Under the pieces are notes generated by a model. It was not told where the DNA came from. It was given only the letters and a program-made list of their open reading frames with translations, and searched no databases. A program made the translations under genes and the position numbers. DNA of 64,000 nt, from assembly GCA_018653605.1 (NCBI GenBank), contig JABHYY010000041.1, forward strand, positions 2,874 through 66,873. The letters run 5' to 3'. This stretch comes from an archaeon. GTDB lineage: Archaea > Nanobdellota > Nanobdellia > SCGC-AAA011-G17 > GW2011-AR17. Within the stretch, counting starts at the first letter, position 1. Every line of letters starts with the position of its first letter. This document shows, in pieces, positions 1-64,000 of the stretch.

Positions 1-387
1 GTTCATCTACTTCTGGTCTATTTAATATGTTTAATTTCTCTCCAATCTCTTGGTCTTGTTCTCTTGTTAACCAACCTTGCCTAATATTCATTTCTCTGTA
101 AATTTGTGAATCATATATGCACCTATCTCCAATTATTAATTTTTCTGGATGTTTTAGTGCTTGGATAAAGTATTCATAACTTTCAAATGCTCTTTGGGCA
201 TGTTTTAATGCTTGTCTGTGAAAAAAATCAGTTTCAATAACTTCTTCAGCACCTCCCCAATAAAATTGTGGACTTTTTGTTATTGTTTCTGGTGAAATTG
301 CATAAGGTATTTCTTGAATAAGCCTTCTTATGAAAGTAGACTTTCCAGAAGCTTGCGGACCTGATACAAAAACTAGGTTGTTTAATT
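1..387 (-). CDS. P-loop nucleoside/nucleotide kinase-like protein (N-terminal part; gene runs off window start)
   Basis: Manual reverse-complement translation gives MKLNNLVFVSGPQASGKSTFIRRL... with a Walker A (GPQASGKST). About 80 aa further on there is a DRCIYDSQIY stretch resembling the ERS motif of deoxynucleoside kinases. It immediately follows the upstream gene with a 1-nt junction (ends 388, starts 387). Confidence 0.45.
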
Positions 388-1284
388 TCATTTTAGATAG
401 TCAAATTTCTTTTCTCTTGTGAATTGTGCATTTACAATTTTAGCATACCCACTTTCAACACCAATTGAAGCATTTTTTATTATTTGTGATAAAGCTAATA
501 ATTCTGAAACCATTTGCCTTTCAGATCTAAACTCTAAACCTTGATAGGAAGGATGAATACAACTACTATATTCTATTTCAATTTGAAATCTTTCAGAAGG
601 TTTTTTATTTCTTGGTTCTATTTCACAATAGTCAAAAAGGACCATAAATAGTCTTCCTGTTTCTACAGATATAAATTCTGTTCTTGCTCTGTTTCTTTTA
701 ATTCTACCTAAATATCTAGAACCTTCTAAGATAACTCTCTCAATTTCGCTAAAAACATCTGTTTGTGGAACTTCTCTAAGAACTCTTTCTTCTCTTTTTA
801 GAACATATTCTTCATCATCAAACCCAAATTTTGGAGTTTCTGTATCTTCTTTATATTTTAAACTACTTCTTCTTCCTCCTGCCATAATTACTAAAGATTC
901 TCCTTCTTCAGTTCCATAAAACAAGTTGGTAGAATTTCTTTCTTCAGCATCTAGATTAGAAATAAATTCCCCTTCAATACATCGCTCAAGGATAGCCTCT
1001 AAAAAATTATTCAAATAATGTCTTTGTTTATTTAATAAGGATCCAGTTATATCTAATTTTACTTCATATTCAAGACCTGGAAATTCAATTACTGCTTCTT
1101 GATCAGAATGGGAAATTACATGATCTACAAAATGGTATCCAGAGTGTTGTTCTCTTTCTTCAGCATAAAGAGCAAGGAAGGTCTCTTTATCTAAAGTAGA
1201 ATTGAAAACTTTATGTAATTTACCTAATTTTTCACATAACCTCTTACTTTCTTTAATTTCAGCCCTAGTACGTGGAACACCCAT
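388..1284 (-). CDS. Hypothetical protein, possibly CYTH/triphosphate-tunnel-like (weak)
   Basis: Long ORF. The track start at 1299 is TTG, so the ATG six codons in is the likelier start. EYEVKL near residue 78 and QIEIEY near residue 235 weakly resemble the ExExK/EhEhE signature of CYTH enzymes. Co-oriented with and abutting the downstream P-loop kinase. Confidence 0.5.
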   Translation of the reverse strand: MGVPRTRAEIKESKRLCEKLGKLHKVFNSTLDKETFLALYAEEREQHSGYHFVDHVISHSDQEAVIEFPGLEYEVKLDITGSLLNKQRHYLNNFLEAILERCIEGEFISNLDAEERNSTNLFYGTEEGESLVIMAGGRRSSLKYKEDTETPKFGFDDEEYVLKREERVLREVPQTDVFSEIERVILEGSRYLGRIKRNRARTEFISVETGRLFMVLFDYCEIEPRNKKPSERFQIEIEYSSCIHPSYQGLEFRSERQMVSELLALSQIIKNASIGVESGYAKIVNAQFTREKKFDYLK

Positions 1285-1335
1285 AAACACTAATAACAAT
1301 AAAGTTTATATATACTTTAAGTACTCTTTAAGTAC

Positions 1336-2085
1336 ATGAATAAACAAGAGTTTTTTGAATCATTAGGATTTTCTAAATATGAAACAAAAGCAATTATTTC
1401 TTTAATCAAACTTAAGGTAGCTAATTCTAAAGAGATTAGTTTTGATTCTGGAGTTCCACAAAACAAATTATATGAAATACTAAGAAGTTTTGAAAAAAAG
1501 GGGCTACTCGCTAAGGTTCCCCTTGATGTAAAAACATATAGATTGATCAATTTGAAAACATATGTTGATAAAAGGCTTAAAGAGAAGGAAGATAATCTGA
1601 AAAGTCTAAAATCTGAATCAAAACATATAAATGAGCAAGGTGATGAAGGTCATTTTATATTTTCTCTGATTAGAGGACAAAAAACTATTATGAACAAACT
1701 TGCTGAAAATAATATTAAAACAGAAAAAGAAATTTTGGGTGTACAAAGAAGTTGGAAGGTGTGGGGAAAGGGGATTGAAGCAATGAAAGAGGCTGTCAAA
1801 AATGGAGTTAAGGTTAAGTTAATTGGTGAGATTAATGAATCAACAAAAGAGAGAGCTATGGAATGGAAAAAGATTGGTTGTGAGATTAGAGGATATAATA
1901 AGAAATATGGTGAGTTCCCTCTAAGGTTTGGAATTTTTGATAAAAAAGAGGCAAGAATTACTATAGGTAAGCCAGAAATAGAAGATAGGAAAAATTATAT
2001 TACAATATGGACAAAATCCCAGCCATTGGTTAATGTATTACATGAACAGTTTATGGCTATGTGGAAGAATTCTAAGAAGTTTTAA
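1336..2085 (+). CDS. TrmB-family HTH transcriptional regulator
   Basis: N-terminal LGFSKYETKAIISLIKLKVANSKEISFDSGVPQNKLYEILRSFEKKGLL matches the TrmB-type HTH. Length and C-terminal domain are consistent with TrmB. Confidence 0.65.
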   Translation: MNKQEFFESLGFSKYETKAIISLIKLKVANSKEISFDSGVPQNKLYEILRSFEKKGLLAKVPLDVKTYRLINLKTYVDKRLKEKEDNLKSLKSESKHINEQGDEGHFIFSLIRGQKTIMNKLAENNIKTEKEILGVQRSWKVWGKGIEAMKEAVKNGVKVKLIGEINESTKERAMEWKKIGCEIRGYNKKYGEFPLRFGIFDKKEARITIGKPEIEDRKNYITIWTKSQPLVNVLHEQFMAMWKNSKKF

Positions 2086-2390
2086 TTTTAAGGAATTAAA
2101 GGGTATGGTGATTAAATACCTCATTTTATAGTTAATTTAGAATGGTGCCTAACTAACTATGAAAAGACCATTTCATCTATGACTCCTTTTCATATCATCT
2201 TTGTCCTCATTTAGGTGTTTTTGCTTTGCTTAAAAGTTTTAAGAAAACCTTGCTTAAATATTTTAATCAATTAAATATTGCTTAACCTATATATAGGATC
2301 TGAAATATATTTGAAGACCTATAGATTTTATGTCCAATATATAGTGTATACAATATATATATTTATATACTATTCAATTATCTATATTGT

Positions 2391-2705
2391 ATGTCTAACG
2401 AATCACCTCAAATCATCTCTCTGAAAGGTTTCCTTACCTTTCAAATATTACATGAATTAACTAAAGCCAAGCTGTGTGGGGATGAATTAGCAGATATCAT
2501 TGGTTCCAAAAAGGGGTCAAAGTTAACTCCTGGAACCATATATCCTGCTTTAAAATTCTTAAGGAAAAAGAAGCTAGTAAAGCATAAAAAAATAGGGCGA
2601 AAAAAAATCTATACAATTACTGAAAAAGGAACAAAAGAGTGTGAAATTGTAAGAAAAAATTTCTTGAAAATATTCAAAACTGTGCTTAAAACATCTAAGA
2701 AATGA
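2391..2705 (+). CDS. PadR-family winged-helix transcriptional regulator
   Basis: The GTIYPALKFLRKKKLV motif is typical of the PadR recognition helix/wing. Size 104 aa. Confidence 0.65.
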   Translation: MSNESPQIISLKGFLTFQILHELTKAKLCGDELADIIGSKKGSKLTPGTIYPALKFLRKKKLVKHKKIGRKKIYTITEKGTKECEIVRKNFLKIFKTVLKTSKK

Positions 2706-2753
2706 TTAAATATTTTAACAACACAATTTTTAAGTTTTGATCAAAAGTTTTAG

Positions 2754-3611
2754 TCACTTCTTTTTTTCATTTTTCCAAACATCACCTGCTCTTTCAAAAG
2801 CCATTTTACCCTGATACTTGGAAGCCTTTACATAAATCTGGGTTGTTGCAATATCACTGTGACCTGCATAGGATTTTATCAAGAAAGAATCAACACCTTG
2901 ATCAGCCATATGCTGTAATCTTGTGTGTCTAAGCATGTGAGGCCTTAAATCACGCGAAATTAGCTCTTTCCCTAGCTTTTTTAGGTTATACCATACAGTG
3001 ATGGGCTTTATTTTGAAAATAAGCTCATTTGGGCTTGCAATTTGCTCTGATTTCAAATACTTTTTTAGAATTTTTGCTGTAGTTTTCTGAAAAAATACTG
3101 TTCTTGGTTTGTTTCCTTTACCTAAAAGGAACACTTCTCTCGTCGATAAATCTAGATCTTTTAACTTTAAATTTGTTAATTCTGAAACTCTTGCACCTGT
3201 ATCGTACAACATTCTAATTATCAAATTGTCTCTTAAATTTTCTATGTTCTCAACAAGATAGAGCAGTTCTTTTTTGGATAAAACTGATTTAGCTAGCTTT
3301 TGTTGATCTGTTAGGGCTGTTGAGGTGGTTCTTTCAAAGCTTACAATCTCTTTGATGTCTCTTTCTTCATAGCCTAAAGATTTCAAGTATAACCAAAGTG
3401 CATATCTTGCTATGGGATAGCCCCTTTTACGCAGGTAAGCTGCATACTTAAGTTTTAATTCTTTAACATTTTCACCTGGGAAAGACTCTGGGATGTGCTT
3501 AGCTAAGGTAAAGACTCCATGAATGGTCCTTTTTCCTAGTTTTTTTCCAGATTTCTCTCTGCTAAAATCTTTTAAGTAATGCTCGAATAGTTTTAGTTGG
3601 TGTGTTTCCAT
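2754..3611 (-). CDS. xerA: Tyrosine recombinase (XerA/XerCD-like integrase)
   Basis: The C-terminal catalytic region reads RPHMLRHTRLQHMADQG...LIKSYAGHSDIATTQIYVKA, which carries the R-H-R-Y signature. At 285 aa it is typical of archaeal XerA. Confidence 0.8.
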   Translation of the reverse strand: METHQLKLFEHYLKDFSREKSGKKLGKRTIHGVFTLAKHIPESFPGENVKELKLKYAAYLRKRGYPIARYALWLYLKSLGYEERDIKEIVSFERTTSTALTDQQKLAKSVLSKKELLYLVENIENLRDNLIIRMLYDTGARVSELTNLKLKDLDLSTREVFLLGKGNKPRTVFFQKTTAKILKKYLKSEQIASPNELIFKIKPITVWYNLKKLGKELISRDLRPHMLRHTRLQHMADQGVDSFLIKSYAGHSDIATTQIYVKASKYQGKMAFERAGDVWKNEKKK

Positions 3612-3742
3612 GGTAAGTGATTAAATTATAGATTGTATATAATTTAAAGCTTTCGGTTTAGCTTTTTGGAGTTTTATCGACGATAAAGGGTGTTTTTATA
3701 GGTTTTATTGTGTTTGTATTTTTTTAAGTTTTTTGAAAAAAA

Positions 3743-4201
3743 TTAATTTTTTGTTTTTAGAAAACCACCATGATAATACAAAAAATAAACCAATTCACCT
3801 TTGTAAAAAATTTCTTCTTTCCCTTCAAACATCTCTAATGTTCCATTGTTAACATCAACATATTTGAAGTCACCTTCTTCTAATTCGGAAGGGCCTCTGA
3901 ATGGCCTTTTTTCTTCAACTAAATTAAGAGCTTTTTTTAAGAAAGTGTAGATCTCTTTTGCTGGGACTTGTTCCCCAAATATCTTCCCATAGTAATTCAT
4001 TGCCCAGATTAATTGGTCTTCTTTCCATACAATTTCTTCACCTACAAAAGGATCAAATCCAAAATATCTATCCCTATATTTGAAAGTAGCTTCTTTGAAA
4101 ATTAACTCTTTTGATCCATCTTCCAATACTTTTTCTCCACCTTCTCCAGTACTAGCATATGTTGCTTTTTTTGCTTTAATTAAGAACTCTTTTAATTCCA
4201 T
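3743..4201 (-). CDS. DUF5680-like protein
   Basis: Motifs KKATYASTGEGG and WAMNYYGKIFGE plus PFRGPSE...GDFKY resemble the DUF5680 family as I remember it. Confidence 0.45.
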   Translation of the reverse strand: MELKEFLIKAKKATYASTGEGGEKVLEDGSKELIFKEATFKYRDRYFGFDPFVGEEIVWKEDQLIWAMNYYGKIFGEQVPAKEIYTFLKKALNLVEEKRPFRGPSELEEGDFKYVDVNNGTLEMFEGKEEIFYKGELVYFLYYHGGFLKTKN

Positions 4202-4202
4202 T

Positions 4203-4772
4203 TTATTCTTGTTTTTTCTTCTTTCTTAAAGTAGATTTTTTTATATTTTCTAGAAATATATCTTGATCTTTTTTAAGATGGACATAAGCACATTTCTTTA
4301 TAACTTTCTTTGTAACATAATCTTTTTCTTCTAACTTTTTGATTAATTGTGCCATAGCAGAACGAGATTTTGAATACTCTTTATCAGGATAAACTTCTGC
4401 AGCTAATTGTCTTAAAGTTATCCAATCATTATTATCTCTATTAAGCAAAGCAAGTTTTTCACAGACATCATTTTCTGCTAAAGACAATTCTTTATGAGGC
4501 CCTATTTCAGGGATATTTTCAAGAAAATCTTCTTCAGAAAAGGATTCTTTTTGTTCCTTTTCTTGTGATTGTGATGTTAAAAAAGCCTCTAATTTCTCTA
4601 ACCTGCCAAGCACATCTTGGAGATCTTTATCATGAGAATCATGCTTATCTTTAAAATGGTTTATCCATTTTCCAAGATGACTCATATCTTTTTTTATGTT
4701 AGAAAAAGAACCTTTAATTGCTTCATGAGAAACCTCATTATTACCTCTTTTTTTAAATAACCACCAAACCAT
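4203..4772 (-). CDS. Hypothetical coiled-coil + C-terminal winged-helix protein
   Basis: Central charged coiled-coil-like segment, and C-terminal ITLRQLAAEVYPDKEYSKSRSAMAQLIKKLEEKDYV resembling a wHTH. Sits next to a repeat-dense intergenic region. Confidence 0.45.
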   Translation of the reverse strand: MVWWLFKKRGNNEVSHEAIKGSFSNIKKDMSHLGKWINHFKDKHDSHDKDLQDVLGRLEKLEAFLTSQSQEKEQKESFSEEDFLENIPEIGPHKELSLAENDVCEKLALLNRDNNDWITLRQLAAEVYPDKEYSKSRSAMAQLIKKLEEKDYVTKKVIKKCAYVHLKKDQDIFLENIKKSTLRKKKKQE

Positions 4773-4805
4773 ATTTTATTTCAAGTAAGACTTATTTATT
4801 AACTT

Positions 4806-5110
4806 TTTGGATGGTTTAGCAATGGTTTAGTAGTTGTCAAGTTAACGTTTACTAACGTTAGCATGTACGTCAACTTGACGTCAAGTTGACAACTACTTGA
4901 CAAAAACTATACCTAAAAAGAGCTAAGAATGAAGAATTTTAAAGAATAAAAAATAAAGAGATAATTATTGTTTAGTTATTGTTTAGTTATTGTTTAGAAA
5001 TGGTTTAGTAGAGTTATAGACACTCATAGACACTAGCAAAAAAAACAAGAATATGTGCCTAAGTGCCCAATGTATATATAAGATATAACAAGTGTGTGCC
5101 TAATGAATTA
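4806..5110. repeat. Repeat-dense intergenic region (GTTTAG direct repeats, 22-bp perfect palindrome, gtgcctaag motifs)
   Basis: atggtttag occurs 3 times and ttattgtttag 3 times in tandem (4966-4998). A perfect palindrome gtcaacttgacgtcaagttgac lies at about 4869-4890, flanked by partial inverted arms gtagttgtcaagtt and aagttgacaactac. atagacactc is repeated twice. gtgcctaag is at 5054 and a similar gtgcctaat at 5096. Confidence 0.7.
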
Positions 5111-5138
5111 AACACATAAAAAACAATAGAAATGAGAG

Positions 5139-5825
5139 TTAAAAGTCATCTGAAAGGTTTCTTTGTGAGGGATCTAACCTATAGAAAATATTCATAAGCT
5201 TCTTTTTGAGACTTAAATTCCTTATTTCTTCAGGTATTCTGAGGATCACAATTTTATTATTATATTTGCCTTTCTCGACGGGAAAACCCTTTTTTATTAG
5301 GGCACTGACATAAGTTCTAATGCATCCAGGAGTGATTTTAAGGGCATTAGCGACAGTATCATATGTAACTTGGCCTATGTCATCTTCTTGTTGGAAGATT
5401 GTCATGAATGTAATGAATTCTTGCTTTGATAGGAGGGAAAGAAGCCTCGGAAGGTCCTCTTGAAACCCCTTAAAATCATGTGAATAAGGAGTGAATGAAT
5501 AACCAGCAAGTGAATAACCATCTAATGAACCCCCCTTTCTTCCACTGGAGTCTTCACTCTTTAGTGGTTTTTCAAGAATCTGGCCTAATTCTTCAGAATT
5601 TTGGAGATTCAAGTCATTTTTAGGCCTAAAATCATCTATTTTTTGCAAAAGTGAGAGTATTTTGCTATTTTGAGCCTCAATTTGCTTGTTTTGTACCTTA
5701 ATTTGCTCATTTTGAGAAATAATAAACTCTCTATTTTGCTTAATTTCCCCCTCTAAAGCCTCTATATCCTCTCTAACATGCTGAAATGAGACTTTAATTG
5801 ATTTTTTTAGATTAGAATCTAGCAT
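5139..5825 (-). CDS. Hypothetical coiled-coil + C-terminal wHTH DNA-binding protein
   Basis: N-terminal heptad-like Q/N/E/K-rich segment (EALEGEIKQNREFIISQNEQIKVQNKQIEAQNSKILSLLQKI). C-terminal VTYDTVANALKITPGCIRTYVSALIKKGFPV looks like an HTH. Same architecture as 4203..4772. Confidence 0.45.
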   Translation of the reverse strand: MLDSNLKKSIKVSFQHVREDIEALEGEIKQNREFIISQNEQIKVQNKQIEAQNSKILSLLQKIDDFRPKNDLNLQNSEELGQILEKPLKSEDSSGRKGGSLDGYSLAGYSFTPYSHDFKGFQEDLPRLLSLLSKQEFITFMTIFQQEDDIGQVTYDTVANALKITPGCIRTYVSALIKKGFPVEKGKYNNKIVILRIPEEIRNLSLKKKLMNIFYRLDPSQRNLSDDF

Positions 5826-5873
5826 TATTACCCCCAGAAAACTATGAAGTGAGAGTTAATATAAATAAATTAT

Positions 5874-6000
5874 GTGTCCAGAGTGTGCATAATGATGTGT
5901 ATATAAGTGTCCAGAGTGTGTCCAGAGTGTGTCCAGAGTGTGTCCAGAGTGTGTCCAGAGTGTGCCTAAGTGCCTAGAGTGTGTCCAGGATGTGCCTAAG
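5874..6000. repeat. 11-bp tandem direct repeats (gtgtccagagt x5 perfect plus degenerate copies) ending in gtgcctaag motifs
   Basis: Five perfect head-to-tail copies at 5907-5961, one degenerate copy at 5874-5888, followed by gtgcctaagtgcctagagtgtgtccaggatgtgcctaag. Lies in the promoter region of the minus-strand gene 5139..5825. Confidence 0.85.
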
Positions 6001-6043
6001 AAGTGAATAAGTGAATAACTAAGTGTTTAAAATAAAGAAAAAA

Positions 6044-6499
6044 TTATCCAGTGTATTCACTAACTGGACTTTTAGGTTTTTGTTTAGGAGGCTCTCCTGC
6101 TTTAAGAATGGGTAGTCTTATATGAGGTGGTAAACCTACTTCTTGAGTTAATAGAAGTGTTTTAATATTACATCTCATTAGAACATTATTCATTACTAAT
6201 TGAGTTATTTCAGGATCGAATTTCTTATCCTTTTTCCAACCATTAAATACTTCATCTACCTTCTTAGCACTCTCAGCAAATAACAAATGTCCTTCAATAA
6301 GAACTTCTGCTTGTTGGGGATCATACTTTACAGAGAACTCGTAATTAAATCTTAATGCGGGTTCTTTTTTCCCTCCCACTGAAAGGTCTTGTTTTTTTAC
6401 GTCTAAAATTTTCATTCCAGAGTCCACTTTTATAGGGGGCTCTAATTCTTTTTTCTTTTCAACTAAAAACTTGTCAAAGTTAAATCCTATTATTGGCAT
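6044..6499 (-). CDS. Hypothetical protein
   Basis: 151-aa ORF with normal local codon usage. No motif recognised. Confidence 0.4.
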   Translation of the reverse strand: MPIIGFNFDKFLVEKKKELEPPIKVDSGMKILDVKKQDLSVGGKKEPALRFNYEFSVKYDPQQAEVLIEGHLLFAESAKKVDEVFNGWKKDKKFDPEITQLVMNNVLMRCNIKTLLLTQEVGLPPHIRLPILKAGEPPKQKPKSPVSEYTG

Positions 6500-6549
6500 T
6501 TCATATCACCACTATAAAAGAAAATTAAAGTGTTTTTAAAGATTATGGT

Positions 6550-8217
6550 TTACATTTGCTCTACTGTTTCTATGCCTAATAACCACAAACAAGAGCCCAT
6601 TATATTGATGTAGGAATCAACAAGAATATATCTTGCTTTTTGTAACTCATCATTCTCTGCTTTTATTACAGGACATAGTTCATAGAACCTATTAAATGAA
6701 GAAGCAAGATTGTAAGCATATACTGTAATTGCATGAGGGCTATAAGTCTTTGCTGCTTTCTCTAATACAGAAGATAATTCACTAAACTCCCTTACTAGCC
6801 CTTGCTCTGCAGGATGTATTAAAAGATTATAATTGATCTTAGAACTCTTTTTTAATTGTTTTTTTATCTTCTTAGCCCTTACTAAAGAGTATTGTAAATA
6901 AGGACCTGTCTCACCCTCAAAAGATATTGATTCTTTAGGGTTAAATGTAAAATCCTTATGTGCTGAATGTTTTAATAAGTAAAATTTTAATGCAGATAAA
7001 GAAATCTTTCTAGCTAATTCTTCTGTTTTTGTCTTGCTTAATTTGTTTCTTTTTTCTACTTCTTTCCTTGCAAGATTAAACAAATCATCCATAAGGTCGT
7101 CAGCATCTACAACAGTACCTTCTCTAGATTTCATTTTACCTTCTGGAAGAGATACCATACCATAACTTAAATGGTAACAGTCTTTTGCATATTTGTAGCC
7201 TAGTAGATCTAATATTTTGAAAAGGACTTTGAAGTGATAATTCTGTTCGTTCCCAACTACATAAACAGATTTGTTGAATTTGAATTCATTGTATTTTAAA
7301 TTGGCAAGATAAAGGTCTTGAGTAATATATACAGAAGTTCCATCTGCCCTTAGAAGAATCTTTTCTCCTAACTCTCCTCCAAGGTCAATCAGAGTTGCAC
7401 CTGTATCATCTTTCTTAAACAAACCTTTTTTTGTGTTCTCAAGTACTATCTCCTTTCCTTTAAAGTAAGTTTTACTCTCATAATATTCTTTATCAAATTT
7501 TATCCCAAAAGTTTTGTATGTTTCTTTGAACCCTTCAAAAGCCCACTTGTTCATCTTTTTCCAAAGCTTGATTGTTTCTTTGTCTCCTAGTTCCCATTTC
7601 CTTAACATCTCTCTTGCTTCATCTTCTAGCTTTGGTTCTTTTTTTGCTTTTTGTGCAAATAAAACATAATAATCCCCTATGAAATGGTCTGATTTCTTGT
7701 TTGGTTCTTTGCCTTTACCCCACTTTTGGTAGGCTAACATAGACTTACATATATGTATCCCTCTATCATTGTTTAGGTTTAATCTTTTAATTTTGGAACC
7801 TTGAGATTCTAAAATTCTTGAAACTGATTCTCCTAGTGCCATATTCCTTAAGTGGCCTAGATGTAAAGGTTTGTTTGTGTTTGGAGATGGGAATTCTACA
7901 AGAGTTGTTTTCTTATTGTTATTTTTGAAAGCGTATTTCTCTTTGGTTGTTTGCTTTAGAATTGCTTCACTTCTTTTTGTTTTGTTAACAAAGAAGTTTA
8001 AGTATGGACCTGTTGCTTTGATCTCTTTAATATTAGTATTGGGCTTGATTTTTTTTGCTAAATCTTGTGCTATTTGCTGGGGAGCCTTTTTGTAAGCTTT
8101 AGCTAATGTAAAACAAGGTAAGGCATAATCTCCCATTTCTGGATTAGATGGAACTTCTAATAAATCTTCTTTTATTTCTTTTTTTAATAATTTTAATATT
8201 TCTTTTCTGAAATCCAT
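6550..8217 (-). CDS. argS: Arginine--tRNA ligase
   Basis: Class I HIGH-type motif PSPNTNKPLHLGHLRN, KMSKS-like GKMKSREGT, C-terminal DALR-like anticodon-binding region. 555 aa. Confidence 0.85.
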   Translation of the reverse strand: MDFRKEILKLLKKEIKEDLLEVPSNPEMGDYALPCFTLAKAYKKAPQQIAQDLAKKIKPNTNIKEIKATGPYLNFFVNKTKRSEAILKQTTKEKYAFKNNNKKTTLVEFPSPNTNKPLHLGHLRNMALGESVSRILESQGSKIKRLNLNNDRGIHICKSMLAYQKWGKGKEPNKKSDHFIGDYYVLFAQKAKKEPKLEDEAREMLRKWELGDKETIKLWKKMNKWAFEGFKETYKTFGIKFDKEYYESKTYFKGKEIVLENTKKGLFKKDDTGATLIDLGGELGEKILLRADGTSVYITQDLYLANLKYNEFKFNKSVYVVGNEQNYHFKVLFKILDLLGYKYAKDCYHLSYGMVSLPEGKMKSREGTVVDADDLMDDLFNLARKEVEKRNKLSKTKTEELARKISLSALKFYLLKHSAHKDFTFNPKESISFEGETGPYLQYSLVRAKKIKKQLKKSSKINYNLLIHPAEQGLVREFSELSSVLEKAAKTYSPHAITVYAYNLASSFNRFYELCPVIKAENDELQKARYILVDSYINIMGSCLWLLGIETVEQM

Positions 8218-8235
8218 AGAAGTAATAAAGAATCT

Positions 8236-8718
8236 CTAATTATTAAGCTTTTTGTAGATCTTTATGAAAAGATCGTCTTCAATATTTAATCCTAATTGTA
8301 AAAGAGTGTTTGCTAACTCCTTTGCTCTATCTTTAAGCTCTGTTTTTTTGAACCTGAAGTTGTATGCTTTGTTTAATGTATAGTTGCATAGAAAGCCCTC
8401 ATTTAACTCAAAATTGAAAGAAGGTACTAGGTAAGGATTTAGTCTGAACTTTATTGGTTGGAAATATCTTTTGTTCTTTTCTATCCCATGGTTCTTTAGC
8501 TCGTGTTCTATTAGATCTTGTATAATTGTTCTATAGGGAGTTAGTTTAAAGTATTTTATTGGTTTTTCAAAAGGTATACTGTCTGTTTTCTCTAGTCTAG
8601 TGCACTTTCCAAGGTATTTTGTAGCTCTTTGTCGGGTTGCTTTTTTCCTTTTATACCATTTGTTCTCAATGGCATATAAATAGCTGTTTCCCTTGATAAT
8701 TTTTGTTCTTAGAAACAT
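8236..8718 (-). CDS. Hypothetical basic protein
   Basis: 160-aa ORF with a K/R-rich N-terminus. No recognised domain. Confidence 0.4.
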   Translation of the reverse strand: MFLRTKIIKGNSYLYAIENKWYKRKKATRQRATKYLGKCTRLEKTDSIPFEKPIKYFKLTPYRTIIQDLIEHELKNHGIEKNKRYFQPIKFRLNPYLVPSFNFELNEGFLCNYTLNKAYNFRFKKTELKDRAKELANTLLQLGLNIEDDLFIKIYKKLNN

Positions 8719-8759
8719 CCTTTCATGGTGCCTAACTTAATTTATAAGAATTTCGGTGT

Positions 8760-9206
8760 TTAGGGGTTTTTCCAGTCGTCGACAAATATTTCATGATAAC
8801 CATCAGGGAGTTTTGTTATTATCCTCGATATGCCTGCGTTGATTATCATCCTTTTACAGAAGACACAGGGTTTTGATAAAGCAACTGTTTTGTTCTTAGT
8901 GTTCTCTCCATACATGTAAAGTGTTGAACCTATCATCTGTTCTCTTGGTGCGAAAATGATTGCGTTTGCTTCTGCATGAACTGATTTGCACAGTTCATAC
9001 TTTTCACCTGAAGGAATGTTTAAGTTTTCTCTTTCACAGAAACCAATGTCTATGCAGTGAGGGATGCCTGAAGGGGTTGATGCCCAACCTGTGCTTATGA
9101 TCTTATTATCATTTACTATGATTGTTCCAAACTTTCTTCTGATGCAAGTAGATTTTTGTGCTACTTCTCTTGCAATGTTTAGATAAAATTCATCTTTGTT
9201 TCCCAT
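8760..9206 (-). CDS. dCMP deaminase (cytidine/deoxycytidylate deaminase family)
   Basis: Zinc-ligand motifs HAEANAI and PCVFCKRMI (H-A-E ... P-C-x-x-C). 148 aa, typical of ComEB/dCMP deaminase. Confidence 0.8.
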   Translation of the reverse strand: MGNKDEFYLNIAREVAQKSTCIRRKFGTIIVNDNKIISTGWASTPSGIPHCIDIGFCERENLNIPSGEKYELCKSVHAEANAIIFAPREQMIGSTLYMYGENTKNKTVALSKPCVFCKRMIINAGISRIITKLPDGYHEIFVDDWKNP

Positions 9207-9267
9207 GTTTTAATATATGTATTGAAAGTATAAAAAGATTTATATGGTTTGAAAAAAAATCAAAGTT

Positions 9268-11562
9268 ATGAAATTTCCTGTTGTTGATGCTTTTTTGATT
9301 GAAAGGGGTTCTGGAAAGATTGGTGTTTGTTGTAACACTCTTTCTCCTGACTCTGTTGAGGTTGAGAGTGATGATGTTGCTGTGATTGGTAGATTGGTTG
9401 TAAATAGAGATGGGGCTGAAAGAATGATTATTAACTCTCTTGTTCATCCTCAGATTGAATATTTAATTCTGTTTGGTGAAGAGAGTGCAAGTTTTTGTCC
9501 GAGCACTAATCTATTGTTAGCTATTATGGATGGTTATGAAGATGGTAGAATTAAAGGAGGGAGAGGATTGGCTGCACTCTATCCTAACATAAGTGTTGAA
9601 TTGTTAGAAAAATTTAAAGAAAATGTTATTGTTTTACCTATGTTCTTGAATAAAGATACAAAAGATGTTGTTGGAAAGTATTTGGATTGGTTAAAAGGAA
9701 AGGTTGGTGATGAAATTTATAGTAAATTGGTTGAAATTAATTCTAAGAAAAAAATTTATTTTGATTCTTTGAATGAAATGGTTGGATTGATCGAAAAAGT
9801 TCCTGCTAAAAAAATTAAGGAATTTGCTTTAGATCCTAAAGAGTTTCAACATTTGCAACCACCTATTATAGTTTTGGAAGGGGATGATGAAATTCAAGAT
9901 GTTAAATTTAAAGTTGTTAGAGTTGATGATGGGATCTTGTTGAATATATATATAGGTGAATGGGTTTATTCTTTGAAAGGGAATGATAGTTTTTTGATGG
10001 CTTATTCCTTAAATGAATTTTTGAATAAAAAAAAAGTTAAGTTAAATGTTGTTGATTGTTTGTTAATTGGTACTGAATTGTCTCGTATTGAAGTTGAGAT
10101 TAGAAGTGGTATCAAAAGTGAAGGCTTTGTTCAATCTAATCTATCTGAAGGAGAGGTAATTCCATTGCTTAAGGAAACTGATTTGAAAGCTGATAAAGAG
10201 TATTATTATAAGGTTGGTTTGAAAGATGATAAGGTTTATGTACAAAGTTTAGCAAATGATAATTCTAAAGAGGCTTATGAGTATCGATGTGATAAATTGT
10301 GGCCTTTGGTTCAAAAGATTGCTGAAGATTCTAGGTTTGAAGATTATGAACAAAAAACTTTGCATTGTATTGATGTTGGGATTGAAATGGCTAGGGCTTG
10401 TATTGCTTTGAATAATGGAATGAACTATTTTCAAGACTTTAGGAATTTGTTTAAAGTGAATAAAGATAAACTGCCTTTATTGATTGTTAAAGGGAATAAT
10501 TTCTTGGGTACACATCAAAAGATAATTACTGAATTGTATACAAAAGGGTTAACTATGACTCACCCAGATAATCATAAAGGTACAATGAGGTCTGGTTGTG
10601 TTCTTGCTGTGTATAGAAATTCTGATAAGGTGTTTGATGTAATGCCTGATGTGTATGCTTCTGATAATCAAAGTACTTCTGAAATGAGAAGGTTGTATAG
10701 GGAACAGTTGTTGTCTGCTGATTGTGCTGGAACTTATACTTATGGTGAAAGAACTAGAAAGTATTTTGGGAAGGATCAGTTAGTGGAAGCTGTTAGGGTT
10801 CTGAAGGAAAAGAAAGTGTTTGTTGTTCAAAGGTTTGATTTTAATGAGGATATGGGTGTAAAGGAAGTTGATGGGAATTTGAAGTTTACTAAAGACCCTT
10901 GTTTAACTCATGATATTTATTTTGTGTTGGGTGGGAAGTTACATAGTCTTCATATAGCAAGAGCACATAATATTGTTAATGCTTATCCTGAGAACCTTTT
11001 TGGGTTGCATGATTCTTATGATTCATTTGTAGCTAAGGAATTAGGTGTGGAGTTAGGTGATTTGTTTATGTTGTCTAATAGAGCAAATATTTTACTTTTG
11101 ACTGAAGAGCAGAAGACTCGAAAGTTTATTGCTGAGGTTTCTAAAGAAATGAAAGATCTGGAAAGTCCTGTTGGCCCTAACAAAGAGTTTGGAAAAGGTA
11201 TTAGTTATGGTGAGTTTGTTATGGAAGAGGTTTTTGAAGTTGAACATAGTGATTTGGAAAGGTTGGAGAATTATAATGGTGAAGATATTATTGCGAGAGC
11301 TATTAAGTATTTGAAATTGAAAGGTAATTGTCATAATAATCCTATATTAGGTACTTATGATCCTAGGAAAGGTTCTTGTGGAAGGTTATTATTTTTTCAA
11401 GCTAATGAAAGAGGAGGAAAGTTGTTTGCAAGTGCTGTATTCTTAGGAAAGGGAGAGAAGGATAAAGAATTATGTGATTATATTGCAACAAAGTACAAAA
11501 AAGAGTTGGGTGTTGAATTAGGTGATGTCTTTATGTTTCACATTGGAGTTGAAAATGATTAA
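9268..11562 (+). CDS. Fusion protein: N-terminal MtrA-like (H4MPT methyltransferase subunit A homology) domain + central region + thymidylate synthase (ThyA/dCMP-hydroxymethylase) fold domain + C-terminal extension with partial duplication
   Basis: Residues about 10-130 align with the MtrA N-domain as recalled (IGVCCNTLS..., [36 protein letters not shown]..., [24 protein letters not shown]). Residues about 390-650 align with E. coli ThyA: YGERTRKY vs [35 protein letters not shown] vs [50 protein letters not shown] vs [35 protein letters not shown] vs CDLEVGDFVWTG. The catalytic Cys is conserved (codon 10900-10902). The ELGVELGD(L/V)FM element recurs at the extreme C-terminus. Confidence 0.6.
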   Translation: [764 protein letters not shown]

Positions 11563-12181
11563 AGTTATTGGATTTGATTTAGATCAGACTTTGTATCCAA
11601 AATCTTATCATATTGATGAAGCTATTCAGCTTTATATTTATGAAAAAATTTCTGAATTTAAAAAATGTAGTTTAGAAGAGGCTAAGGAATTGTTTTGTAG
11701 TTATTATCCTGAATTAAGTGGTAGTAAGGCTTTGATGAAGTTAGGTGTGCCCGATGCAAGGAATATTATACAAGAGGCTTTGGAGAGAGCTGATATTGAC
11801 AAATATTTAGAACCTAATGAAGAATTGAAAAAATTGTTGCTGAAATTGAAAGATAAGTATATTGTTGATTTGATTACTGGTTCTAATAAAGGAATTGCTT
11901 TGAAAAAGTTAGCAAGGTTAGATATTCCTATTGAATTGTTTAATGTTGCGATCACTGGAGAGATTGCTAAATCAGATGGAACGGCTTATAGAGAATGGTT
12001 AAAAAATTATGGTTATGATGCTTCTGAGTTTCTTTATATTGGAGATAGAAAAAGTACTGATGTTGATGTTCCTAAAGAATTAGGAATAAATTCTTTTTTG
12101 GTTAATGTGACTAAATTTGATGAAAATCTTGAAATTAAGCAATTTAAATCTATACTTGATATAGGCGAAGTTCTACTATAG
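11555..12181 (+). CDS. HAD-superfamily hydrolase (phosphatase)
   Basis: Starts MIKVIGFDLDQTLY, which carries HAD motif I DxDxT. The ATG at 11555 overlaps the upstream stop (ATGATTAA). The track start at 11522 is probably too far 5-prime. Confidence 0.7.
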   Translation: MIKVIGFDLDQTLYPKSYHIDEAIQLYIYEKISEFKKCSLEEAKELFCSYYPELSGSKALMKLGVPDARNIIQEALERADIDKYLEPNEELKKLLLKLKDKYIVDLITGSNKGIALKKLARLDIPIELFNVAITGEIAKSDGTAYREWLKNYGYDASEFLYIGDRKSTDVDVPKELGINSFLVNVTKFDENLEIKQFKSILDIGEVLL

Positions 12182-12196
12182 AAATGCTTTTAATAT

Positions 12197-13114
12197 TTGA
12201 AGTCAGAATTGTTTTATATGGCTCCTAATATTACTTTTGAAAAAATTCTTCCAAAAGAAGACATTCTTAAGATGCTTAATAATATTGTTTTTAGAGGAGT
12301 TTATGATTCTGAAGGAAACCCTTTGAGGCCTTATGAAGGAGCTAAATTTTCAATGGTCAAGATCCTACCACCTGAAAGACCTACATCTTTTCCTAGAATT
12401 ATGCATAATTTTCAGCAACATCCTTTGTTTACTGCACAGCCTACTATTTATGCTGATCAAACAGAGATTATGGATAATGTTGATAATTTTTTGAAAACAA
12501 TTGATAAGAGGATTTTTAATATTGGTTTTGAAGGTGTACAATATTATTGGGAAGGTAGGGGAAGATTTCATATTATCCCTCCAATTATTGAAAAACATGT
12601 TTACCCTTTGAAAGATGGTTTTTTAGATTTTGAAAAAATGTCTAAGAGATTTGAAGGAGCATTTGTTAAAGATGCTAAAGGTGAGTTGCATCCTTTGTTT
12701 GAAAAAGTAATTAGAGATTTTTATATTGACCATGGAAGTAAGGTCAGTTACATGAATGTATTTCATCATAATGCAGAATTGATTAATTATGGCTTGAGGT
12801 TTAATGGAAATCATGAATTTTTTATTATTTGTGATGGTAGCCATAGAATAGATTTTGCTTTAGAACATTTAGATGAACCAACTAATGCTATTGTTGTTGA
12901 ATCTGATAATCTTCTCCCATACTATGCTTTTCCTATGCCCTTTAGACCTGTAACAAGATTGACTAGTAAAAAAGCTGAAAGAATGTATCCAAGATTAGAA
13001 AGAGATAAAGTGCATCTTCTTAATTCTTTTATTAAAAAGGTGTTACATTATGATTGGGTTAAGGGAGGATTACATGTTAGCTCATTACGAAATAAAAAAT
13101 TTCAACCTTGGTAA
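12197..13114 (+). CDS. ParB/sulfiredoxin-like (DGxHR motif) domain protein
   Basis: HEFFIICDGSHRIDFALEHLDEPTNAIVVE at about 12826-12900 resembles the ParB-like nuclease/Srx motif (LIDGHHRxxAAxxLGLxxIPAIVV). The N-terminal 200 aa are unassigned. Confidence 0.5.
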   Translation: MKSELFYMAPNITFEKILPKEDILKMLNNIVFRGVYDSEGNPLRPYEGAKFSMVKILPPERPTSFPRIMHNFQQHPLFTAQPTIYADQTEIMDNVDNFLKTIDKRIFNIGFEGVQYYWEGRGRFHIIPPIIEKHVYPLKDGFLDFEKMSKRFEGAFVKDAKGELHPLFEKVIRDFYIDHGSKVSYMNVFHHNAELINYGLRFNGNHEFFIICDGSHRIDFALEHLDEPTNAIVVESDNLLPYYAFPMPFRPVTRLTSKKAERMYPRLERDKVHLLNSFIKKVLHYDWVKGGLHVSSLRNKKFQPW

Positions 13115-13928
13115 GTTAAAAGAAAGTTTGGATAGGTGTTGGTTGAATAAGGGTAAGTTTCATTCTAGTTCTGTTGCAATAACTTCAAATGGTGAATATT
13201 ATTCTGGGTTAATGGAATCAAAAACTCATTTGTTGGATATAAGTTCTGAGCAAGGTGCTTTGGTTTGTGCTGTATCTTGTAAAGATCCTCATGTTAAGGA
13301 AATTGTAACTTTGGTTGCTGGAGAGTTTAGTTTGAATCCTATTATTGTTAAGGTGTTATGTGATCATGTTCGAAGAACTGGAACTTATATTAAATATAAA
13401 GTTTACAATTTGGAAGGTTCTGAGTTGTTGAATTTGGATGTGATGGATACTTATTATAGGCCTGAGATTAAGGTGTTAGAAAAAATTAGTTCCTGGGAAA
13501 AAAGAGAGTGTAAAAAGAAGTATGATGAGTCAAAAGATTTGAAAGAGCAATTAAAAGAGTGTGCTCTTTTGGGTATGGAGACTCATTTTTCTTCAAGTAC
13601 AAAAACATGTTATGGGGGTTCTGTTTTATCTGGTGGTTGGATTTATTTTGGTGGAGTGTACAGTAGTTTTGATCATAGGATGAATTTGCATTCTGAGATG
13701 AGTGCTTTTTTTTGTGCTTTGGCTGATGGTTGTAAGGATGTTGAAGCTATTGGATTGGTTAGTACTAAATTTGTTTCAGAAGTTCCACAAATGTGTGGGT
13801 GTTGTAGGCAGTTTTTTTCTGAAATAAATAAAGAAGTTATGTTTTATGGATTTAGTATGGATGGTACAAAAGTGTTTGAGAAAAATTTGAAAGAGTATTT
13901 GCCTTCTGCTTGGGATTCTAATATTTAG
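13050..13928 (+). CDS. Tandem cytidine-deaminase-fold protein (degenerate N-terminal copy + intact C-terminal CDA domain)
   Basis: C-terminal half: [11 protein letters not shown] ... [13 protein letters not shown] ... EYLPSAW aligns with B. subtilis Cdd (CAERTAL ... PCGACRQ ... ELLPGAF). N-terminal half keeps the fold spacing ([21 protein letters not shown]) but lacks the Zn ligands. Overlaps the upstream gene by about 65 nt, so the start is uncertain. Confidence 0.6.
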
Positions 13929-15799
13929 TTCTTACCATTTAACTTTTTTAATAATCTTTCTTTGCCTTTCCAAACCAAAGCTTGTTTTAGAACTTGTGAA
14001 ATGTTTGAAACAGGAATTATTTTAATTTTCTTTTGATCTTCTTTGGATAATACTAAATCTTGTTCATTTGATTTTGGGATTATAACTCTTTTAATACCTG
14101 CATCTATTGCTGCTTCTACCTTTGCTGTAACCCCTCCGATAGCAAGTACTTCTCCTCTAATAGATAATGATCCAGTCATTGCTGTATCTTGTCTTATTGG
14201 AACTTGTTTAAGTGCTGAAACTATTGATGTTGCTACTGCTATTGAAGCTGAATCTCCTTCAACACCACCATCTGCTGTTTGTAAAAATTGTACAAAAATA
14301 TCATAATTTTCTTTTACATCTTCATTAAAATATTTTAGGATTATAACTGAAACATTTTTTACTGCTTCTTTTGCAATCTCTCCAAGCTTACCTGTTGCAA
14401 CAAACTCTGTTTTTTTACCACCAAGTGTAACTTCTGATTCAATGGGTAATACAATTCCTGAAAAAGCTGCATCTGAACCAATTACTGCTAAACCATTTAC
14501 TCTTCCAACTTGAACACCTTTTGTTTTAATTACTTCATATTTCTTTTTTGCTTCAATATACTTATCTGCAATTTGTTGTTCCAAAGTTCTTGAAAGTTTT
14601 TTTGCTTGGTTTACATGAATAGGTTTAACATATTTTTCATTTTCTTCTAAAGCTAGGTCACCTGCAGCCCTTACTAAACCACCAAGTTCTCTTAATCTAA
14701 CTGTTAACTTTCCTGAGGTTGAAGCCATCTTCTTTGCTTCATTAATAATTACTTCAACAGCTTGTTTGGTAAAGTGAGGAATTTTTCCATCTTTGATAAC
14801 TTCTTGTGCAACAAACATTGCAAGCTTTTCTTTATTTTCCTTTGTGTCATCCATTGTATCATTCATATAAACTTCATAACCATAACCTCTTATTCTTGAT
14901 CTTAAAGCTGGATGCATGTGTTTGACTGTTTCATAGTTTCCTGCTGCAACTAAAACAAAATCACATGGAACTGGTTGTGATCTTGTCATTGCACCTGAAG
15001 ATCTTTCTGATTGTCCTGTGATGGAATATTTTTTTTCTTGAATTGCTGAAAGTAATTCTTGTTGTGAATGTGGATTTAATGTTGAAATTTCATCTATGAA
15101 TAAAACTCCACCTGATGCTCTATGAATCATTCCTGGAACAAGCCTTTCATGTGCAGGTGTTCCTAAACCTCCTGATTGTAAAGGATCATGAAGACAGTCA
15201 CCTAATAATGCACCTGCATGTGCACCTGTTGCTTCTAAGAAAGGTGCTTTTTTCTTATTTGAATTATCAAGTAATAATTTTGGTGTTTGGGTTTTGTTCA
15301 TTCCACCCATTTTTTTACTTAAGTTTAAGAAAATCATGAAACCTATTATGAATACAATACTAGTTATCATGGATGCTGCGTATACAATAGGTGAATCAAA
15401 TGGAAATATCTCTTTTGCGTATAAATAGTATGGTAAAATTGATGCTATGATTACGAAAATGAAAAGTATTATGTTTTGGTTTCTGAATGTTCCCATAGAT
15501 TGAAGTTTTGCTTGAGTTACTATTTGTTTACCTTTACCTTTTGAAACTGTTCTGATTAAAGGGACATTTTCATCTGTTTGATTATGGTAAGATAAGATGT
15601 CTTTTAATTTTTCATTTGGTAGAAGTTCGGCTAGTGCTTGGCCAATCATTGACTTTCCTGTACCTGGAGAACCTATTAATAATACATGCCTTCTTTGCTT
15701 TGATGCTTTTTTTATTATTTTTGTTGCATCTTCTTGACCTATAATTTGATTTACTATTTCTTTTGATACTTTTAGATCGGCTGTTGTCTTATATTGCAT
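13925..15799 (-). CDS. lonB: Archaeal membrane-bound Lon protease (LonB)
   Basis: Walker [13 protein letters not shown]; two TM helices inserted in the AAA domain ([18 protein letters not shown]..., [14 protein letters not shown]); C-terminal Lon proteolytic domain with DGDSASIA (catalytic Ser) and a downstream Lys. 624 aa. Confidence 0.9.
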
Positions 15800-15875
15800 G
15801 ATTTAGAGGAGAAGTAAGGTTTTCTTTATATAGTTTGTGATGGGTGTTTTGTTTGTTTGACGCCTATGTTAGCTA

Positions 15876-16130
15876 TTATTTATACTTCAATTTTAAATAT
15901 AATATTGATCCTGCTAAAATTAAACCAATTCCATTCATTATAGCTACTGGACCATTTTTAATTAATATTGCATAAGTTATCCATAATATTAATCCAGCAA
16001 CATATATTATATATCTTGATAGAGACAAATCTTTTGTTGATTTGGTTTTCCAACTTTTTATTGTTTGAGGTAATAAAGAAATAACTACTAATGTTCCTGC
16101 TAAATAACCTAAAATATCAATAAAAAACAT
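15876..16130 (-). CDS. PQ-loop / SemiSWEET-like 3-TM membrane protein
   Basis: 84 aa with three predicted TM helices and LPQTIKSWKTKSTKDLSLS, a PQ-loop motif as in bacterial SemiSWEETs. Confidence 0.55.
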   Translation of the reverse strand: MFFIDILGYLAGTLVVISLLPQTIKSWKTKSTKDLSLSRYIIYVAGLILWITYAILIKNGPVAIMNGIGLILAGSILYLKLKYK

Positions 16131-16140
16131 AAGAAAAAAA

Positions 16141-16401
16141 TTAAACTATGTCGTCTTCTGAAACTACTACAAAGTCACCTACTGCGATAACTGCTGAAAA
16201 AGGTACACACCAGTTTCCATTCTTATCTTGTTCAATATCTAATTGATCTATGTAGCTTGTAGGATTCTTAAGAATAATCTGCATTAATTCACCTGTTCTT
16301 GTTTCAAAATTAATATTTCCAACCACACCAAATTTTTTACCTGATTTGGTTACAACTGTTTTATCCATAAGATGTTTTGAGTATTTTTTATCGTCTTCCA
16401 T
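16141..16401 (-). CDS. PRC-barrel domain protein
   Basis: LMDKTVVTKSGKKFGVVGNINFETRTGEL is typical of PRC-barrel proteins. 86 aa. Confidence 0.55.
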   Translation of the reverse strand: MEDDKKYSKHLMDKTVVTKSGKKFGVVGNINFETRTGELMQIILKNPTSYIDQLDIEQDKNGNWCVPFSAVIAVGDFVVVSEDDIV

Positions 16402-16450
16402 TTGAGTTCCTCCTAGTTAAGCTAATTGTATAAGTCATTTAAATAGTTTA

Positions 16451-16765
16451 TTATTCTTCAATGTTCTTATCTACAAAATCTTCTGCCTCTTCTTTGGCAT
16501 CTTCAAAGATTTCAATCTCATCCCAGGCTGGTAAATCTACATTATCCTTTAATGCATCTACTACAGCTGCTCCTGTTTGAGTAAAACTGTTTTCTGGTGC
16601 AAAAAATTCACCTAAATCTATGTATGCTGCTCCAACAAGCAACAATATAACTCCAATTACTAAATATAATAAAATCTGTGAAACACTTTTACCTATTCTA
16701 TGCTTAAAAATCTCTAATAATACAATAATTACTACAAATGCTATTAATAATATAAGTACTTTCAT
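16451..16765 (-). CDS. Small membrane protein (2 TM) with acidic C-terminal tail
   Basis: Hydrophobic helices MKVLILLIAFVVIIVLL and LLYLVIGVILLLVGAAYI, then an acidic tail. Confidence 0.4.
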   Translation of the reverse strand: MKVLILLIAFVVIIVLLEIFKHRIGKSVSQILLYLVIGVILLLVGAAYIDLGEFFAPENSFTQTGAAVVDALKDNVDLPAWDEIEIFEDAKEEAEDFVDKNIEE

Positions 16766-16813
16766 ATTTACTATATGTGTTGTAATGGTATAAATAGTTT
16801 ACTGTGGTTTTTA

Positions 16814-17245
16814 TTGACCCCCTCACACCTTGATTGCGTATGGAGATTTGGTTTTGGTTTTGGTTGTTGTGTTTGTATTAATTTTATTAGTTGTTTCTTA
16901 TGGAAATAAGTTAAATTAAATAGGTTTTAGAGAGGGAAAAGAGGGTAAAATAATATAATATATTGCTTCATTATTATTATTATTATTATTATTCTAATTC
17001 TTTAATATATTTATAATAGAAGCTCTAATTCTCAAGAATTTTATTTTCTCTTTTTTATTTTATTTATATGTTTTTCTATATTATATTATATTATATTATA
17101 TTAGTATTAATATAATATATATATTGTATTGTGTTATCATTATATAGTTCTATTGGAAACAAAGGGGTTGATTTAAAAAGGGATGAATTTGGTGATCCAT
17201 TATTTATGTTGAAATGATTTCCATAGGAAATGATGGAGGGGGTGT
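16814..17245. promoter_or_regulatory. oriC: Predicted chromosomal replication origin (oriC): three ORB/G-string-like elements flanking an AT-rich DUE, adjacent to orc1/cdc6
   Basis: Element 1 at about 16814-16834 is inverted: its reverse complement reads atcaaggtgtgaGGGGGTcaa. Element 2 at about 17153-17171 is ttggaaacaaaGGGGTtga. Element 3 at about 17224-17245 is ataggaaatgatggaGGGGGTg. Between them, 16930-17140 is very AT-rich with (tta)n and (attat)n microsatellites. Genes to the left are all on the minus strand and genes to the right on the plus strand. orc1/cdc6 starts 52 bp downstream. Confidence 0.6.
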
Positions 17246-17296
17246 TTATTTTTAATAATGAAAATGCTTAAATAGTTTATTTGTGTATTTGGAGAT

Positions 17297-18508
17297 ATGG
17301 TAAAAAAAGGAGTTGATAGTTTTTTTGATGATTTTCTGAAAAAGGAACCTTTGTTTAAAGATAAGTCTGTATTGCAAGCTAATTATAGTCCAGATAATAT
17401 TCCTCATAGGGAAGAACATATTGAAAAGGTTGCTGGAATATTAGCTCCTGCTCTTAGAGTTGAAAAGCCATCTAATATGTTTATTTATGGGAAAACAGGT
17501 TCTGGCAAGACTTTAGTTGTTAAGCATGTAACTGAAAGTATGGAAAAGATTGCTGAAAAAAATGGTCTTGCTATAAAAATATTTTATTTGAATTGTAAAA
17601 TGAAAAGAGTTGCTGATACTGAATATAGGTTGATTGCTGAAATGGCTAGAGCTTTAGGTGTTGAAATACCTGCAACTGGTTTGCCTACAGATGAAGTTTA
17701 TAGAATTTTTGTTGATAATTTAGAGAAGAGAAAGATTTTGTTAGTTTTAATATTAGATGAGATTGATCAGTTGGTTTCAAAAGCAGGAGATCAAGTTTTG
17801 TATTCTTTAACTAGGTTTAATTCTGAATTAAAAAATAGTTTGATTTCAATTGTTGGAATAAGTAATGATTTAATGTTTACAAATTATTTAGATCCGAGAG
17901 TTAAAAGTTCTTTATCTGAAGAAGAGTTGGTTTTTCCTCCTTATAATGCAATTCAATTGCAAGCAATATTGAAAGAAAGAGCTAAAGATGCTTTTAGGGA
18001 AGGAGTTATTGTTGATGGGGTTTTAGAAAAGTGTGCTGCATATGCTGCAAGGGAACATGGTGATGCAAGAAGAGCTTTAGAATTATTAAGGGTTGCTGGT
18101 GAATTAACTGAAAGAAAAAATAGTAAACAAATTAGTATAGATATATTAGATGAAGCTGAAGAGAAGGTTGAAAGAGATAGAGTTCATGATATTATTTTAA
18201 GTCAACCTAAACAATCACAAATTACTTTGTTAGCAATATTTGAAGCTGTAAAACAAATTGGTAACAAACCTTTATTTACAGGGGATGTATATGAGTTGTA
18301 TAAAGAATTATGTTTTAAAGTAAAGATTAAACCTCTTACACAAAGGCGTATTTCGGATCTTGTTGCTGAGCTTGATATGCTTGGAATAATTCATGCAAAA
18401 GTTATTAGTAAAGGAAGATATGGTCGAACAAGACAGTTTGGGTTGGGTGTACCTCCTTCAACAGTTCCGAAACTTGAAAAGTTGTTGAAAGAGGTTTTAA
18501 ATGTCTGA
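17297..18508 (+). CDS. cdc6: Orc1/Cdc6 replication initiator
   Basis: Walker A IYGKTGSGKTLVVKHV, Walker B LVLILDEIDQL, AAA+ lid and C-terminal winged-helix. 403 aa. A TATA-like ttaaatag lies about 25 bp upstream of the ATG, suggesting a leaderless transcript. Confidence 0.9.
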   Translation: MVKKGVDSFFDDFLKKEPLFKDKSVLQANYSPDNIPHREEHIEKVAGILAPALRVEKPSNMFIYGKTGSGKTLVVKHVTESMEKIAEKNGLAIKIFYLNCKMKRVADTEYRLIAEMARALGVEIPATGLPTDEVYRIFVDNLEKRKILLVLILDEIDQLVSKAGDQVLYSLTRFNSELKNSLISIVGISNDLMFTNYLDPRVKSSLSEEELVFPPYNAIQLQAILKERAKDAFREGVIVDGVLEKCAAYAAREHGDARRALELLRVAGELTERKNSKQISIDILDEAEEKVERDRVHDIILSQPKQSQITLLAIFEAVKQIGNKPLFTGDVYELYKELCFKVKIKPLTQRRISDLVAELDMLGIIHAKVISKGRYGRTRQFGLGVPPSTVPKLEKLLKEVLNV

Positions 18509-19964
18509 AATTAAAAAATTAGTTGGTTTTTTGTTTGAAAAGAATTACATAGTTACACCTGAAGTTTTGAAAAGTGTTCCGAGTGATTTTAATTTTGATA
18601 TTTTTTATGAAAATGTTGGTTCTACTATGAAAAGGCAAGATAAAGGGGTAGTTTTTGATAAAAGTTTGTTGTTTGTTGAGGAAGATGAAGTAAAAACTAA
18701 TTTGAAAATTGTTTGGAATTATGATAAAGAACCTGGTAAAGTTGAAGTAAAAGATTTTGTAACTTATTATAAGAATAGATATAATCAATTAAAAAAAATT
18801 TTAATGCAAAGAGAAGGGTTACAAGGTTGTGTTTCAATTTCAAGGGCTTTAAGAAAAGGTTCTGATGAAGTTGTTTCAATAATTGGTTTTGTTTATAATG
18901 TTGGAATTACAAAGTCAGGTCATATTATGTTGGAGTTAGAAGATCCTACTGGAAAAATAAAAGTTTTGTTGAGTAATAAAAATAAAGAGCTAATGGAACT
19001 TGGTAAGGAGATTGTTCACGACGAGGTTATTGGTGTTAGTGGAGGAACAGGGAGTGATATTATTTTTGCAAGAGATGTTTATTTACCAGATATTGCTTTG
19101 AAAGAATATAAAAAATGTGCTGATGATGTTAATGTAGTTTTTGCAGCCGATATGCATATTGGTAGTACTTTATTTATTCCTGAAGATTTTGAAAGGTTTG
19201 TTAAGTGGTTGAATATGGAATATGGTGATGAAGAACAAAAAGAGATAGCAAAAAAAGTGAAGTATTTATTTTTTGCTGGAGATATTGTTGATGGTGTTGG
19301 AATTTATCCTGGGCATGAGAAGGAAACAAATATTACAGATATTGTTGAACAGTATAATGTTTGTTTTGATTATATTTCTAGAATTAGAAAAGATATTAAG
19401 ATTGTTATTTGTGGTGGGAATCATGATGCTTTAAGATTGTCTGAACCTCAACCTGCTTTGAATAGAGAGTTTGCAGCAAAGTTGTATAGTTTGCCTAATG
19501 TACATATGGTAACAAATCCTTCTATAATAAATATTCATGCTGTTGATGGATTTGTTGGGTTTGATGTTTTATTATATCATGGAATGGGTTTTGATTATTA
19601 TGTTAACAATGTTGATTATATAAGAAATAATGGTGGATATGATAGAGCTGATTTAATGATGGAATTTTTGTTAAAGAAAAGGCACCTTTGTCCGACGCAC
19701 ATTGCAGGTTTGTCAATGCCTGATATAGAGAGTGATCCTTTAGTTATTGAACAAGTTCCTGACTTTTTTGTATCAGGACATATGCATCATGATGTGTTGG
19801 TTGGTAATTATAAAAATGTTTGTTTAGTTGGGTGTGGTAGTTTTCAAAGCATGTCTTCTTTTCAAGAAAAAATGGGACATGAAAACATAATCCCTTCAAA
19901 AGTTCCAATTATTAATCTTAAAACAAGAAAAATAAAAGTTTTAGATTTTAGTGAAACAGACTGA
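18501..19964 (+). CDS. polB: DNA polymerase II (PolD) small subunit DP1
   Basis: Calcineurin-like/Mre11-type phosphoesterase motifs (FAADMHIGS, FFAGDIVDG, ICGGNHDA) after an N-terminal OB-like region. Overlaps the orc1 stop by 8 nt, as in the operon form. Confidence 0.85.
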   Translation: MSEIKKLVGFLFEKNYIVTPEVLKSVPSDFNFDIFYENVGSTMKRQDKGVVFDKSLLFVEEDEVKTNLKIVWNYDKEPGKVEVKDFVTYYKNRYNQLKKILMQREGLQGCVSISRALRKGSDEVVSIIGFVYNVGITKSGHIMLELEDPTGKIKVLLSNKNKELMELGKEIVHDEVIGVSGGTGSDIIFARDVYLPDIALKEYKKCADDVNVVFAADMHIGSTLFIPEDFERFVKWLNMEYGDEEQKEIAKKVKYLFFAGDIVDGVGIYPGHEKETNITDIVEQYNVCFDYISRIRKDIKIVICGGNHDALRLSEPQPALNREFAAKLYSLPNVHMVTNPSIINIHAVDGFVGFDVLLYHGMGFDYYVNNVDYIRNNGGYDRADLMMEFLLKKRHLCPTHIAGLSMPDIESDPLVIEQVPDFFVSGHMHHDVLVGNYKNVCLVGCGSFQSMSSFQEKMGHENIIPSKVPIINLKTRKIKVLDFSETD

Positions 19965-20083
19965 AACAAGAAAATTATTATATAATTATTTATTATTTTA
20001 TTTTAAGGTAAAGATTATAAAGTGCTTTTCATTATTTTATTTGATACTTATGTTAATTCATAAAAAAAGGGGGAAGTGTAAAA

Positions 20084-23000
20084 ATGAATTCTAAAAATAA
20101 AATAATAGTCGTAGCTATGTTAATTGTGTGTATGTCAATCTTAATGGTAAATTCTGTTGCCGCATTAAATTGTTGGGATAAAGATGGAACAACTATGGAT
20201 GAGTGTACAGATTATGATGTAAATGTTAATGGAGAAGCAGATGATTGTTGGTGGGATAGTTGGGGATCCTATTGTATGGAAAAAGGTTGTTGGGATCAAT
20301 CATCTCAAGAATCTTGTAATGCTGAAAACGATACTGGGTGTATTTGGAAATCAGAATCAGATATGGGATGGAATACTGGATGGTGTACTGATTTAGCTGA
20401 TTGTTGGAACCAATGGGATTATGATGGATGTACTGGTGTGAGTGGATGTGCTTGGAAAAATGCTTCTTGTCAAGGGCCTCCTGGTTGTGATGATGTTTTA
20501 AGTGAAACAAGTTGTTATGGTTCTTCTTTAGGATGTTGGTGGGATTATGGCTCTTATTGTTATTCTCCTGGATGTTGGGATTATGGAGGAAGTTCAGATT
20601 GTGGAAATGCTACTGGATGTAATTGGGTATCAGATGCTTATTGTACTGAATTAGGTGGAGGATCTTATTTTTTTAATAACCAAACATCTTGTGAAATAGC
20701 TGGATTTATTTGGGAAAGTTGGGGTAGTGGAGATGATGGATATTGTTATCAACCTAATTGTTATGATTATAGTGATACTTTAACTTGTAATAATGCATCA
20801 AGTGGAGATTGTGCTTGGAGTGTTTATGATTATTGTTATGAAAAGTCTTGTTGGAATTATTGGAATCAAACAGCTTGTACAGATAATGGTGATAGTGTAG
20901 TAGGTGGTTGTGATTGGACTAATTCTGGTTATTGTTCAGAACCAAGTTGTCCAAGTTTTGATGGGAATGCAACTGGTTGTAATGCAAGTGTAGGGTGTAT
21001 TTGGGATGCTGATAATAGTCAATGTCAATATGAAGGGTGTTGGAATTATTATGATACAGGATCTTGTGCAAATGTTACTGGTTGTCAATGGAAAGAAACT
21101 TCTTGTATGGGAAGTTCTGGTTGTGAAAATTTAGAGACATATGATGCTTGTTATGATTCTTCTTTATCTTGTTGGTGGGATTATGGAGATTATTGTGAAG
21201 AAACAGATTGTTGGGATTTTGATGATAATCAAAGTTATTGTGAAACAGATAGTTTGACATATAATTTAGATTGTACTTGGGATTCTTATTGGGGAGAATG
21301 TTGGGAAAATTGGTGTGGTGAGTATTCAACTGAAAACTCATGTAATGATAGTGTTTCTGGTGATTGTTATTGGGATGCAAATGCAAATTATTGTTATGAA
21401 GAAAATTGTTGGGGTTATTCTGATGAAACAAATTGTGAAAATAGAGGATGTGCTTGGGATGGAGATTATGGGTATTGTGAACAAGCATCTGCTGCAAGTT
21501 GTTATGATTTAACTCAAAGCGAATGTACTAATGGAACTTATAGTACAAGTTGTAAGTGGGATTATGGTTGGGGTGGAACTGATGGATGGTGTTCTGATAG
21601 AGGGTGTTGGGATCTTTATGATTCAACAAGTTGTTCAAATGCTAGTCTTGATGTAAGTTGTGAATGGGTAACTGATTCCGGTGGTTGGTGTGAAGAAGAA
21701 GGTACAAATTGTTGGGATTATTATACAGAAGAAAATTGTGGTGCAAATAATTGTACTTGGGATGCTGCTTATAATAGTTGTTATGAAAAAGGTTGTTGGG
21801 ACCATTGGACAAATTCAAGTTGTGCAGCTGATTCAAGTTGTCAATGGTCAACTGGTTCTGCTGACTGGGGATGGTGTGAAAAAGTTTCATGTTGGTCATG
21901 GGATAATACAAATGAATCTGGTTGTGAAAACAATAGCTATAGTTTAAGTTGTGAATGGGACAATAGTAGTAGTGGATGGTGTATGGGTCCATGGCAAAAT
22001 AACTGTTGGGAATTAGATGCTTGGCAAGGTGGAAATGCTTCTGCTTGTAATGCTTTAAACACAACTGGAGAAAATTGTACTTGGCAAGCAATGAGTGGAT
22101 GGTGTTATGAATCAAGCAAAACTTTTAGCGATTTTACATCAGAAGGTGAATGTTTGAGTAGTGGTTGGGGTAGTTGGAATGGAAGTGATTGTGTTGTTTC
22201 AGAACAAACTGATTTTCAAAACCCTGGTTGTTGGATATTTGATGGTAAACCAACTGAGTGTAATGGTATACAAGGATGTACTTATAATACAACAAGTACT
22301 GAATGTAGTGGCTTAGACATATTAGGAATACAGTGTGAAAATATTAGTAGTGTAATTGCAAATAATGTAACTAATACTACATTGTGTGAAGTTTTACCTA
22401 TGTTGTCAACTTGTTGTAAGTATCAAGGTGGACAGTGTGCAACAAGTTATGATACAGCTTGTTGGGATCAAATGGCTGATCCTCCAGAAGGTGCAACATT
22501 TTGTTCTGATTTTAATGTAATAGATAGTAGGCCTTTGTGTGATCAGATTTCAGGTGAACCTTGGTATATGCCTTGTACATGGAATAATGTAAGTACTGAA
22601 TGTGGATTTAAAGGTGATCTTACAGATGATTTAGATAATATTAAAACTAAGAAAGAGTGTGCGTTTGTAGGTGGAACTTGGAAAACTGAAAGTGTTTGTG
22701 ATGATGCATCTAATTGTCCTTATGCTGAAACTTGGTGTGAAATAGAAACAGGTTCATCTTTGTATGGATGTGATATGTCTTGTTGGGCTTGTAATACATC
22801 TACTTCTTGTCGTTCATCTACTAAAGGTTATTGTATGTGGGTGCAAGATACAAGTTTAACTCAAGGAGGATACTGTGATATTCCAGAAACTATAGAAACT
22901 TTTGGAGATTGTGATACATCTTGTCCTTCATGTGAATACTATAGTGGTGGTACTTTTACACCAGAAGAAGCTTGTTTAGCAAGTAAGAATCAATGTAAGT

Positions 23001-26000
23001 GGGATAATTCAACTGAAAGTTGTATTGAGAAAAAAAGTAAAGGTTGTGGAGATGATTGTTTCTATTGTTATAATCTAGATGATTGTAATATGAATGGTGG
23101 TGGAGCTCAAGGAACTTGTAAGTGGGATAATAGTGATGGAATGTGTACTCCTGCTAATTTTGATAGTGAGATTTGTTTTGATGGAAGTGACAACGACAAT
23201 GATGAATTAGTTGATTGTGAAGATCCAGAATGTACTTTTGATCCTTTCTGTGGAGGAGGAGAAATGGGAGAATGTTGGTTATACCAAGATAGTACTAGTT
23301 GTGGAATTCAAAGTGATTGTGAGTGGATACAAGATCCTTGGACAAGTGATTATAGATGTGGTATGAAAGGTGAATCTTGTTGGATGTATCAAACAAATGT
23401 TACTGGTTGTGGTTCAGATGTAAATTGTAAGTGGTATGAAAATACTTTTTGTGAAATAAATCACTCTTTATCTGAAACTTGTTTTCAAAAAACAACTGAG
23501 AGTGGTTGTGAGGCAGTAAGTTCTTGTAAGTGGCAAGCTGATCCATACAGTCCGCAAGATGGATGGTGTGACTTTGCAATGTTTGAATGTCATTGGAACT
23601 CTACATTAGGTGGAAGCAGAACTAATTGTGAATCTAATTCATTGTGTAGTTGGGTAACTGATCCTTGGTCCGGTAGTGGATGGTGTGATCCTAAATGCTT
23701 TGCAAAAGATAGTGATGGCGATGAGTTGTATACAACACAAAGTTCTTGTGAAGGTGCAGTAACAGGTGGACTTTGTGAATGGTCTTCTGGATGGTGTGAA
23801 CCAAATGTTACTTCTACTGGTTCTGTAGATGGAAGAGATTGTCCTTCATACGATGGTAACATGACTTCTTGTGAAGAGCAGCCTGGTTGTGCTTGGTTTG
23901 AACAACACATGTCTGGAAGTGATCATGTTGATAGTGAAGAAGGTGGTTTCTTTGGATCACAATGTGATGTTAAACATGAGTTAGCTGTAGATTGTTGGAT
24001 GTTGAGAAATCAAACAGAATGTAATTTTACCAATAGAACAAATGGATATAATAATACAGGTGATCAAGATGCATGTAGGTGGATTACTGAAGGTAGTTGG
24101 TCTTGGTGTGAACAAATAGGTTGGCATTGTGGTCCCACTTATTCACCATTTAATATGACTACTTATCAACCAGAAACTGATACAGCTGCATGTGCTGCAG
24201 ATCCTTATTGTATGGTTGATACAGATGAATATATGGGTAATCAAGAAGTTTGTGTCTCAAATTGTTTTAATGTTAGTTTGGGTCAGTCTGATTGTGAAAG
24301 TGTAAATACGCAATTAGGAAGTCAGATGTGTGTGTGGTATGGTTTTGGTGGAGGTGGTGGAGAATCTACTGGTGGATGGTGTGATCCAAAAGGTTCAGAA
24401 GCAATATTTGAAAGTATGGAAAGTGGTGTACCTTACATGTTAGGAAGTGATGTATGTGGTGCTGGTTCCGATGATGCTGCATTGAATGATTGGATAGATC
24501 TTTGTGGTGCTGGTATAAAAGAAACCAATGATGACTATATGATGGGTATGGGTTTGTCGTCTATGACTTATGCCGGAGTTTGTAATGGTGAATCACTTTG
24601 GGATGGAAGTACTGGAAGTGGAAGAAAAGCTACTAAAGGTTATTGGTATTTAGATACTGATGGAACTACAGACAATAATTGTTATTCAGATGATGGTGCA
24701 GAGAATGGATTTGAGTTTAAGTTGGTTGCTGAATGGACTTGGTCTGATGAAGGCTTAAAAGAAATGTTAAGTGCAAAGAGATGTTCTAATAGTAGTTGGG
24801 TTGCAGCAAATATTAGATTGGATACACATGCTAAAAAAATGTGTCAAGAAATGCAAGGAATGATTGTTACTGTTAAGAAAGCTGACTTGAATAATTTCCC
24901 TAGTTTGTTTGATATAAGTCATCCAATGAGAATATATTCTGTATCTGCAGGTGAAAATAATACTGCAACTGCTCCAGCCGATAGTGTGGGTCCAAATTAT
25001 TATAAATCTGGAACTGTAGATTTTAAGTTAGAACATTGTGATTCTATTGGTAAAGTTGACAAGGATGGCGATGGTTTTTATTCCTATGAAGATCCAGATT
25101 GTAAGCACATGTATATGGATGAAGAATTTGGTATGAAAGGAACTGAAGATTGTACAAACTTGATTGATGACGATAGAGATGGTGCAATAGATTGTACTGA
25201 TATACAATGTAAAGATGAAGTTGTTTGTGGTTCAGCATTTGCAGTTAATGCAACTGATAAAGAAGCACCTGAAGTAATTGAAATTGATGCAGATGAAAAT
25301 TCTAATACTGCACAAATTGTTGTTAAGACAGAAGAGAGAGCGAATGTTACTTTGAAGTTCTACAATAACGACAGTACTGGTTCAAGAATTAATTCAACAA
25401 TTAGAGCTGAAGGAATGCAGAAAGGAAACTTTACTGATGAAAGAGAAAGGTTTGTGTTTAATAGTGTAATTAGTCTAAATAACTTTACAACTAATACAGA
25501 TATGTTGAATTATACATTAGATAATGCAACCACCTATTATTATAGGGTTGAAGTTTGTGATGTGTCTGGTAATTGTGGAGAGTCTGGATTAAGAAACTTT
25601 ACAACAAAAGCTGTAACAGAAAGATCTACTATTAAAGTTACTGATAGTGATTCAGGACAGACTTGGCAAATAGATAATGGAAGTGGAACATATGCTAATC
25701 CAGGTAGTGCTTGTTCTTCATCAAGTACTTCAACATTAGGTGAGCCTATTGATCCGGATCAAATTAGTGAAGTTGATTTGAGAATGCAGTTGACTAATGC
25801 AGATAGTTTAGCAATGGAAGTAAGACTTGAAGGTGTTGAAACTGGTTCAGATGTTATTGCTCCTTTAGATTTAGATATTGGAACTTTAACTGGTTCAGAG
25901 TCTGATGTAACTGAAGATTACTTTGCAATTGATGAAAGTGATTGGGGAGGTAATGATGGTATCTATAGTGTGGGTCATCCTGACACATTAGTGTTGAGTT

Positions 26001-26476
26001 ATCCTGGTGATGATACTGAGTTGTGGGATTGTGCAGCTTTATCTGGAAGCACTCCAATAAATTGTACTAACATTACTGGTTATGCAATAAGAAGTTATAG
26101 TTCAGGTACTGACATTACTGAATGGACAATTTCAAATCCACCAATACATATTTGGTCTTACATTATAGATCAAACACCTGTTGCAGCTGCGGCTGAAGAA
26201 AGTTCTAGTTCTTCTGGTGGTGGCGGTAGTGGTGGCGCTGGTTCAACTACAAGTGATGAAGAAGAGGAAGAAGAAAGCACAGATCCTGTAAGTGAAGTTA
26301 TTGATGGTGTTGTAGAAGATGTTGGAGATGTTGCTGGTGAAGCAGGACAAAGGGTAGCTGAGTTTGCAGAAGATGTAGGTGAAAGTTTTACTGACTTTGG
26401 TTGGTTATGGTTTGCACTTGCTTCAGTGATTGCAGTTGGAGTTGTGTTGTTTATAGTCTTTAGAAAAAAGGCTTAA
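20084..26476 (+). CDS. Giant (2130 aa) secreted Cys/Trp-rich repeat surface protein with TSP3-like Ca-binding motifs, FN3-like module and C-terminal acidic stretch + TM anchor
   Basis: N-terminal signal peptide MNSKNKIIVVAMLIVCMSILMVNSVAA. Dozens of C..W...GCW(D/N) repeats. DGSDNDNDELVDCEDPECTFDPFC and DDDRDGAIDCTDIQCKDEVVC motifs. FN3-like segment ...YYYRVEVCDVSGNCGESGLRNFTT. The C-terminus is a poly-Glu stretch, then QRVAEF, then a TM helix (GWLWFALASVIAVGVVLFIVF), then RKKA. Confidence 0.8.
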   Translation: MNSKNKIIVVAMLIVCMSILMVNSVAALNCWDKDGTTMDECTDYDVNVNGEADDCWWDSWGSYCMEKGCWDQSSQESCNAENDTGCIWKSESDMGWNTGWCTDLADCWNQWDYDGCTGVSGCAWKNASCQGPPGCDDVLSETSCYGSSLGCWWDYGSYCYSPGCWDYGGSSDCGNATGCNWVSDAYCTELGGGSYFFNNQTSCEIAGFIWESWGSGDDGYCYQPNCYDYSDTLTCNNASSGDCAWSVYDYCYEKSCWNYWNQTACTDNGDSVVGGCDWTNSGYCSEPSCPSFDGNATGCNASVGCIWDADNSQCQYEGCWNYYDTGSCANVTGCQWKETSCMGSSGCENLETYDACYDSSLSCWWDYGDYCEETDCWDFDDNQSYCETDSLTYNLDCTWDSYWGECWENWCGEYSTENSCNDSVSGDCYWDANANYCYEENCWGYSDETNCENRGCAWDGDYGYCEQASAASCYDLTQSECTNGTYSTSCKWDYGWGGTDGWCSDRGCWDLYDSTSCSNASLDVSCEWVTDSGGWCEEEGTNCWDYYTEENCGANNCTWDAAYNSCYEKGCWDHWTNSSCAADSSCQWSTGSADWGWCEKVSCWSWDNTNESGCENNSYSLSCEWDNSSSGWCMGPWQNNCWELDAWQGGNASACNALNTTGENCTWQAMSGWCYESSKTFSDFTSEGECLSSGWGSWNGSDCVVSEQTDFQNPGCWIFDGKPTECNGIQGCTYNTTSTECSGLDILGIQCENISSVIANNVTNTTLCEVLPMLSTCCKYQGGQCATSYDTACWDQMADPPEGATFCSDFNVIDSRPLCDQISGEPWYMPCTWNNVSTECGFKGDLTDDLDNIKTKKECAFVGGTWKTESVCDDASNCPYAETWCEIETGSSLYGCDMSCWACNTSTSCRSSTKGYCMWVQDTSLTQGGYCDIPETIETFGDCDTSCPSCEYYSGGTFTPEEACLASKNQCKWDNSTESCIEKKSKGCGDDCFYCYNLDDCNMNGGGAQGTCKWDNSDGMCTPANFDSEICFDGSDNDNDELVDCEDPECTFDPFCGGGEMGECWLYQDSTSCGIQSDCEWIQDPWTSDYRCGMKGESCWMYQTNVTGCGSDVNCKWYENTFCEINHSLSETCFQKTTESGCEAVSSCKWQADPYSPQDGWCDFAMFECHWNSTLGGSRTNCESNSLCSWVTDPWSGSGWCDPKCFAKDSDGDELYTTQSSCEGAVTGGLCEWSSGWCEPNVTSTGSVDGRDCPSYDGNMTSCEEQPGCAWFEQHMSGSDHVDSEEGGFFGSQCDVKHELAVDCWMLRNQTECNFTNRTNGYNNTGDQDACRWITEGSWSWCEQIGWHCGPTYSPFNMTTYQPETDTAACAADPYCMVDTDEYMGNQEVCVSNCFNVSLGQSDCESVNTQLGSQMCVWYGFGGGGGESTGGWCDPKGSEAIFESMESGVPYMLGSDVCGAGSDDAALNDWIDLCGAGIKETNDDYMMGMGLSSMTYAGVCNGESLWDGSTGSGRKATKGYWYLDTDGTTDNNCYSDDGAENGFEFKLVAEWTWSDEGLKEMLSAKRCSNSSWVAANIRLDTHAKKMCQEMQGMIVTVKKADLNNFPSLFDISHPMRIYSVSAGENNTATAPADSVGPNYYKSGTVDFKLEHCDSIGKVDKDGDGFYSYEDPDCKHMYMDEEFGMKGTEDCTNLIDDDRDGAIDCTDIQCKDEVVCGSAFAVNATDKEAPEVIEIDADENSNTAQIVVKTEERANVTLKFYNNDSTGSRINSTIRAEGMQKGNFTDERERFVFNSVISLNNFTTNTDMLNYTLDNATTYYYRVEVCDVSGNCGESGLRNFTTKAVTERSTIKVTDSDSGQTWQIDNGSGTYANPGSACSSSSTSTLGEPIDPDQISEVDLRMQLTNADSLAMEVRLEGVETGSDVIAPLDLDIGTLTGSESDVTEDYFAIDESDWGGNDGIYSVGHPDTLVLSYPGDDTELWDCAALSGSTPINCTNITGYAIRSYSSGTDITEWTISNPPIHIWSYIIDQTPVAAAAEESSSSSGGGGSGGAGSTTSDEEEEEESTDPVSEVIDGVVEDVGDVAGEAGQRVAEFAEDVGESFTDFGWLWFALASVIAVGVVLFIVFRKKA

Positions 26477-26605
26477 TTTTTTATTTTTTTATTTTTTATA
26501 GAGAACAAAGAGTTTTTATTTTTGTGAAACCAATTGAAACCAAATTCTTTTTATTTTTCAGAAAGTTTAGAAAACTTTATAAATCGCTTTGCTATAATTT
26601 AATGA

Positions 26606-29600
26606 ATGTTAAAAGGGGTGAGGGGTAATCTGCATAGTATTCTTTTAGTTGGTTTAATAGTTATAGTTTTCGCAGGTTTATTTTATGGTGGAATAACTGG
26701 ATTTTATACAAGTCCTTTTGGTGGTGGTCCAATACCTTTTAATAATTTTGATCAGTTTGATACTTCTGCAATTAACTTATCTCTTTATCAGTTGACTTTG
26801 GTTGTTGGTGATCCAGGAGTAAGTTCTACTCTTAATGTTTCTGTTAATAGTAATTTTCTTTTTAATGTAACTCATACTGGAACAACTGTAGGTAGTGGTG
26901 CAACAAAATTATATATTAATACAAATATTCAACAAGCAAATGTTTATACCTATATTAATATGACTGATACTAGTAGTACAGTTAGTGCAAGTGCCGAAGC
27001 TTCTTCTGGAATTGAATTATCAGATGATTCATTTACTCGTGGTGCTTGTTATTTAAATTTAGCAAACACTAGTCAGTTTAGATTGGTTGCTAGTAATATT
27101 ACTGGTCCAGTACCTTATGCAAATGTTGGTGCAGGAGTTGGAAATTTATCTTTACAATATGATGTGCCTACTACAATGATTAATTGTACTTTTAGGTGGG
27201 CAGGGGGAGTACAGTCTATTTTAGTTCCTACAAATTTAAATGTAATAAATATTAAGCCTAAATTATTTGCTGATTTAGATAGACCTGCTGGCGGTCCCGG
27301 TCCAATTAATGGCTCTGGTCAGGTTGAATCTTATTTTGATTTTTGGAATGTTACTGCAGTTTTACCTGCAGCTCCACCTCCACCTCCAGCAACAATGGAA
27401 CAACCTTTCTTTGAAACTTTTACAGGCCCTGGTGTTAATGTAAGTAGATTTACTATGCCTGCACAAATGAATGGATTTAATTTTAGTCAAAGTAATAATA
27501 TGATTGTTATGAATGGTACTACTACAAATACTGAACTTTTTATGAGTTTATCTAATGCAAATGCTATATCTATTTCTACACAACTTACTCTAAGTAGTGT
27601 ATTTAATTTAACTGGAAATATTGGGGTTGCTGGAACAGATTCTGTACTTTACAAATTAGGTTTGGCTGGAACTCCTACTTCTAGCTATTGTGCTATGGAT
27701 CTTAAATTTGATGGGACTTATTACTTTTGTGCTGATGGAAATTGTACTGTGGTTCCTAAGGGTTGGGGAAATTTGACTTTTGATTATCAACCTATCGGTA
27801 CTTTAGTTACTTGTACTTATACTAATAATATGACTGTTGTTGAAAGAACTACTGTTGGTGGTCATACAACTTCTACTATTACAAATACTTTGCATATTTC
27901 TAATGCAAGTGATTCTGGTTATGTTACAATTGATGATCTTAATTATACTGTTGCTGTTGCTCCTCCTGTTGTTGTTTTTGAAAATCCTTTTTTTGAAACT
28001 TTTACTCCTCCTGTTGTTAATGTAAGTAGGTTTACTGTGCCTACTCCTGTTCCTGGTTTTAATTTTAGTCAAAGTGCTGGTATGATAGTAATGAATGGTA
28101 CTGCTGTTGGATTGAATCCAGTTACAATTTTGGATAATGTAAATGCTATCAGCATTGTTTCATCAACTATTTTAAGTAGTGTTTTTAATTTGACAGGTAG
28201 TGTTGCAAATGTTGGAACAGATGCAACTACTTATAGATTTGGTTTATTTAGTGGTTCTCCTAGCTTTTGTAATGTTGCTCTTAAGCAAAGTGGAAGTTAT
28301 CAATTCTGTGCTAATAAGAATTGTACTGGAATTCCTAAGGGGTGGGGTAATTTAACTTTTACTTTTGATCCTGCAGGAGGTTTGGTAACTTGTACTTTTA
28401 CTAACAATGTAACTGTTGTTTCTAGAACAATTACAGGGTCACATACTTCATCTACAATTAGAAATGGGTTAATAATTTCAAATGTTAGTGATTCTGGTTA
28501 TCTTACTATTGATGATTTGAATTATAGTATTGTTGTTGCTGCTCCTCCTGTTTCTGAACAACCTTTTTATGACACCTTTACAGGTGTTTTGAATAATAGT
28601 AGGTGGACTGGAGCTAATCCTCTTGCTCCTGGTTTTAATTTTAGTTTAGGTAATAATATGATTGTAATGAATGGTACTGCTGTAGGGCTTGCTGCTTTTT
28701 CAGCTTTCAGCAGTAAAATAAATATAAATGTTGTGAATCCTATTGAAGTTAGAAGTGATTTTAATTTAACTGGGAATATTGCTAATGTTGGAACTGATAG
28801 TGTTCGTTATTTGTTAGTATTGACTAATGGTGCTGGCCCTTCAACTTTTTGTACAATTAATATTGATAATGTTAGTCAGTTAGTGTGTGCAAATTCAAAC
28901 TGTACTGCTATTACTAGTACAACTGGTACTCTTTCAGCATACTATAATCATGGATCTAATTTAGCAAATTGTTCTTTTATTGATGGTGAAACTGTTGTTG
29001 GTAGAACTATTGCTGCTAATCATGGAACAATTACTATTTCAAATCAATTGTCTATCTCTAATATAAGTGATTCTGGTTATTTGACTGTTGATAATTTGAA
29101 CTATAGTAGCAATGTTCCTAATCCTCCTAGTGCAGCTGCTGCTCCAGATACACTTGGAGAATTTACAGAAGCTTTTACTGGAAAAAATATTGATGGGAAT
29201 TTTTTTAATGCTCCAAGTAATTCAAAAGGTTTAGTGATTACTCAAAATAATACTTTGATTATTACTGGTGCTACTGTGGGTAGTGATGCTTTTGCTTATC
29301 TTAATTCTCAAGATGTAACTGATGCTACTGATGATTATGTTTTTAGTGTTGTTACTAATTTAACTGGAACTGTTACTGGAGGAAAAAAAGTTCGTGCTGA
29401 ACTTTATACACGACCAGATGAAGCTTCTCCTAGGGATGGATGTAGATTACAACTTAGTGATAATGTATATACTATTTGCCATAGAGATAGTGGTAATTGT
29501 AGTGTTGTACCTTCTGGTGTTGGGACAATGATTTATTCTTATGATAAATCTGTAGCTTTGCTTTCTTGTGCTTTTAATAGTACTAATTATACTGTTGTTA

Positions 29601-32600
29601 GTAATCTTTCAATTGCAGTTGAAGATGGTCCTGTTTATCTTGCTGGATATGTTCAAAGTACCGGTGATACTTTAAATTTAACTTTTGATGATTTAAGTTA
29701 TCTTCCAGGTGAACAAGCAAGTCTTTTGACTGAATTTTATGAAACTTTTGATGGTGCTTCTCCAAATTTTGGTTTGTTTGATTCTGGTGATACTGTTGGA
29801 TCTGGAATTAATGCTATTCAAAATAATGCTTTAATTGTTTCAGGAACTGCTTCTTCTACTAATTCAAATTTCCATTTACCTACAACTAATGCTGTTGATG
29901 TTTCAGATTCCTTTATTGTATCAGCTTATGTAAATGTTACTAGTGTTGTGCCTTCTGGTTTGATTGCAGCTGAATTATTTAATGAAGATGTAGCAGAAGA
30001 TAATTATGGTTGTATGCTTCTTAGTACAGATGGAAGTAGTTATTCTGTATGTACTGATGGAGGAGCTTTAAATTGTAGTATTGTTAGTGCGAGTGAAGGA
30101 AATTTGACTTATTACCGTCATAAAACTTCAAATAAAGTTTATTGTTTATTTGATCCTGTTGGTGCTGGAAGTACTGTAGTTGTTTCTGAAACTTTAAATG
30201 TGCAAGTTGGTCCTATTTATATGAGAGGGTATGTACAAAATTCAGGAGCTAGTATTGTTGCAATTTATGATAATTTAAATTATACTACTGGTGAGATGAC
30301 TCTTCCGGGTGGTAGTCCTCCTGAACCTGATGAAGGTTTTGGAATGTGTTCAAGTTTTAATGGTAATCAAGCTTCTTGTTTGAGCTCTTCAGATAATGTT
30401 GTTTGTGCTTGGTTAAATCCTGGTCAAGAATGGTGTTCTCCTACAAGTAGTGGTTGTTGTGACCAAGTTTCTTGTCAAGCTTATAATGGAGATATAACTG
30501 GATGTAATAATGTTGCTAGTGACTTGGGTTGTAGTTGGAATGATAATCAGTATAATCAAAATATGTGGTGTCCAATAAGTTCATCAAATCCTTACATGCC
30601 AAATGGTATGCCTGTTATTGGAACTAATATTGGTTGTTGTACATCAGAGATGTGTAGTGATGCTGCTGGAACTAATCAAACTTATTGTGATGGTAGTGAG
30701 ACTAATTTTATGAATAGTATTTGTAGTTGGGAAACTCAAGCTACAAATCCTTATTGTCCTGATGCAACTGGTTGTTGTGGGTTGCCTGATTGTGGTGATG
30801 TAACAACTCAAACTGATTGTGAATATTTAATGTCAAAAGGACAGTCTTGCGATTGGAGTGGTTCTATTTGTTCAAGTGGTGGATATGATAGTTATGATGG
30901 TGCTGATAGTTGTGTTGATGGAGGAGGAACTTGGAATGGAACTGCTTGTGAAACTCCTGATTATACTGATGAAGCAAGTAATGCAAGGTGTTGGTTTGCT
31001 GATAATCAAGTAAGTGTATGTGGTAATATAACTGGTTGTGTATATTGTGTTGCTGGAAGTGGTTATGCTGGAATTGCAAATGAAACTAGTTTTTGTTTTA
31101 ACAAACAAGCTAATTGGTGTGAAGGACATTCACCTGGTGCTTTTGCAGAGGGTGATCCTGAAGCTATGACTTGTTCTGATATTCAATTAGGTGTGACTTG
31201 TGATTGTGGTCCTGTGCCTGGTTGTCATTGGACAAATAGTAGTGCTACAACTGGAGCTTTTTGTTCTTCAGGTGTGCCTCAATGTGATTTAGATTATGAT
31301 AGTTTAGAATTTCAACAGTGTGAAGATGCAACAACTTCAGGTGATTGTAACAATTTAGCTGCTGATTATTTCTTACCTTGTACTTGGAATACTGGTGAGA
31401 ATGCATGTTTATTTGATTTTATGGCTGGAGGTTCTGGTGATCAAAAAGGAAGTATGGATTTTGAATTTACAGATATTATGGATGAAGAAAATTGTCAGTT
31501 TGCTGGAGGAAGTTGGAATAATGTTGTGATTGATTCTTATGGTAATACTGATAGTTGGTGTGACTTTGGATTTGGTGCTGGAATGGATACTTGTAATAAT
31601 TCTTGTTGGGCATGTGAGATGCAAAGTGATGGAACTGGTTGGGGTAGTTCTACTTTAGCACAAAATGAATGTGAAACTTCAAATGCAGTTGTAAATGGTT
31701 GTGAATTTATTTCTTTTGGTGGAACTCAAGGAATGGGAGATAGGTGGGGATGGTGTGATTATCCTGGTGGTTCTGAGTTCTTTGGTGGAAGTTGTGAGAC
31801 TATGTGTTATGATTGTTTTGGTGATGATATGTGTACAACTAGTGCAGCTGATTGTGGTTGGACAGAGGATCCTTATGGTGGGGGTTGGTGTGATCCTAGT
31901 TCATTAGCTAATTTACAAGATCCTACTTTGAATTGTCTTGCTGCAAAAACTGAAACTCAATGTGGAACTTTAGCAGATGAAACTGTTTGTCAATGGAATA
32001 GTACTTATGTAATAGATCCATTTAATGGTCAAAGTATGTCTGTTTGTATTGAAGATGGTGCAAGTCCTGAGATTTGTTTTATGCCTGGTGATGAAGATGA
32101 AAATGGTTTAGCAGATTGTCAAGATCCAGTTTGTAGTTCAGATCCAATGTGTGGATTTGGAATGGGCTTTGGTGGTGAAATGATGACTGATAGTTTTATG
32201 TTGCCACCTGGTATGGAACAAGATCTTTGTTTTGCTTATGATGATACAAATCAATCTACTTGTGAAGCTTATGTAATAAACCAAACACTTGTATTTAATG
32301 GTAGTACAAGAGGATTTGCTGGATTGCCTGCTCACTTGAATAATCAAGTGCTTTGTTATTATCATACAGCTCCATCTGGTGCTCAAGAAACCGAATGGTG
32401 TGATCCTGTATTCCATGAAATGATGATGGGTGATATGGATAATGCTCCACCTATTATGCTTGGAACTGATGCAACTGGTGATGCTTCATCTATAGATTGT
32501 TTGGACATTACTGAATTAGGTATTAAAAATGAAATGCAAAAAATGGTTATAGGTGTTCCTGTTGTAAATATTACTGACTTTGCTGGATGTGATAAAAAGA

Positions 32601-34447
32601 TTCCTGGAAACTCTACACAGAATGGAACTTTCTATAGATATTTAGATACTGATGATAATGGAGCTACTGGTTGTACTGCGAATGGTGGTAGTGAAGGTGA
32701 TATTGATTTAGATGGATATGATTATAAAATTGTAATGCAAGGTACTTGGAATGGAACTAGTAGTAACAATGTTTTAAGTGCATATGAATGTGCTGATTCA
32801 ACAGCGAATACTTGGGCGCCTAAGAGTGCAGCTTTAACATTTAAAGATGACTTCTGTTTAATGGAAGGTGGTCCTGGTTCTCAAGGGATTAATGCAGTTA
32901 TTTTAACTAAAAATGATTTTGGAATTGGTAGTGATAATTTAAGAATTTATATTACAACTGTGTTTGATGATGAAACAGATCCTATTGATACATTAGGTCC
33001 ATTTTATTTTACTCCTGGATCTATTGATTTTATAGGTGAGGATTGTTTTGGATTTGTTGATAAGGATGGAGATGGTGATCTTCCAAGTGATGATGCTGAT
33101 TGTTCATTTATTAATAATTTAGGATTTATGCCTTTTGAAGATTGTGGAGATGGTATTGATAACAATGCAGATGGTTTAACTGATTGTAATGATTATATGT
33201 GTACTTTTACACCAATGTGTAATGGGAATTTTGGATTTAGTGCAAGTGGAACTGATAATACTGCACCACAAGTAATTTATCATACAGTTGATGCTTTTGA
33301 TATAGGTGCATTTGTTAAGTTTGATACAAATGAACCTGCAAATGGAAGTGTGTTGTTTTATTCAAATGATTCAACTTGTACAACCTTGAATAAGAGTTTA
33401 CATGACACTGGTGACCCTATGTGTATTGGTGCATGGTGTGACTTTGATGATTATAAATTATGGCATGATTTACCAATTGATAATTTTGCTGGAGCACCGC
33501 CTGCTTGGAAATTAGGTTATGATTTGACTAATGGAACAACTTATTTCTATAGGTATAAAGTATGTGATCCTGATAGTAACTGTGCTACAAGTGCTTGTGT
33601 TAACTTTACAACTAAAGGAATTCAGCCTCAATATTATTTTGATATGGAACCACCTACAGGATTTTCTGTAAAAATGCCTTGGGATATTGAAGGAAGTGGT
33701 TTTGCAAAACAAGTTAATTTTAGTGTTGCAAAAAATATTGATATTAATATTACATGTGCTGATGCTGGTTATGAAATTAGATTAGTTGGTGCTGACATTA
33801 AAGGTGCACAAGATCTTGATGTAAGTAGTATTGTTTGTAGTGGATCAACTGGTTTGATTGGTATGACTTCAACTGTTTGGAATCAGTTATTGTTTGGATT
33901 GAGTGTTGATTATGTTGAAATTACTTGGGCTGTTGAAGAAGGTGCGACAACTGCACAACACTGTGATAATGATGGTTTGAATTGTGTTGATGTAAATGAT
34001 TATTTAGATTGTGTTACTACTGATACTTCCTGGACATGTAAAATTCCTTTAACTTTAGGATTCTCTACTTACAAAGTTGTAACTCCTACAGGTGAGGTTG
34101 CGTCTGCTACTGTTTCTGCTGGAAGTGGTGGAGCTACTGCAGAAGGTCTTTCTAATGATGAAGAGGAAGAAGAGGAAGAGGCTGATAATATTGTTGAAGA
34201 AGTTGTTGATGATGTAGCTGAAGCTGTTGATGAAGGTGTACAAAGAGTTAGTGAGTTTGTTGGAGATATTGTTGGTGAGGAAGTTGTTCAGAATACTTGG
34301 GTTTGGGTTGTTGTAGGTGGGTTGCTTGGATTAGGTGTTATAACTTTTGTTGTTTTGAAAAAAACAGGTTGTTGTAAACCTAAGAAAAAAGCTAAGAAGA
34401 AAGTTAGTAAGAAAGTGTCTAAGAAGAGAAAGGTTAAAAAACATTAA
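26606..34447 (+). CDS. Giant (2613 aa) surface protein: N-terminal signal-anchor, five tandem ~190-aa sequon-rich modules, Cys-rich region, TSP3-like motifs, FN3-like module, C-terminal acidic stretch + TM + polybasic tail
   Basis: Repeated modules each start FFETFTGPGVNVSRFT / FFETFTPPVVNVSRFT / FYDTFTGVLNNSRWT... and end GY(V/L)T(I/V)DDLNY. There are many NxS/T sequons. The Cys-rich region is paralogous to the previous gene (DCQDPVCSSDPMC, DCNDYMCTFTPMC). The C-terminus is a poly-Glu stretch (DEEEEEEEADN), then QRVSEF, then a TM helix (WVWVVVGGLLGLGVITFVV), then a KK-rich tail. Confidence 0.8.
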   Translation: MLKGVRGNLHSILLVGLIVIVFAGLFYGGITGFYTSPFGGGPIPFNNFDQFDTSAINLSLYQLTLVVGDPGVSSTLNVSVNSNFLFNVTHTGTTVGSGATKLYINTNIQQANVYTYINMTDTSSTVSASAEASSGIELSDDSFTRGACYLNLANTSQFRLVASNITGPVPYANVGAGVGNLSLQYDVPTTMINCTFRWAGGVQSILVPTNLNVINIKPKLFADLDRPAGGPGPINGSGQVESYFDFWNVTAVLPAAPPPPPATMEQPFFETFTGPGVNVSRFTMPAQMNGFNFSQSNNMIVMNGTTTNTELFMSLSNANAISISTQLTLSSVFNLTGNIGVAGTDSVLYKLGLAGTPTSSYCAMDLKFDGTYYFCADGNCTVVPKGWGNLTFDYQPIGTLVTCTYTNNMTVVERTTVGGHTTSTITNTLHISNASDSGYVTIDDLNYTVAVAPPVVVFENPFFETFTPPVVNVSRFTVPTPVPGFNFSQSAGMIVMNGTAVGLNPVTILDNVNAISIVSSTILSSVFNLTGSVANVGTDATTYRFGLFSGSPSFCNVALKQSGSYQFCANKNCTGIPKGWGNLTFTFDPAGGLVTCTFTNNVTVVSRTITGSHTSSTIRNGLIISNVSDSGYLTIDDLNYSIVVAAPPVSEQPFYDTFTGVLNNSRWTGANPLAPGFNFSLGNNMIVMNGTAVGLAAFSAFSSKININVVNPIEVRSDFNLTGNIANVGTDSVRYLLVLTNGAGPSTFCTINIDNVSQLVCANSNCTAITSTTGTLSAYYNHGSNLANCSFIDGETVVGRTIAANHGTITISNQLSISNISDSGYLTVDNLNYSSNVPNPPSAAAAPDTLGEFTEAFTGKNIDGNFFNAPSNSKGLVITQNNTLIITGATVGSDAFAYLNSQDVTDATDDYVFSVVTNLTGTVTGGKKVRAELYTRPDEASPRDGCRLQLSDNVYTICHRDSGNCSVVPSGVGTMIYSYDKSVALLSCAFNSTNYTVVSNLSIAVEDGPVYLAGYVQSTGDTLNLTFDDLSYLPGEQASLLTEFYETFDGASPNFGLFDSGDTVGSGINAIQNNALIVSGTASSTNSNFHLPTTNAVDVSDSFIVSAYVNVTSVVPSGLIAAELFNEDVAEDNYGCMLLSTDGSSYSVCTDGGALNCSIVSASEGNLTYYRHKTSNKVYCLFDPVGAGSTVVVSETLNVQVGPIYMRGYVQNSGASIVAIYDNLNYTTGEMTLPGGSPPEPDEGFGMCSSFNGNQASCLSSSDNVVCAWLNPGQEWCSPTSSGCCDQVSCQAYNGDITGCNNVASDLGCSWNDNQYNQNMWCPISSSNPYMPNGMPVIGTNIGCCTSEMCSDAAGTNQTYCDGSETNFMNSICSWETQATNPYCPDATGCCGLPDCGDVTTQTDCEYLMSKGQSCDWSGSICSSGGYDSYDGADSCVDGGGTWNGTACETPDYTDEASNARCWFADNQVSVCGNITGCVYCVAGSGYAGIANETSFCFNKQANWCEGHSPGAFAEGDPEAMTCSDIQLGVTCDCGPVPGCHWTNSSATTGAFCSSGVPQCDLDYDSLEFQQCEDATTSGDCNNLAADYFLPCTWNTGENACLFDFMAGGSGDQKGSMDFEFTDIMDEENCQFAGGSWNNVVIDSYGNTDSWCDFGFGAGMDTCNNSCWACEMQSDGTGWGSSTLAQNECETSNAVVNGCEFISFGGTQGMGDRWGWCDYPGGSEFFGGSCETMCYDCFGDDMCTTSAADCGWTEDPYGGGWCDPSSLANLQDPTLNCLAAKTETQCGTLADETVCQWNSTYVIDPFNGQSMSVCIEDGASPEICFMPGDEDENGLADCQDPVCSSDPMCGFGMGFGGEMMTDSFMLPPGMEQDLCFAYDDTNQSTCEAYVINQTLVFNGSTRGFAGLPAHLNNQVLCYYHTAPSGAQETEWCDPVFHEMMMGDMDNAPPIMLGTDATGDASSIDCLDITELGIKNEMQKMVIGVPVVNITDFAGCDKKIPGNSTQNGTFYRYLDTDDNGATGCTANGGSEGDIDLDGYDYKIVMQGTWNGTSSNNVLSAYECADSTANTWAPKSAALTFKDDFCLMEGGPGSQGINAVILTKNDFGIGSDNLRIYITTVFDDETDPIDTLGPFYFTPGSIDFIGEDCFGFVDKDGDGDLPSDDADCSFINNLGFMPFEDCGDGIDNNADGLTDCNDYMCTFTPMCNGNFGFSASGTDNTAPQVIYHTVDAFDIGAFVKFDTNEPANGSVLFYSNDSTCTTLNKSLHDTGDPMCIGAWCDFDDYKLWHDLPIDNFAGAPPAWKLGYDLTNGTTYFYRYKVCDPDSNCATSACVNFTTKGIQPQYYFDMEPPTGFSVKMPWDIEGSGFAKQVNFSVAKNIDINITCADAGYEIRLVGADIKGAQDLDVSSIVCSGSTGLIGMTSTVWNQLLFGLSVDYVEITWAVEEGATTAQHCDNDGLNCVDVNDYLDCVTTDTSWTCKIPLTLGFSTYKVVTPTGEVASATVSAGSGGATAEGLSNDEEEEEEEADNIVEEVVDDVAEAVDEGVQRVSEFVGDIVGEEVVQNTWVWVVVGGLLGLGVITFVVLKKTGCCKPKKKAKKKVSKKVSKKRKVKKH

Positions 34448-34463
34448 ATTCTTTATTATTTGT

Positions 34464-36293
34464 ATGAGGTGGTACTTAATTATTTGTTTTATAGTAATAT
34501 TAATGTTTAGTGTTAGTGCTCTTCCTGCACAGCCTTTTACTTTTGTTTGTGATGGTGAAATTTGTGATGAGGAAGATAGTGGGGATTATGAAATTCTTTT
34601 TAATACTGGTGGAAGAGGTGACTCCTATGCTGAAACAGAAGATGGTTATCCTGTAATGCTTGATAAGAAAAAGATTTATTTTGCTGAGCAGGGTTCTGAT
34701 GGGAAGTTAAGACCTACAAGGCATAAGATGGGAACTGCTGATCCTGAAAAGTTGAAGTTAATTAAAATTGCTGAGATGGATAGAAAAAGATTGATGGAGA
34801 TACCACCTGAGTTCCGTCCTGAAAGACCTTTGGATGATAGGCAAGAAGCTTTGAGGAAAAAGATTTTGCGTGAGAGAAGGTTGATGGAAGAGAACAGTGT
34901 TACTGGTGGGGTGGTTGCTGAGGAAGGAAGTTCTTTGAAAGTGTTAGTTGTGTTTATGGAATTTTCTGATCAAAAACATTCTGTTGATTTTGATTCTTTT
35001 GATAGTTATTTAGAAGGGTTGTCTGATTATTATTATTCTGAATCTAATGGAGATTTATTGTTAGATTTTTATCCTGTAAAGAATTGGTATTTGGCGCAAA
35101 ATGAGATGGGTTATTATGGTGGTGATTATGAAAGTAAAGCGGATGATCTGGTTGATGAGGCTGTTAATATGATTGATTTGTCTGGTGGTTATGATGATGA
35201 TGGAGATGGTGTTTTAGATGGGCCTTTATTAGTTATACATGCTGGTGCTGCTGATGAAACTGTTGGAGGTAATACTGATTTGATTTGGAGTTTTTATTCT
35301 TCTACTGGAGGTTTGGAATCAAATGGTGTTGAAGTGTTGGATTATGTTCTTTTGAGTGAAGAGTTTGTTCTTGGTACTGCTGCACATGAGTTTGGACATT
35401 TTTTGGGTTTGCCTGATTTGTATGATACTGATCCTGATGATGGTGAGTCAAAAGGTTGTGGTTTTTTTTGTTTGATGGGTTATGGTTGTTATCTTAGTGA
35501 GATTTCTGGGTTGAGTCCTTGGAGTCAATATTATTTAAGTTGGGATGGTGGGTTGCTTGAGGTTGATGGTTCTGGTACTTTTGAAATTGGTTATAGTGGT
35601 TCTTTGAAAGTTCCTATTGATGTTAATGAATATTTTTTAGTTGAGAATAGAGAAGAAAGTTCTTTTTTTGGTGAAAAAGTTGGTGGAGTTTTTATTTGGC
35701 ACATTGATGAGGCTGTTATGGAAGAACAAGGTAGTTGGATGGGTTGTAAAGGTTCTAGATTGGATTGTAATGTTGTTAATGCAAATGAAGTTCATAAGTT
35801 AGTTGATTTTGAAGAGGCTGATAATTTTGGATTGGATGAGGATAGTGATGTGAGTGATTATGGTGGTGAGGATGATGTGTGGGGTAGTAGTGCTGTATTT
35901 TATTCTGGTTCAGCTCCAAGTACTTTTACTTATGCTGGCGTTGAAAGTGGAGTTTCAATTGAGGTTTTGAGTTCTATTGGAGAGTTGATGGAGGTAGGTG
36001 TTAGTTTTGGTGGTGAGGAGAGTGTTGCTGAAGGAGTAAGTGGTGTTTCAAGTCCTGAGGTTAGTGGTGAAGATTATTCTGATGATCGTGATGTTATGCA
36101 GTTTGCTGGTTCTATTGATGGTGAAGATGTAGATGATGTTCCTTTTGAAGAAGAAGAGGAAGTTAGTGGAGATAGGGATGGTACTACAACTTCTGAAGAA
36201 GGTGGTTCTAATTTGTTAATATGGATAATTATTGGGGTTATTATTTTAATTGTTATTTCTATTATTAGTATTTTGTTTTTGTCTAAAAGCTGA
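34464..36293 (+). CDS. Secreted, membrane-anchored zinc metallopeptidase (HEFGHFLGLPD motif; M6/M7-like)
   Basis: Signal peptide MRWYLIICFIVILMFSVSALPA. AAHEFGHFLGLPDLYD is a HExxHxxGxxD zinc motif as in snapalysin/InhA-type peptidases. C-terminal poly-Glu then a TM helix (LLIWIIIGVIILIVISIISILFL). Confidence 0.7.
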   Translation: MRWYLIICFIVILMFSVSALPAQPFTFVCDGEICDEEDSGDYEILFNTGGRGDSYAETEDGYPVMLDKKKIYFAEQGSDGKLRPTRHKMGTADPEKLKLIKIAEMDRKRLMEIPPEFRPERPLDDRQEALRKKILRERRLMEENSVTGGVVAEEGSSLKVLVVFMEFSDQKHSVDFDSFDSYLEGLSDYYYSESNGDLLLDFYPVKNWYLAQNEMGYYGGDYESKADDLVDEAVNMIDLSGGYDDDGDGVLDGPLLVIHAGAADETVGGNTDLIWSFYSSTGGLESNGVEVLDYVLLSEEFVLGTAAHEFGHFLGLPDLYDTDPDDGESKGCGFFCLMGYGCYLSEISGLSPWSQYYLSWDGGLLEVDGSGTFEIGYSGSLKVPIDVNEYFLVENREESSFFGEKVGGVFIWHIDEAVMEEQGSWMGCKGSRLDCNVVNANEVHKLVDFEEADNFGLDEDSDVSDYGGEDDVWGSSAVFYSGSAPSTFTYAGVESGVSIEVLSSIGELMEVGVSFGGEESVAEGVSGVSSPEVSGEDYSDDRDVMQFAGSIDGEDVDDVPFEEEEEVSGDRDGTTTSEEGGSNLLIWIIIGVIILIVISIISILFLSKS

Positions 36294-36347
36294 TATGTAT
36301 GTTTAACTATAGGAAAGTTTAATTAATGTTTTTTAGATTGTATTGAT

Positions 36348-39300
36348 ATGGCTGAATTTTCTGAGAGAATAGGGAAGTATTTGGAGACGATTAATGTAGA
36401 GGTTCTAAAGTGTTATGATATTGCTAATGAAGCCAAAAGCAAAGGATTTGACCCAAATAAGAGGGTTATGATGCCTCTTGCTAAGAACATGGCAGAGAGA
36501 GTAGAGGGTTTGATTGGTTCTGTTGCTCCAGAGATTTTGGGTAAGGGTGTGCCTAAGAGGATTCAAGAGCTTGAGAAAGAGTATGGGATGCAGGATTGGA
36601 GAGTTGCTCTCAAAATTGCTGAAGAGGTTGCTCTTGAAAAATTTTGTAAGTTTGAAGATAAAATTCGTGCAATGGAGATTGGTATTAGGACAGGGTTTGC
36701 ATATGTTACTGTTGGTGTTGTTGCTTCACCTTTAGAAGGTTTTATTGGATTAAAAGTTCGTGAAAGGATGGATGGACAGGGTGAGTATCTTGCTTTGATT
36801 TATGGTGGTCCGATTCGTAGTGCTGGTGGAACTGGTGCTAGTGTTTCTATTTTGATTGCTGATTATGTTAGAAAGATAATGGGGTATAAAGAGTATGATG
36901 CAACTGAGAAGGAAGTTAAAAGAGCTTATTCTGAATTGTGTGATTATCATGAGCGAGTTACTAACTTGCAGTATTTTCCTTCTGAAGAAGAGATAAAGTA
37001 TTTGGTTGAACATTTGCCTATTCAGTTAGATGGTGATCCTTCTGAAAAATGGGATGTTTCAAATTATAAAGATCTTTCTCGTCGTGTTGCTAATAGAATT
37101 AGTAATGGGTTTTGTTTGATTACTGCTGAATGTTTGGGTTTGAAAGCTCCTAAAGTTTGGAAACAATTGGCTAAGTGGGGAAAGGACATGGATATGGAAC
37201 AATGGAATTTTATGAAAGATTTTGTTGATTTACAAAAAGAGGTTAGGGCTCGTGGTGTTAAGGTTAGTAAAAAAGTTGAAGCAAAATTAAAGCCTGATAC
37301 AAATTACATTAAAGATTTGGTTGCTGGTCGTCCTGTGTTTACTCATCCTATGAGAAATGGTGGGTTTAGGTTGCGTTATGGTCGTGGTCGGGTTTCTGGT
37401 TTTTCTGCTGATAGTGTTAATCCTGCAACAATGGTTGTTAGTGATGATTTTATTGCTGTTGGTACACAGTTTAAAGTTGAAAGGCCAGGTAAAGCAACTG
37501 TTGCAAATGTTTGTGATACTATTGATGGGCCAATTGTTAAATTGAAAAATGGTTCTGTTGTTTGTTTGAATACTTATGAAGATGCTCGGTTGGTTGCGAA
37601 AGAAGTTGATGAAATAATTTATCTTGGTGATTTGTTAGTGAACTATGGTGATTTTTTGGATAGAGCACATAAGTTGATCCCTTGTGGTTTTGTTGAAGAA
37701 TGGTGGGCTATGCTTGTTGAGAAAAAAATAAGTGAAGGTAGTCAAAGTATTGATGGTGTTGAAGATGTGATTAAGTTCCCTCTGAAAAATAGATTAAGTT
37801 TAGATCAAGCTATTGAATATAGTGAGAAGTTAGGTGTTCCTTTGTATCCAAAGTATATTTATTTCTGGGATTCAATTTCTGTTGATGATTTTAAAAAATT
37901 GTATCTTGTTTTGAAGGATTCTTCTTTTGATGGAATGAAGATGGTTGTTGCTGATCTTTCTGTGAAAAGAAGTTTGGAGTTGATTGGTTGTGAACATAAG
38001 TTGGTTGGTGATGAACATTTAATTATTGATGATGCTAGAGCTTTGGTTTTCAATCTTGGTGGGTTTGAGAAAGAGTTGGTTGTAAAGGATGATGTTTTGG
38101 AGATGGTGAATTCTTTGTGTAAGTTTGAAGTTAAAGATAAGTGTGGAACTTTTGTTGGTGCTCGGATGGGTCGACCTGAAAAAGCTAAGATGAGAAAGAT
38201 GAAAGGTAGTCCTCATGTTTTGTTTCCTGTTGGTGATGAGGGTGGAAGGTTGAGATGTTTCCAGAGTTCTTTAGAGGCTGGAAAAGTTTCTAGCAATTTT
38301 CCTTATTATATTTGTGAGTGTGGGAAGCAAACAATTTATCCTGTTTGTGAAAATTGTGGTAAGAGAGGGAAGCAAAAATTTTGGTGTAGAGGTTGTAAGG
38401 AGTTGAAGGATGAAGAAGAGTGTGAAAAACATGATAAGTGTTCTAAGTCTGTTTATCAACAGATTGATATTAAACATTATTTTTATAAGGCACTTGAGGT
38501 GATTGGTTCTCGTCAGTATCCTAGTTTGATTAAAGGTGTTCGTGGTATGAGTAGTGTTGGAAAGATTCCTGAACATTTGGTTCGTGGTATTTTAAGAGCA
38601 AAAAATTCTGTGCATGTGAATAAAGATGGAACTATTCGGTATGATATGATTGAATTGCCATTGACTCATTTTAAACCTAAGGAGATTGGAACTCCTATTG
38701 AAAAATTGAAAGAGTTAGGGTATTTGAAAGATGTTTATGGTGAAGATTTGGTTAATGATGAACAAATTTTGGAGTTGATTGCACAGGATGTTGTTTTGCC
38801 TGCACCTGTTGATGCTCCTGAACAAGGTGCTGATGAAGTTTTGTTTAGGGTTGGTGGGTTTATTGATGATTTGTTGGTTCATTTGTATAAAATGGATCCT
38901 TATTATAAGTTTGAAAAGAAAAGTGATTTGATTGGACATTTGATTGTTGCAATGAGTCCGCATACTTCTGCTGGTATTGTTTCTCGGATAATTGGTTTTT
39001 CTAAAGCTCAAGGTTTGTATGCTCATCCTTTGTTGCATAGTATTATGCGTAGAGATTGTGTGCATCCAAGTACTGAATTGGTTATTGGTGAAGACAAAAA
39101 ATTAGTTAAAATTGGAGATTATGTTGAAGATTTGATAAAAAGGGGTGCAAAAACAAAAAGAATTGATCTGGTTGGCACTTTGTCTGTTGAAAATATTGAT
39201 GATGTTTGTGTTTATGGTGTTGATTCTAAAACTTTTGAGTTTAAAGAAAAAAAAGTTAAGTCTTTTATTAAAGGACCTGTTAACAATAAATGGGTTGTTG

Positions 39301-40310
39301 TAAAATCTTTGAAGGGGAAGGAATTTGTTATGACGCCAGATCATAATCACCTTTCAATTGTTAATGGAAACTTTAAAATTATTAAGGCTAAAGAGGTTTC
39401 TGTAAAGGATAAGTTGATTGTGTGGGATGGAAAAGTGTTGTCAGAGCAAATAGTTGAAGTAAGTAGTTTATCTGACCCTGTGAATAGTTATTGTTTGGAT
39501 GTTGAAGATGAAGAGTTGATTGAAAAGAGTGTTCTTTGGGGAGATAATATAATTAATCTTAGATGTGATGGTGATGAAGCAGGGTGTATGTTGTTAATGG
39601 ATTGTTTATTGAATTTTTCAATGAAATATTTGCCTAACACTCGAGGGATTAGTCAGGATGCTCCTTTGGTTTTAACTTCTAGGTTAGTTCCTTCTGAAGT
39701 TGATGATATGGTGTTTAATATGGATATTTGTGATCATTATCCTTTAGAGTTGTATGAGGCTGCTGAAGAGTATAAGTATCCTTGGGATATTAAGATACAT
39801 ATTTTAGAGAATGATTTGGGTACTGAGAAACAGTATGAAGGTATGATGTTTACACATGATACTTCTGATTTTAATAATGGTGTGTTGGTTAGTGCGTATA
39901 AGACTTTGCCTTCAATGAGGGAGAAAGTGTTGGGTCAAATGGAAGTTGGTCGGAAGATTCGTGCTGTTGATGTTGATGATGTTGCTCGGTTGGTTATTGA
40001 AAGGCATTTTATTCGTGATATTAAAGGTAACTTGCGTAAGTTTTCTCAGCAAGGTTTTAGATGTGTAAAGTGTAATGAAATTTATCGTCGTCCTCCTTTA
40101 GCTGGAAAGTGTTTAGCTTGTTCTGGAAAGTTAGTGTTTACAATTGCTGAGGGTTCTATTTGTAAATACTTACAGCCTGCATTGGATCTTGCTAAGAAAT
40201 ATAATCTTCCTGCTTATTTGCAACAGAGTTTGGTTTTGCTTAAGAATAGAATTGAAAGTGTGTTTGGAAAAGATCCTGAAAAGCAAGAAGGTTTGGGTAA
40301 GTGGTTCTAG
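36348..40310 (+). CDS. polC: DNA polymerase II (PolD) large subunit DP2, with intein-like insertion
   Basis: 1320 aa. Conserved DP2 N-terminus (MAEFSERIGKYLETINVEVLKCYDIANEA...), a Zn-finger cluster (CECGKQTIYPVCENCG...), the catalytic-region motif ...HSIMRRD | insertion | LRCDGDEAGCMLLMDCLLNFS, and C-terminal Zn-binding (CVKCNEIYRRPPLAGKCLAC). Confidence 0.9.
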   Translation: MAEFSERIGKYLETINVEVLKCYDIANEAKSKGFDPNKRVMMPLAKNMAERVEGLIGSVAPEILGKGVPKRIQELEKEYGMQDWRVALKIAEEVALEKFCKFEDKIRAMEIGIRTGFAYVTVGVVASPLEGFIGLKVRERMDGQGEYLALIYGGPIRSAGGTGASVSILIADYVRKIMGYKEYDATEKEVKRAYSELCDYHERVTNLQYFPSEEEIKYLVEHLPIQLDGDPSEKWDVSNYKDLSRRVANRISNGFCLITAECLGLKAPKVWKQLAKWGKDMDMEQWNFMKDFVDLQKEVRARGVKVSKKVEAKLKPDTNYIKDLVAGRPVFTHPMRNGGFRLRYGRGRVSGFSADSVNPATMVVSDDFIAVGTQFKVERPGKATVANVCDTIDGPIVKLKNGSVVCLNTYEDARLVAKEVDEIIYLGDLLVNYGDFLDRAHKLIPCGFVEEWWAMLVEKKISEGSQSIDGVEDVIKFPLKNRLSLDQAIEYSEKLGVPLYPKYIYFWDSISVDDFKKLYLVLKDSSFDGMKMVVADLSVKRSLELIGCEHKLVGDEHLIIDDARALVFNLGGFEKELVVKDDVLEMVNSLCKFEVKDKCGTFVGARMGRPEKAKMRKMKGSPHVLFPVGDEGGRLRCFQSSLEAGKVSSNFPYYICECGKQTIYPVCENCGKRGKQKFWCRGCKELKDEEECEKHDKCSKSVYQQIDIKHYFYKALEVIGSRQYPSLIKGVRGMSSVGKIPEHLVRGILRAKNSVHVNKDGTIRYDMIELPLTHFKPKEIGTPIEKLKELGYLKDVYGEDLVNDEQILELIAQDVVLPAPVDAPEQGADEVLFRVGGFIDDLLVHLYKMDPYYKFEKKSDLIGHLIVAMSPHTSAGIVSRIIGFSKAQGLYAHPLLHSIMRRDCVHPSTELVIGEDKKLVKIGDYVEDLIKRGAKTKRIDLVGTLSVENIDDVCVYGVDSKTFEFKEKKVKSFIKGPVNNKWVVVKSLKGKEFVMTPDHNHLSIVNGNFKIIKAKEVSVKDKLIVWDGKVLSEQIVEVSSLSDPVNSYCLDVEDEELIEKSVLWGDNIINLRCDGDEAGCMLLMDCLLNFSMKYLPNTRGISQDAPLVLTSRLVPSEVDDMVFNMDICDHYPLELYEAAEEYKYPWDIKIHILENDLGTEKQYEGMMFTHDTSDFNNGVLVSAYKTLPSMREKVLGQMEVGRKIRAVDVDDVARLVIERHFIRDIKGNLRKFSQQGFRCVKCNEIYRRPPLAGKCLACSGKLVFTIAEGSICKYLQPALDLAKKYNLPAYLQQSLVLLKNRIESVFGKDPEKQEGLGKWF
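39057..39557 (+). mobile_element. Hint-domain (mini-intein-like) insertion in PolD DP2 catalytic motif
   Basis: About 167 aa inserted between RRD and (LR)CDGDE. It starts with Cys (CVHPSTELVIGEDKKLVKIGDYVEDLI, block A-like), contains VMTPDHNHLSIV...KDKLIVWDG (block B TxxH) and a block F/G-like YCLDVEDEE...SVLWGDNIIN. No LAGLIDADG/HNH endonuclease domain is evident. The C-terminal junction is non-canonical (IIN then L-R then C). Confidence 0.45.
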
Positions 40311-40642
40311 TGAATTATTCCTAACCAAGTTCCTTTTTGAGTTATTCCTGAGATGCAAATAATATCTCCTTTTTCAAAACTTTTTAGATCTATATTTGGA
40401 GTAATCCTTAATTCTGGTTCTTTAACTCTTTTTGCTAATGTTTTATATTTGATTATGTACTCTATTGTTCCCCAAGGGTTTTCTTCTTCTTTTCCATCAA
40501 TAATTCTAAAAAGAGTTGGGATGTTACTTTGGTCTATTTTTACTCTAGCTTCTTCTTTAGTAATTCTTGTTTCTCTAGTTGAGATTAAGAATGAAATAGT
40601 TTTTTTAATTGAAGAACTTATATGTTTTATCTTTGTAGGCAT
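40307..40642 (-). CDS. Hypothetical small beta-rich protein
   Basis: 111-aa ORF overlapping the DP2 stop by 4 nt. No confident domain, possibly a PUA/ASCH-like barrel. Confidence 0.35.
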   Translation of the reverse strand: MPTKIKHISSSIKKTISFLISTRETRITKEEARVKIDQSNIPTLFRIIDGKEEENPWGTIEYIIKYKTLAKRVKEPELRITPNIDLKSFEKGDIICISGITQKGTWLGIIH

Positions 40643-40754
40643 ATATTTTTATAATACTTTTTTGTTTATATATTTTTTGTATGTGTAGGGAGTTTATTTG
40701 TGTTGACTGCAGTGTTAGCATAGTTTTATATATTTTGACTTACTTTTTTTTGTT

Positions 40755-41276
40755 ATGATAGAATGTAGAGCAATTATTAAGGATGTTTTAGAAGCTAGGA
40801 AAGTAGTTGAATCACTTGGTGGAAACTTTTTGAGTAATTATGCCTTTAAAGATATAATTTTTGTTCCTTCTGTTGGAGATTTTAATTTAACAGATGATTT
40901 TGTTCGGGTTAGAGTTTATTCTAAAACAAATTGGCCTACTAAAAATGTGATTGTTGTTAGAAAGCAAACAAAATTTGTAGAAGGTGGGAAAGTTAGTGAT
41001 GTTGTTCTGAAAAAAGAGTTTGATACTGAAGAGGAGGCTCTTTCTTTTCTTGAAAAGAATGTTTCTGGTTTTGAAAAAGGATTTGAATATTCTCGAGAAG
41101 GTTGGCAGTATGAGTTGAATGGATTAAAAATATTTATTGAAGATGTTGAAGGGTTTAAACCTTCTGTTGAAGTTATTTCTAAAGATGAGAAAAGTTTGGA
41201 AGAAATATTTAGTAAATTAAATGTTTTAGAAAGGTGTAATGAATCTCTTCCAGAATTAATAAAGAAAAAAAATTAA
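40755..41276 (+). CDS. CYTH-domain protein (CyaB/thiamine-triphosphatase-like triphosphate tunnel enzyme)
   Basis: N-terminal MIECRAIIKD (ExExK-like) and C-terminal SVEVISKDE (EhEhS/E), in a 173-aa size typical of CYTH. Confidence 0.45.
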   Translation: MIECRAIIKDVLEARKVVESLGGNFLSNYAFKDIIFVPSVGDFNLTDDFVRVRVYSKTNWPTKNVIVVRKQTKFVEGGKVSDVVLKKEFDTEEEALSFLEKNVSGFEKGFEYSREGWQYELNGLKIFIEDVEGFKPSVEVISKDEKSLEEIFSKLNVLERCNESLPELIKKKN

Positions 41277-41647
41277 AGCAATTGCTTTATTTTCTCAATA
41301 TTTTCTGCTACCTTGTTACCTGTGTCTGTTAAGGAAATTGTTTTTATTCTTCCTTGCTTTTCAAAACTAACAAGACTTGCTTTTTCCATTTCTTGGAGAA
41401 TCTTTACTGCATGTGAATAAGTGCAGTCTACTTCTTTTGCAAGGACACTACCATATTTATTCCTTGTGTTTTGTCTTAGCGCAACTAATATCATTGCTGG
41501 TTTTTTTCTGAAGAAAACTTCGAAAATTTCTTTATCTTTTTTTACCATTTTTTTACCCTCTCCGTGTTTATCTCCCTCTTTTATCACTTCTCTTTTATAT
41601 ATGTTAAAGAATATGTATCTGGTATTTAAAGGTTTGGTTGTAATCAT
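41273..41647 (-). CDS. Winged-helix transcriptional regulator (MarR/ArsR-like)
   Basis: PAMILVALRQNTRNKYGSVLAKEVDCTYSHAVKILQEMEKASLVSFEKQGRIKTISLTDTG is an HTH plus wing. Confidence 0.5.
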   Translation of the reverse strand: MITTKPLNTRYIFFNIYKREVIKEGDKHGEGKKMVKKDKEIFEVFFRKKPAMILVALRQNTRNKYGSVLAKEVDCTYSHAVKILQEMEKASLVSFEKQGRIKTISLTDTGNKVAENIEKIKQLL

Positions 41648-41694
41648 TAGAAAGTAGTTTCTCCAATATATTTAAAAAGAAATGGTGATTTATA

Positions 41695-42978
41695 ATGGTT
41701 ATGTTTGACATTAAAATTATTAGAAATGATATTGAAATTGCCAAGAAAGACCTTGAGAAGCGAGGAGATAAAGAAAAATTAGATTGGTTACAAAATGTTT
41801 CTGATAAAGATGTTGAGTTTAGAAAGTTGAAAGTTGAGCTGGATGGGTTGCGAAAGGAGAGGAATAAGATTTCTTTGAGTATTGCTGAAGCAAAGAAAAA
41901 GGGTGATGATGTTAAAAAAATATTAGCTGATGCAAAAGAGTTGCCTAAAAAAATTGCTGATATTGAATTAAGAGTTGGAAAGTTACAAGATGATACTAAA
42001 TTTTATTTAATGAGGTTGCCAAACATTTTACACGAGAGTGTTCCTAAAGGAAAAGATGATACTGAGAATGTTGAAATTAAAACTGTTGGTAAAATCCCTA
42101 AGTTTACTTTTGATATAAAAAATCATGTTGATATTGTTGAAGGGTTAGGGTTGGCTGATTTTGATCGGAGTGGAAAGATTGCTGGTAATGGTTTTTATTT
42201 TTTGAAAGGTGATTTAGTGTTTTTAGAGCAAGCTCTTATTAGGTTTGCTTTGGATATAGTTTCTAAGAAAGGTTATTTGCCTGTTTATCCGCCCTTAATG
42301 ATGAGACGAAAGGCTTACGAAGGTGTAACTGATTTAAGTGATTTTGAAACTATGATGTATAAGATTGAAGATGATGATGAGTATTTGATTGCAACTTCAG
42401 AACATCCTTTAGTTGGTCAACATATGGATGAGATTTTTGAGTCTGGTGTGTTACCTGTTAAGTATGCTGGTATAAGTCCTTGTTTTAGAAAAGAGATTGG
42501 TTCACATGGTGTTGATGAAAAAGGGATTTTTAGAGTTCATCAATTTAACAAAGTTGAACAGATTATATTTTGTAAGCCAGCTGATAGTTGGAAGTTGCAT
42601 GAAGAGTTAATTAAGAATGCTGAAGAAATTTTTAAGAAGCTAGCATTGCCTTATAGGGTTGTTAATATTTGTACTGGTGACATTGGTACTGTTGCTGCAA
42701 AGAAGTATGATTTAGAAGCTTGGTTGCCACATCAGAAAAGGTATAGAGAGATGGTAAGTTGTAGTAATTGTACTGATTACCAAGCTCGAAGGTTGAGGAT
42801 TCGGTATAATAGTAAAGATGGAGTTAAGTTGGTCCATACTTTGAATTCTACTGCTATTGCTCTTGGTCGTGTTATGGTTGCTATTATTGAGAACAATCAG
42901 TTGAAAGATGGTTCTGTTAAGATTCCTAAAGTTTTAGTTCCTTATATGGGTGGCAAAACTAAGTTAGAGAAAATATAA
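41695..42978 (+). CDS. serS: Serine--tRNA ligase
   Basis: N-terminal coiled-coil tRNA-binding arm (MFDIKIIRNDIEIAKKDLEKRG...). Class II core includes FRKEIGSHGVDEKGIFRVHQFNKVEQ and motif 3 GRVMVAIIEN. The ATG at 41701 may be the true start. Confidence 0.85.
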   Translation: MVMFDIKIIRNDIEIAKKDLEKRGDKEKLDWLQNVSDKDVEFRKLKVELDGLRKERNKISLSIAEAKKKGDDVKKILADAKELPKKIADIELRVGKLQDDTKFYLMRLPNILHESVPKGKDDTENVEIKTVGKIPKFTFDIKNHVDIVEGLGLADFDRSGKIAGNGFYFLKGDLVFLEQALIRFALDIVSKKGYLPVYPPLMMRRKAYEGVTDLSDFETMMYKIEDDDEYLIATSEHPLVGQHMDEIFESGVLPVKYAGISPCFRKEIGSHGVDEKGIFRVHQFNKVEQIIFCKPADSWKLHEELIKNAEEIFKKLALPYRVVNICTGDIGTVAAKKYDLEAWLPHQKRYREMVSCSNCTDYQARRLRIRYNSKDGVKLVHTLNSTAIALGRVMVAIIENNQLKDGSVKIPKVLVPYMGGKTKLEKI

Positions 42979-43011
42979 ATTCTTTTAAAGTTTTATTTTT
43001 ATATATTATTT

Positions 43012-43461
43012 ATGAGTTTGATTGAACATATTGTTCCAGATGTAAATGTATTACAAAGTTTGATTGATGATTTAGAAGGAGCTCTTTTAGTTATTGCTCA
43101 TGCTGATGGACATTTAGATCCTAAGTGGATTGATGAAAGGCAAAGAGAGATTGCGGAGGAGTATGGAGGTGTTGCTGATGCAATACCTGTCCTTAAACCT
43201 ACAGAAGGACTATCTGCTAGAGGTTTTTTTTTCATAGGTGAAGCTTATGATGGTTTTATGGGTCTTGCAAGTGTAGTTTATGGTTATGAATGTGAAGCCA
43301 CTAGATCACAGAGTAAAGGTTGTGATGCTATTTGTGGTTCTTGTGAATTTGGTCATTATGATCCTGAGGTAGTTAGAGAGGAAGCTGAAAATATAGTTAA
43401 TGAATATATACTTATTCCTCCACCAGAAGATCCTATTTGGCAAGAAGAGGAAGTTGCTTAG
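43012..43461 (+). CDS. Hypothetical acidic protein
   Basis: 149-aa ORF with a CDAICGSCEFGH Cys cluster. No assignable family. Confidence 0.4.
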   Translation: MSLIEHIVPDVNVLQSLIDDLEGALLVIAHADGHLDPKWIDERQREIAEEYGGVADAIPVLKPTEGLSARGFFFIGEAYDGFMGLASVVYGYECEATRSQSKGCDAICGSCEFGHYDPEVVREEAENIVNEYILIPPPEDPIWQEEEVA

Positions 43462-43504
43462 AAGTACAATAATTCTTTTAAAGTTTATTTAGATTTTTGT
43501 TAGT

Positions 43505-45928
43505 ATGGATCCAAATAATTTAACACCTGCAATGAGACAGTATGCTGATCTTAAACAGAAGTATGCTGATTGTGTAATTATGTTTAGAATGGGTGATTTT
43601 TATGAAATGTTTTATGAAGATGCTAAGACTGCATCAAAAGAGTTAGAGATTACTTTGACATCTAGGGGAAAGGGTGAGAAAAAAGCTCCTTTGGCTGGAA
43701 TACCTCATCATGCTTTGGAACAGTATTTAGGTAGGCTTGTTAAGAAAGGTTATAAAGTTGCAATTTGCGAACAGTTAGAAGATCCTAAGTTAGCAAAGGG
43801 TTTGGTTAAACGAGGTGTTGTTCGAGTTGTTACACCTGGAACACTTATTGGGTCTGGTGATCTTGATGCTAGTTCTAATAATTATTTGATGTCAGTGTTT
43901 GCAAATGGTGATGAGTATGCTGCAAGTTTTTGTGATGTTTCAACTGGAGAGTTTTTTGTTTTTTCTGGTGGTTTTGATTTGGTTAAGGATGAGGTTTTGA
44001 GGTTTAGACCTGCTGAGTGTGTTTTGCCTGAAAGTTTGTTGGTTGATCAGGAGTTGGTTAAGAATTTGAAAAGGTTGGGTGTGTTTGTGACTGATCATAG
44101 TGATAGGTTTTTTGGTTTTGATTATGCAAAGTCTACTTTGTTAAGACATTTTAAAGTTCTTGGTTTGGATGGGTTTGGAGTTTCTAATGATATTGAGGTA
44201 AAAGTTGCTGGTGGGTTGTTGAATTATGTTTTGTCTACTCAAATGAATGATTTGTTGCACATTAAAAGTTTGAAAAAAGTTGTTAAGCAAGATAGAATGT
44301 TTTTGGATGCTGTTGCAATTAAGAATTTGGAGTTGGTTGAGGGTGTTTCTGAGAAAGGAAGTTTGTTTTATGTTTTGAATAGGACTTGTACTAACATGGG
44401 TGTTAGGTTGTTAAAGAAATGGTTGAAAAGTCCTTTAATGAATAGAGTTAAGATTGAAGAGAGGTATGATGCTGTTGAGTTTTTTGTTAAAAATTTAATT
44501 GTTAGGGGTGATTTGCAGAATGTTTTGAAAGGTGTTGGTGATGTTGAAAGGTTGGTTGGTAAGGTTGGTTATGGTAATTGTGGTGGTCGTGATTTGGTTG
44601 CTTTGAAAAATTCTCTTTTGAATGTTCAAAAAATTAATTTTGATTCTGGGTTGTTGAAGGAGTTGAGTTGTTTTGGTGATTTTCAAGGTGTTATTGATAT
44701 TGTTTCTGAGTCAATAAAAGATGATTGTGCTGTTTCTATTAGGGAAGGTGGAGTGATTAAGTTAGATTATAATTCTAGGTTGAAAGAGTTACATGATATT
44801 AAGTTTGGTGGGAAAAAGTTTATTTCTCGTTTAGAGGCTCAAGAGAGGGAGAGGACTGGGATTAAGAATCTTCGTATTGGTTTTAATCGTGTTTTTGGAT
44901 ATTATATTGATGTTTCTAAGTCTAATTTGCATCTTGTTCCTAAAGATTATATTCGAAAACAAACTCTTGTTAATAATGAGAGGTATGTTACTGAAGATTT
45001 GAAGAAAGAGGAAGAGAAAATCTTGACTGCTGAAGAGAAGATTAAAAATTTGGAGTATGAATTGTTTATGGCTGTTGTTGAAAAGATTAAGGATTATATT
45101 TCTGTTCTTCAGGATGTTGCTTCTAAAGTTGCTGAGTTGGATGTTCTTTTGAGTTTTGCTTTTGTTAGTGTTGAGAATAATTATGTTCGTCCTGTTTTAG
45201 ATGATTCTGATGTTTTGGAGATTAAAGATGGTAGGCATGCTGTTGTTGAGCTTGAAGAGGATTATGTTCCTAATGATACTAGTTTGAATGTTGGTGAGGT
45301 TATGATTATTACTGGGCCTAACTTTGCTGGTAAAAGTTGTTATATGAGACAGGTTGCTTTGATTGTTATTATGGCACAGGTTGGTTGTTTTGTTCCTGGT
45401 GTTGTTAAAATGGGGTTGGTTGATAGAGTTTTTACTAGGGTTGGTGCGCAAGATGATTTGTTTTCTGGGAAAAGTACTTTTATGGTTGAAATGGAAGAGG
45501 TTGCTAATATTTTGAATAATGCTTCTTCTAAAAGTTTGATAGTGTTTGATGAGGTTGGAAGGGGAACTTCTACTTATGATGGTGTTTCAATTGCATGGGC
45601 TGTTGTTGAGTATGTTTATAATAAAGTTAAAGCTAAAACTATGTTTGCAACTCATTATCATGTTTTGAATTCTATGGCTAGTGATTTAGATGGTGTTAAG
45701 AATTATAATATTTCTGTGAAAGAAGAGAAGGATGAGATTGTGTTTTTGCGAAAGTTGGTTGCTGGTGGTACTGATAAGAGTTTTGGTGTTTATGTTGCTA
45801 AGTTGGCTGGTGTTCCTTTGGATGTTGTTTCTCGTGCTCGGGAGATTCAGGAGAAGCTTGAGTCAAAAGATAAGTTTTCTGGTCGGGTTGGTGGGAAGAT
45901 GTTGGATAAGCAGAAGAGTTTGTTTTAA
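43505..45928 (+). CDS. mutS: DNA mismatch repair protein MutS (bacterial type)
   Basis: N-terminal mismatch-binding domain TPAMRQYADLKQKYADCVIMFRMGDFYEMFYEDA. ATPase domain with GPNFAGKS, STFMVEMEE, FDEVGRGTSTYDG and FATHYH. Confidence 0.9.
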   Translation: MDPNNLTPAMRQYADLKQKYADCVIMFRMGDFYEMFYEDAKTASKELEITLTSRGKGEKKAPLAGIPHHALEQYLGRLVKKGYKVAICEQLEDPKLAKGLVKRGVVRVVTPGTLIGSGDLDASSNNYLMSVFANGDEYAASFCDVSTGEFFVFSGGFDLVKDEVLRFRPAECVLPESLLVDQELVKNLKRLGVFVTDHSDRFFGFDYAKSTLLRHFKVLGLDGFGVSNDIEVKVAGGLLNYVLSTQMNDLLHIKSLKKVVKQDRMFLDAVAIKNLELVEGVSEKGSLFYVLNRTCTNMGVRLLKKWLKSPLMNRVKIEERYDAVEFFVKNLIVRGDLQNVLKGVGDVERLVGKVGYGNCGGRDLVALKNSLLNVQKINFDSGLLKELSCFGDFQGVIDIVSESIKDDCAVSIREGGVIKLDYNSRLKELHDIKFGGKKFISRLEAQERERTGIKNLRIGFNRVFGYYIDVSKSNLHLVPKDYIRKQTLVNNERYVTEDLKKEEEKILTAEEKIKNLEYELFMAVVEKIKDYISVLQDVASKVAELDVLLSFAFVSVENNYVRPVLDDSDVLEIKDGRHAVVELEEDYVPNDTSLNVGEVMIITGPNFAGKSCYMRQVALIVIMAQVGCFVPGVVKMGLVDRVFTRVGAQDDLFSGKSTFMVEMEEVANILNNASSKSLIVFDEVGRGTSTYDGVSIAWAVVEYVYNKVKAKTMFATHYHVLNSMASDLDGVKNYNISVKEEKDEIVFLRKLVAGGTDKSFGVYVAKLAGVPLDVVSRAREIQEKLESKDKFSGRVGGKMLDKQKSLF

Positions 45929-46006
45929 TTTTTGGGCTTGCTGTTGTTTAGCTTAGAATGCTATGTTTAGAAAAAGTTTATATACTATCTGTTCTTTTTA
46001 CTTATT

Positions 46007-46465
46007 ATGGGATTATGGAAAAGAATATTTGGATCAAAAAAAACTGAAGATCAGAAACAACCAGAAGAGGAAACTGTGCAAGTTATCCAAATTGATCAAA
46101 AAGTTATTGATTTTATCCCTCAATTAATACTTTTAATTGATAGATTCTTAGAGTCATTGTCTCATGGTTTAGAATTACAACATAGTGGAACAAAGAGAAT
46201 GGCTAATGCCGGATTAAGAGGTATGAAAAAGGTATTGAATAAGATATTGAAAACAAAAAGAATTTCATCAGATTATGCAGAGATTAGAGATCTTATGGCT
46301 TTTTGGGCCACATTAATGCAAAGATTGCGTAAACTACCTTATTTTGAGACTAGTTTTGGTGATGAGGCTGGAGAAATTAGGGATGGACTTGGTATGCTTG
46401 AAAGGTTGTTAGGGCTTGAAAATTCTATTTTAAAAGAAACATTTAGTAATCTTAAAAAAGAATAA
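46007..46465 (+). CDS. Hypothetical protein
   Basis: 152-aa ORF, no recognised domain. Confidence 0.4.
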   Translation: MGLWKRIFGSKKTEDQKQPEEETVQVIQIDQKVIDFIPQLILLIDRFLESLSHGLELQHSGTKRMANAGLRGMKKVLNKILKTKRISSDYAEIRDLMAFWATLMQRLRKLPYFETSFGDEAGEIRDGLGMLERLLGLENSILKETFSNLKKE

Positions 46466-46470
46466 TTTTT

Positions 46471-46680
46471 TTAGTAATATTTCTTCCAGATTTTCCAAAC
46501 TATCAATAAGAGAACTATTAGTGCAACATATAGATACCAACTAAATTCTAATGCATCACTTAGGAATCGTGGCCAAATATTTATCAATAAAAGTGTAGAA
46601 AGTAATGTAATTATAATTATGCCTTTTATTTCATAATATCTTAAAGTATATTTTTTTTCAAACAATTCTTTTATTTTCAT
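46471..46680 (-). CDS. Small 2-TM membrane protein
   Basis: 69-aa hydrophobic ORF. Confidence 0.3.
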   Translation of the reverse strand: MKIKELFEKKYTLRYYEIKGIIIITLLSTLLLINIWPRFLSDALEFSWYLYVALIVLLLIVWKIWKKYY

Positions 46681-46738
46681 TACTATTATGTGTGTCTTAT
46701 GAAGTTTATAATCTTTGTGAATAAAAAAAGAAAATAAT

Positions 46739-46936
46739 TTACATTCCTAGGAATTTAAGTGCTTCAAATACTAGAAAAGTTGGCCAAACTATTGCTTTTA
46801 AGAATCCCAATACACCTGCCCAAAAACCTGTTGCAGTTGATATATAGTATATTACTGCACCAATAAATCCAAAAAAGTATATTGCACTTCCTGTACATGA
46901 ACCAGCCATTTCGTGTTTACATTTTGTTTTTTTCAT
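46739..46936 (-). CDS. Small 2-TM membrane protein
   Basis: 65-aa hydrophobic ORF. Confidence 0.3.
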   Translation of the reverse strand: MKKTKCKHEMAGSCTGSAIYFFGFIGAVIYYISTATGFWAGVLGFLKAIVWPTFLVFEALKFLGM

Positions 46937-47135
46937 TTAATTTTACCTCTTATTTTAATTAGTGTATATACTATTTAAATATTTTCTTTGATTAGAGATG
47001 AATAGAAGAGTTATTTGTTTTTAATATAATGCCTGTAGTATCCAATAAAATTACTTATTAAAAATGTTCCTTCTGCTATAGCTCCTACTGGTGAAAAAAT
47101 AATCTTGAGGTGAAAAAATAAAGTTTATTTTTCAA

Positions 47136-48506
47136 TTACTTTTTTAATAATTTTAACTCATTATGACTATAATCTATGGATTTTTCAGTTTTATTGTATA
47201 ATGCCTTAAAATTTTTATAGGAATCTGTTTTTGCAAGCATATTTAAAAATTTTGACTTTAATTGCTGATTTGCAAGAGCATATTTTGTTGGTGGAAGTTT
47301 TAATAAAAATCCGATAAATTTCTTTAAAATATCCTGAGTAATTGAATTATTCCCTTCAAAAAGATAATTTTGTAATCTATTTTTATCTATAGCTTCTAGA
47401 ATCATTAGTTCGAAATTATCTTTAGGAACAGGACTAATTTTTTCTTTTCTAATCATGGTTAGGTTCTTGACTTGACAGGAATTAACACAAACACCACAAC
47501 CAATACAAATGTTTTGATTTATTTTGATATATTCTTTATTCTTATTTTTGATAATCTTTATTGCATCCACAGGACATTTTTTGATACAAGTTTCACAAAG
47601 AGTACAAGTTTTCATTGAATTTTTTGCAACGAAATTACTAGTAAGATCTATCCCTGCCCTATATCTTTTATAAAATCCTATTGCTTCACAACAGCAAGAA
47701 CAACAATTACATATCCAATTAACGTTGTTTTGGACATTGTCCCCTATTTGAACAAGGCCTAATTTAACACATCTGTCTAAGTTTTCAAGTGCTTTTTTCT
47801 TAGATATTTTTTTAGCAATACCATGTTTATGCAAATTCTCTGCAGCTTTATTAAAAGACATACAAGTATTCTGAGGGAAATTACATTTTTTCCCTTCATG
47901 TTCTTTTTTATGTCTACAATAGCATCTACCAAGAGTTATACAGCTGGAAGTAGAAATTACTTTTTTAGCCCTTTCATAATCTAATATTAATGTTTTGGGT
48001 TTAAGTGTATCCTCTTGAATAAAAACTCTATAAAATAAAGGATATACACTAATCCCTTTTTTTAAATACTCATCATCTTTATCAAGATAATCTGCTAGCA
48101 GTTCAGATAAAACTTGTTCATTAAATTTTCCATCAGTTCTCATTAAAGCTAATTCAAAAAATCCTACCATTGGAGGAGCTAAAAAATAATACTGTTCTTT
48201 TCCATTATACATATCTACTAATAAACCTTTATCAGCCATTTGATTTAATTCTTTTTTTGTTTCAGTTATATTTTTCCCCCATAGTTTACTAGCATCAGTA
48301 GCAGTAAAAAGATTTAATGGAAGAAGAGAAGCGTCTTTAGCTTCTTTTTCAGAGAATAATATTTTTAGAATTTTAAATAAGATTTTACTTTCTGGGGCAG
48401 ATTGAGGATTTTCATCAAGCCTCTTTTGTAAATCATAATATGCTTTTGATGTTAAATGACCCATACTTTTTAAAACCCAGTCTTTGTTTATAAATCTTTT
48501 TAACAT
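47136..48506 (-). CDS. Fe-S protein: N-terminal unknown domain + Cys cluster (CNCCSCCC) + 2x[4Fe-4S] ferredoxin domain
   Basis: CTLCETCIKKCP and CIGCGVCVNSCQ are CxxCxxCxxxCP ferredoxin motifs. An additional NWICNCCSCCCEAIGFY cluster is present. 456 aa. Confidence 0.6.
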   Translation of the reverse strand: MLKRFINKDWVLKSMGHLTSKAYYDLQKRLDENPQSAPESKILFKILKILFSEKEAKDASLLPLNLFTATDASKLWGKNITETKKELNQMADKGLLVDMYNGKEQYYFLAPPMVGFFELALMRTDGKFNEQVLSELLADYLDKDDEYLKKGISVYPLFYRVFIQEDTLKPKTLILDYERAKKVISTSSCITLGRCYCRHKKEHEGKKCNFPQNTCMSFNKAAENLHKHGIAKKISKKKALENLDRCVKLGLVQIGDNVQNNVNWICNCCSCCCEAIGFYKRYRAGIDLTSNFVAKNSMKTCTLCETCIKKCPVDAIKIIKNKNKEYIKINQNICIGCGVCVNSCQVKNLTMIRKEKISPVPKDNFELMILEAIDKNRLQNYLFEGNNSITQDILKKFIGFLLKLPPTKYALANQQLKSKFLNMLAKTDSYKNFKALYNKTEKSIDYSHNELKLLKK

Positions 48507-48929
48507 TAAATTTTAGGCAGAAGATTATTTCTAATAAATTTTTTAAAACTTAAAGTTTTGACTATCTATCTTGGAAGGACTAAGTGTGTGCCAGTTTTAA
48601 AACTCAATTGAAACTAACATGTATTAAATCTAGTCCCACTCAAAAAGACTCATACTAATTCCTCAAAATTATAAAGAATTAACCCTTTTCTAAACTCCCC
48701 ACATATCTTTTTTCTATTTTGGATTATACTCTTTTTTGAGAATTAACTTTTATACTTTAACAATTTAAAGGAATTAACTTTTTAAAAAGAGACAAAAATC
48801 AATAAACTGGAATTAATCCCTTAGTAAATTAGGGAAATTCTTTGTATTGACTACATTTGAACATAGACTTCAAAGCAAGTACAAGCAAGCACAATAATTC
48901 TTTTAAACAAGATTTGAATATATAAAACT

Positions 48930-50579
48930 ATGATAAAAGTTCTAGATGAAAAGCTTGTAAACAAGATTGCTGCTGGTGAAGTTATTGAAAAACCTGTGAA
49001 TGTGGTAAAGGAGTTGGTAGAAAACAGTTTGGATTCTGGTGCTGATGATATTTTAATTGAAGTTAAGGAAAATTTGATCAAAATTGAAGATAATGGTTGT
49101 GGAATGAGTAAAGAGGATTTGGTTCTTTGTATGAAAAGGCATGCTACTAGTAAGATTAGTTCTTTTGATGATTTGAATGGAGTTAGGAGTATGGGTTTTA
49201 GAGGTGAGGCTTTGAGTAGTATTGCTGCTGTTTCTGATATTAGTATTGTTTCTAAACAAAGTGGTGCGATGGAAGGTGGGATGGTGCATGTTGAGTTTGG
49301 TTTTCTTAGAGAGAGTAAAACTGTTGGTTCTTCTGAAGGTACTAAAATTGAAGTTAGGGATTTGTTTCATAACACTCCTGTTAGAAAAAAGTTTTTGGAT
49401 ACAAAAGAGAGTGAGAGGATTGTTGAGTGTGTGATGAAGATTGCTTTAGGGAATGAAGGAGTTAGGTTTAAGTTGGTTAAAGATGATAAAATTATTTTTG
49501 ATGTGTACAAAGGAAGTTTGTTAGATAGGGTTGTTGGGTTGTATGGTTCTGATTTTGTTAAGGATTTGGTTGAAATTGAGTTTGAAGATAAAGGGATTAG
49601 TATTTCTGGTTATGTTTCAAAACCTTCTTTGTTAAGAAAGGATAAAAGTATGCAAAGTTTTTTTGTGAACAATAGGTTGGTGGATGGTGCTGAAGCTTCT
49701 ATTGCTTTGTATGATGCTTACAAAAGTTTGTTGTTTGTGAATAGGCATCCTGTTGTTGTTTTGCATTTGAAAATGGAGGGTGTTGATGTTAATGTGCATC
49801 CTACTAAGAGAGAGATTCGGTTTGAAAATCCTAATTTGGTGTATAAGGTTATGTTTGATGCGATTCGAAGTGTGTTTCAGGAACAAGAGATGGTTTTTGA
49901 TGTGCAGGATAAGTTTGATTTTGGTGAGCCTGAGAAAAAAGTTGTTGAAGAGAGAGTTGTTGAGGTTAGTAAGCAACAGGGTTTGGTTGAAAGTTCTGAA
50001 GAAGGGTTTGTTCGTTTGCCTAAGTTGAAGTTGTTGGGTTGTGTTGGAAAAACTTATTGGGTTGCTGAAAATTCTGAAGGGTTGTTGTTGATTGATCAGC
50101 ATGTTGTGCAGGAAAGAATTTTGTACGAAAAGTTTATGAAACAGTTTGTTGATAATTCAGTTGAGGTGCAAGAGTTGTTGAATGGTGAGGTTATGGATCT
50201 TGATCCAAAGAATGCTTGTGTTCTAAGAGGGAATTTGGAGAGGCTTGCTGAGTTTGGGTTTAAGATTGAAGAGTTTGGTGGTGATAGTTTTTTAATTAGG
50301 TCTGTGCCAGTTATTTTTGGTGATGTTTTTGGTAAAGAGTTGTTGTTGGATCTTTTTGTTGATATGAAAAGTGTTGTAGATTATAAAGAGAAGGTTGTGA
50401 CAAGAATGGCTTGTCGCGCTTCTATTAAAGCTGGGGATGAGGTGTCTGAATATCGGCTGATGAGTTTATTAAAAGAGTTGGATAAGTGTGAGTTGCCTTA
50501 CACTTGTCCACATGGTCGGCCAATTATTATTAAACTTTCAATGTCTGATTTGGAAAAGATGTTTAGAAGGAAAGCTTAG
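48930..50579 (+). CDS. mutL: DNA mismatch repair protein MutL
   Basis: GHKL ATPase N-terminus IAAGEVIEKPVNVVKELVENSLDSGADDILIEV...DNGCGM. The C-terminal dimerisation region has a CPHGRP-type motif. Confidence 0.85.
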   Translation: MIKVLDEKLVNKIAAGEVIEKPVNVVKELVENSLDSGADDILIEVKENLIKIEDNGCGMSKEDLVLCMKRHATSKISSFDDLNGVRSMGFRGEALSSIAAVSDISIVSKQSGAMEGGMVHVEFGFLRESKTVGSSEGTKIEVRDLFHNTPVRKKFLDTKESERIVECVMKIALGNEGVRFKLVKDDKIIFDVYKGSLLDRVVGLYGSDFVKDLVEIEFEDKGISISGYVSKPSLLRKDKSMQSFFVNNRLVDGAEASIALYDAYKSLLFVNRHPVVVLHLKMEGVDVNVHPTKREIRFENPNLVYKVMFDAIRSVFQEQEMVFDVQDKFDFGEPEKKVVEERVVEVSKQQGLVESSEEGFVRLPKLKLLGCVGKTYWVAENSEGLLLIDQHVVQERILYEKFMKQFVDNSVEVQELLNGEVMDLDPKNACVLRGNLERLAEFGFKIEEFGGDSFLIRSVPVIFGDVFGKELLLDLFVDMKSVVDYKEKVVTRMACRASIKAGDEVSEYRLMSLLKELDKCELPYTCPHGRPIIIKLSMSDLEKMFRRKA

Positions 50580-50606
50580 AGTATAATAATTTTTATAAAG
50601 AGTGTT

Positions 50607-50984
50607 TTGATTATTTCTTTTATGGTAAGTGTTGTTAGAACTATTGGTGGTATTGCTTTGGCAGTTGGGTTAGGTAGTGCTGTTGGTGGTTGTAGTTGGT
50701 TAAACGAGAATTATGAAAAGGCCGATAGGATTGAAGAAAAAGCTGCTGGTGCTGATAAAGTTTTAAGTTCTGCAGAATTAGTACAAATGGCTAGGGATTT
50801 GGGTTATGAAGGTGTAATTAGACATGGTGATCATATTTATATAGATTCTAATTCTCTTAAATTGTGTGTTGCTGGTAGTTGTACAAAACTTAGTGATGAA
50901 GTTGTTGGTGCTTATTTGGCAGAAAAAGCTGGTGATGATGATGATTCAGGTAAAGTGTATTCTACAGTAATTATTTTTCCTTAG
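50607..50984 (+). CDS. Small secreted/lipoprotein-like protein
   Basis: Signal-like N-terminus ending ...GSAVGGCSWL, possibly a lipobox-type Cys. 125 aa. Confidence 0.4.
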   Translation: MIISFMVSVVRTIGGIALAVGLGSAVGGCSWLNENYEKADRIEEKAAGADKVLSSAELVQMARDLGYEGVIRHGDHIYIDSNSLKLCVAGSCTKLSDEVVGAYLAEKAGDDDDSGKVYSTVIIFP

Positions 50985-51102
50985 TTTTAGAAGGGTCAAT
51001 AGTAGCTTTGACTACAATGGGTTTCTTTGTTAAAATATTTTAAAGAGTATGCAATTCAAGCCAATAGAAAGATTTATAAGTACTCGATAGTGACAAAAAA
51101 TT

Positions 51103-51696
51103 ATGAAATTACTAGTTGTAGGGGATATTCATGGAGATAAAGGTTTAGCTAAAGAGCTCTCTGAAAAAGCTGAGAAAGAGGGTGTTGATTTTGTTGTTTT
51201 ATGTGGTGATGTTTCTGAATCTGATGAAAATTTTGAGGGTATTGTTGGTTTGTTTAAACAAAAAGTGTTTTTGGTTCCTGGGAATCATGATTCTGATGCT
51301 ACTGTTGATTTTTTGGCTGAGTTGTATAAAGGTAAGAATTTGGAAGGGTATGGGTATAAGCTTGGTGATGTTGGATTGTTTGGTTCTGGTTCTGTTGTTC
51401 AAGGTATTTTTCAAAAACCTGAAGCTGAAATTTTTGATATGTTAAGAAAAGGTGCTGAGTATGTTAAAGATTGTAAAACTAAAATTTTGGTGAGTCACAC
51501 TCATCCTGTTGGTACAAAAATGGAAAGGTTTTCTGAGTTTGTGCATGGAAGTGAAGGTTTGAGAAAAGCTATTGATGTTTTGAAACCAAATATGGTTTTT
51601 TGTTCGCATGTGCATGAAGCTGAAGGTATTGAAGAGATGATTGGTGAGACAAGAGTGATTAATGTTGGTAGGAAAGGTAAGATTATTGAGGTTTAG
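51103..51696 (+). CDS. Metallophosphoesterase (calcineurin-like)
   Basis: Motifs VVGDIHGD, LCGDV, VPGNHD, SHTHP and CSHVHE. Confidence 0.7.
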   Translation: MKLLVVGDIHGDKGLAKELSEKAEKEGVDFVVLCGDVSESDENFEGIVGLFKQKVFLVPGNHDSDATVDFLAELYKGKNLEGYGYKLGDVGLFGSGSVVQGIFQKPEAEIFDMLRKGAEYVKDCKTKILVSHTHPVGTKMERFSEFVHGSEGLRKAIDVLKPNMVFCSHVHEAEGIEEMIGETRVINVGRKGKIIEV

Positions 51697-51699
51697 AAA

Positions 51700-52548
51700 A
51701 TGATACTTTATACTGGTGGTTGTGATCTTGATGATTATATTACTGATGCAGAGAATGTGTTAGATGTTCAGGGTTGGTCTAAAGAAAATTTTCATGGTGC
51801 ATCTGCTTCTTTTTATTCTAATGAAACTTTTTTTGGTTTTAAATTTTTAATGAAATTGTTTAATGATACTTTTGCTGGTAGTGTCAGAAGACAACATTTG
51901 ATTAATAGAGAAATTAAAATTTTGAATGTTTGTACTGAAAATGATCTTTCAGGTTTTCCTAGACTTTATGGTTCTGGTGAAATTGAAGGGGATGATTATT
52001 TAATTATGAATTTTTTTCAAGGGAGAGAAGTTGTTAAATTAATTTCTGATCCAAATTTTGATAGATCTTCTTTTATTCCTTATTTGCCTCAATTGGCTGA
52101 TGATATTGGTGGATTACATGGTGTTGATTATATTCATAGAGATATTAAACCTGCAAATTTATTGTTATTAGAAGATGGATTTAGAATTGTTGATTTGGGA
52201 ATTGCTGTTTCTGTTGATGGAGATTTTAGAATTGGAAGAACTGCTGGAACTCCTGGTTACATGTCTCCTGAACATTGTGATGGTTTGAAATTGTCTCCTA
52301 CATCTGATGTTTATGCTTTGGGCATGACTTTGTATCAAATGCTTTTTGGTAAGCATCCCTTCTTCAAAGCTACTTCTACAAAAGAAGTAATGAATTGGCA
52401 AATTAATAAAATGCCTAGACCTTTGAGTGAATTTGTTTTTGTTCCTGAAGGTTTGAGTAGAGTTGTAATGAAAGCTTTGGCAAAATATCCTGATGATAGG
52501 TTTAGGAATGGTCATGAAATGGCTGATGCTTTAGCGAGGGTTTGTTGA
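51700..52548 (+). CDS. Hanks-type Ser/Thr protein kinase (atypical N-lobe)
   Basis: HRDIKPANLLL catalytic loop, DLG (DFG variant), GTPGYMSPE activation segment. No canonical GxGxxG loop. Confidence 0.7.
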   Translation: MILYTGGCDLDDYITDAENVLDVQGWSKENFHGASASFYSNETFFGFKFLMKLFNDTFAGSVRRQHLINREIKILNVCTENDLSGFPRLYGSGEIEGDDYLIMNFFQGREVVKLISDPNFDRSSFIPYLPQLADDIGGLHGVDYIHRDIKPANLLLLEDGFRIVDLGIAVSVDGDFRIGRTAGTPGYMSPEHCDGLKLSPTSDVYALGMTLYQMLFGKHPFFKATSTKEVMNWQINKMPRPLSEFVFVPEGLSRVVMKALAKYPDDRFRNGHEMADALARVC

Positions 52549-52549
52549 A

Positions 52550-53446
52550 ATGAGAAATTTTTTAACTGGGCTTTGGGAGGCAGCAAGAAAAGAAGATGAT
52601 TATTCTTTTGCTGATGTTAAAAGTTTTTTAGAAGATTTTGGTCCAAATTCTTGGGTTTATAGACCTGAGCTTAGAGGTGCAAATTCTAGAATTTTTACTC
52701 GTGAAAAGGAGTATGGGGATAGTGAACTAATGAAAGTTTTTCCTAAAGTGGCTATTACAAAACCCATTAAGCGTGAAGTGTTTAGAAGAGAGGTTGTTGC
52801 TTATATGAAATGTCAAGAATATTCTTTGTCAGGTTTTCCAATTTATACTCTCGAAGGGACTGTTATGGGAAGATTTTTTTTAGTTTTGCCTTATATTGAA
52901 GGAGATAATTTAGAACAAGCTTTGTGGAAAGAGGATTTTTCTCCTAAAGATGTTGAAGAATACTTGCCTAAACTTGCAAGAGATGTTGGTGGAGCTCATC
53001 TTGTTGAATTGGTTCATAGAGATCTTAAACCTGCAAACATTGTGGTTGGTTCTGATGGGTTATATATTGTTGATTTGGGTTTGATGATAAGTTCTGTAAG
53101 GGGAAGAGATTCTTTTTTTACTAGGAATTTGCTTGTTGGAACTCCTAGTAATATGGCACCTGAACAAATTAAAAGAGAACCTGTAAGTCCTAGGTCTGAT
53201 GTTTATTCTTTGGGTACTGTTTTATATCATATATATGCTGGTAGGAATCCTTTTAGAGAGAATAGTACTTTTGATCCAAGAAAAATTTTAAGAAGACAGT
53301 TGTATGGAAAAATGGAACCATTGGCAGATGTTTGTGATGTTTCAGTTGAGATGAATGATCTTGTTATGAAGTGTTTAGAGATTGAACCTTCTAAAAGACC
53401 TGCTGATGGATTGACTTTAAGTAGGGCTTTGGAAGAGGTTTTGTAG
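52550..53446 (+). CDS. Hanks-type Ser/Thr protein kinase paralog
   Basis: HRDLKPANIVV, DLG, GTPSNMAPE. Start is 2 nt after the previous stop. Confidence 0.7.
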   Translation: MRNFLTGLWEAARKEDDYSFADVKSFLEDFGPNSWVYRPELRGANSRIFTREKEYGDSELMKVFPKVAITKPIKREVFRREVVAYMKCQEYSLSGFPIYTLEGTVMGRFFLVLPYIEGDNLEQALWKEDFSPKDVEEYLPKLARDVGGAHLVELVHRDLKPANIVVGSDGLYIVDLGLMISSVRGRDSFFTRNLLVGTPSNMAPEQIKREPVSPRSDVYSLGTVLYHIYAGRNPFRENSTFDPRKILRRQLYGKMEPLADVCDVSVEMNDLVMKCLEIEPSKRPADGLTLSRALEEVL

Positions 53447-53447
53447 A

Positions 53448-54200
53448 ATGAGTTTTGAATTCCATCATAGTCATTTTAATGGATGTTTTGCTGATTTTGA
53501 AATTAGGGGAGATGATATTTTAAGAAAAAAAACTAAACTTAGAGGTTTAAGATATTTTTTAAATGAAGCAAAAACACATAAATTTTATTCTATGGCTGAG
53601 GTTTCATATGTACCAAATTTTTTAGGAGCTGGTGTGGAATGGAATTTGAGACCTTATATTGAAATGGAGTTAATTAAAGGATTAAATTTAGAAGAAATAA
53701 GTAAAGAAGAAGGGAGATTAGTGCGTAGGATTCCTTTGTTAGTTAAGATGGCTGATGTTGTTGCTGGTTTTCATTCTTTTGGGAAGTTGCATAGGGATCT
53801 TAAACCAAAAAATTTTTTAGAAGATGAACAAGGTAATGTTTATTTGATTGATTTGGGATTAGCTGCTTCCTTAGGCCATAAAGATCATTGGTTGGCTGAT
53901 GGTACACCCGCTTATATGTCACCGGAAGCAGTAAGTGCAAAACCTTTGTATGTTTCTTCTGACATTTATTCTTTAGGTATGATTTTTTATGCTTTGTTAG
54001 CTGGTCATCCCTTTCAAGATACTTCAAGTATTGAACAAATTATGAAGTGGCAAATTAAAAAAATGCCTAGACCTTTAATTGAAGTTGCTAATGTTTCTGA
54101 AAAAGTAAGTGATGCTGTTATGAAGTGTTTAAGGAAAGATCCTGATAGAAGATATAAGTCTGCAGAATACTTAAGAGATGATTTGGTAGCAGTTTTGTAG
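53448..54200 (+). CDS. Hanks-type Ser/Thr protein kinase paralog
   Basis: HRDLKPKNFL, DLG, GTPAYMSPE. Shares the C-lobe motif WQIKKMPRPL with the first paralog. Confidence 0.7.
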   Translation: MSFEFHHSHFNGCFADFEIRGDDILRKKTKLRGLRYFLNEAKTHKFYSMAEVSYVPNFLGAGVEWNLRPYIEMELIKGLNLEEISKEEGRLVRRIPLLVKMADVVAGFHSFGKLHRDLKPKNFLEDEQGNVYLIDLGLAASLGHKDHWLADGTPAYMSPEAVSAKPLYVSSDIYSLGMIFYALLAGHPFQDTSSIEQIMKWQIKKMPRPLIEVANVSEKVSDAVMKCLRKDPDRRYKSAEYLRDDLVAVL

Positions 54201-54353
54201 AAAGAAAAAAAATTGAAAGAAACGGGGGGAGGTGTGTTCTTTCTAATAGTAAAGATGTCTGATGCGGTTTATAAAGTGAAAGAAGTCTAAATATAGATCT
54301 ATAATCTATATTTTGGGAAAGGTTTTTATAAGGATGAGGGTTTTTGATAGGTA

Positions 54354-56411
54354 ATGACAGCTTTGATAATAGCAGAAAAACCATCAGCATGTAAGAAGAT
54401 AGCTGAAGCTTTAGCTGATAAAACTGTTGTGAAAAGCACTTATATGCGTAAAATACCTTATTATGAGATTGAGCATAAAGGGAAAAAGGTTATTGTTGTT
54501 TGTGCTGTTGGGCATTTGTATGGTGTTGCTGAGAAAAATAAAAAAGGTTGGACTTATCCTGTTTTTAATATTGAATGGAAACCTAGTTTTGAAGTTAGCA
54601 AGGGTAGTGCTTATACTAAACTGTATTTGAATTGTATTAAGAAGTGTGCAAAAGGTGCAAAAGAAATTATTTTGGCTACTGACTATGATGTTGAGGGTGA
54701 AACTATTGGTTGGAATATTGTAAGGTTTGGTTTGGGTAAGAAAAGTGCTGCAAGAATGAAGTTTTCTACTACTACAAAAGAAGATTTGTTAGGTGCTTAT
54801 GAAAATCAAAAGAAATCTTTAGATCTTAGGATGGCTGAGTCTGGTATTACAAGACATGAGTTAGACTTTTTTTGGGGTATTAACTTGTCTCGTGCTTTAA
54901 CTTTGGCTTTGAAAAGTGCAATGGGTGGGTTTAGGGTTCTTAGTTCTGGTCGAGTGCAAGGTCCTGCTTTGAAAATATTAGCTGAAAGAGAGAAAGAAAT
55001 TGCTAAATTTAAACCTGTTCCTTATTGGGAATTAGAATTGATTTGTAAAGAGTTATCAGCTTGGCATAAAGAGGGAAAATTTTGGGATAAAAAAAATGTT
55101 GATTTGATTGTTAAAAAGTGTAAAGGCAAGGATGCTAAAATATCTAAAGTTACAAGGAAAAGGTTTAAACATGATGCACCTCATCCGTTTGACCTGACTT
55201 CATTGCAAGTTGAGGCTTATAGGCTTTTCAGGATCCAGCCTAAGGAAACTTTATCAATTGCACAGGAGTTGTATTCAAATTCTTATATTTCTTATCCAAG
55301 AACTTCAAGTAATCAGTTGTCTGATAAGATTGGGTATTCTAAAATTTTGAAAGCAATGTCAAAACAAGATTTTTATAGGGATCTTTGTAAGGATTTGTTG
55401 AAGAAGAAAACTTTGAAACCTAATAATGGGAAGAAAAAGGATGCTGCACATCCTGCTATTTATTGTACTGGTGAGGTTCCTAAGAAGTTGGAAGAGAGAG
55501 AGAGAAAGATTTATGATTTGATTGTGAAAAGGTTTATGGCTACTTTTGCTGAGCCTGCTGTTAGAGAGAGTATGACTGTTACTGTTGATTGTGGTGGTGA
55601 AAATTTCCTTGCAAAAGGTGTTCGAACTGTTGAGGAAGGATGGTATAAGTATTATAGGCCTTATGTAAAAGTTGAAGAGCAAGAGTTTATTGTTAAGGAA
55701 GGTCAAGAATTGAATGTTAAAGAGTTGAAGTTGCATTCTAAAGAGACTCAACCTCCAAAAAGGTACACTCCTGCTTCTATAATTAAAGAGTTGGAGAAGA
55801 GAGGGTTGGGTACCAAGGCAACTAGGTCTGAAATTATTGAGCATCTGTTTGATAGAGGTTATTTGAAAAGGAATGGTTCAATTGCGGCTACTGGGTTGGG
55901 TATTAAGACTGTAGAGATTTTGGAAAAGTTTGTTCCTGAAATATTGGATGAAAAATTAACTCGAAGGTTTGAGAATGATATGGTTAATATTCAAGAGGGT
56001 AAAAAGAAAGAGAAGGATGTGTTGGATGATGCTGAGGCCTTTTTGGGTAAGTTGTTGAAGAAGTTTAAAGCTAATGAAAAAGAGATTGGTGAATTTTTGA
56101 AAGATGCTTTTGTGAAAACTCGTGATGAAGAGAGTTTTGTTATGGATTGTCCTGAGTGTAAAGGTAAGTTGCAGATTCGGTACACTCCTAGGTTTAAGAG
56201 TTATTTTATTGCTTGTTCAAGTTATCCTGATTGTAAGAAAAGTTTTAGTTTGCCTCGTGGTTTCTTAGCTCGTAGGTCAGATAAAGTTTGTGATGCTTGT
56301 GGGTTTCCAGAGGTTGTTTTGATTAGAAAGGGTAGTCGGCCTTGGCAGTTTTGTGTGAATCCTGAGTGTCAAAAGAAGAAAGAGTGGAAAGCTAAGCAAC
56401 AAAAAGAATAG
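54354..56411 (+). CDS. topA: Type IA DNA topoisomerase (TopA / Topo III-like)
   Basis: Toprim N-terminus (LIIAEKPSACKKIAEAL, DYDVEGE), active-site region SYISYPRTSS, and C-terminal Zn ribbons (CPECKGK...CSSYPDC; CDACGF...CVNPEC). Confidence 0.85.
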   Translation: MTALIIAEKPSACKKIAEALADKTVVKSTYMRKIPYYEIEHKGKKVIVVCAVGHLYGVAEKNKKGWTYPVFNIEWKPSFEVSKGSAYTKLYLNCIKKCAKGAKEIILATDYDVEGETIGWNIVRFGLGKKSAARMKFSTTTKEDLLGAYENQKKSLDLRMAESGITRHELDFFWGINLSRALTLALKSAMGGFRVLSSGRVQGPALKILAEREKEIAKFKPVPYWELELICKELSAWHKEGKFWDKKNVDLIVKKCKGKDAKISKVTRKRFKHDAPHPFDLTSLQVEAYRLFRIQPKETLSIAQELYSNSYISYPRTSSNQLSDKIGYSKILKAMSKQDFYRDLCKDLLKKKTLKPNNGKKKDAAHPAIYCTGEVPKKLEERERKIYDLIVKRFMATFAEPAVRESMTVTVDCGGENFLAKGVRTVEEGWYKYYRPYVKVEEQEFIVKEGQELNVKELKLHSKETQPPKRYTPASIIKELEKRGLGTKATRSEIIEHLFDRGYLKRNGSIAATGLGIKTVEILEKFVPEILDEKLTRRFENDMVNIQEGKKKEKDVLDDAEAFLGKLLKKFKANEKEIGEFLKDAFVKTRDEESFVMDCPECKGKLQIRYTPRFKSYFIACSSYPDCKKSFSLPRGFLARRSDKVCDACGFPEVVLIRKGSRPWQFCVNPECQKKKEWKAKQQKE

Positions 56412-56446
56412 AAATTGATTTAAATGGTTCTATTATTCTTTGGTTT

Positions 56447-56830
56447 ATGTTTGATCGTGCTGACTATGCAACACTTGCTGAAATTCCTGCTACTGCGGCT
56501 TCTGAGCTTGATAATTATAGACGAAGAATCCCTTTTGATTCTAGTGCAACAGACCAATTTGCTAGAATTCTTAAGAGTAGTATTCCTGTTATATCTCATT
56601 TAGATCATCATTTTGATGATAAATTGTATTGGGGTTTTGCTAGAGTTTGTAAACAAGTTGGTTATGCTATTGAAGATTTTGATGATCCTTCTGAATTATC
56701 TACTAGATTACAAATGGTTGTTAATGATTTGAAATATCCTTCTGGTTTGGATAGAGGTGAGTTGGATAATTTGGTTTCTTTTTGTAGACAATGTTCTGTA
56801 GAATTTATTGCTTTATCTGCTTCTGATTAA
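56447..56830 (+). CDS. Hypothetical protein (amino-acid composition atypical for this window)
   Basis: 127-aa ORF. It is R/A/D/S-rich, whereas neighbouring genes are K/I/N-rich. Confidence 0.4.
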   Translation: MFDRADYATLAEIPATAASELDNYRRRIPFDSSATDQFARILKSSIPVISHLDHHFDDKLYWGFARVCKQVGYAIEDFDDPSELSTRLQMVVNDLKYPSGLDRGELDNLVSFCRQCSVEFIALSASD

Positions 56831-56871
56831 AAGTTTTAGATTTTTGTGCATAACTCTTATATATAAGTTCC

Positions 56872-57261
56872 ATGTGCTATGCCATTAAGATGAGAGGTGT
56901 GATACTAGCAGGAATTATAGGTGTTTTGACTGTTCCTTCTTTTATGGTTAATGCTGGTGTTCAAAGTTCTAGGGCTTATGAAGCTCATCAAAATCAACAG
57001 ATTTTGCTTGCTTATGAACAAACTGATTTGAGTTCTCATGCTGAAATTTTTGGTGATTATGCTCGAGAATCTCTTGCTTTTTTGGCTACCCCTGATGCTT
57101 TTTTTCCAGGAACAAGTTTTTATAATGCTCCTGAAGCTCCTGTTTTTGGTCCAATGATGGATTGTATTGTTGATAGTGCTCTTGCTGGTGGAGAAACTAG
57201 AAGTTGTCTTGTTGAACCTGATGTTAAACCTTTAGAATTGGTTGCAAGCCTTCAGCAGTGA
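56872..57261 (+). CDS. Hypothetical secreted protein (composition atypical)
   Basis: Signal peptide MRGVILAGIIGVLTVPSFMVNA. Ala/Pro-rich mature part. Confidence 0.4.
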   Translation: MCYAIKMRGVILAGIIGVLTVPSFMVNAGVQSSRAYEAHQNQQILLAYEQTDLSSHAEIFGDYARESLAFLATPDAFFPGTSFYNAPEAPVFGPMMDCIVDSALAGGETRSCLVEPDVKPLELVASLQQ

Positions 57262-57790
57262 TTTTGAAAGGTAATTCTTTGTTGTTAGTTTTTAGAGTTC
57301 TTGGTTCTTTTGTTAATTCTATTGTGTACTTTGAAAAGTTTTTCCAGAGGTGGCCTGCTAAAGGAAGGTTTTGGCTTTTTTGGTTTGTGTAAACTTGTGA
57401 AGTTAGGATTACTGGTATTTTTAATTCTCTTAACATTTGTAATTGTCTTATTGTTGGTGGTGTGATTACTATTTTTTCTTGTACTTTTTTTCTGTAGTAG
57501 TGTGTGAATGAGTCTATTATTACTAGTGAAATGTTTTTCATGTCCTTTAGTGATTTTACTGTCTTGAATTGTTCGGAATATCTTTTTGGTTGTATTAAGA
57601 TTATATTGTCTAAGTTTGTTTCTGGGTTTATTTGTAGAAGTCTTTCTGGTGTGAATGAGTTTTCTGTGTCAATGAAAATAATTTTCCCTTTTGTGTGTGC
57701 TGCTTTTTGTAGGCATAGAGTAGTTTTACCTGTAGCTGGAGATCCGAATATTAAGCTGATATTATTTGGGAATTTTAGTTGTGATAGCAT
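57224..57790 (-). CDS. radB: RadB-like RecA-superfamily recombinase paralog
   Basis: Walker A LIFGSPATGKTTLCLQ, Walker B LVIIDSFT. Its roughly 190-aa size matches archaeal RadB. Confidence 0.65.
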   Translation of the reverse strand: MLSQLKFPNNISLIFGSPATGKTTLCLQKAAHTKGKIIFIDTENSFTPERLLQINPETNLDNIILIQPKRYSEQFKTVKSLKDMKNISLVIIDSFTHYYRKKVQEKIVITPPTIRQLQMLRELKIPVILTSQVYTNQKSQNLPLAGHLWKNFSKYTIELTKEPRTLKTNNKELPFKITAEGLQPILKV

Positions 57791-57888
57791 ATAATGTTCC
57801 TATGCTTTGGTTATTATATTGTTTTTGGTGTTAGAAATTTATTTAAATGAGTAATACTTAAAAAAAAGAATTAAAGGAGGGAATTATA

Positions 57889-58065
57889 ATGGTAAATAGT
57901 GCAAAAGTTAAGAAAGTTTTTAAAGCTTTATCAAGGGAAGGTGCTTATGTGAATATGAAGCTTGATGAGAATCGAGAGTTTGATGAGCAAGATACTGAGA
58001 TGTTACAAAATCTATTAACTACTTTACAAACTTTGACAAACAATTTAAGTAATGCTTTAAAATAA
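57889..58065 (+). CDS. Small hypothetical protein (58 aa)
   Basis: ATG preceded by ggaggg 8 nt upstream. Not in the supplied track because it is under 60 aa. Translation: MVNSAKVKKVFKALSREGAYVNMKLDENREFDEQDTEMLQNLLTTLQTLTNNLSNALK. Confidence 0.3.
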   Translation: MVNSAKVKKVFKALSREGAYVNMKLDENREFDEQDTEMLQNLLTTLQTLTNNLSNALK

Positions 58066-58068
58066 GTG

Positions 58069-58544
58069 TTATACAAAACAATCTAGGACTTTCCATCTTT
58101 GAAGGAATGCTGAACCTTCATCACTAACAATTAAGTGTTTTACATTTATTTGTCCTGTACTTATTGTTGAAACTCCCCATCTAATGTGTCCTTTGTCTTG
58201 TAGGTATTGTTGATCCTTAAGTTTTTCATCATATCCTCTAGAGAAATCTCTAAGTTCTCTATAATTTCTTAATAGGTCTTGTATGTATTCTATCATCTTA
58301 TTGGTCTTGTGCTTGATAACCCACAATCATTGCAAATGTAAGCATTAAATCTGTTTTGACTTCCATCTAGTCTTGTTGTATAACTTGGGCCCCATCTTTG
58401 TACATTTTGGTGTGGACAATTATTTTGTTGTAATTTTATTTCTTGAACAACCCTTTCTATGTCAACACCCTCTAAATTAAAATGTGGTAGAGGATTTGTT
58501 CTATCTGGATCTGGATGCCATAAGTTGTATAGTTGTTCTGTCAT
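58069..58544 (-). CDS. Zn-ribbon protein encoded by two overlapping frames (possible frameshift/pseudogene or overlapping gene pair)
   Basis: The upstream ORF (58293..58544) has CPHQN...CNDCG and ends 34 nt inside the downstream ORF (58069..58326), whose only available start is TTG. Confidence 0.35.
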
Positions 58545-58583
58545 AAATATGTAAGGTTAAGCTTGAATATATATTTTTGGGTG

Positions 58584-59051
58584 TTAGAAAAAATAAATTC
58601 CTATTAAAATTACTATATTTAAAATTAAAAAATAGTTTTCTGAAATACCTTTTTCTTTTTTGTACCATGAAGGTTTAGGAAATGGTTTGAAAAAACCTAT
58701 GTTAACATTTTTTTTTGAAAAAGGGGCTAATGGTGATACTTCATGTATTGTTAGGTAGTCTTGGATTATGTGTAGGGTGTAAGGTATGATAACTAAGAAA
58801 AAGTATTCTGGTTTTATTGTGCTAAGTATTAAGCCTAAAGGAATTCCTATAATGATTAAACTAAATGGTTCTTCAATCCAAGTCCTGTGGTGTTTTTTTG
58901 GTTTTTTCAAATAAATCCCAATTAATTGGTTTAAATCTAATAAGATGCTGAATATTAAGGAGAATATTAATATTTCAGTTGTTGAAATACTATTTTGAAA
59001 TATTAGGAACAATACTATGAATGATGTTAGGAAGTGGTTTAATGGATTCAT
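58584..59051 (-). CDS. Polytopic membrane protein (possibly membrane-bound metal-dependent hydrolase family)
   Basis: 4-5 predicted TM helices. Conserved His residues (HHRTW, YTLHIIQDY) are reminiscent of DUF457/YdjM-like proteins. Confidence 0.45.
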   Translation of the reverse strand: MNPLNHFLTSFIVLFLIFQNSISTTEILIFSLIFSILLDLNQLIGIYLKKPKKHHRTWIEEPFSLIIIGIPLGLILSTIKPEYFFLVIIPYTLHIIQDYLTIHEVSPLAPFSKKNVNIGFFKPFPKPSWYKKEKGISENYFLILNIVILIGIYFF

Positions 59052-59130
59052 GAATATGTTATGGTGGAATAGAATATATATGTTTTGATATTGTGTGTGT
59101 ATATAAATTTGTAAAAATAAATTTATTAAA

Positions 59131-60561
59131 ATGGATGAAAAGATACCTATTCCTGACTTGACTAGAGGAGAAGCTAGATGGGCAAGGTATAATGCTGAAA
59201 GAAAAAGGCTTTGGGAAGAGAATCAGTCTTTTGCTAAAAGGAGTATAGTTCATCGAGATTTTGATATAAGATCTGTTTTTGAACATCTTGATGTAGATCC
59301 TGATTTATTTTTAGGTTATTATCTTTTTGATGAAGCAATGTATAGGTGTGATTTTTTTGAAGAGTGGTTAGAAAATAAAAAAACAAGGGCACAGTTGAAT
59401 AAAATAATGAGGTTTTTGCCTAGTAATGATTTAGAAGATGTAGAAACAGAAAGTAGAGGTTTTTGGACTGAAGGAGAAAGACTTGGTGATAAAGTTATAA
59501 AAAGGCGAATTGCAATTGTTAAAAGATATATTGGATTGCCTGAAGCATTTGAATTAGTTGCTGAATATTCTGGGAGTTCTGAGGCTGGAAGAGATTTAGC
59601 TGAATTTGGAAGATTAGCAAGAAGAGAGCTTGGTGAATTTGAAAGATTTGTTAGGCCTATGAAAGAGACTATGCAATATAAACAAAAGGGATGTTTAGAT
59701 GATGAGTGGGCAAATGATTGTTATAGCAAAATGTATGGTTTTAGAAGATTATTACATCATCTTAGGGATGTAAAATTTAGATTAACTCGTTATAAAAAGA
59801 TGTGTAAACCATTTGAATTACAAATTAATGGCCAAAGAATTCCAATTTGTAAACCTGTTTTTCTTGATCCTGATAGAAGGGAGTGTCGTATTAAAGGTGC
59901 GTATAATCCTTTGCATTTTGTGTTTGAAAAGATTGAAGTGGGGGGAAGAAGGAAAAGAGTTCTTACAAGTTTGAATGTTCCAAATGATGTTTGTATAGAT
60001 GACAAGCATAGGCACACTTATATTTATGGGCCTAACAGTAGAGGAAAATCTGTTTATATTAATACTTCTGCTTTGAATATGCATCTTCCTATGAATGGAA
60101 GTTATTGTTTTGCTGAATCTTGTGAGATATCTTTTCCTGGAAGGTTGTATCCTTGTTTTGATTTGGGTGATACTGTTGGTCATGGACATTTTGCTACAGG
60201 TGGAAGAAAACTTGATGCAATGTTAGATGGTGTTAGAATAGATGATGTTGTTTTTTTAGATGAGCATGCTGGTGGTGCTGAGCCTGATCAAGAAGTTTTG
60301 ATTGCAAGGGGTATTACTGAAGCATTAACTAGGCATAGGATTACTTTTTTGCATGCAACTAATGATAGAAGGGTTTGGAGACATAAGGTTGGGAAAGGTA
60401 GAACAGAGGTTTTACAAGTTGCAGCTTATTCTGATGAAGAGAATAAGTTTAGGGTTTGGCCTGGTTTTGCTAAACCTGGATATTCTATGGAAATGGCTAA
60501 AGAAATGAGGATTGATCCCGAGTCTGCTTATAATAGATTGGCTGAAAGGTTTGGGAAGTAA
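59131..60561 (+). CDS. Divergent MutS-domain-V-like ABC ATPase with novel N-terminal domain
   Basis: The C-terminal 180 aa carry a MutS-type ATPase (details in the finding at 59131-60561). The N-terminal 300 aa are unassigned and R/D/E-rich. Confidence 0.55.
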   Translation: MDEKIPIPDLTRGEARWARYNAERKRLWEENQSFAKRSIVHRDFDIRSVFEHLDVDPDLFLGYYLFDEAMYRCDFFEEWLENKKTRAQLNKIMRFLPSNDLEDVETESRGFWTEGERLGDKVIKRRIAIVKRYIGLPEAFELVAEYSGSSEAGRDLAEFGRLARRELGEFERFVRPMKETMQYKQKGCLDDEWANDCYSKMYGFRRLLHHLRDVKFRLTRYKKMCKPFELQINGQRIPICKPVFLDPDRRECRIKGAYNPLHFVFEKIEVGGRRKRVLTSLNVPNDVCIDDKHRHTYIYGPNSRGKSVYINTSALNMHLPMNGSYCFAESCEISFPGRLYPCFDLGDTVGHGHFATGGRKLDAMLDGVRIDDVVFLDEHAGGAEPDQEVLIARGITEALTRHRITFLHATNDRRVWRHKVGKGRTEVLQVAAYSDEENKFRVWPGFAKPGYSMEMAKEMRIDPESAYNRLAERFGK

Positions 60562-60603
60562 TTTTAACATAATTTAATAAATGATTTGATATTATTTTAT
60601 GAT

Positions 60604-61170
60604 ATGAAAGCAATAATATTTGATTGGGGTGGTGTTCTTGCACCTTCTGATAACAAAGTAGCAATTATTAGGTTAAAGAAAAACTTTGATTTTGATGAGA
60701 ATGCTTTTCAGGATTATTTTAATAAACATGAAGATGATCTTTGTGATACTAATGAGTATAAAGATTTTTTATCTAAAGCTAGTAAAAAGTTTAATATTCC
60801 TAAAGAGTCAATTGTGAATGCTTTGAATGCAGATCCACCTGATGAAGATTTTGAAATTGCTAAAGAATTGTCTAAAAAATATAAACTGTATCTTTTATCT
60901 AATCAACTAAAGTTTAGAACTGATTATATTAAGAAAACTTTTGATTTGGATTTTTTTGATGAAGTGTTTTTTTCTAATGAAATTGGTTTAAAGAAGCCTT
61001 CTGAAAAAGCTTTTGAGTATGTTTTGAAAAAGATTGGTCAAAAATCTGAAGATTGTTTATTTATTGATGATTATTCTCCTAATATTGCTGTGGCTAAAAA
61101 ATTGGGATTCAACGTTATTCTGTTTAAGGGTTTTGAAGAGTTTAAGGTTGAGTTGGATAGGTTATTGTAG
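60604..61170 (+). CDS. HAD-like hydrolase (variant motif I FDWGGVL)
   Basis: MKAIIFDWGGVLAP resembles the HAD subfamily IA variant (YihX-like FDLGNVI). The ATG at 60604 is likelier than the track TTG at 60586. Confidence 0.6.
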   Translation: MKAIIFDWGGVLAPSDNKVAIIRLKKNFDFDENAFQDYFNKHEDDLCDTNEYKDFLSKASKKFNIPKESIVNALNADPPDEDFEIAKELSKKYKLYLLSNQLKFRTDYIKKTFDLDFFDEVFFSNEIGLKKPSEKAFEYVLKKIGQKSEDCLFIDDYSPNIAVAKKLGFNVILFKGFEEFKVELDRLL

Positions 61171-61302
61171 GGAAATTCTAAACTTTGACTACAAATTAAG
61201 CTTTAAATCCCTAAATTCTGCAAAATTAGCCGTCAAAACAAAAAATGACCCTAAACTACTGTTACGAAAAATTTATTAAAGCTCAATTAAATTTCTAGGG
61301 GT

Positions 61303-63585
61303 ATGAAAGACATTAGATTGAAGGTTATGGAAGCTCTTAGGGAGGAAGCCTATAAAGGTATTATTAGGATAGATTCTGAAACTATGCGAGAGATTGGAGT
61401 TAGGGTTGGAGATATTGTTGAGATTGAGGGTGGAAGGAAAACTTTAGGTATTGTAGATAGAGCTTATCCCACTGATGTTGGACAGACTGTTATTAGGATG
61501 GATGGAATTGTTAGGAGAAATGCTAAGACTGGGATTGGTGAGATTGTTGAAGTTAGAAAATCTGATGTTAGAGAGGCTAAGCAAGTTACTGTTGCTCCTG
61601 CACAGAAAGGTGTTACAATTAAAGTTGATCCTAGAATGTTTAAGAGAGGGTTGTTGGGTCGTGCTGTTTACAAAGGTGATATTTTTGCTTTAGGTGGAAC
61701 TAAAAGTAGGAAAAGGACTTTGTCTGATAGTCCATTTTTTGATGATGTTTTTCCACAAGAGATGCTTGAAGAGTTTATGGGGGTTGGTTCTTTTGGTATG
61801 GCTAGTTTGAAGTTTGTTGTTGCTGATACTGCTCCTAAAGATTCTGTTATTATTACTGAAGCTACTGAGTTGGTTGTGAAAGCTCGTGCTGTTGAGGTTA
61901 TTGAAGAAAGAATTCCTGATGTTTCTTATGAGGATATTGGTGGGTTGACTGAAGAGATTAAAAAAGTTAGAGAGTTGGTTGAGTTGCCTTTGAAACATCC
62001 TGAACTTTTTGAAAGGTTGGGTATTGAACCTCCTAAAGGTGTTCTTTTGCATGGGCCACCTGGTTGTGGAAAAACTCTTTTGGCAAAAGCTGTTGCTAAC
62101 GAGAGTGATGCTAATTTTATTTTAGTTAATGGTCCTGAAGTTATTAGTAAGTTTGTTGGTGAGGCTGAGAAAAAGATTAGACAAATCTTTGATGATGCTG
62201 AAAAAAAGTCACCTTCAATTATTTTTATTGATGAGATTGATGCAATTGCTTCAAAAAGAGAGGAAAGTTATGGTGAAGTTGAGAAAAGGGTTGTTGCACA
62301 GTTGTTGGCTGTTCTTGATGGTTTGAAATCTCGTGGTAAGGTTGTTATTATTGCTGCAACTAATCGTCCTAATGCAATTGATCCTGCTTTGAGAAGACCT
62401 GGGCGGTTTGATAGAGAGATTGTTATTGGTGTTCCTGATAAAAAAGGTAGATTGAATATTTTGAAAATTCATACTCGGACTATGCCTCTTGCTAAAGGTG
62501 TTAATTTGAAAAAGTGGGCAAACAAAACTCATGGTTTTGTTGGAGCTGACCTTTCTGCACTTTGTAAGGAAGCTGCATTGAATGTTGTTCGAAGAGTTTT
62601 GCCTGATATTAATATGAAAGATAATGGTTCTTTGAATCAAAAAGTTTTAGAAAAATTAATTATTGAAGATTCTGATTTTGAAGCTGCAATGAAGATGGTT
62701 TCACCTTCTGCAATGAGAGAGGTTGTTGTTGAAGCGCCTAATGTTGTTTGGAAAGATGTTGGTGGGTTGACTGCTTTGAAAAGAGATTTGAAAGAGGCTG
62801 TTGAGTGGCCAATGAAGTATGGTGCTCGGTTTAAAAAATTAGGAATTAGAAGTCCTAGAGGTGTTTTGTTGTATGGTCCACCTGGTTGTGGAAAAACTCT
62901 TTTAGCAAAAGCTGTTTCTAATGAATCAGAAGCTAACTTTATCTTAGTTAAAGGTCCTGAGTTGTTAAACAAATGGGTTGGAGAATCTGAAAAAGGTGTT
63001 CGTGAAATATTTAAGAAAGCTCGTCAGGTTTCACCTTGTATAATTTTCTTTGATGAAATTGATGCTATTGCTGGTGTTCGTGGTCGAGATAGTGGTAGCA
63101 ATGTTACTGAGAGAATTGTTAATACTATGTTAACTGAAATTGATGGGCTTGAAGAGTTGAATGATGTTGTTGTGATTGCTGCAACTAATAGACCTGATAT
63201 TTTAGATCCTGCTCTTTTGAGACCTGGGCGGTTTGATAGGATTTTGTTAGCTAATGTTCCTGATGTTAAGGCTCGTGAAGAGATCTTTAAAATCCATATA
63301 AAAAATATGCCTCTTGCTAAAGATGTTAAGTTGAAACAGTTGGTTGAGAAGACTGCTGGTTATGCAGGAAGTGATATTGAAGGTCTTGTTTGTGAGGCTG
63401 GAATGTTGGCTCTTAGAGAGGATCTTAGTGCTTCAGAAGTTGGAATGAAACATTTTGAAGAGGCTTTGACAAAAATTATTCCTTCAATCAGAGAGAAAGA
63501 TGTTGATAAGTATAAGAAGATTGAAGGTGAGTATATTAGGACTGCTCGTGGTGCTGCTATAAGTAAAGATTCTTATTTTGGTTGA
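61303..63585 (+). CDS. cdc48: Cdc48/VCP-like AAA+ ATPase
   Basis: N-terminal double-psi barrel domain, then two AAA modules: D1 ([29 protein letters not shown]) and D2 ([29 protein letters not shown]). Confidence 0.9.
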
Positions 63586-63638
63586 ATCCTTTAAGAAAGC
63601 ATTCATGGAAACATAGCGAACTTTTAGTTCACTTCTTT

Positions 63639-63917
63639 TTATTTATTTTTGAGCTTGCTATTTTTTGTGTTTAATGCTTTGGTTAGAATTGCTATTGCAA
63701 AATTAATTATTGCTGTTAGAAGAAATGCTAAGATTGCTTGTATTGCAAAATACTTTTCTGCAAAAAAATAGGCACCCAAGTTTGCTACTGCAAATAAAGC
63801 CCAAGCCAATGCACTTACTCCTTGTGCTTTTTTATTTTTTATAATTTTGTATAGTTGTATAGATGCTGCTGTGGGTAAAATTATTGCTGGTAACCATCCT
63901 ACTATGTCTATTAACAT
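63639..63917 (-). CDS. PQ-loop-like 3-TM membrane protein (second SemiSWEET-like)
   Basis: 92 aa and 3 TM. LPTAASIQLYKIIKNKKAQGVSALAWAL resembles the PQ-loop motif (compare LPQTIKSWKTKSTKDLSLS at 15876..16130). Confidence 0.4.
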   Translation of the reverse strand: MLIDIVGWLPAIILPTAASIQLYKIIKNKKAQGVSALAWALFAVANLGAYFFAEKYFAIQAILAFLLTAIINFAIAILTKALNTKNSKLKNK

Positions 63918-64000
63918 TTTGTTAGAATTACTGGTTTATCTTTTACTAACACTGTGTGCTCTGCTTGTGAAACTAAACCTTTTGTTTCTTCAATAAGTTG
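63911..64000 (-). CDS. C-terminal end of a minus-strand gene continuing beyond the window
   Basis: Reverse-complement reading gives ...QLIEETKGLVSQAEHTVLVKDKPVILTKC then a stop, overlapping the next gene start (ATGTTAA). Confidence 0.3.
   Translation of the reverse strand, partial: QLIEETKGLVSQAEHTVLVKDKPVILTKC

Follow-up and report, generated by a model that had tools for sequence, protein, structure and literature searches.

A conserved four-gene cassette was identified in the window (the whole 64,000-nucleotide stretch of archaeal DNA analysed here), encoding a multidomain fusion protein with a thymidylate-synthase (ThyA) fold (FUS), a HAD-superfamily phosphatase (HAD), an enlarged ParB-CE protein (P305) and a tandem cytidine-deaminase-fold protein (CDA2). 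The set is found almost only in ultra-small DPANN archaea and CPR bacteria, and, with roughly even confidence, we consider the conversion of deoxycytidine compounds to thymidine nucleotides (dC to dU to dT) its most likely function. Among the options raised in a preliminary description of this DNA, an unusual thymidylate-synthesis and pyrimidine-salvage module gives the best fit, in view of the dUTPase and SHMT genes near the cassette and of the catalytic Cys and the counterparts of Arg166 and Asn177 kept in FUS. The combination was also not recognised there as a described system, and no description of it was found in the literature and model libraries searched.

All five open reading frames first reported, i.e., the cassette and a divergent dCMP deaminase gene, were recovered in place (Table 1), as was the divergent spacer, which measures 61 bp (9207-9267; previously given as 60 bp) and is presumed from its sequence to be the promoter region for both directions of transcription. 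Three start codons were refined from homologue lengths and junction sequences: HAD starts at ATG 11555 (8-nt overlap with the FUS stop), P305 at ATG 12218 (298 aa instead of the 305 aa of the ORF; product identical to P0075), and CDA2 at ATG 13074 (284 aa instead of 292 aa; identical to P0195), with a 41-nt overlap with P305.

Table 1. Features of the cassette locus in the window.
Feature	Position	Strand	Remarks
dCMP deaminase, ComEB/dCMP-deaminase type, 148 aa	8760..9206	-	divergent; PF00383 56.3 bits; phrog_174 dCMP deaminase 7e-34
AT-rich divergent spacer, 61 bp, TATA-like runs	9207..9267	.	sequence read; putative promoter region
Fusion protein FUS, 764 aa	9268..11562	+	MtrA-like, helical linker, two DUF4346-like, ThyA-fold, C-terminal domain
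FUS aa 1-145, MtrA-like Rossmann-type domain	9268..9702	+	
FUS aa 200-300, beta-beta-beta-alpha-alpha domain	9865..10167	+	secondary structure of AF2 model
FUS aa 311-390, PterinBD-DUF4346	10198..10437	+	PF14251 E 1.6e-4, 22.8 bits (cut-off 29.6)
FUS aa 400-622, thymidylate-synthase-fold domain	10465..11133	+	Cys545 codon 10900-10902
FUS aa 625-764, conserved C-terminal domain	11140..11559	+	invariant HNN and FFQxN motifs
HAD-superfamily phosphatase, ~208 aa	11555..12181	+	PF13419 (HAD_2) 43.5 bits (cut-off 23.8); DxD motif FDLDQT
P305, 298 aa, enlarged ParB-CE (ParB/Srx-fold)	12218..13114	+	CDGSHR motif, highly conserved
CDA2, 284 aa, tandem cytidine-deaminase fold	13074..13928	+	PDB profile matches; internal duplication

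A genome scan yielded 53 cassette loci, in 11 DPANN and 42 CPR species genomes. The usual gene order is P305, CDA2, FUS, HAD (tblastn; gene tables agree), which is permuted in the window to FUS-HAD-P305-CDA2. According to tblastn, P305 and CDA2 accompany FUS in 47 of the 48 loci with enough upstream flank, and HAD adjoins FUS in 50 of the 51 with enough downstream flank; the four genes adjoin one another at almost every one of 54 independent loci, far more than chance would give. The functional linkage proposed earlier is borne out by this very strong neighbourhood conservation, in which four co-directional genes travel together, and by Rosetta-stone proteins that naturally fuse CDA2 to FUS (P0014, P0021) or FUS to HAD (P0003, P0023). 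The cassette is composed of two sub-modules, P305-CDA2 and FUS-HAD, as the pairs are intact both in the permuted window and at locus L049, where FUS-HAD occurs alone without P305-CDA2. FUS has 73 full-length homologues (38-87% identity). Between CPR and DPANN, identity is 41-53% for cassette proteins (31-40% for CDA2) and 28-34% for the neighbouring arginyl-tRNA synthetase; since the cassette proteins are more alike across the domains than the synthetase, these sequences suggest that the cassette was exchanged between CPR and DPANN.

The cassette is surrounded by genes that supply dUMP and one-carbon units, the recurrent ones being dUTPase (19 loci, position varies), SHMT (15 loci), dCTP/dCMP deaminases (DCD in 3 loci, dCMP deaminase in 3) and dNMP hydrolases; MazG (2 loci), YfbR-like HD proteins (2) and Nuc_deoxyrib_tr also occur. 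Other flanking genes encode aminoacyl-tRNA synthetases, ribosomal proteins and NusG, and the genomes are streamlined. The dCMP deaminase had been included in the candidate locus, but it is not a core part: only 3 of about 55 loci have a homologue beside the cassette (the window, L013 and L053), and it is rather a functionally related neighbour that may serve as an occasional helper.

The earlier call of a ThyA fold with the catalytic Cys retained was confirmed. The ThyA alpha/beta fold is present at aa 400-622 of FUS (AF2 model, pLDDT 86.3), and Cys545, in an invariant DPCLTHD motif, aligns to E. coli Cys146, Arg565 to Arg166 and Asn576 to Asn177. Cys545, Arg565 and YTYGERTR (counterpart of the Tyr94-Gly motif) are invariant in 37 sequences; Asn576 is invariant too, with Asn likewise in all divergent relatives, and Asn at position 177 of ThyA confers specificity for dUMP, Asp that for dCMP (PMC13326640). 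Residues that contact folate (Leu172 to Asn571, Phe176 to Glu575) or the 3'-OH (His207 to Asn607, Tyr209 to Leu609) are replaced, as are Asp169 (Asn568) and the hydrophobic Leu143 (Lys/His542), which makes it uncertain which sugar the substrate carries, which cofactor is used and whether a methyl or a hydroxymethyl product is formed. Compared with ThyA, including the archaeal MJ0757/TIGR03283 type, FUS (764-800 aa) thus has all six of these residues replaced, carries additional domains at its N-terminus (about 400 aa) and C-terminus (140 aa), is found together with genes for ParB-CE, a tandem CDA and HAD in nearly all loci, and scores under the family cut-offs (TIGR03283, 54.8 bits, cut-off 174.55; PF00303, no match for the FUS of the window and 23.5 bits for the homologue P0048, cut-off 24.3). 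The C-terminal domain may be a degenerate second ThyA-like half forming an intramolecular pseudo-dimer: its modelled beta-beta-alpha-beta order matches the ThyA core (hhalign against the ThyA domain, E 0.0066 over only 21 columns).

For the N-terminal domain of FUS, the preliminary description had proposed an MtrA-like, pterin-binding domain. The assignment stands, with an MtrA-type Rossmann fold and a Pfam score at the level of the family (PF04208), but the pterin binding does not: MtrA is a cobalamin-binding subunit, in which the cobalt ligand His84 is hydrogen-bonded to Glu54 (PMC4915002), and in FUS this dyad is gone (His84 is replaced by an invariant Phe76, Glu54 by Ser/Asn46). FUS further differs from MtrA of methyl-H4MPT:CoM methyltransferase in lacking a transmembrane helix, and none of the locus tables lists an mtr gene. 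A link to H4MPT, also suggested in the preliminary description, is at most putative, the recurrent neighbour being SHMT. DUF4346 scores (PF14251, cut-off 29.6) increase from 22.8 bits for the FUS of the window through 26.7 for P0014 and 41 for the protein at L061 to 77.9 for P0074. The domain at aa 200-300 is possibly a first, degenerate DUF4346-like repeat (weak hhalign match to aa 300-399, E 0.006 over 66 columns).

The HAD phosphatase, ParB-like and tandem cytidine-deaminase domains were all recovered as first called. HAD is a candidate pyrimidine 5'-nucleotidase judging from its profile matches, which lie below the cut-offs (TIGR01993 pyrimidine 5'-nucleotidase, 53.7 bits, cut-off 142.9; TIGR02253, 56.3 bits). 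P305 of the window scores 19.5 bits against ParB-CE (PF24392, cut-off 23), and its family profile, run against 1.84 billion sequences, retrieved the genuine ParB-CE proteins P0272 (E 1.3e-8) and P0286 (E 8.6e-6), with 98.6 and 118.7 bits on PF24392; by these profile links P305 is a divergent member of Pfam ParB-CE, and Pfam members of this family also adjoin ThyA-DUF4346, HAD and deaminase genes. It has a core resembling that of the ParB/Srx superfamily (sulfiredoxin, SerK, SbnI, ParB CTPases, ParB-CE), its DGxHR motif being in register with GGCHR of sulfiredoxin, and has DGSHR instead of the CTP-binding GERR box of ParB. Its best structural matches are ParB/Srx proteins that use ATP or CTP, the free-serine kinases SerK and SbnI among them, and P305 is a candidate NTP-dependent enzyme that may phosphorylate nucleosides or nucleotides. 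The analogy with DndB and DpdB drawn at first did not hold, as P305 belongs to ParB-CE, has no PADLOC match (E <= 0.01), and no dnd or dpd genes occur at any locus.

CDA2 has one intact zinc deaminase site. In its N-terminal half (13074-13493) the Glu remains but the zinc ligands do not; its C-terminal half (13494-13925), in which the HxE and CGCCRQ motifs are intact and His206, Glu208, Cys241 and Cys244 invariant, matches cytidine deaminases in the PDB (1r5t, 2.5e-12; 1ux1, 1.9e-11). The two halves form a true tandem CDA fold (hhalign, 91.8% probability, E 7e-7). The best NCBIfam score of CDA2 is 29.5 bits (cut-off 216). As in the two-domain cytidine deaminase of the E. coli type, one active and one zinc-less domain share a chain; in CDA2, however, the pseudo-domain precedes the active one, which resembles the homotetrameric type, and the tandem looks like an independent duplication. 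The ribose-binding Asn42/Glu44 (B. subtilis numbering) of nucleoside deaminases are missing (GCNIEN aligns to GGVYSS), which speaks against a role at the nucleoside level.

The roles of the four proteins are most economically assigned on the model of Trypanosoma brucei, in which dUMP is provided by a 5'-nucleotidase, CDA and thymidine kinase upstream of DHFR-TS (PMC5098729). HAD would dephosphorylate dCMP to dC, CDA2 would deaminate dC to dU, P305 would re-phosphorylate dU or act as nucleotide-binding partner of the deaminase, and FUS would transfer a one-carbon unit to C5 of the deoxyuridine compound to give dTMP, the carbon probably being supplied by methylene-tetrahydrofolate made through SHMT, and the cofactor being handled by the MtrA-like and DUF4346 domains. 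The four proposed activities (nucleotidase, CDA-type deaminase, kinase, TS-fold enzyme) are those of the trypanosome route, and YfbR-like HD nucleotidase genes also neighbour the cassette; in contrast to T. brucei, the genes form a cluster and some are fused, a HAD protein takes the place of the HD nucleotidase, the putative kinase is of ParB/Srx fold and not a TK1, and the window contains a dCMP deaminase, which T. brucei lacks. The detour through nucleotidase, CDA and kinase would be redundant in the window because the dCMP deaminase is already there. A module of this kind would fit the needs of AT-rich scavengers obliged to re-balance salvaged deoxypyrimidines.

Divergent variants show the partnership once more: ThyA-DUF4346, HAD and a ParB-CE-deaminase fusion at L061, MtrA-ThyA-DUF4346 followed by ParB-CE at L062, ParB-CE, HAD, MtrA-DUF4346 (791 aa) and DCD at L064, and ParB-CE followed by HAD at L068. 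Across the variants, the deaminase partner comes from three families (CDA type, dCMP-deaminase type, dUTPase-fold DCD), which points to dC-to-dU chemistry as what is conserved; in some variants, however, the deaminase acts at the nucleotide level, and a nucleotidase and kinase would be superfluous. The short proteins of MtrA-ThyA-DUF4346 type (475-490 aa; e.g., P0074 and the one at L062) share these three domain types with FUS, an MtrA-like N-terminus without His84, the Asn at position 177, and adjoining ParB-CE, HAD or dNMP-metabolising genes. They differ in that DUF4346 follows the ThyA domain, whereas in FUS it precedes it, is probably duplicated, and a C-terminal domain is added. Their ThyA domain is nearer to the canonical one (RR, SAHIY and RSHD motifs in P0074), and P0074 lies beside a ThyX gene; therefore, the wider family is not necessarily the thymidylate synthase of the cell. 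The architecture is detectable with Pfam models, and we found no functional study of these short proteins.

Appreciably less probable than the four-step conversion, but the best of the alternatives, is that two separate activities were joined without a nucleoside detour: P305 and CDA2 as a deaminase of a dC nucleotide (dCTP, dCDP or dCMP), with P305 binding or hydrolysing a cytidine nucleotide as ParB binds CTP, and FUS and HAD as a thymidylate synthase with a phosphatase acting on the cofactor, pyrophosphate or the product. The persistence of both pairs through permutation and separation agrees with this, as do the fusion of ParB-CE to a dCMP-deaminase-type domain in P0273, the use of DCD (substrate dCTP) at L064, the loss of the residues that bind the ribose OH, and, in the CDA2 pseudo-domain, invariant Lys93, Asp97, Arg101 and Thr102 that could bind phosphate. 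However, the catalytic half of CDA2 is closest to homotetrameric nucleoside deaminases, P305 has DGSHR in place of the GERR box, and HAD is left without a clear role.

A bolder version of thymidine-nucleotide formation, which we regard as rather unlikely, is that FUS is a mechanistically new enzyme, with a single-chain pseudo-dimeric ThyA fold to which the MtrA-like and DUF4346 pterin-binding domains deliver a one-carbon unit without formation of dihydrofolate, possibly at the nucleoside level, and that ParB-CE is an unrecognised family of nucleoside/nucleotide kinases. The MtrA-like domain would then bind either a flavin or a corrinoid that has no ligand from the protein. If true, thymidine nucleotides could still be made in organisms unable to make folate, maybe without DHFR.

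The other option of the preliminary description, modified DNA for self-protection, received little support. FUS would here be a hydroxymethylase or another non-methyl C5 transferase (product, e.g., 5-hydroxymethyl-dUMP), P305 a dedicated modified-nucleotide kinase and HAD would remove competing dTMP/dUMP, as in hmU phages, to yield a modified nucleotide or DNA for conflict or self-protection. A short relative at L062 adjoins a DNA methyltransferase among small unknown ORFs, one ParB-CE gene lies within a defence island (L067), and Nuc_deoxyrib_tr genes, whose family includes the hmdUMP hydrolase DNPH1 and MilB, are among the neighbours. The best structural matches of the FUS ThyA fold are phage dCMP/dUMP hydroxymethylases and the flavin-dependent 5-hydroxy-dCMP synthase (RB69 gp48; PDB 9iqc); the phage proteins have the same compact fold, Asn for Asp169 and a polar Leu143 site, and are paired with a dedicated nucleotide kinase. 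Leu143, said to exclude water in methyl-forming ThyA enzymes (PMC13326640), is Lys/His in FUS, but polar residues occur at this site throughout the archaeal-type branch. Position 177 is Asp in the phage enzymes, whose substrate is dCMP, whereas the invariant Asn of FUS indicates a uracil compound. The cassette, in contrast to the phage pathways, is cellular and in a housekeeping context (aminoacyl-tRNA synthetase, ribosomal-protein, NusG, SHMT and dUTPase genes), and it contains no glycosyltransferase, DNA kinase, aGPT-type or other DNA-level modifying gene. No matches were found in PADLOC for the four proteins or in PHROG for P305, CDA2 and HAD, no viral copies of P305 in IMG/VR, and no structural relatives in BFVD. 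We thus regard a modified pyrimidine as quite improbable.

A role in making or recycling a cofactor (pterin, flavin or corrinoid), with a YigB-like HAD, a RibD-like deaminase, MtrA/DUF4346 binders and the ThyA fold as one consumer, is very improbable. In its favour, HAD fusions are named FMN phosphatase YigB by JGI, the MtrA-like domain of FUS is joined by one or two of DUF4346, one CPR locus has FolB close to the cassette, and in 7 CPR loci a PduO-type cobalamin adenosyltransferase lies at a distance of about 5 kb. However, the YigB name is a COG-level label only, CDA2 matches cytidine deaminases and not RibD or guanine deaminases, the deaminase is exchangeable with dCMP deaminase or DCD, both dC-nucleotide enzymes, and the genes that recur nearby encode deoxypyrimidine enzymes.

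Thymidylate synthesis is both indispensable and a classic drug target, and the field was reshaped by the discovery of ThyX; to our knowledge, only two classes of thymidylate synthase, ThyA and ThyX, exist. The CPR bacteria and the DPANN archaea form large groups, most members of which have not been cultured; their nucleotide economy, of which little is understood, is probably what makes them depend on hosts. The locus suggests a third, elaborated way to thymidylate that is confined to them, consisting of a six-domain ThyA-fold enzyme with its folate contacts replaced, a ParB-fold enzyme of metabolism, a tandem deaminase of inverted order and a HAD phosphatase; even a conservative outcome would still give a function to the ParB-CE family and to the MtrA/DUF4346-ThyA fusions.

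The dCMP deaminase gene and, beyond an AT-rich spacer, four plus-strand genes were recovered at all five positions where the preliminary description had placed open reading frames (ORFs). The sizes given there were right for the presence of the ORFs but not throughout for their extent, as homologue lengths and the junction sequences moved three starts: HAD, a candidate pyrimidine 5'-nucleotidase, begins at a new ATG, the ParB/Srx-fold (ParB-CE) protein P305, described as 305 aa, and the tandem cytidine-deaminase-fold protein CDA2, described as 292 aa, are shorter, and the latter two are identical to the homologous proteins P0075 and P0195, respectively.

Features of the window and of loci from other genomes (positions refer to the sequence in the second column)
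Feature	Sequence	Position	Strand	Remark
ArgRS gene	window	6550-8217	minus	divergently upstream of cassette
ORF without Pfam match	window	8236-8718	minus	160 aa, between ArgRS and dCMP deaminase genes
dCMP deaminase gene	window	8760-9206	minus	
Spacer	window	9207-9267		61 bp, AT-rich, TATA-like runs
FUS	window		plus	764 aa, MtrA-like/DUF4346/ThyA-fold fusion
HAD	window	start ATG 11555	plus	8-nt overlap with FUS stop
P305	window	start ATG 12218	plus	298 aa
CDA2	window	start ATG 13074	plus	284 aa, 41-nt overlap with P305
Giant ORF without Pfam match	window	20084-26476	plus	2130 aa
Giant ORF without Pfam match	window	26606-34447	plus	2613 aa
M6 (immune inhibitor A-like) peptidase gene	window	34464-36293		directly after the giant ORFs
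PolD large subunit DP2 gene	window	36348-40310	plus	sub-threshold Intein_splicing match, aa 950-1025
Conserved protein without Pfam match	L048	11081-11662		193 aa, just downstream of HAD
PduO-type cobalamin adenosyltransferase gene	L048	15409-15999		PF01923, 1e-42
Region of P0074, short MtrA-ThyA-DUF4346 protein, and its flanking genes	L058	6404-10936		
Apparent defence island	L067	127-9624		contains a 199-aa ParB-CE gene
P0246, P305 homologue	L069	7001-8869		N-terminal extension

The source archaeon is AT-rich (about 32% GC); PolD, Lon, CDC48, MutS and topoisomerase I are encoded within the window, whose 64 kb contain no tRNA genes. Across 18000-64000, where nearly all large genes lie on the plus strand, GC skew takes strongly positive values (0.2-0.58). 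The two giant ORFs may encode large surface proteins typical of DPANN, and the Intein_splicing match, which divides the catalytic-domain match of DP2 into two stretches, may mark a mini-intein or a remnant of one.

The neighbourhood, whose conservation the preliminary description proposed to check, is indeed conserved. Homologues were identified for FUS (73 of full length, about 800 aa) and P305 (227, at 48-70% identity), and a genome scan with one genome per species yielded 53 cassette loci, 11 from DPANN archaea (Woesearchaeota, Nanoarchaeia and Iainarchaeum) and 42 from CPR/Patescibacteria (two of them short contigs labelled otherwise). The usual gene order by tblastn is P305, CDA2, FUS, HAD, in agreement with the gene tables of independent assemblies; P305 and CDA2 are present in 47 of the 48 loci with enough upstream flank and HAD in 50 of the 51 with enough downstream flank. 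The order is permuted in the window (FUS-HAD-P305-CDA2) and one Nanoarchaeota locus has FUS-HAD without P305-CDA2, so that the constant units are P305-CDA2 and FUS-HAD. Natural fusions join CDA2 to FUS (P0014, P0021) and FUS to HAD (P0003, P0023). The dCMP deaminase gene adjoins the cassette in only three loci.

Between the archaeal window and the bacteria, the cassette proteins are 41-53% identical (CDA2 31-40%), whereas the neighbouring arginyl-tRNA synthetase (ArgRS) of the window shares only 28-34% identity with that of CPR; these sequence identities fit a cross-domain transfer of the cassette. Of the archaeal loci, only the window has ArgRS divergently upstream; outside it, the arrangement recurs in 24 loci (L003 and 23 CPR loci of the genome scan, e.g., L020, L027 and L028). 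Despite the shared adjacency, the low identity makes it unlikely that ArgRS was transferred together with the cassette, and this reading was rejected.

In FUS, the MtrA model matched aa 31-138 (28.0 bits, above cut-off), PterinBD-DUF4346 aa 311-390 (below cut-off), and a methanogen-type thymidylate synthase model aa 406-607 (E 8e-15). The middle domain weakly resembles DUF4346 (E about 0.006) and may be a second copy of it; the C-terminal 140 aa share with the ThyA core a strand-strand-helix-strand order, show a weak in-register match to it (E about 0.006), and may represent a degenerate ThyA half. The MtrA-like domain had been described as pterin-binding; the MtrA resemblance stands, but MtrA binds cobalamin, not pterin, with His84 as the cobalt ligand and Glu54 as the hydrogen-bonding partner of that His (PMC4915002). 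FUS has an invariant Phe in place of His84 and Ser/Asn in place of Glu54, which rules out canonical cobalamin binding; Gly57 and Asn64 of the tail pocket are conserved, and the domain may still bind a corrinoid without a protein ligand. In seven CPR loci (e.g., L048), a PduO-type cobalamin adenosyltransferase gene is found some 5 kb away from the cassette; this could be relevant to the MtrA-like domain or reflect nothing more than synteny.

The active site was mapped by profile alignment to E. coli ThyA, by multiple alignment with divergent relatives and by a family alignment. Cys146, Arg166 and Asn177 of ThyA correspond to the conserved Cys545, Arg565 and Asn576 of FUS (the last invariant), in keeping with the retained catalytic Cys noted from the sequence alone. 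Replaced are Asp169 (by Asn), the folate contacts Leu172 (Asn) and Phe176 (Glu), the 3'-OH contacts His207 (Asn) and Tyr209 (Leu), and Leu143 (Lys or His). A loss of the Arg126/Arg127 pair is right in part only, many homologues still having a basic residue at its first position. Residue 177 of the ThyA fold selects dUMP when Asn and dCMP when Asp, and a bulky Leu143 favours a methyl product (PMC13326640). As FUS keeps both the Asn177 equivalent and the Cys, it should modify C5 of a uracil compound in a Cys-dependent reaction; it would differ from ThyA in the cofactor pocket and in sugar handling, and possibly in its product.

HAD is a clear HAD_2 phosphatase; among specific models, those for pyrimidine 5'-nucleotidases match it best, though below cut-off. 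In CDA2 the cytidine-deaminase fold is truly duplicated in tandem: one half aligns to the other with 91.8% probability. The C-terminal half, in which the HxE and CGCCRQ motifs are preserved, resembles cytidine deaminases of solved structure (2.5e-12); the zinc ligands are missing from the N-terminal half. One CDA2 homologue (P0238) carries a C-terminally fused ASCH domain (PF04266). The P305 profile had no sequence match in the PDB; the P305 homologues P0246 and P0249 have an N-terminal extension of ~300 aa without Pfam match.

A survey in which the flanking ORFs of all loci were clustered and representatives annotated placed dUTPase beside the cassette in 19 loci (with varying position and orientation, and including an archaeal locus), SHMT in 15, DCD in three, and MazG and a YfbR-like HD nucleotidase in two each, as well as Nuc_deoxyrib_tr genes. 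These neighbours are sources of dUMP and methylene-tetrahydrofolate or convert deoxynucleotides into one another. The conserved protein just downstream of HAD in L048 is encoded at this place in 14 CPR loci. ThyX, canonical ThyA and FolA were found neither in the window nor in 57 loci (about 1 Mb) by tblastn with approximate query sequences (E. coli ThyA, FolA and Tmk, T. maritima ThyX), the positive control, ThyX of L058, being detected only weakly.

More distant ParB-CE proteins repeat the partnership: ThyA-DUF4346, HAD and a ParB-CE fused to a dCMP-deaminase-type domain in L061; ParB-CE, HAD, a 791-aa MtrA-DUF4346 protein and a dCTP-deaminase-like DCD gene in L064; a gene for a 488-aa MtrA-ThyA-DUF4346 protein overlapping that of ParB-CE in L062; and ParB-CE followed by HAD in L068. 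The deaminase partner comes from three different families, which suggests that what is conserved is the need to convert dC to dU. Flanking P0074 are two Nuc_deoxyrib_tr genes, an HD_3 gene and a gene for a ThyX of 541 aa, about twice the usual length, so members of the wider family are not necessarily a cell's only thymidylate synthase; NDK and an SHMT fragment lie close by. The L067 island also holds a KAP NTPase, QatB, TatD, a PNP_UDP-NB-ARC/NACHT protein and a DNMK+DCD protein.

The most economical assignment of roles would follow Trypanosoma brucei, which lacks dCMP deaminase and makes dUMP via 5'-nucleotidase, cytidine deaminase and thymidine kinase ahead of DHFR-TS (PMC5098729); it employs all four proteins and has this documented precedent. 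HAD would convert dCMP to dC, CDA2 (by family similarity) dC to dU, and P305 dU to dUMP, the ParB/Srx fold including ATP- or ADP-dependent kinases (SerK, SbnI, sulfiredoxin); FUS, judging from fold, residues and context, would form dTMP with SHMT-derived carbon. The proposed nucleotidase, deaminase, kinase and synthase steps are alike in both, but unlike T. brucei the window has its own dCMP deaminase, which makes the nucleoside detour redundant there and counts against the assignment. In a close rival, P305 would join with CDA2 in a deaminase acting at the nucleotide level, and FUS with HAD in a thymidylate synthase that has an accessory phosphatase, as favoured by the P305-CDA2 and FUS-HAD pairing, the ParB-CE-dCMP-deaminase fusion and the absence of ribose-binding residues from CDA2.

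DNA modification, the self-protection alternative of the preliminary description, has some support: the top structural match of FUS is a phage modifying enzyme, the flavin-dependent 5-hydroxy-dCMP synthase (9iqc, score 21.6), ahead of the CMP hydroxymethylase MilA (5jnh, 18.5), bacterial ThyA (3ix6 and others, 16.7-17.6), MtrA (5laa, 15.8) and T4 dCMP hydroxymethylase (6l18, 14.5); the residue at the Leu143 site is polar; and two of the distant relatives lie in a mobile-element or defence setting. However, the Asn177 equivalent is invariant, the cassette context is housekeeping, no DNA-level modifying genes occur at the cassette loci, and viral or defence matches were absent from PADLOC (all four proteins), PHROGs (P305, CDA2 and HAD), BFVD (P305) and IMG/VR (P305 profile and short ParB-CE protein). 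The proposed analogy of the ParB-like protein to DndB/DpdB is thus unsupported, none of the four proteins matching a defence model; Dnd/Dpd-like membership was rejected on the PADLOC and PHROGs results, and a viral origin of the cassette on the IMG/VR results.

As the preliminary description held for the combination, no account of the cassette, of MtrA-ThyA fusions or of ParB-CE function turned up in the literature that could be searched. The superfamilies of the parts are already known, as is the likely output, thymidine nucleotides; there is nevertheless a substantial chance that the cassette harbours new enzymology, and it strongly merits experimental work.

Follow-up and report, generated by a model that had tools for sequence, protein, structure and literature searches.

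The 764-residue product of gene C, an archaeal open reading frame whose limits are those given in the initial annotation, reads as a five-domain relative of thymidylate synthase ThyA with a fused, dead partner copy and an altered active site. In what we consider the best explanation, to which we assign a probability of about one half, it is a single-chain, pseudo-dimeric enzyme of the ThyA superfamily with one active site, forming dTMP within a four-gene pyrimidine module. We found no description of the protein or of the operon in the literature. The features of the window (the whole 64,000-nucleotide stretch of DNA that was analyzed) on which this reading draws are collected in Table 1.

Table 1. 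Position, strand, and basis of assignment of gene C, its domains and repeat, and the neighboring genes
Feature	Position (nt)	Strand	Basis or remarks
dCMP deaminase (ComEB-like), divergently transcribed	8760..9206	-	Pfam dCMP_cyt_deam_1, E 3e-15
Gene C: five domains (MtrA-like, DUF4346', DUF4346, ThyA, ThyA')	9268..11562	+	ORF
MtrA-like Rossmann-type domain	9295..9702	+	aa ~10-145
Helical linker	9703..9852	+	aa 146-195; AF2 secondary structure; no family match
First DUF4346-like domain (DUF4346'), degenerate	9853..10167	+	aa ~196-300; hhalign 86%
Second DUF4346 domain	10180..10452	+	aa ~305-395; PF14251 E 1.6e-4; hhalign 97.3%, E 1.7e-11
Catalytic ThyA-fold domain	10465..11103	+	aa ~400-612; key residues Tyr492, Cys545, Arg565, Asn568, Asn576, Asn607, Leu609
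Motif copy 1, 13 aa	11035..11073	+	aligns to E. coli ThyA QCDLEVGDFVWTG
Second ThyA domain (ThyA'), degenerate	11104..11559	+	aa 613-764; hhalign
Motif copy 2, 13 aa	11500..11538	+	homologous position of pseudo-domain
Gene D, HAD-family hydrolase	11555..12181	+	Pfam HAD_2; ATG overlaps gene C end
Gene A, 298-aa conserved protein	12218..13114	+	DGSHR motif; ParB/Srx-like core; remaining fold unmatched
Gene B, tandem cytidine-deaminase-fold protein	13050..13928	+	NCBIfam and PDB cytidine deaminase

Domain architecture of the gene C protein

The AF2 model of the protein has a pLDDT of 85.4 and a pTM of 0.74, and the five domains are recognized by profile–profile comparison with hhalign probabilities of 98, 86, 97.3, 98.7, and 94%, in order from the N terminus. 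There are 73 full-length homologues, at 38-87% identity. The N-terminal domain has the MtrA fold and exceeds the Pfam gathering score for MtrA (PF04208); the original proposal of an MtrA-like domain fused to a ThyA-fold enzyme is supported. The ThyA alpha/beta fold is present, but PF00303 finds no match in the gene C protein (and matches 1 of 36 family members), the TIGR03283 score is 54.8 bits where 174.55 would be required, and the protein thus stays below the Pfam and NCBIfam thresholds. A PDB sequence search, with both the protein and the family profile, returned MtrA as its sole match and placed ThyA at an E of about 1; fold and profile–profile methods were therefore required.

Two DUF4346 domains and the operon described below had gone unmentioned in the initial annotation. 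The first of these domains aligns with the DUF4346 profile of a family of proteins of about 475 aa (see below) at an E of 4.9e-6, and the two domains have a beta-beta-beta-alpha-alpha pattern in common in the AF2 model. PF14251 matches 13 of 36 family members, whereas on the gene C protein itself it reaches 22.8 bits, below its gathering score of 29.6. The ThyA' domain, over its whole length, is a homologue of the second half of the ThyA core, matching both aa 494-602 of the same protein (hhalign 83%, E 8e-6) and the ThyA profile of the 475-aa family (E 1.4e-7).

Conserved and altered active-site residues

Within the catalytic domain, Cys545 (nt 10900-10902; the ThyA nucleophile, retained as first reported), Arg565 at the Arg166 position, and Tyr492, the equivalent of Tyr94, are invariant in 36 sequences. 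The uracil specificity residue is kept as well, with an invariant Asn576 at the Asn177 position. The Lys437/Arg441 region is invariant across the family, as is Asp543, two residues before Cys545; the residue three before Cys545 is Lys or His. About 100 further columns are invariant between archaea and bacteria at 38-87% identity.

Other positions differ from canonical ThyA. An ungapped R-x-x-[D/N]-x7-N alignment places Asn568 (nt 10969-10971), an invariant Asn in the subfamily, at the Asp169 position; Ser167 is replaced by Ala, His147 by Leu, His207 by Asn (Asn607), and Tyr209, which contacts the 3'-OH in ThyA, by Leu (Leu609). In addition, the Arg-Arg pair (Arg126'-Arg127') is lost from the catalytic domain itself. 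Asp169 is needed in canonical ThyA to open the imidazolidine ring of methylene-tetrahydrofolate, according to the title of PDB entry 1BJG. Altered specificity had been suspected from a PCH-to-PCL replacement and from changes in the D169/N177 region. The PCL sequence is indeed present, but is common to archaeal-type enzymes, and within the D169/N177 region the claim holds for Asp169 and fails for Asn177. Since the Asp169 position is changed, the substrate, as suggested, or the cofactor may differ from that of canonical ThyA.

A degenerate second ThyA domain and its repeat

Canonical ThyA is normally an obligate homodimer, in which the Arg126'-Arg127' loop comes from the partner subunit. ThyA' contains no equivalents of the Cys, Arg166, or Asn177; its sole strongly conserved motif is the invariant His689-Asn690-Asn691-Pro692 (HNNP; nt 11332-11343), located at the position of the Arg126'-Arg127' loop. 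A 394-aa relative (P0445) exhibits a cleaner form of complementary decay, with the Cys in domain 1 only and SRRILVTPCNP in domain 2 only. We infer a single composite site because the catalytic residues are invariant in domain 4 only while HNNP lies in domain 5, and because of the complementary decay in P0445 and the disappearance of Arg-Arg from the catalytic domain. ThyA' would then replace the partner subunit of the homodimer, its His-Asn-Asn-Pro loop entering the active site where the partner Arg-Arg loop otherwise would.

The two copies of the 13-residue motif agree at 11/13 residues and 31/39 nucleotides, much more than chance would give in a protein of 764 aa, and the nucleotide-level similarity originally noticed is thus real. 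Its attribution to a recent partial internal duplication does not survive: ThyA' is a whole domain present in 73/73 full-length homologues and also in more distant long forms, and, of the roughly 9 motif codons that can vary synonymously, 5 are different in the two copies. Across the motif region, 11-12/20 aligned columns are identical in gene C and its 87% relative, compared with a median of 4/20 in 34 other members. The repeat is the most conspicuous part of an ancient duplication, and its near-identity alone is lineage-specific. In the 87% relative (P0002), Glu has changed to Gly in parallel in the two copies, at one and the same position of the motif. Gene conversion was rejected as the cause, as the third base remains particular to each copy; the parallel change hints at a contact across a pseudo-dyad.

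Loss of the corrinoid ligand from the MtrA-like domain

In MtrA, the corrinoid subunit of methyl-H4MPT:CoM methyltransferase (PDB 5LAA, 5L8X), cobalt is ligated by His84, to which its partner Glu54 is hydrogen-bonded (PMC4915002). The gene C protein lacks this dyad, having an invariant Phe76 (nt 9493-9495) at the His84 position and Asn46 (nt 9403-9405) at that of Glu54, and a deletion removes the His ligand from the 475-aa family too. Unlike MtrA, the protein has no membrane anchor and no accompanying mtr operon, and its hosts are not methanogens; no mtr genes (the mtrA-H complex or operon, or mtrB-H) occur among the neighbors examined. The MtrA-like domain is thus predicted to be unable to ligate a corrinoid through His, and the corrinoid/H4MPT-binding role first ascribed to it is not supported.

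A conserved four-gene operon

Gene C belongs to an operon of four genes (A, B, C, and D) that is complete in 43/55 loci from Patescibacteria and DPANN archaea. The gene order is A-B-C-D in 42/55, and in the window all four genes are arranged C-D-A-B; at the other 12/55 loci A and B, or D, are missing, mostly at contig ends. Gene B, found in 47/55 loci, matches cytidine deaminases at E 6e-7 (NCBIfam) and 6e-6 (PDB); its N-terminal half is degenerate, with HSE...MCGCCRQ kept in the C-terminal half. The best NCBIfam matches of gene D, present in 51/55 loci, are CTE7 and the pyrimidine 5'-nucleotidase TIGR01993 (E 1.8e-14, below the cut-off). The core of gene A is of the ParB/Srx type, which sulfiredoxin and the serine kinases also have. 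Gene B is fused to the N terminus of C in two cases (P0014, P0021), and C is fused to D in two (P0003, P0023); the B-C and C-D fusions are independent of each other.

The dCMP deaminase next to gene C (Table 1), which recurs in the same arrangement in the locus of the 87% relative (L060), would supply dUMP. Among the 55 loci, a dUTPase is nearby in 20, SHMT in 15, and FolD in 4. In Patescibacteria the module adjoins nusG-rplK, the same neighborhood in which a 475-aa enzyme is found with dCMP deaminase, dUTPase, and thymidylate kinase (one comparable locus examined). None of the 55 loci contains ThyA, ThyX, or FolA within 10 kb, a regex screen of the window and 54 loci for the ThyX RHR...S motif gave false positives only, and the viral contigs scanned held no member of the gene C family.

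Relation to known enzymes

The closest comparison is with MtrA-ThyA-DUF4346 proteins of about 475 aa from DPANN, Thermoproteota, and Patescibacteria (P0074 and P0078 among them), of which >500 are in databases, automatically annotated as "DUF4346 domain-containing protein" or, in many cases by NCBI or JGI, as "thymidylate synthase". The initial view that an MtrA-ThyA fusion was undescribed is therefore right only for the literature, where we found no paper on such a fusion; searches on DUF4346 and dCMP hydroxylase likewise yielded nothing relevant, and the Asgard thymidylate paper is silent on both these lineages and fusions. The 475-aa proteins have three domain families in common with gene C (hhalign MtrA-like 98%, ThyA 98.7%, DUF4346 97%), read PCL in place of PCH, are likewise without the MtrA His ligand, and come from organisms of the same kinds, and at least one of them lies in a context of dCMP deaminase, dUTPase, and thymidylate kinase. 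They differ in domain order (MtrA, ThyA, DUF4346, versus MtrA, two DUF4346 domains, ThyA, and ThyA' in gene C, which has both an extra degenerate ThyA and an extra DUF4346 domain) and in the active site (RSHD versus RAHN, SAHIY versus RANIL, and the loss of Arg-Arg in gene C). The gene C family has operon partners of its own (A, B, and D). The same accessory domains, MtrA-like and DUF4346, accompany both the 475-aa archaeal/CPR thymidylate synthases and DHPS-like pterin enzymes.

Compared with canonical ThyA (E. coli ThyA; PF00303, TIGR03284), gene C encodes a short form without the folate-binding insertions and with about 400 extra N-terminal residues, in which the homodimer appears to have given way to an intramolecular pseudo-partner. 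Its best structural match is to the phage flavin-dependent 5-hydroxy-dCMP synthases (HY126 AfhB, PDB 9IQU/9IQC; RB69 gp48), which are also short ThyA folds with Asp169-to-Asn, a published signature of the flavin-dependent ThyA branch (PMC13326640). The phage enzymes, however, have Asn177 changed to Asp (cytosine), and their Leu143 position is acidic, where gene C keeps Asn177 and has Lys or His three residues before the Cys; they are single-domain, O2-using proteins of DNA-hypermodification clusters, whereas gene C is cellular, multi-domain, and found near SHMT and dUTPase. Bifunctional DHFR-TS of protozoa and plants likewise joins a thymidylate-synthase-family domain to an N-terminal accessory module in organisms that need cofactor recycling, but the N-terminal module of gene C bears no relation to DHFR, nor can a reductase activity be predicted for it.

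Proposed function and alternatives

The product of the enzyme is most likely dTMP, with dUMP as the presumed substrate. The active ThyA domain (aa ~400-612) would provide the nucleophile Cys545 together with Arg565, the uracil-reading Asn576, and Tyr492; Cys545 would attack C6 of dUMP, and the C5 enolate would then accept a one-carbon unit, yielding dTMP. The MtrA-like and DUF4346 domains would most likely hold or process a one-carbon or redox cofactor, and the A-B-C-D module would both feed and drain the pyrimidine deoxynucleotide pool of these reduced-genome DPANN archaea and Patescibacteria. We favor dTMP because of the conservation of A-B-C-D, the gene fusions, and the dUTPase, SHMT, FolD, and dCMP deaminase neighbors, and because the nusG-rplK neighborhood is shared with the 475-aa enzyme, ThyA, ThyX, and FolA are absent within 10 kb, and viral members are absent. 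Several observations speak against this assignment: the invariant Asn at Asp169, a position at which Asp is retained by the nearest relatives of the long form and by the 475-aa enzymes; the replacement of the Arg-Arg phosphate loop by HNN, of Tyr209 by Leu, and of Ser167 by Ala; the flavin-dependent dCMP hydroxylase as best structural match; and the subthreshold Pfam and NCBIfam scores. Gene B (resembling a nucleoside-level cytidine deaminase) and gene D (nucleotidase-like) seem to fit a nucleotide-level synthase only loosely.

The same architecture could instead house a flavin or other lactam-type cofactor in the folate site and act in another way on C5 of a uracil nucleotide, by either hydroxylation as in AfhB and RB69 gp48 or a ThyX-like, flavin-mediated reductive methylation yielding tetrahydrofolate rather than dihydrofolate. 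That Asp169-to-Asn, diagnostic of flavin-dependent ThyA homologues (PMC13326640), is invariant in the gene C subfamily and missing from its nearest relatives argues for this possibility, as do the lack of FolA near the operon and the chemical expectation that Asn would suit the isoalloxazine N3-H/C=O better than the pterin 2-amino/N3-H. We nonetheless consider it unlikely: Asn177 is kept, and the ring is therefore uracil, not cytosine; closeness to 9iqc may reflect nothing more than both being short ThyA forms; phage enzymes use O2, whereas many gene C hosts are DPANN or CPR organisms of groundwater or sediment; SHMT and FolD neighbors point to methylene-tetrahydrofolate; the family is missing from viral contigs; and no flavin-binding motif was identified in the protein. 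Loss of the partner Arg-Arg phosphate clamp to His-Asn-Asn and of the 3'-OH contacts (His207 to Asn, Tyr209 to Leu) would also suit a non-canonical pyrimidine product such as 5-hydroxymethyl-dUMP, or a nucleoside or different sugar as substrate, with a putative phosphotransferase (A), a deaminase (B), and a phosphatase (D) handling substrate or product at the nucleoside level. Consistent with this are the invariant Asp543 near a position that is acidic in hydroxymethylases, and the resemblance of gene B to free-nucleoside cytidine deaminases, of gene D to pyrimidine 5'-nucleotidases, and of the gene A core to sulfiredoxin and the serine kinases. Such a product or substrate seems quite unlikely to us, in that Arg565 and the invariant Lys437/Arg441 region could still bind phosphate, His207-to-Asn is common to long forms that otherwise look canonical, and the operon sits among housekeeping genes of minimal genomes, adjoining dUTPase and SHMT, which favors an essential function (dTMP supply) over an exotic base.

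The idea that the ThyA core receives methyl or methylene from an MtrA domain that binds a corrinoid or H4MPT, with the C-terminal repeat as a recent partial duplication, starts from real observations: the MtrA fold, the presence of DUF4346 in MtrA-annotated and DHPS-like pterin proteins, and a near-identity of the motif confined to the gene C lineage. It is very improbable in view of the replaced His84 and Glu54, the deletion of the His in the 475-aa family, and the lack of mtrB-H nearby; DPANN and CPR organisms, moreover, are not known to synthesize corrinoids. The recent duplication is largely refuted by the divergence at synonymous sites and by the duplicated unit being a whole half-domain found in all homologues and distant long forms. 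A thymidylate synthase descendant that has lost catalysis and serves as a scaffold or regulator would account for the lost canonical residues and the subthreshold family scores, yet it is scarcely credible given that Cys545, Arg565, Asn576, Tyr492, and about 100 further columns do not vary between archaea and bacteria and that operon partners are fused to gene C. Returning to dTMP formation, a more far-reaching version, which we regard as a long shot, is that thymidylate synthesis in the family follows a third kind of mechanism: the folate site would be re-tooled (Asp169-to-Asn) for a flavin-type or non-pterin cofactor, the MtrA-like and DUF4346 domains would supply or recycle the one-carbon unit, neither dihydrofolate nor FolA would be needed, gene A would be an associated kinase, a new enzyme of ParB/Srx fold, and some Patescibacteria and DPANN archaea would obtain their dTMP by this route.

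Significance

Thymidylate synthesis is essential, and its only known enzyme classes are two, ThyA and ThyX. The gene C family is a conserved, uncharacterized ThyA derivative found only in ultra-small symbionts, in which the Asp required by canonical ThyA for methylene-tetrahydrofolate activation is replaced and, if the packing is as we propose, a single polypeptide with one active site has taken the place of an obligate homodimer. The family also offers a functional handle on DUF4346 and on a non-corrinoid MtrA-like domain. Should gene C encode the thymidylate synthase of its hosts, it would show how much drift the ThyA active site allows and would reveal their route to a DNA precursor; should it not, it would point to a new pyrimidine-modifying pathway with three unstudied partners, including one whose fold is essentially new.

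Domain architecture of gene C

Gene C, the protein under study, is encoded by an ATG-to-stop ORF of 764 aa that, as the initial annotation had it, joins MtrA-like and ThyA-fold regions in one polypeptide (see the table). In Pfam, PF04208 (MtrA) covers aa 31-138 at 28 bits, exceeding its gathering score of 25, and PterinBD-DUF4346 gives a sub-threshold match on aa 311-390; in NCBIfam, TIGR03283 (archaeal thymidylate synthase) matches aa 406-607 (E 8e-15) at 54.8 bits, below its cut-off of 174.55 bits. A plain sequence search of gene C against the PDB found MtrA alone, and no ThyA. We resolved the domain units by profile–profile comparison (hhalign), using as a bridge an abundant 475-aa MtrA-ThyA-DUF4346 family, annotated in databases as thymidylate synthase, which itself aligns with E. 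coli ThyA (98.2%, E 3e-14). Five homologous units emerge, and gene C therefore comprises one MtrA-like, two DUF4346, and two ThyA domains. The second, degenerate ThyA domain (the pseudo-domain, ThyA′) aligns over 117 columns of the ThyA profile, and directly to aa 494-602 of gene C itself (83%, E 8e-6). In content, gene C corresponds to two 475-aa chains, as in a dimer, with one MtrA domain missing and the rest reordered within a single polypeptide; the AF2 model built from 36 homologues is confident (pLDDT 85.4, pTM 0.74).

Features of the gene C region (nucleotide positions in the window unless marked aa)
Feature	Position	Strand	Description
Arginyl-tRNA synthetase (ArgRS)	6550-8217	-	just upstream of the module
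160-aa ORF	8236-8718	-	no family match; between ArgRS and dCMP deaminase
Gene C	9268-11562	+	gene under study
MtrA-like unit	aa 1-145		hhalign 98%, E 1.6e-13
Degenerate DUF4346 unit	aa 195-300		hhalign 86%, E 4.9e-6
DUF4346 unit	aa 300-400		hhalign 97.3%, E 1.7e-11
ThyA unit (catalytic domain)	aa 400-612		hhalign 98.7%, E 1.7e-16
Degenerate ThyA domain	aa 613-764		hhalign 94%, E 1.4e-7
13-aa motif, copy 1	11035-11073		
13-aa motif, copy 2	11500-11538		
Gene D	11555-12181		HAD hydrolase; ATG overlapped by gene C end
Gene A	12218-13114		ParB/Srx-like protein
Gene B	13050-13928		tandem cytidine deaminase
AT-rich intergenic region	16766-17296		upstream of orc1/cdc6
Inverted repeat	16894-16915 / 17209-17230		82% complementary; within the AT-rich region
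orc1/cdc6	17297-18508		
2130-aa ORF	20084-26476	+	

Complementary decay of the two ThyA domains

Active-site residues were mapped through a chain of ungapped alignments from E. coli ThyA to the 475-aa family to the gene C family, read together with the invariant columns. Tyr94 (Tyr492 in gene C), Cys146 (Cys545), Arg166 (Arg565), and Asn177 (Asn576) are kept; His147 is replaced by Leu546, as it is by Leu in the 475-aa enzymes, and Ser167 (Ala566), Asp169 (Asn568, invariant in the gene C family), His207 (Asn607), and Tyr209 (Leu609) are changed. The Asp169 and Asn177 positions had both been described as altered, which is correct for the former but not for the latter. The catalytic domain lacks the Arg126-Arg127 pair, and the pseudo-domain loop aligned to that pair is the invariant His689-Asn690-Asn691-Pro692, the pseudo-domain's sole strongly conserved motif. 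Complementary residue loss of this kind is the pattern predicted by one composite active site. A purer case is P0445, a 394-aa protein consisting of ThyA and ThyA′ only, in which domain 1 keeps the Cys and has lost the Arg-Arg pair, and domain 2 has lost the Cys and keeps SRRILVTPCNP; an Asp at its Asn177 position suggests a cytosine substrate.

Distant forms of 786-906 aa (P0335, P0336, P0339, P0343, P0347, and P0351, whose sequences look high-GC) share the domain order of gene C (MtrA, DUF4346, ThyA, degenerate ThyA), which places the origin of the single-chain architecture before the gene C subfamily and its distribution beyond it. Because these forms retain R-x-H-D, and with it Asp169, the Asp169-to-Asn and Tyr209-to-Leu changes and the HNN loop are derived features of that subfamily.

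The 13-residue repeat

The 13-aa motif does recur near the C-terminus with nucleotide-level similarity (11/13 residues and 31/39 nt identical), but the proposal of a recent partial internal duplication does not stand. The motif is the homologous strand of both ThyA domains, aligning to E. coli QCDLEVGDFVWTG; the domain duplication is old, because the pseudo-domain occurs in every homologue and in the distant long forms, and the 5 synonymous codon differences between the copies in the window likewise mean that the event is not recent. The odd feature is instead the near-identity of the copies in gene C and in P0002, its 87% identical relative: over 20 aligned columns, copy-to-copy identity is 11 and 12, respectively, as against 1 to 7 (median 4) in 34 other members. 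Nucleotide identity is 34/39 between the paralogous copies of P0002, and 32/39 and 35/39 between the orthologous copies of the two genes. P0002 carries Glu-to-Gly at the same position of both copies (GAG to GGG in one, GAA to GGA in the other). We rejected conversion as the source, since each copy retains its own third base; the independent A-to-G changes are parallel substitutions, a single, weak hint that these positions may be coupled across the pseudo-two-fold axis.

The N-terminal module

The MtrA-like domain had been likened to the corrinoid-binding subunit, a reading that is not supported. In MtrA the residue that binds cobalamin is His84, and a hydrogen bond links it to Glu54 (PMC4915002). 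Since these positions are the invariant Phe76 and Asn46 in gene C (phmmer alignment), and the cobalt-ligand His is likewise deleted in the 475-aa family, the alignments exclude His-on corrinoid binding; no mtr genes occur among the neighbours of gene C. DUF4346 is also the C-terminus of TIGR00284 ("dihydropteroate synthase-like protein", NCBIfam) and of a 390-aa MtrA-annotated family, and the MtrA-like/DUF4346 pair thus accompanies pterin enzymes. Many invariant polar residues (Cys21, Asn23, Asp48, Glu51, Arg52, Asn56, His60, Glu72, and Asn81) argue for a ligand-binding module, whose role may be one-carbon or redox cofactor handling.

A compact family in a conserved operon

Among 5.8 billion proteins searched, we found 73 full-length homologues (~800 aa, 38-87% identity, query coverage 99-100%), almost all unnamed or "hypothetical", from Woesearchaeota, Diapherotrites or Iainarchaeia, Nanoarchaeota, and many Patescibacteria. 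After clustering at 50%, the family is down to ~8 full-length representatives in a set of 1.84 billion proteins, and is therefore compact. Scanning a single genome for each GTDB species gave 54 loci, mostly in Paceibacteria-type CPR bacteria with ~10 in DPANN archaea, and a scan of IMG/VR viral contigs gave zero members. The window itself is archaeal by its genes (Orc1/Cdc6, PolD small subunit, LonB). Its AT-rich intergenic region may be a replication origin; GC content at 16-18 kb is 27.5%.

Genes A, B, C, and D form an operon that is conserved in both Patescibacteria and DPANN archaea, in the order A-B-C-D at 42 of 55 loci and C-D-A-B in the window alone; the other 12 lack A and B, or D, with gaps mostly at contig ends. 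Fusions of B with C (P0014, P0021) and of C with D (P0003, P0023) indicate that the genes are functionally tied. In gene B the C-terminal cytidine-deaminase half is intact (HSE...MCGCCRQ) and the N-terminal half degenerate; for gene D, the NCBIfam models that match best are those of the CTE7 HAD subfamily and of pyrimidine 5'-nucleotidase, each with a score below cut-off. Neighbours include dUTPase (20 loci), SHMT (15), FolD (4), ArgRS (24), and nusG and rplK (~30), and a dCMP deaminase divergently adjoins gene C in the window and at L060, the locus of P0002. Canonical ThyA, ThyX, and FolA are absent within 10 kb of gene C at the 54 loci and from the whole 64-kb window. One Patescibacteria locus of the 475-aa enzyme reads nusG, rplK, dCMP deaminase, dUTPase, enzyme, thymidylate kinase. 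The A-B-C-D module of CPR genomes likewise adjoins nusG-rplK, from which dUTPase often separates it. This one comparable locus suggests that the module functionally replaces the 475-aa enzyme.

Several further features of these neighbourhoods may be recorded. The window ArgRS is only 24-34% identical to those at 23 CPR loci, and the gene is absent from all other archaeal loci; its shared position is either coincidence or the remnant of a transferred block. L060 has a 160-aa gene at the same position as the window ORF. A ~188-aa family with a stretch resembling a NUDIX box lies directly downstream of gene D, mostly at ~13.1-13.8 kb, in most of 14 CPR loci (L015, L023-L026, L028, L032, L033, L035, L047, L049, L052, L054, L056). 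P0380 (733 aa) joins MtrA-ThyA-DUF4346 to a dCMP deaminase, a further independent thymidylate synthase/deaminase fusion.

Chemistry and novelty

We consider it well supported (probability about 0.85) that gene C is a single-chain, pseudo-dimeric ThyA-superfamily enzyme with one active site, using Cys545 on a uracil-type ring within a conserved DPANN/CPR pyrimidine module. To our knowledge, neither an intramolecular ThyA pseudo-dimer nor a cellular Asp169-to-Asn ThyA has been described. The MtrA-ThyA fusion per se, which had been taken as undescribed, is already in databases, auto-annotated; our literature search found no publication on this fusion, DUF4346, the 800-aa family, or the operon.

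The reaction is less constrained. The title of PDB entry 1BJG states that a canonical ThyA carrying the equivalent Asp-to-Asn mutation "does not promote opening of the cofactor imidazolidine ring", and a 2026 study presents Asp169-to-Asn as the diagnostic signature of flavin-binding, dCMP-hydroxylating phage ThyA homologues (PMC13326640). Gene C shares that signature (Asn568), and its best structural matches, 9IQU and 9IQC, are crystal structures of such a phage enzyme, so that flavin-dependent dCMP hydroxylation might be transferred to it directly. However, the phage enzymes act on dCMP, whereas the Asn177 retained in gene C points to uracil; they are viral and the gene C family is cellular; and the structural closeness may arise from both being short ThyA forms. 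Non-folate or non-methylating chemistry is a genuine possibility in a site so remodelled (Ser167 to Ala, Asp169 to Asn, Tyr209 to Leu, and the HNN loop), and there is room for a different substrate form, partners B and D being nucleoside-level in flavour. For the pseudo-dimeric enzyme we put dTMP as the product at roughly even odds; in its favour are the genomic context, the fact that minimal genomes need such a function, and a chromosomal position equivalent to that of a probable true synthase.

Follow-up and report, generated by a model that had tools for sequence, protein, structure and literature searches.

A stand-alone ParB/sulfiredoxin-fold putative enzyme of the ParB-CE family in a thymidylate-linked gene cluster of DPANN and CPR genomes

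The gene analyzed here encodes a stand-alone ParB/sulfiredoxin-fold putative enzyme of the ParB-CE family that carries neither a DNA-binding nor a dimerization domain. In tiny archaeal and bacterial symbionts it is a fixed component of an uncharacterized cluster of four genes that apparently serves to make thymidylate. The observations that define the protein are its fold family, an invariant set of motifs, an obligate gene linkage, a neighborhood of thymidylate-pathway genes, and the lack of partition features. The module would consist of the ParB-like enzyme, a cytosine deaminase, a HAD phosphatase, and a thymidylate synthase, which in this genome is a multidomain fusion protein. It is tentatively proposed that the ParB-like protein and the HAD phosphatase together trim dCTP/dCDP or dUTP/dUDP to the 5′-monophosphate that feeds the deaminase and the thymidylate synthase.

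Gene, fold, and invariant residues

All positions are coordinates of the window, the whole 64-kb stretch of DNA that was analyzed, and the strand sign is given in brackets. The first-pass annotation had placed the gene at 12197–13114 (+), which corresponds to the mechanical ORF opened by a TTG codon. The ORF is genuine, but its start is probably wrong. The ATG at 12218 is most likely the true start, since the product read from there (12218–13114, +, 298 aa) is 100% identical to the database protein P0001 and homologs start at the same place. The peptide IICDGSHRIDFALEHLDEPTNAIVVE, in which the signature had been recognized, is indeed encoded and corresponds to residues 203–228 (nt 12824–12901). 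The AlphaFold2 (AF2) model of the protein (pLDDT 86.4, pTM 0.86) takes the form of one compact domain plus a β-insert. Two antisense ORFs (12365–12598 and 12623–12844) are low-complexity by-products of the AT-rich sequence. Rfam gave no match across the whole window, and a scan for promoters and terminators stayed at chance level.

Profile comparison places the protein in Pfam PF24392 (ParB-CE) as a divergent member. On its own it reaches 19.5 bits (E 1e-3) against profile positions 100–141 only, which is below the gathering cut-off of 23 bits, and a Foldseek search of its own AF2 model against the PDB gave nothing significant. The fold is consequently assigned by transitivity between profiles. 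The “ParB CE domain” PF24392 is matched by 20/20 family members (best E 1.5e-8), the family profile aligns to canonical ParB-CE in hhalign with a probability of 99.8% (E 1.4e-27, 194 columns), and an exhaustive profile search with the family retrieves bona fide ParB-CE proteins. The AF2 model of a canonical ParB-CE protein (pLDDT 92) in turn finds PDB structures in Foldseek with probabilities of up to 1.00. Its top 47 matches are exclusively ParB/Srx-fold proteins or close structural relatives, among them Srx, pNOB8 ParB-N, Atu1540, ParB-CDP, Noc, SerK, SbnI, KorB, and PadC. Sequence searches of the PDB, whether started from the protein or from the A1 and A2 profiles, returned chance-level matches only (thymidylate kinase, E 0.03; GppA, E 0.018). 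The earlier proposal of a ParB/sulfiredoxin fold is thus borne out through the ParB-CE branch: the ParB/Srx-type assignment holds, while the matching Pfam domain is ParB-CE rather than PF02195, Srx, or DndB. In UniRef the canonical family, which is sporadically distributed, goes under “ParB-like catalytic effector domain”. The definition of ParB-CE presumably goes back to Nicastro et al. 2023.

Conserved residues are concentrated in a few motifs. The QPTIY motif (residues 74–78; 12437–12451, +; alignments A1 and A5) contains Q74, which is invariant in all aligned ParB-CE subfamilies, and reads in the alignment as a likely positional counterpart of the N-terminal “QPR” box of ParB. The PPIIE motif (residues 121–125; 12578–12592, +), placed by the alignments and by the hhalign register against Spo0J, is the counterpart of “QPLIVR” in ParB and “PPIDV” in Srx. 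Its residues P121, P122, and E125 are universally invariant in the alignments, and E125 may serve as a metal ligand or catalytic base. Between this strand and the DGSHR loop lies a β-rich insertion of ~64 aa (residues ~133–196; 12614–12805, +) that is specific to the DPANN/CPR subfamily. It was delimited by the hhalign gap against canonical ParB-CE and by the secondary structure of the AF2 model, and it has invariant residues of its own (G134, D152, H158, D171, F182, N185, N190, and Y191).

The C-D-G-S-H-R loop (residues 205–210; 12830–12847, +; alignments and AF2 model) is the GxxR or “DGxHR” phosphate-binding loop of the ParB/Srx fold. In the AF2 model it is flanked by a strand (197–206), a helix (208–217), and a second strand (222–228). 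C205, D206, G207, H209, and R210 are invariant in 20 orthologs, and D206, G207, H209, and R210 remain so across all three ParB-CE subfamilies. The GxxR motif, which the first-pass annotation had named as a feature to look for, is accordingly present as an invariant G207-S-H-R210. The loop stands in register with the GERR loop of Spo0J and the GCHR loop of Srx in hhalign alignments that are not significant (E 0.1 and 0.065) and were made against single Spo0J and Srx sequences. The glutamate of the ParB GERR loop is catalytic for CTP hydrolysis. At its position ParB-CE proteins have Ser or Met, and the position of the catalytic cysteine of Srx is Ser208 in the window family and Met in canonical ParB-CE. 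The PYYAFP motif (residues 234–239; 12917–12934, +; alignments) replaces Box III of ParB, and its P234, Y235, Y236, and A237 do not vary in any ParB-CE subfamily. Overall, 55 positions are invariant among the 20 orthologs. Fifteen residues (Q74, P121, P122, E125, D206, G207, H209, R210, P234, Y235, Y236, A237, K274, L276, and R291) are invariant across three subfamilies with a mutual identity of only 20–27%, a pattern that suggests an active site.

Features of a partition protein are missing from this picture. Besides ParB-CE there is no Pfam or NCBIfam match, and neither a helix–turn–helix (HTH) nor a C-terminal dimerization domain was detected. That no parA gene is adjacent, as stated earlier, could be confirmed and extended: ParA is encoded by none of the ORFs of the 64-kb window, and a tblastn search with Soj was empty across 126 sequences (1.67 Mb) of related loci. 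A DNA-directed ParB, be it a partition protein, a nuclease, or a DndB/DpdB-like DNA-modification ATPase, would share with the protein only the fold and the DGxHR-type loop. Such a role, which had initially been considered next to a nucleotide-directed one, found no support and is extremely improbable given the missing DNA-binding, dimerization, and Box III elements, the missing ParA, and the failure to match PF02195. Likewise, no dnd or dpd genes were noticed among the neighbors, as judged by annotation only.

The surrounding cluster and its variants

In the window, the ParB-like gene is preceded by two genes of the cluster and followed by one. The first encodes an MtrA-like/PterinBD-DUF4346/ThyA-like fusion of 764 aa (9268–11562, +), which was recognized by matches to Pfam MtrA (2e-6) and PterinBD (1.6e-4), to the TIGR03283 thymidylate synthase (8e-15), and to MtrA in the PDB (4e-5). 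It keeps the conserved motifs DPCLTHD and ARAHN..AYPEN, which can be read as counterparts of Cys146, Arg166, and Asn177 of ThyA, and it is presumed to be the thymidylate synthase of the cluster. Directly upstream of the ParB-like gene lies a HAD-superfamily phosphatase with a C1 cap (11522–12181, +; probable start at ATG 11555; Pfam HAD_2, 4.9e-11). Its DxDxT motif is intact, and it matches the TIGR01993 pyrimidine 5′-nucleotidase at 2e-14, below the cut-off. The gene for CDA2, a tandem cytidine-deaminase-fold protein of 292 aa (13050–13928, +; NCBIfam cytidine deaminase, E 6e-7 to 2e-3, below cut-offs), overlaps the 3′ end of the ParB-like gene by 65 nt. Conservation among 49 orthologs shows that the H-x-E and C-x-x-C motifs of CDA2, and with them the zinc and catalytic residues, are kept in the C-terminal half only. 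CDA2 carries the C-G-x-C-R-Q motif of cytidine deaminases and, as far as the alignment can be read, appears to lack the N-x-E ribose-binding motif of nucleoside deaminases. A ComEB-type dCMP deaminase (8760–9206, −; PF00383, 3e-15; TIGR02571 ComEB, 5e-13) is transcribed divergently from the cluster. The setting between a phosphatase and deaminases had thus been described correctly, except that the downstream “deaminases” are a single protein with two CDA-fold halves.

The same arrangement recurs in DPANN and CPR. Among ~99 A1-type loci, which were not de-duplicated, CDA2 is found beside the ParB-like gene in 94/99, the MtrA-like/pterin-binding/ThyA-like fusion in 90/99, and the HAD phosphatase in 81/99 as well as in every variant cluster. 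Most loci that miss a partner lie at contig ends. Co-occurrence with the ThyA-fold fusion, which had been suggested as a check on the initial reading, is therefore near-absolute. Further neighbors are dUTPase (33), SHMT (28), dCMP deaminase (8), DCD (3), and Ndk (3), and Tmk lies directly beside the ParB-like gene in two loci (L034 and L094) and occurs once more in L018. ThyA, DHFR, and Tdk were each counted zero times in the cluster neighborhoods, and Tdk was absent from all 126 sequences searched. Where neighborhoods are annotated, all neighbors belong to the thymidylate pathway or to housekeeping. One seemingly divergent variant (L122) is a frameshifted contig of an ordinary cluster. No published description of the cluster was found, although Nicastro et al. 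2023 may already mention the ThyA-like/HAD context.

Variant architectures show which parts can be exchanged. In a nanoarchaeotal locus (L018), the fusion has given way to a long ThyX, the other members of the cluster (ParB-like gene, CDA2, and HAD) as well as Tmk are kept, and NrdR follows the ParB-like/CDA2 pair. This displacement indicates that the ParB-like role is generic to dUMP supply and consists neither in the servicing of a cofactor nor in dTMP phosphorylation. Servicing of the pterin or MtrA-like cofactor of the fusion was considered unlikely on this ground, and a function as dTMP kinase was rejected because L034, L094, and L018 each have a canonical Tmk right next to the gene. In L062, ParB-CE is fused N-terminally to a ComEB-type dCMP-deaminase domain and adjoins a ThyA-like gene and a HAD, and L066 combines ParB-CE, HAD, and the fusion with a dCTP deaminase. 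Both free-living bacteria sampled, Bryobacteraceae and Frankia (L124 and L125), have a simpler three-gene overlapping operon of ThyA-like/PterinBD, HAD, and ParB-CE without a deaminase. In gene or domain order, ParB-CE is always ahead of the deaminase. The ~300-aa N-terminal extension of the fusions P0122 and P0125 has no Pfam or PDB match; an HD motif suspected in it is not conserved and was discarded.

The family name “(catalytic) effector”, the sporadic distribution of canonical ParB-CE, and the Frankia operon, which is flanked by a TIR-WD40 giant protein and a second ParB-CE protein of 1071 aa, could hint at an antiviral conflict system with the ParB-CE protein as a nucleotide-depleting effector. 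This is very improbable. The cluster has no sensor or toxin partner, and it sits among ribosomal, tRNA-synthetase, and dTTP-pathway genes in the reduced DPANN and CPR genomes. A mobile or defense origin is unsupported, as no match was found in viral contigs, phage and plasmid collections, or PADLOC. The archaeal and bacterial versions of the cluster are still ~50% identical, which suggests that an entire metabolic module was passed between domains among episymbionts. The cluster moreover stands in for a thymidylate synthase that would otherwise be missing, and in L018 a swap with ThyX is seen. Taken together, the genomic context, the linkage, and the absent partition features support the original suggestion of a nucleotide-directed job within a nucleotide-metabolism operon rather than chromosome partitioning, as far as sequence can tell.

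Proposed reaction and alternatives

From the invariant E125, D206, H209, and R210 and from the gene context, we infer that the ParB-like protein is catalytic and acts on a di- or triphosphate of deoxycytidine or deoxyuridine; the order of steps is deduced in the same way. The HAD phosphatase would take off the γ-phosphate, converting dCTP to dCDP or dUTP to dUDP. The G-x-H-R loop of the ParB-like enzyme, together with E125 and D206, would bind the phosphate chain of the pyrimidine deoxynucleotide and cleave the β-phosphate, which would yield dCMP or dUMP. The deaminase from the overlapping gene would then convert dCMP to dUMP, and the synthase would methylate dUMP to dTMP, which would be passed on to Tmk and Ndk.

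The hydrolase reading is preferred because a cascade of HAD and a second enzyme gives the two proteins sequential, non-futile roles in every architecture. It also draws on the name “catalytic effector” and on Nicastro et al. 2023, where specific ParB versions were reportedly predicted to attack nucleotide phosphate linkages. A further precedent is the PUA-Calcineurin-CE-HAD system, in which it was demonstrated experimentally that HAD converts dNTP to dNDP and its partner dNDP to dNMP (PMC12871103). Several observations weigh against trimming. Where the chemistry of small-molecule enzymes with this fold is known (Srx, SerK, and SbnI), it is phosphotransfer and not NDP/NTP hydrolysis, the catalytic glutamate of GERR is replaced by Ser or Met, and the protein's own model has no PDB neighbor. 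A route from dCTP via dCMP to dUMP would be partly redundant, since dUTPase, DCD, or a ComEB-type dCMP deaminase often adjoins the cluster. In addition, the C-G-x-C-R-Q motif of CDA2 and the sub-threshold nucleotidase matches of HAD fit a nucleoside-level route better.

Such a route is the main rival. Here the ParB-like protein would be an ATP-dependent pyrimidine deoxynucleoside kinase in salvage to dUMP: the HAD 5′-nucleotidase would convert dCMP to deoxycytidine, the CDA-like protein would convert deoxycytidine to deoxyuridine, and the ParB-fold kinase would deliver dUMP to the synthase. The canonical ParB-CE model finds Srx, SerK, and SbnI, all O-phosphotransferases, as structural matches, the HAD best matches pyrimidine 5′-nucleotidases, and CDA2 best matches cytidine deaminases. 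The three steps are duplicated by none of Dut, DCD, ComEB, Tmk, Ndk, and SHMT, and no Tdk accompanies the cluster in the 126 sequences. DPANN and CPR organisms live by salvage, which would suit this route. A precedent exists in Trypanosoma brucei, where cytidine deaminase and thymidine kinase are the main dUMP source even though dUTPase is active (PMC6686228). In L062 and in the deaminase-free L124 and L125, however, such a kinase would be coupled in a futile cycle to the obligate nucleotidase beside it. Furthermore, ParB-CE never follows the deaminase in gene or domain order, and CDA2 seems to be without the N-x-E motif. A nucleoside kinase is regarded as possible but rather unlikely.

The ParB-like protein could also be a non-catalytic or slow-turnover NTP sensor that binds dCTP, dTTP, or CTP and gates a complex of deaminase, HAD, and synthase, thereby supplying the allosteric control that is built into classical dCMP deaminases. 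Overlapping genes and the fusion of ParB-CE to a deaminase suggest a physical complex, and NrdR, another nucleotide-sensing regulator, lies behind the pair in L018. The fold's founding members act as switches that depend on CTP, and others bind ATP or GTP (PMC12704722); for classical dCMP deaminase, dCTP is an activator (PMC12184417). A sensor is nevertheless improbable: a dimerization or clamp-forming domain is lacking, the invariant acidic residues E125 and D206 beside the phosphate loop look catalytic, and 55 invariant positions in 20 orthologs exceed what binding alone usually needs.

Nucleotide trimming thus remains the tentatively preferred function. A bolder and rather doubtful extension is that the ParB-fold protein is the obligatory catalytic subunit of a self-contained and so far unrecognized “cytosine-deoxynucleotide-to-dTMP” module that replaces ThyA/ThyX (and DHFR) in many DPANN and CPR organisms. 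If so, the synthase would be of a third architecture, in which a ThyA-fold core carries pterin-binding and MtrA-like domains of its own, and the simpler ThyA-like, HAD, and ParB-CE operon of free-living bacteria would be the ancestral form. The ParB/Srx fold would then perform a hitherto undemonstrated chemistry, either NDP/NTP trimming or deoxynucleoside phosphorylation. This fold, known from partition clamps, sulfiredoxin, and serine kinases, is under re-evaluation as a general NTP module, and with the present family it would gain a metabolic enzyme of the housekeeping kind. A 2025 survey of the ParB/Srx fold that was built on PF02195 reports no deaminase or thymidylate context (PMC12704722). 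In genome-reduced symbionts the cluster stands where the thymidylate synthase step would be expected, and in one lineage ThyX can stand in for it. It therefore gives direct access to the question of how dTMP is made in these organisms, and possibly to a thymidylate synthase of a new type. As every component is small and soluble, the rival mechanisms lend themselves to tests in vitro and by complementation in Escherichia coli.

Comparison with known systems

The CTPase clamps ParB, Noc, and KorB have the N-terminal ParB/Srx fold in common with the window protein, and their GxxR loop is in the same register. In contrast to them, the protein has no HTH, dimerization domain, Box III, ParA, or parS, and it is not a clamp. 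Srx (PDB 1xw3 and 3cyi) is the best structural match of the canonical ParB-CE model (probability 1.0, TM 0.60 on the target). Srx and the window protein are both single-domain, non-DNA-binding versions of the ParB fold that share the G-x-H-R phosphate loop and the PP(I/V)x(D/E) strand. The catalytic cysteine of Srx is absent here (Ser, or Met in canonical ParB-CE), a peroxiredoxin context is lacking, and the ~110 ordered residues of Srx (110-residue chain in 1xw3) compare with 298 residues in the window protein. SerK (5x0b) and SbnI (5uje) are ParB-fold kinases of small-molecule hydroxyl groups that match the canonical ParB-CE model with probabilities of 0.89–0.97. They have no detectable sequence similarity to the window family, which lacks the C-terminal domain of SerK and is found in the context of pyrimidine metabolism instead of cysteine or siderophore metabolism.

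The PUA-Calcineurin-CE-HAD system (PMC12871103) likewise has an obligate HAD next to a “CE” phosphoesterase, and the likeness of the two cascades is a proposed analogy. Its effector has a calcineurin fold unrelated to ParB, and it acts in inducible abortive infection with a PUA sensor, whereas the cluster described here is of a housekeeping kind and coupled to a deaminase and a synthase.

Zn-dependent dCTP deaminases, known as bacterial anti-phage proteins “fused to other activities” and as vertebrate CDADC1, also combine a CDA-fold deaminase with a nucleotide-handling module. The fusion partner of the bacterial anti-phage enzymes is a P-loop domain. In the window, the additional module has a ParB fold and is encoded by a separate, overlapping gene, and apart from the CDA fold the sequences are unrelated. 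The active site of CDADC1 is located in the domain CDD2, and the E400A substitution abolishes activity (PMC12184417), which implies two deaminase domains of which the C-terminal one is active, as in CDA2.

The closest relatives are canonical PF24392 proteins of ~200 aa from Bryobacteraceae, Magnetococcales, Frankia, and Kentron symbionts, to which the homology is full-length (hhalign 99.8%). The invariant residues are shared, as are the partners, a ThyA-like/PterinBD protein and a HAD. The window family differs from them in its ~64-aa β-rich insertion, in its restriction to DPANN and CPR organisms, and in its pairing with the overlapping tandem-CDA gene (94/99 loci).

The ParB-like gene and its fold

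The open reading frame at 12197-13114 (+), annotated in a first pass as a ParB/sulfiredoxin (Srx)-like protein, is real, and its 298-aa product from ATG 12218 is identical to the database protein P0001. ATG 12218 is likely the true start, judging from the orthologs that share it. The peptide quoted in the first-pass annotation covers residues 203-228 (nt 12824-12901). The nearest relatives belong to Woesearchaeota, Nanoarchaeia, and Iainarchaeum MAGs.

On its own, the protein matches only the Pfam "ParB CE domain" (PF24392), at 19.5 bits and below the cut-off of 23, and this domain is matched by 20 of 20 aligned orthologs (best E 1.5e-8). When 1.84 billion representatives were searched exhaustively with the profile, only 52 proteins were recovered, and those that are not orthologs are bona fide ParB-CE proteins. 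In hhalign, the window family aligns to canonical ~200-aa ParB-CE proteins with a probability of 99.8% (E 1.4e-27), as a full-length ParB-CE domain with an additional β-rich insertion of ~64 aa (residues ~133-196) that separates the PPIIE strand from the C-D-G-S-H-R loop. For the window protein itself, the confident AF2 model (pLDDT 86, pTM 0.86) gave no significant Foldseek match in the PDB, probably because of this insertion. The top matches for the AF2 model of one canonical ParB-CE protein (pLDDT 92) are human sulfiredoxin, pNOB8 ParB-N, Atu1540, ParB-CDP, Noc, SerK, SbnI, KorB, and PadC (probability up to 1.0). Because the family aligns to canonical ParB-CE, whose model matches ParB/Srx structures, the predicted ParB/Srx fold of the window protein is established by transitivity.

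Across three ParB-CE subfamilies that share only 20-27% mutual identity, fifteen residues do not vary (Q74, P121, P122, E125, D206, G207, H209, R210, P234, Y235, Y236, A237, K274, L276, and R291). The GxxR motif raised in the first pass is present as G207-S-H-R210, with G207, H209, and R210 among the residues invariant in the three subfamilies. Two CPR proteins, P0122 (L064:8001-9869) and P0125, carry an extra helical N-terminal domain of ~300 aa, fused to the ParB-like module, that has no Pfam or PDB match. At the L064 locus, a nucleoside 2-deoxyribosyltransferase-family gene follows the HAD phosphatase gene and a NUDIX gene lies upstream.

Searches with Pfam/NCBIfam found no HTH, dimerisation domain, or PF02195 in the ParB-like protein. 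The lack of an adjacent parA, remarked on in the first pass, extends to the entire window and to 1.67 Mb of sequence from related loci; the protein is very unlikely to act on DNA. A defense effector is a highly improbable reading as well: homologs were found in neither viral contigs, phage genomes, nor plasmids, and PADLOC models gave no match.

Genomic setting and the conserved cluster

The window is an AT-rich archaeal chromosome segment (GC ~31%) that encodes Orc1/Cdc6, the PolD small subunit, LonB, and Cdc48. Its gene order is a ComEB-type dCMP deaminase (-), the MtrA-like/PterinBD-DUF4346/ThyA-like fusion, HAD, the ParB-like gene, and the tandem cytidine-deaminase-fold protein CDA2, whose gene overlaps the ParB-like gene by 65 nt. 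An AT-rich intergenic stretch (GC 0.275 in the 16-18 kb bin) precedes the genes of Orc1/Cdc6 (17297-18508) and the PolD small subunit (18501-19964) within 16766-19964, and is a probable replication origin at ~3-4 kb from the cluster. A tyrosine recombinase of the phage-integrase family adjoins a DUF5680 protein (2754-4201), and this pair may mark the edge of an integrated element. Further downstream, very large + strand ORFs of 2130, 2613, 609 (M6 peptidase-like), and 1320 aa follow in series (20084-40310) under strongly positive GC skew; the 2130-aa product is rich in Cys, Trp, Asp, and Asn and looks secreted. This DPANN archaeon also encodes a bacterial-type MutS with five of five domains, MutL, and a second protein matching MutS domain V only (43505-45928, 48930-50579, and 59131-60561), as well as a metallophosphoesterase with three tandem genes for Ser/Thr protein kinases after it (51103-54200). 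Rfam gave no match at or above a gathering score anywhere in the 64 kb.

Gene context was compared in 54 species-representative genomes plus 55 metagenome loci. The cluster occurs in DPANN archaea and CPR bacteria, e.g., Paceibacteria, Kaiserbacteria, Zambryskibacteria, and Nomurabacteria, typically on one strand in the order ParB-like, CDA2, fusion, HAD. The window order (fusion, HAD, ParB-like, CDA2; 9268-13928) is circularly permuted relative to nearly every other locus (L001-L121), and the ParB-like-CDA2 and fusion-HAD junctions are kept. Neighbors were counted over 99 loci that were not de-duplicated. CDA2 is present in 94, the fusion in 90, and HAD in 81, and their absences fall mostly at contig ends. 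The other neighbors are arginyl-tRNA synthetase (ArgRS, 46 of 99), dUTPase (33), SHMT (28), dCMP deaminase (8), dCTP deaminase (DCD, 3), Ndk (3), and dTMP kinase (Tmk, 2 by tblastn with E. coli Tmk, a third in the Nanoarchaeota locus L018 being detected by Pfam only). ArgRS is encoded no more than a few kb from the cluster in the window (6550-8217, -) and in CPR examples (L019-L058), and adjoins a simpler three-gene operon on a Bryobacteraceae contig (L124:1-1933).

A thymidylate synthase candidate and its partners

The 764-aa fusion (9268-11562, +) shares 41-53% identity across DPANN and CPR. Its DPCLTHD, ARAHN..AYPEN, and ERTR motifs are conserved in 44 orthologs and are read here as putative equivalents of the ThyA catalytic Cys146, the Arg166/Asn177 pair, and the Arg21-type phosphate binder. 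In a pairwise alignment with solved MtrA, the His of the MtrA "QGH" stretch, which we take to be the corrinoid ligand, is opposite a Phe of the window protein. From the neighbor counts, all canonical steps of dTTP synthesis occur beside the cluster except the synthase: ThyA, DHFR, and Tdk are absent from the 99 loci, and ThyX is found only at L018. The fusion may represent a thymidylate synthase class of undescribed architecture.

At L018, ParB-like, CDA2, and NrdR genes stand opposite a divergent operon of long ThyX, Tmk, and HAD, and the fusion is missing. As ThyX takes its place, this natural displacement experiment demonstrates functional equivalence between the fusion and a thymidylate synthase. 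The ParB-like protein, deaminase, and HAD persist there as a trio without the fusion, which therefore serves the thymidylate pathway generically, most simply by dUMP supply. For the same reason, servicing of the fusion's cofactor domains by the trio is unlikely, and a dTMP kinase function of the ParB-like protein is ruled out by the Tmk alongside. The NrdR-type regulator (zinc ribbon and ATP-cone, L018:11596-12084), directly after the ParB-like/CDA2 pair, ties this pair to dNTP-supply regulation.

Between architectures the deaminase varies (tandem CDA, ComEB-type, or DCD), and ParB-CE and HAD are constant. ParB-CE precedes the deaminase in both fusion protein and operon. L062 encodes, in this order, a ThyA-like protein, HAD, a ParB-CE/dCMP-deaminase fusion protein with ParB-CE N-terminal, and thioredoxin. 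L066-L068 combine ParB-CE, HAD, an MtrA/PterinBD fusion, and dCTP deaminase. Bryobacteraceae (L124) and Frankia (L125) share an overlapping three-gene operon of MtrA-like/ThyA-like/PterinBD, HAD, and ParB-CE, which in Frankia adjoins canonical thyA, folA, and a dCMP-deaminase-like gene, with HIT also downstream. At L065, the gene after canonical ParB-CE likewise starts with an MtrA-like domain. The Frankia operon is preceded by a protein of >1690 aa with TIR and WD40 domains (L125:1-4326) and followed by a 1071-aa protein (L125:7679-10894), in which only a C-terminal ParB-CE is recognizable (E 4.5e-8).

Tentatively, HAD and ParB-CE are proposed to trim phosphates in turn. HAD would remove the γ-phosphate of dCTP or dUTP, ParB-CE would remove the β-phosphate, and the resulting dCMP or dUMP would pass to the deaminase and synthase. 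This scheme is preferred because under it the two constant enzymes act one after the other, without futility, in every architecture, and the same HAD/partner division of labor has an experimental precedent in the PUA-Calcineurin-CE-HAD system (PMC12871103). Its main rival, a rather unlikely one, makes the ParB-like protein a deoxynucleoside kinase at the end of a nucleotidase and cytidine deaminase route, as runs in Trypanosoma brucei despite its dUTPase (PMC6686228). The chemistry established for SerK, SbnI, and Srx, the absence of Tdk, and sub-threshold matches of HAD to pyrimidine 5′-nucleotidases and of CDA2 to cytidine deaminases favor such a kinase, but HAD plus kinase would be futile in architectures without a nucleoside deaminase. 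Phosphate trimming is also preferred over an NTP-sensing regulatory subunit, an improbable role for the ParB-like protein.

Relation to known ParB families

Pfam already includes the domain family, which carries the UniRef name "ParB-like catalytic effector domain". ParB versions were reportedly predicted by Nicastro et al. in 2023 to target nucleotide phosphates. The ParB-CTPase fold was surveyed in 2025 on the basis of PF02195, with no mention of a deaminase or thymidylate context. The literature searched contained neither a description of this ParB-like/CDA2/fusion/HAD cluster nor an experimentally characterized ParB-CE member. The whole module is of more interest than the ParB-like gene by itself. 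In contrast to canonical ParB-CE, the window family has the insertion, is limited to DPANN and CPR, and is coupled to a deaminase.
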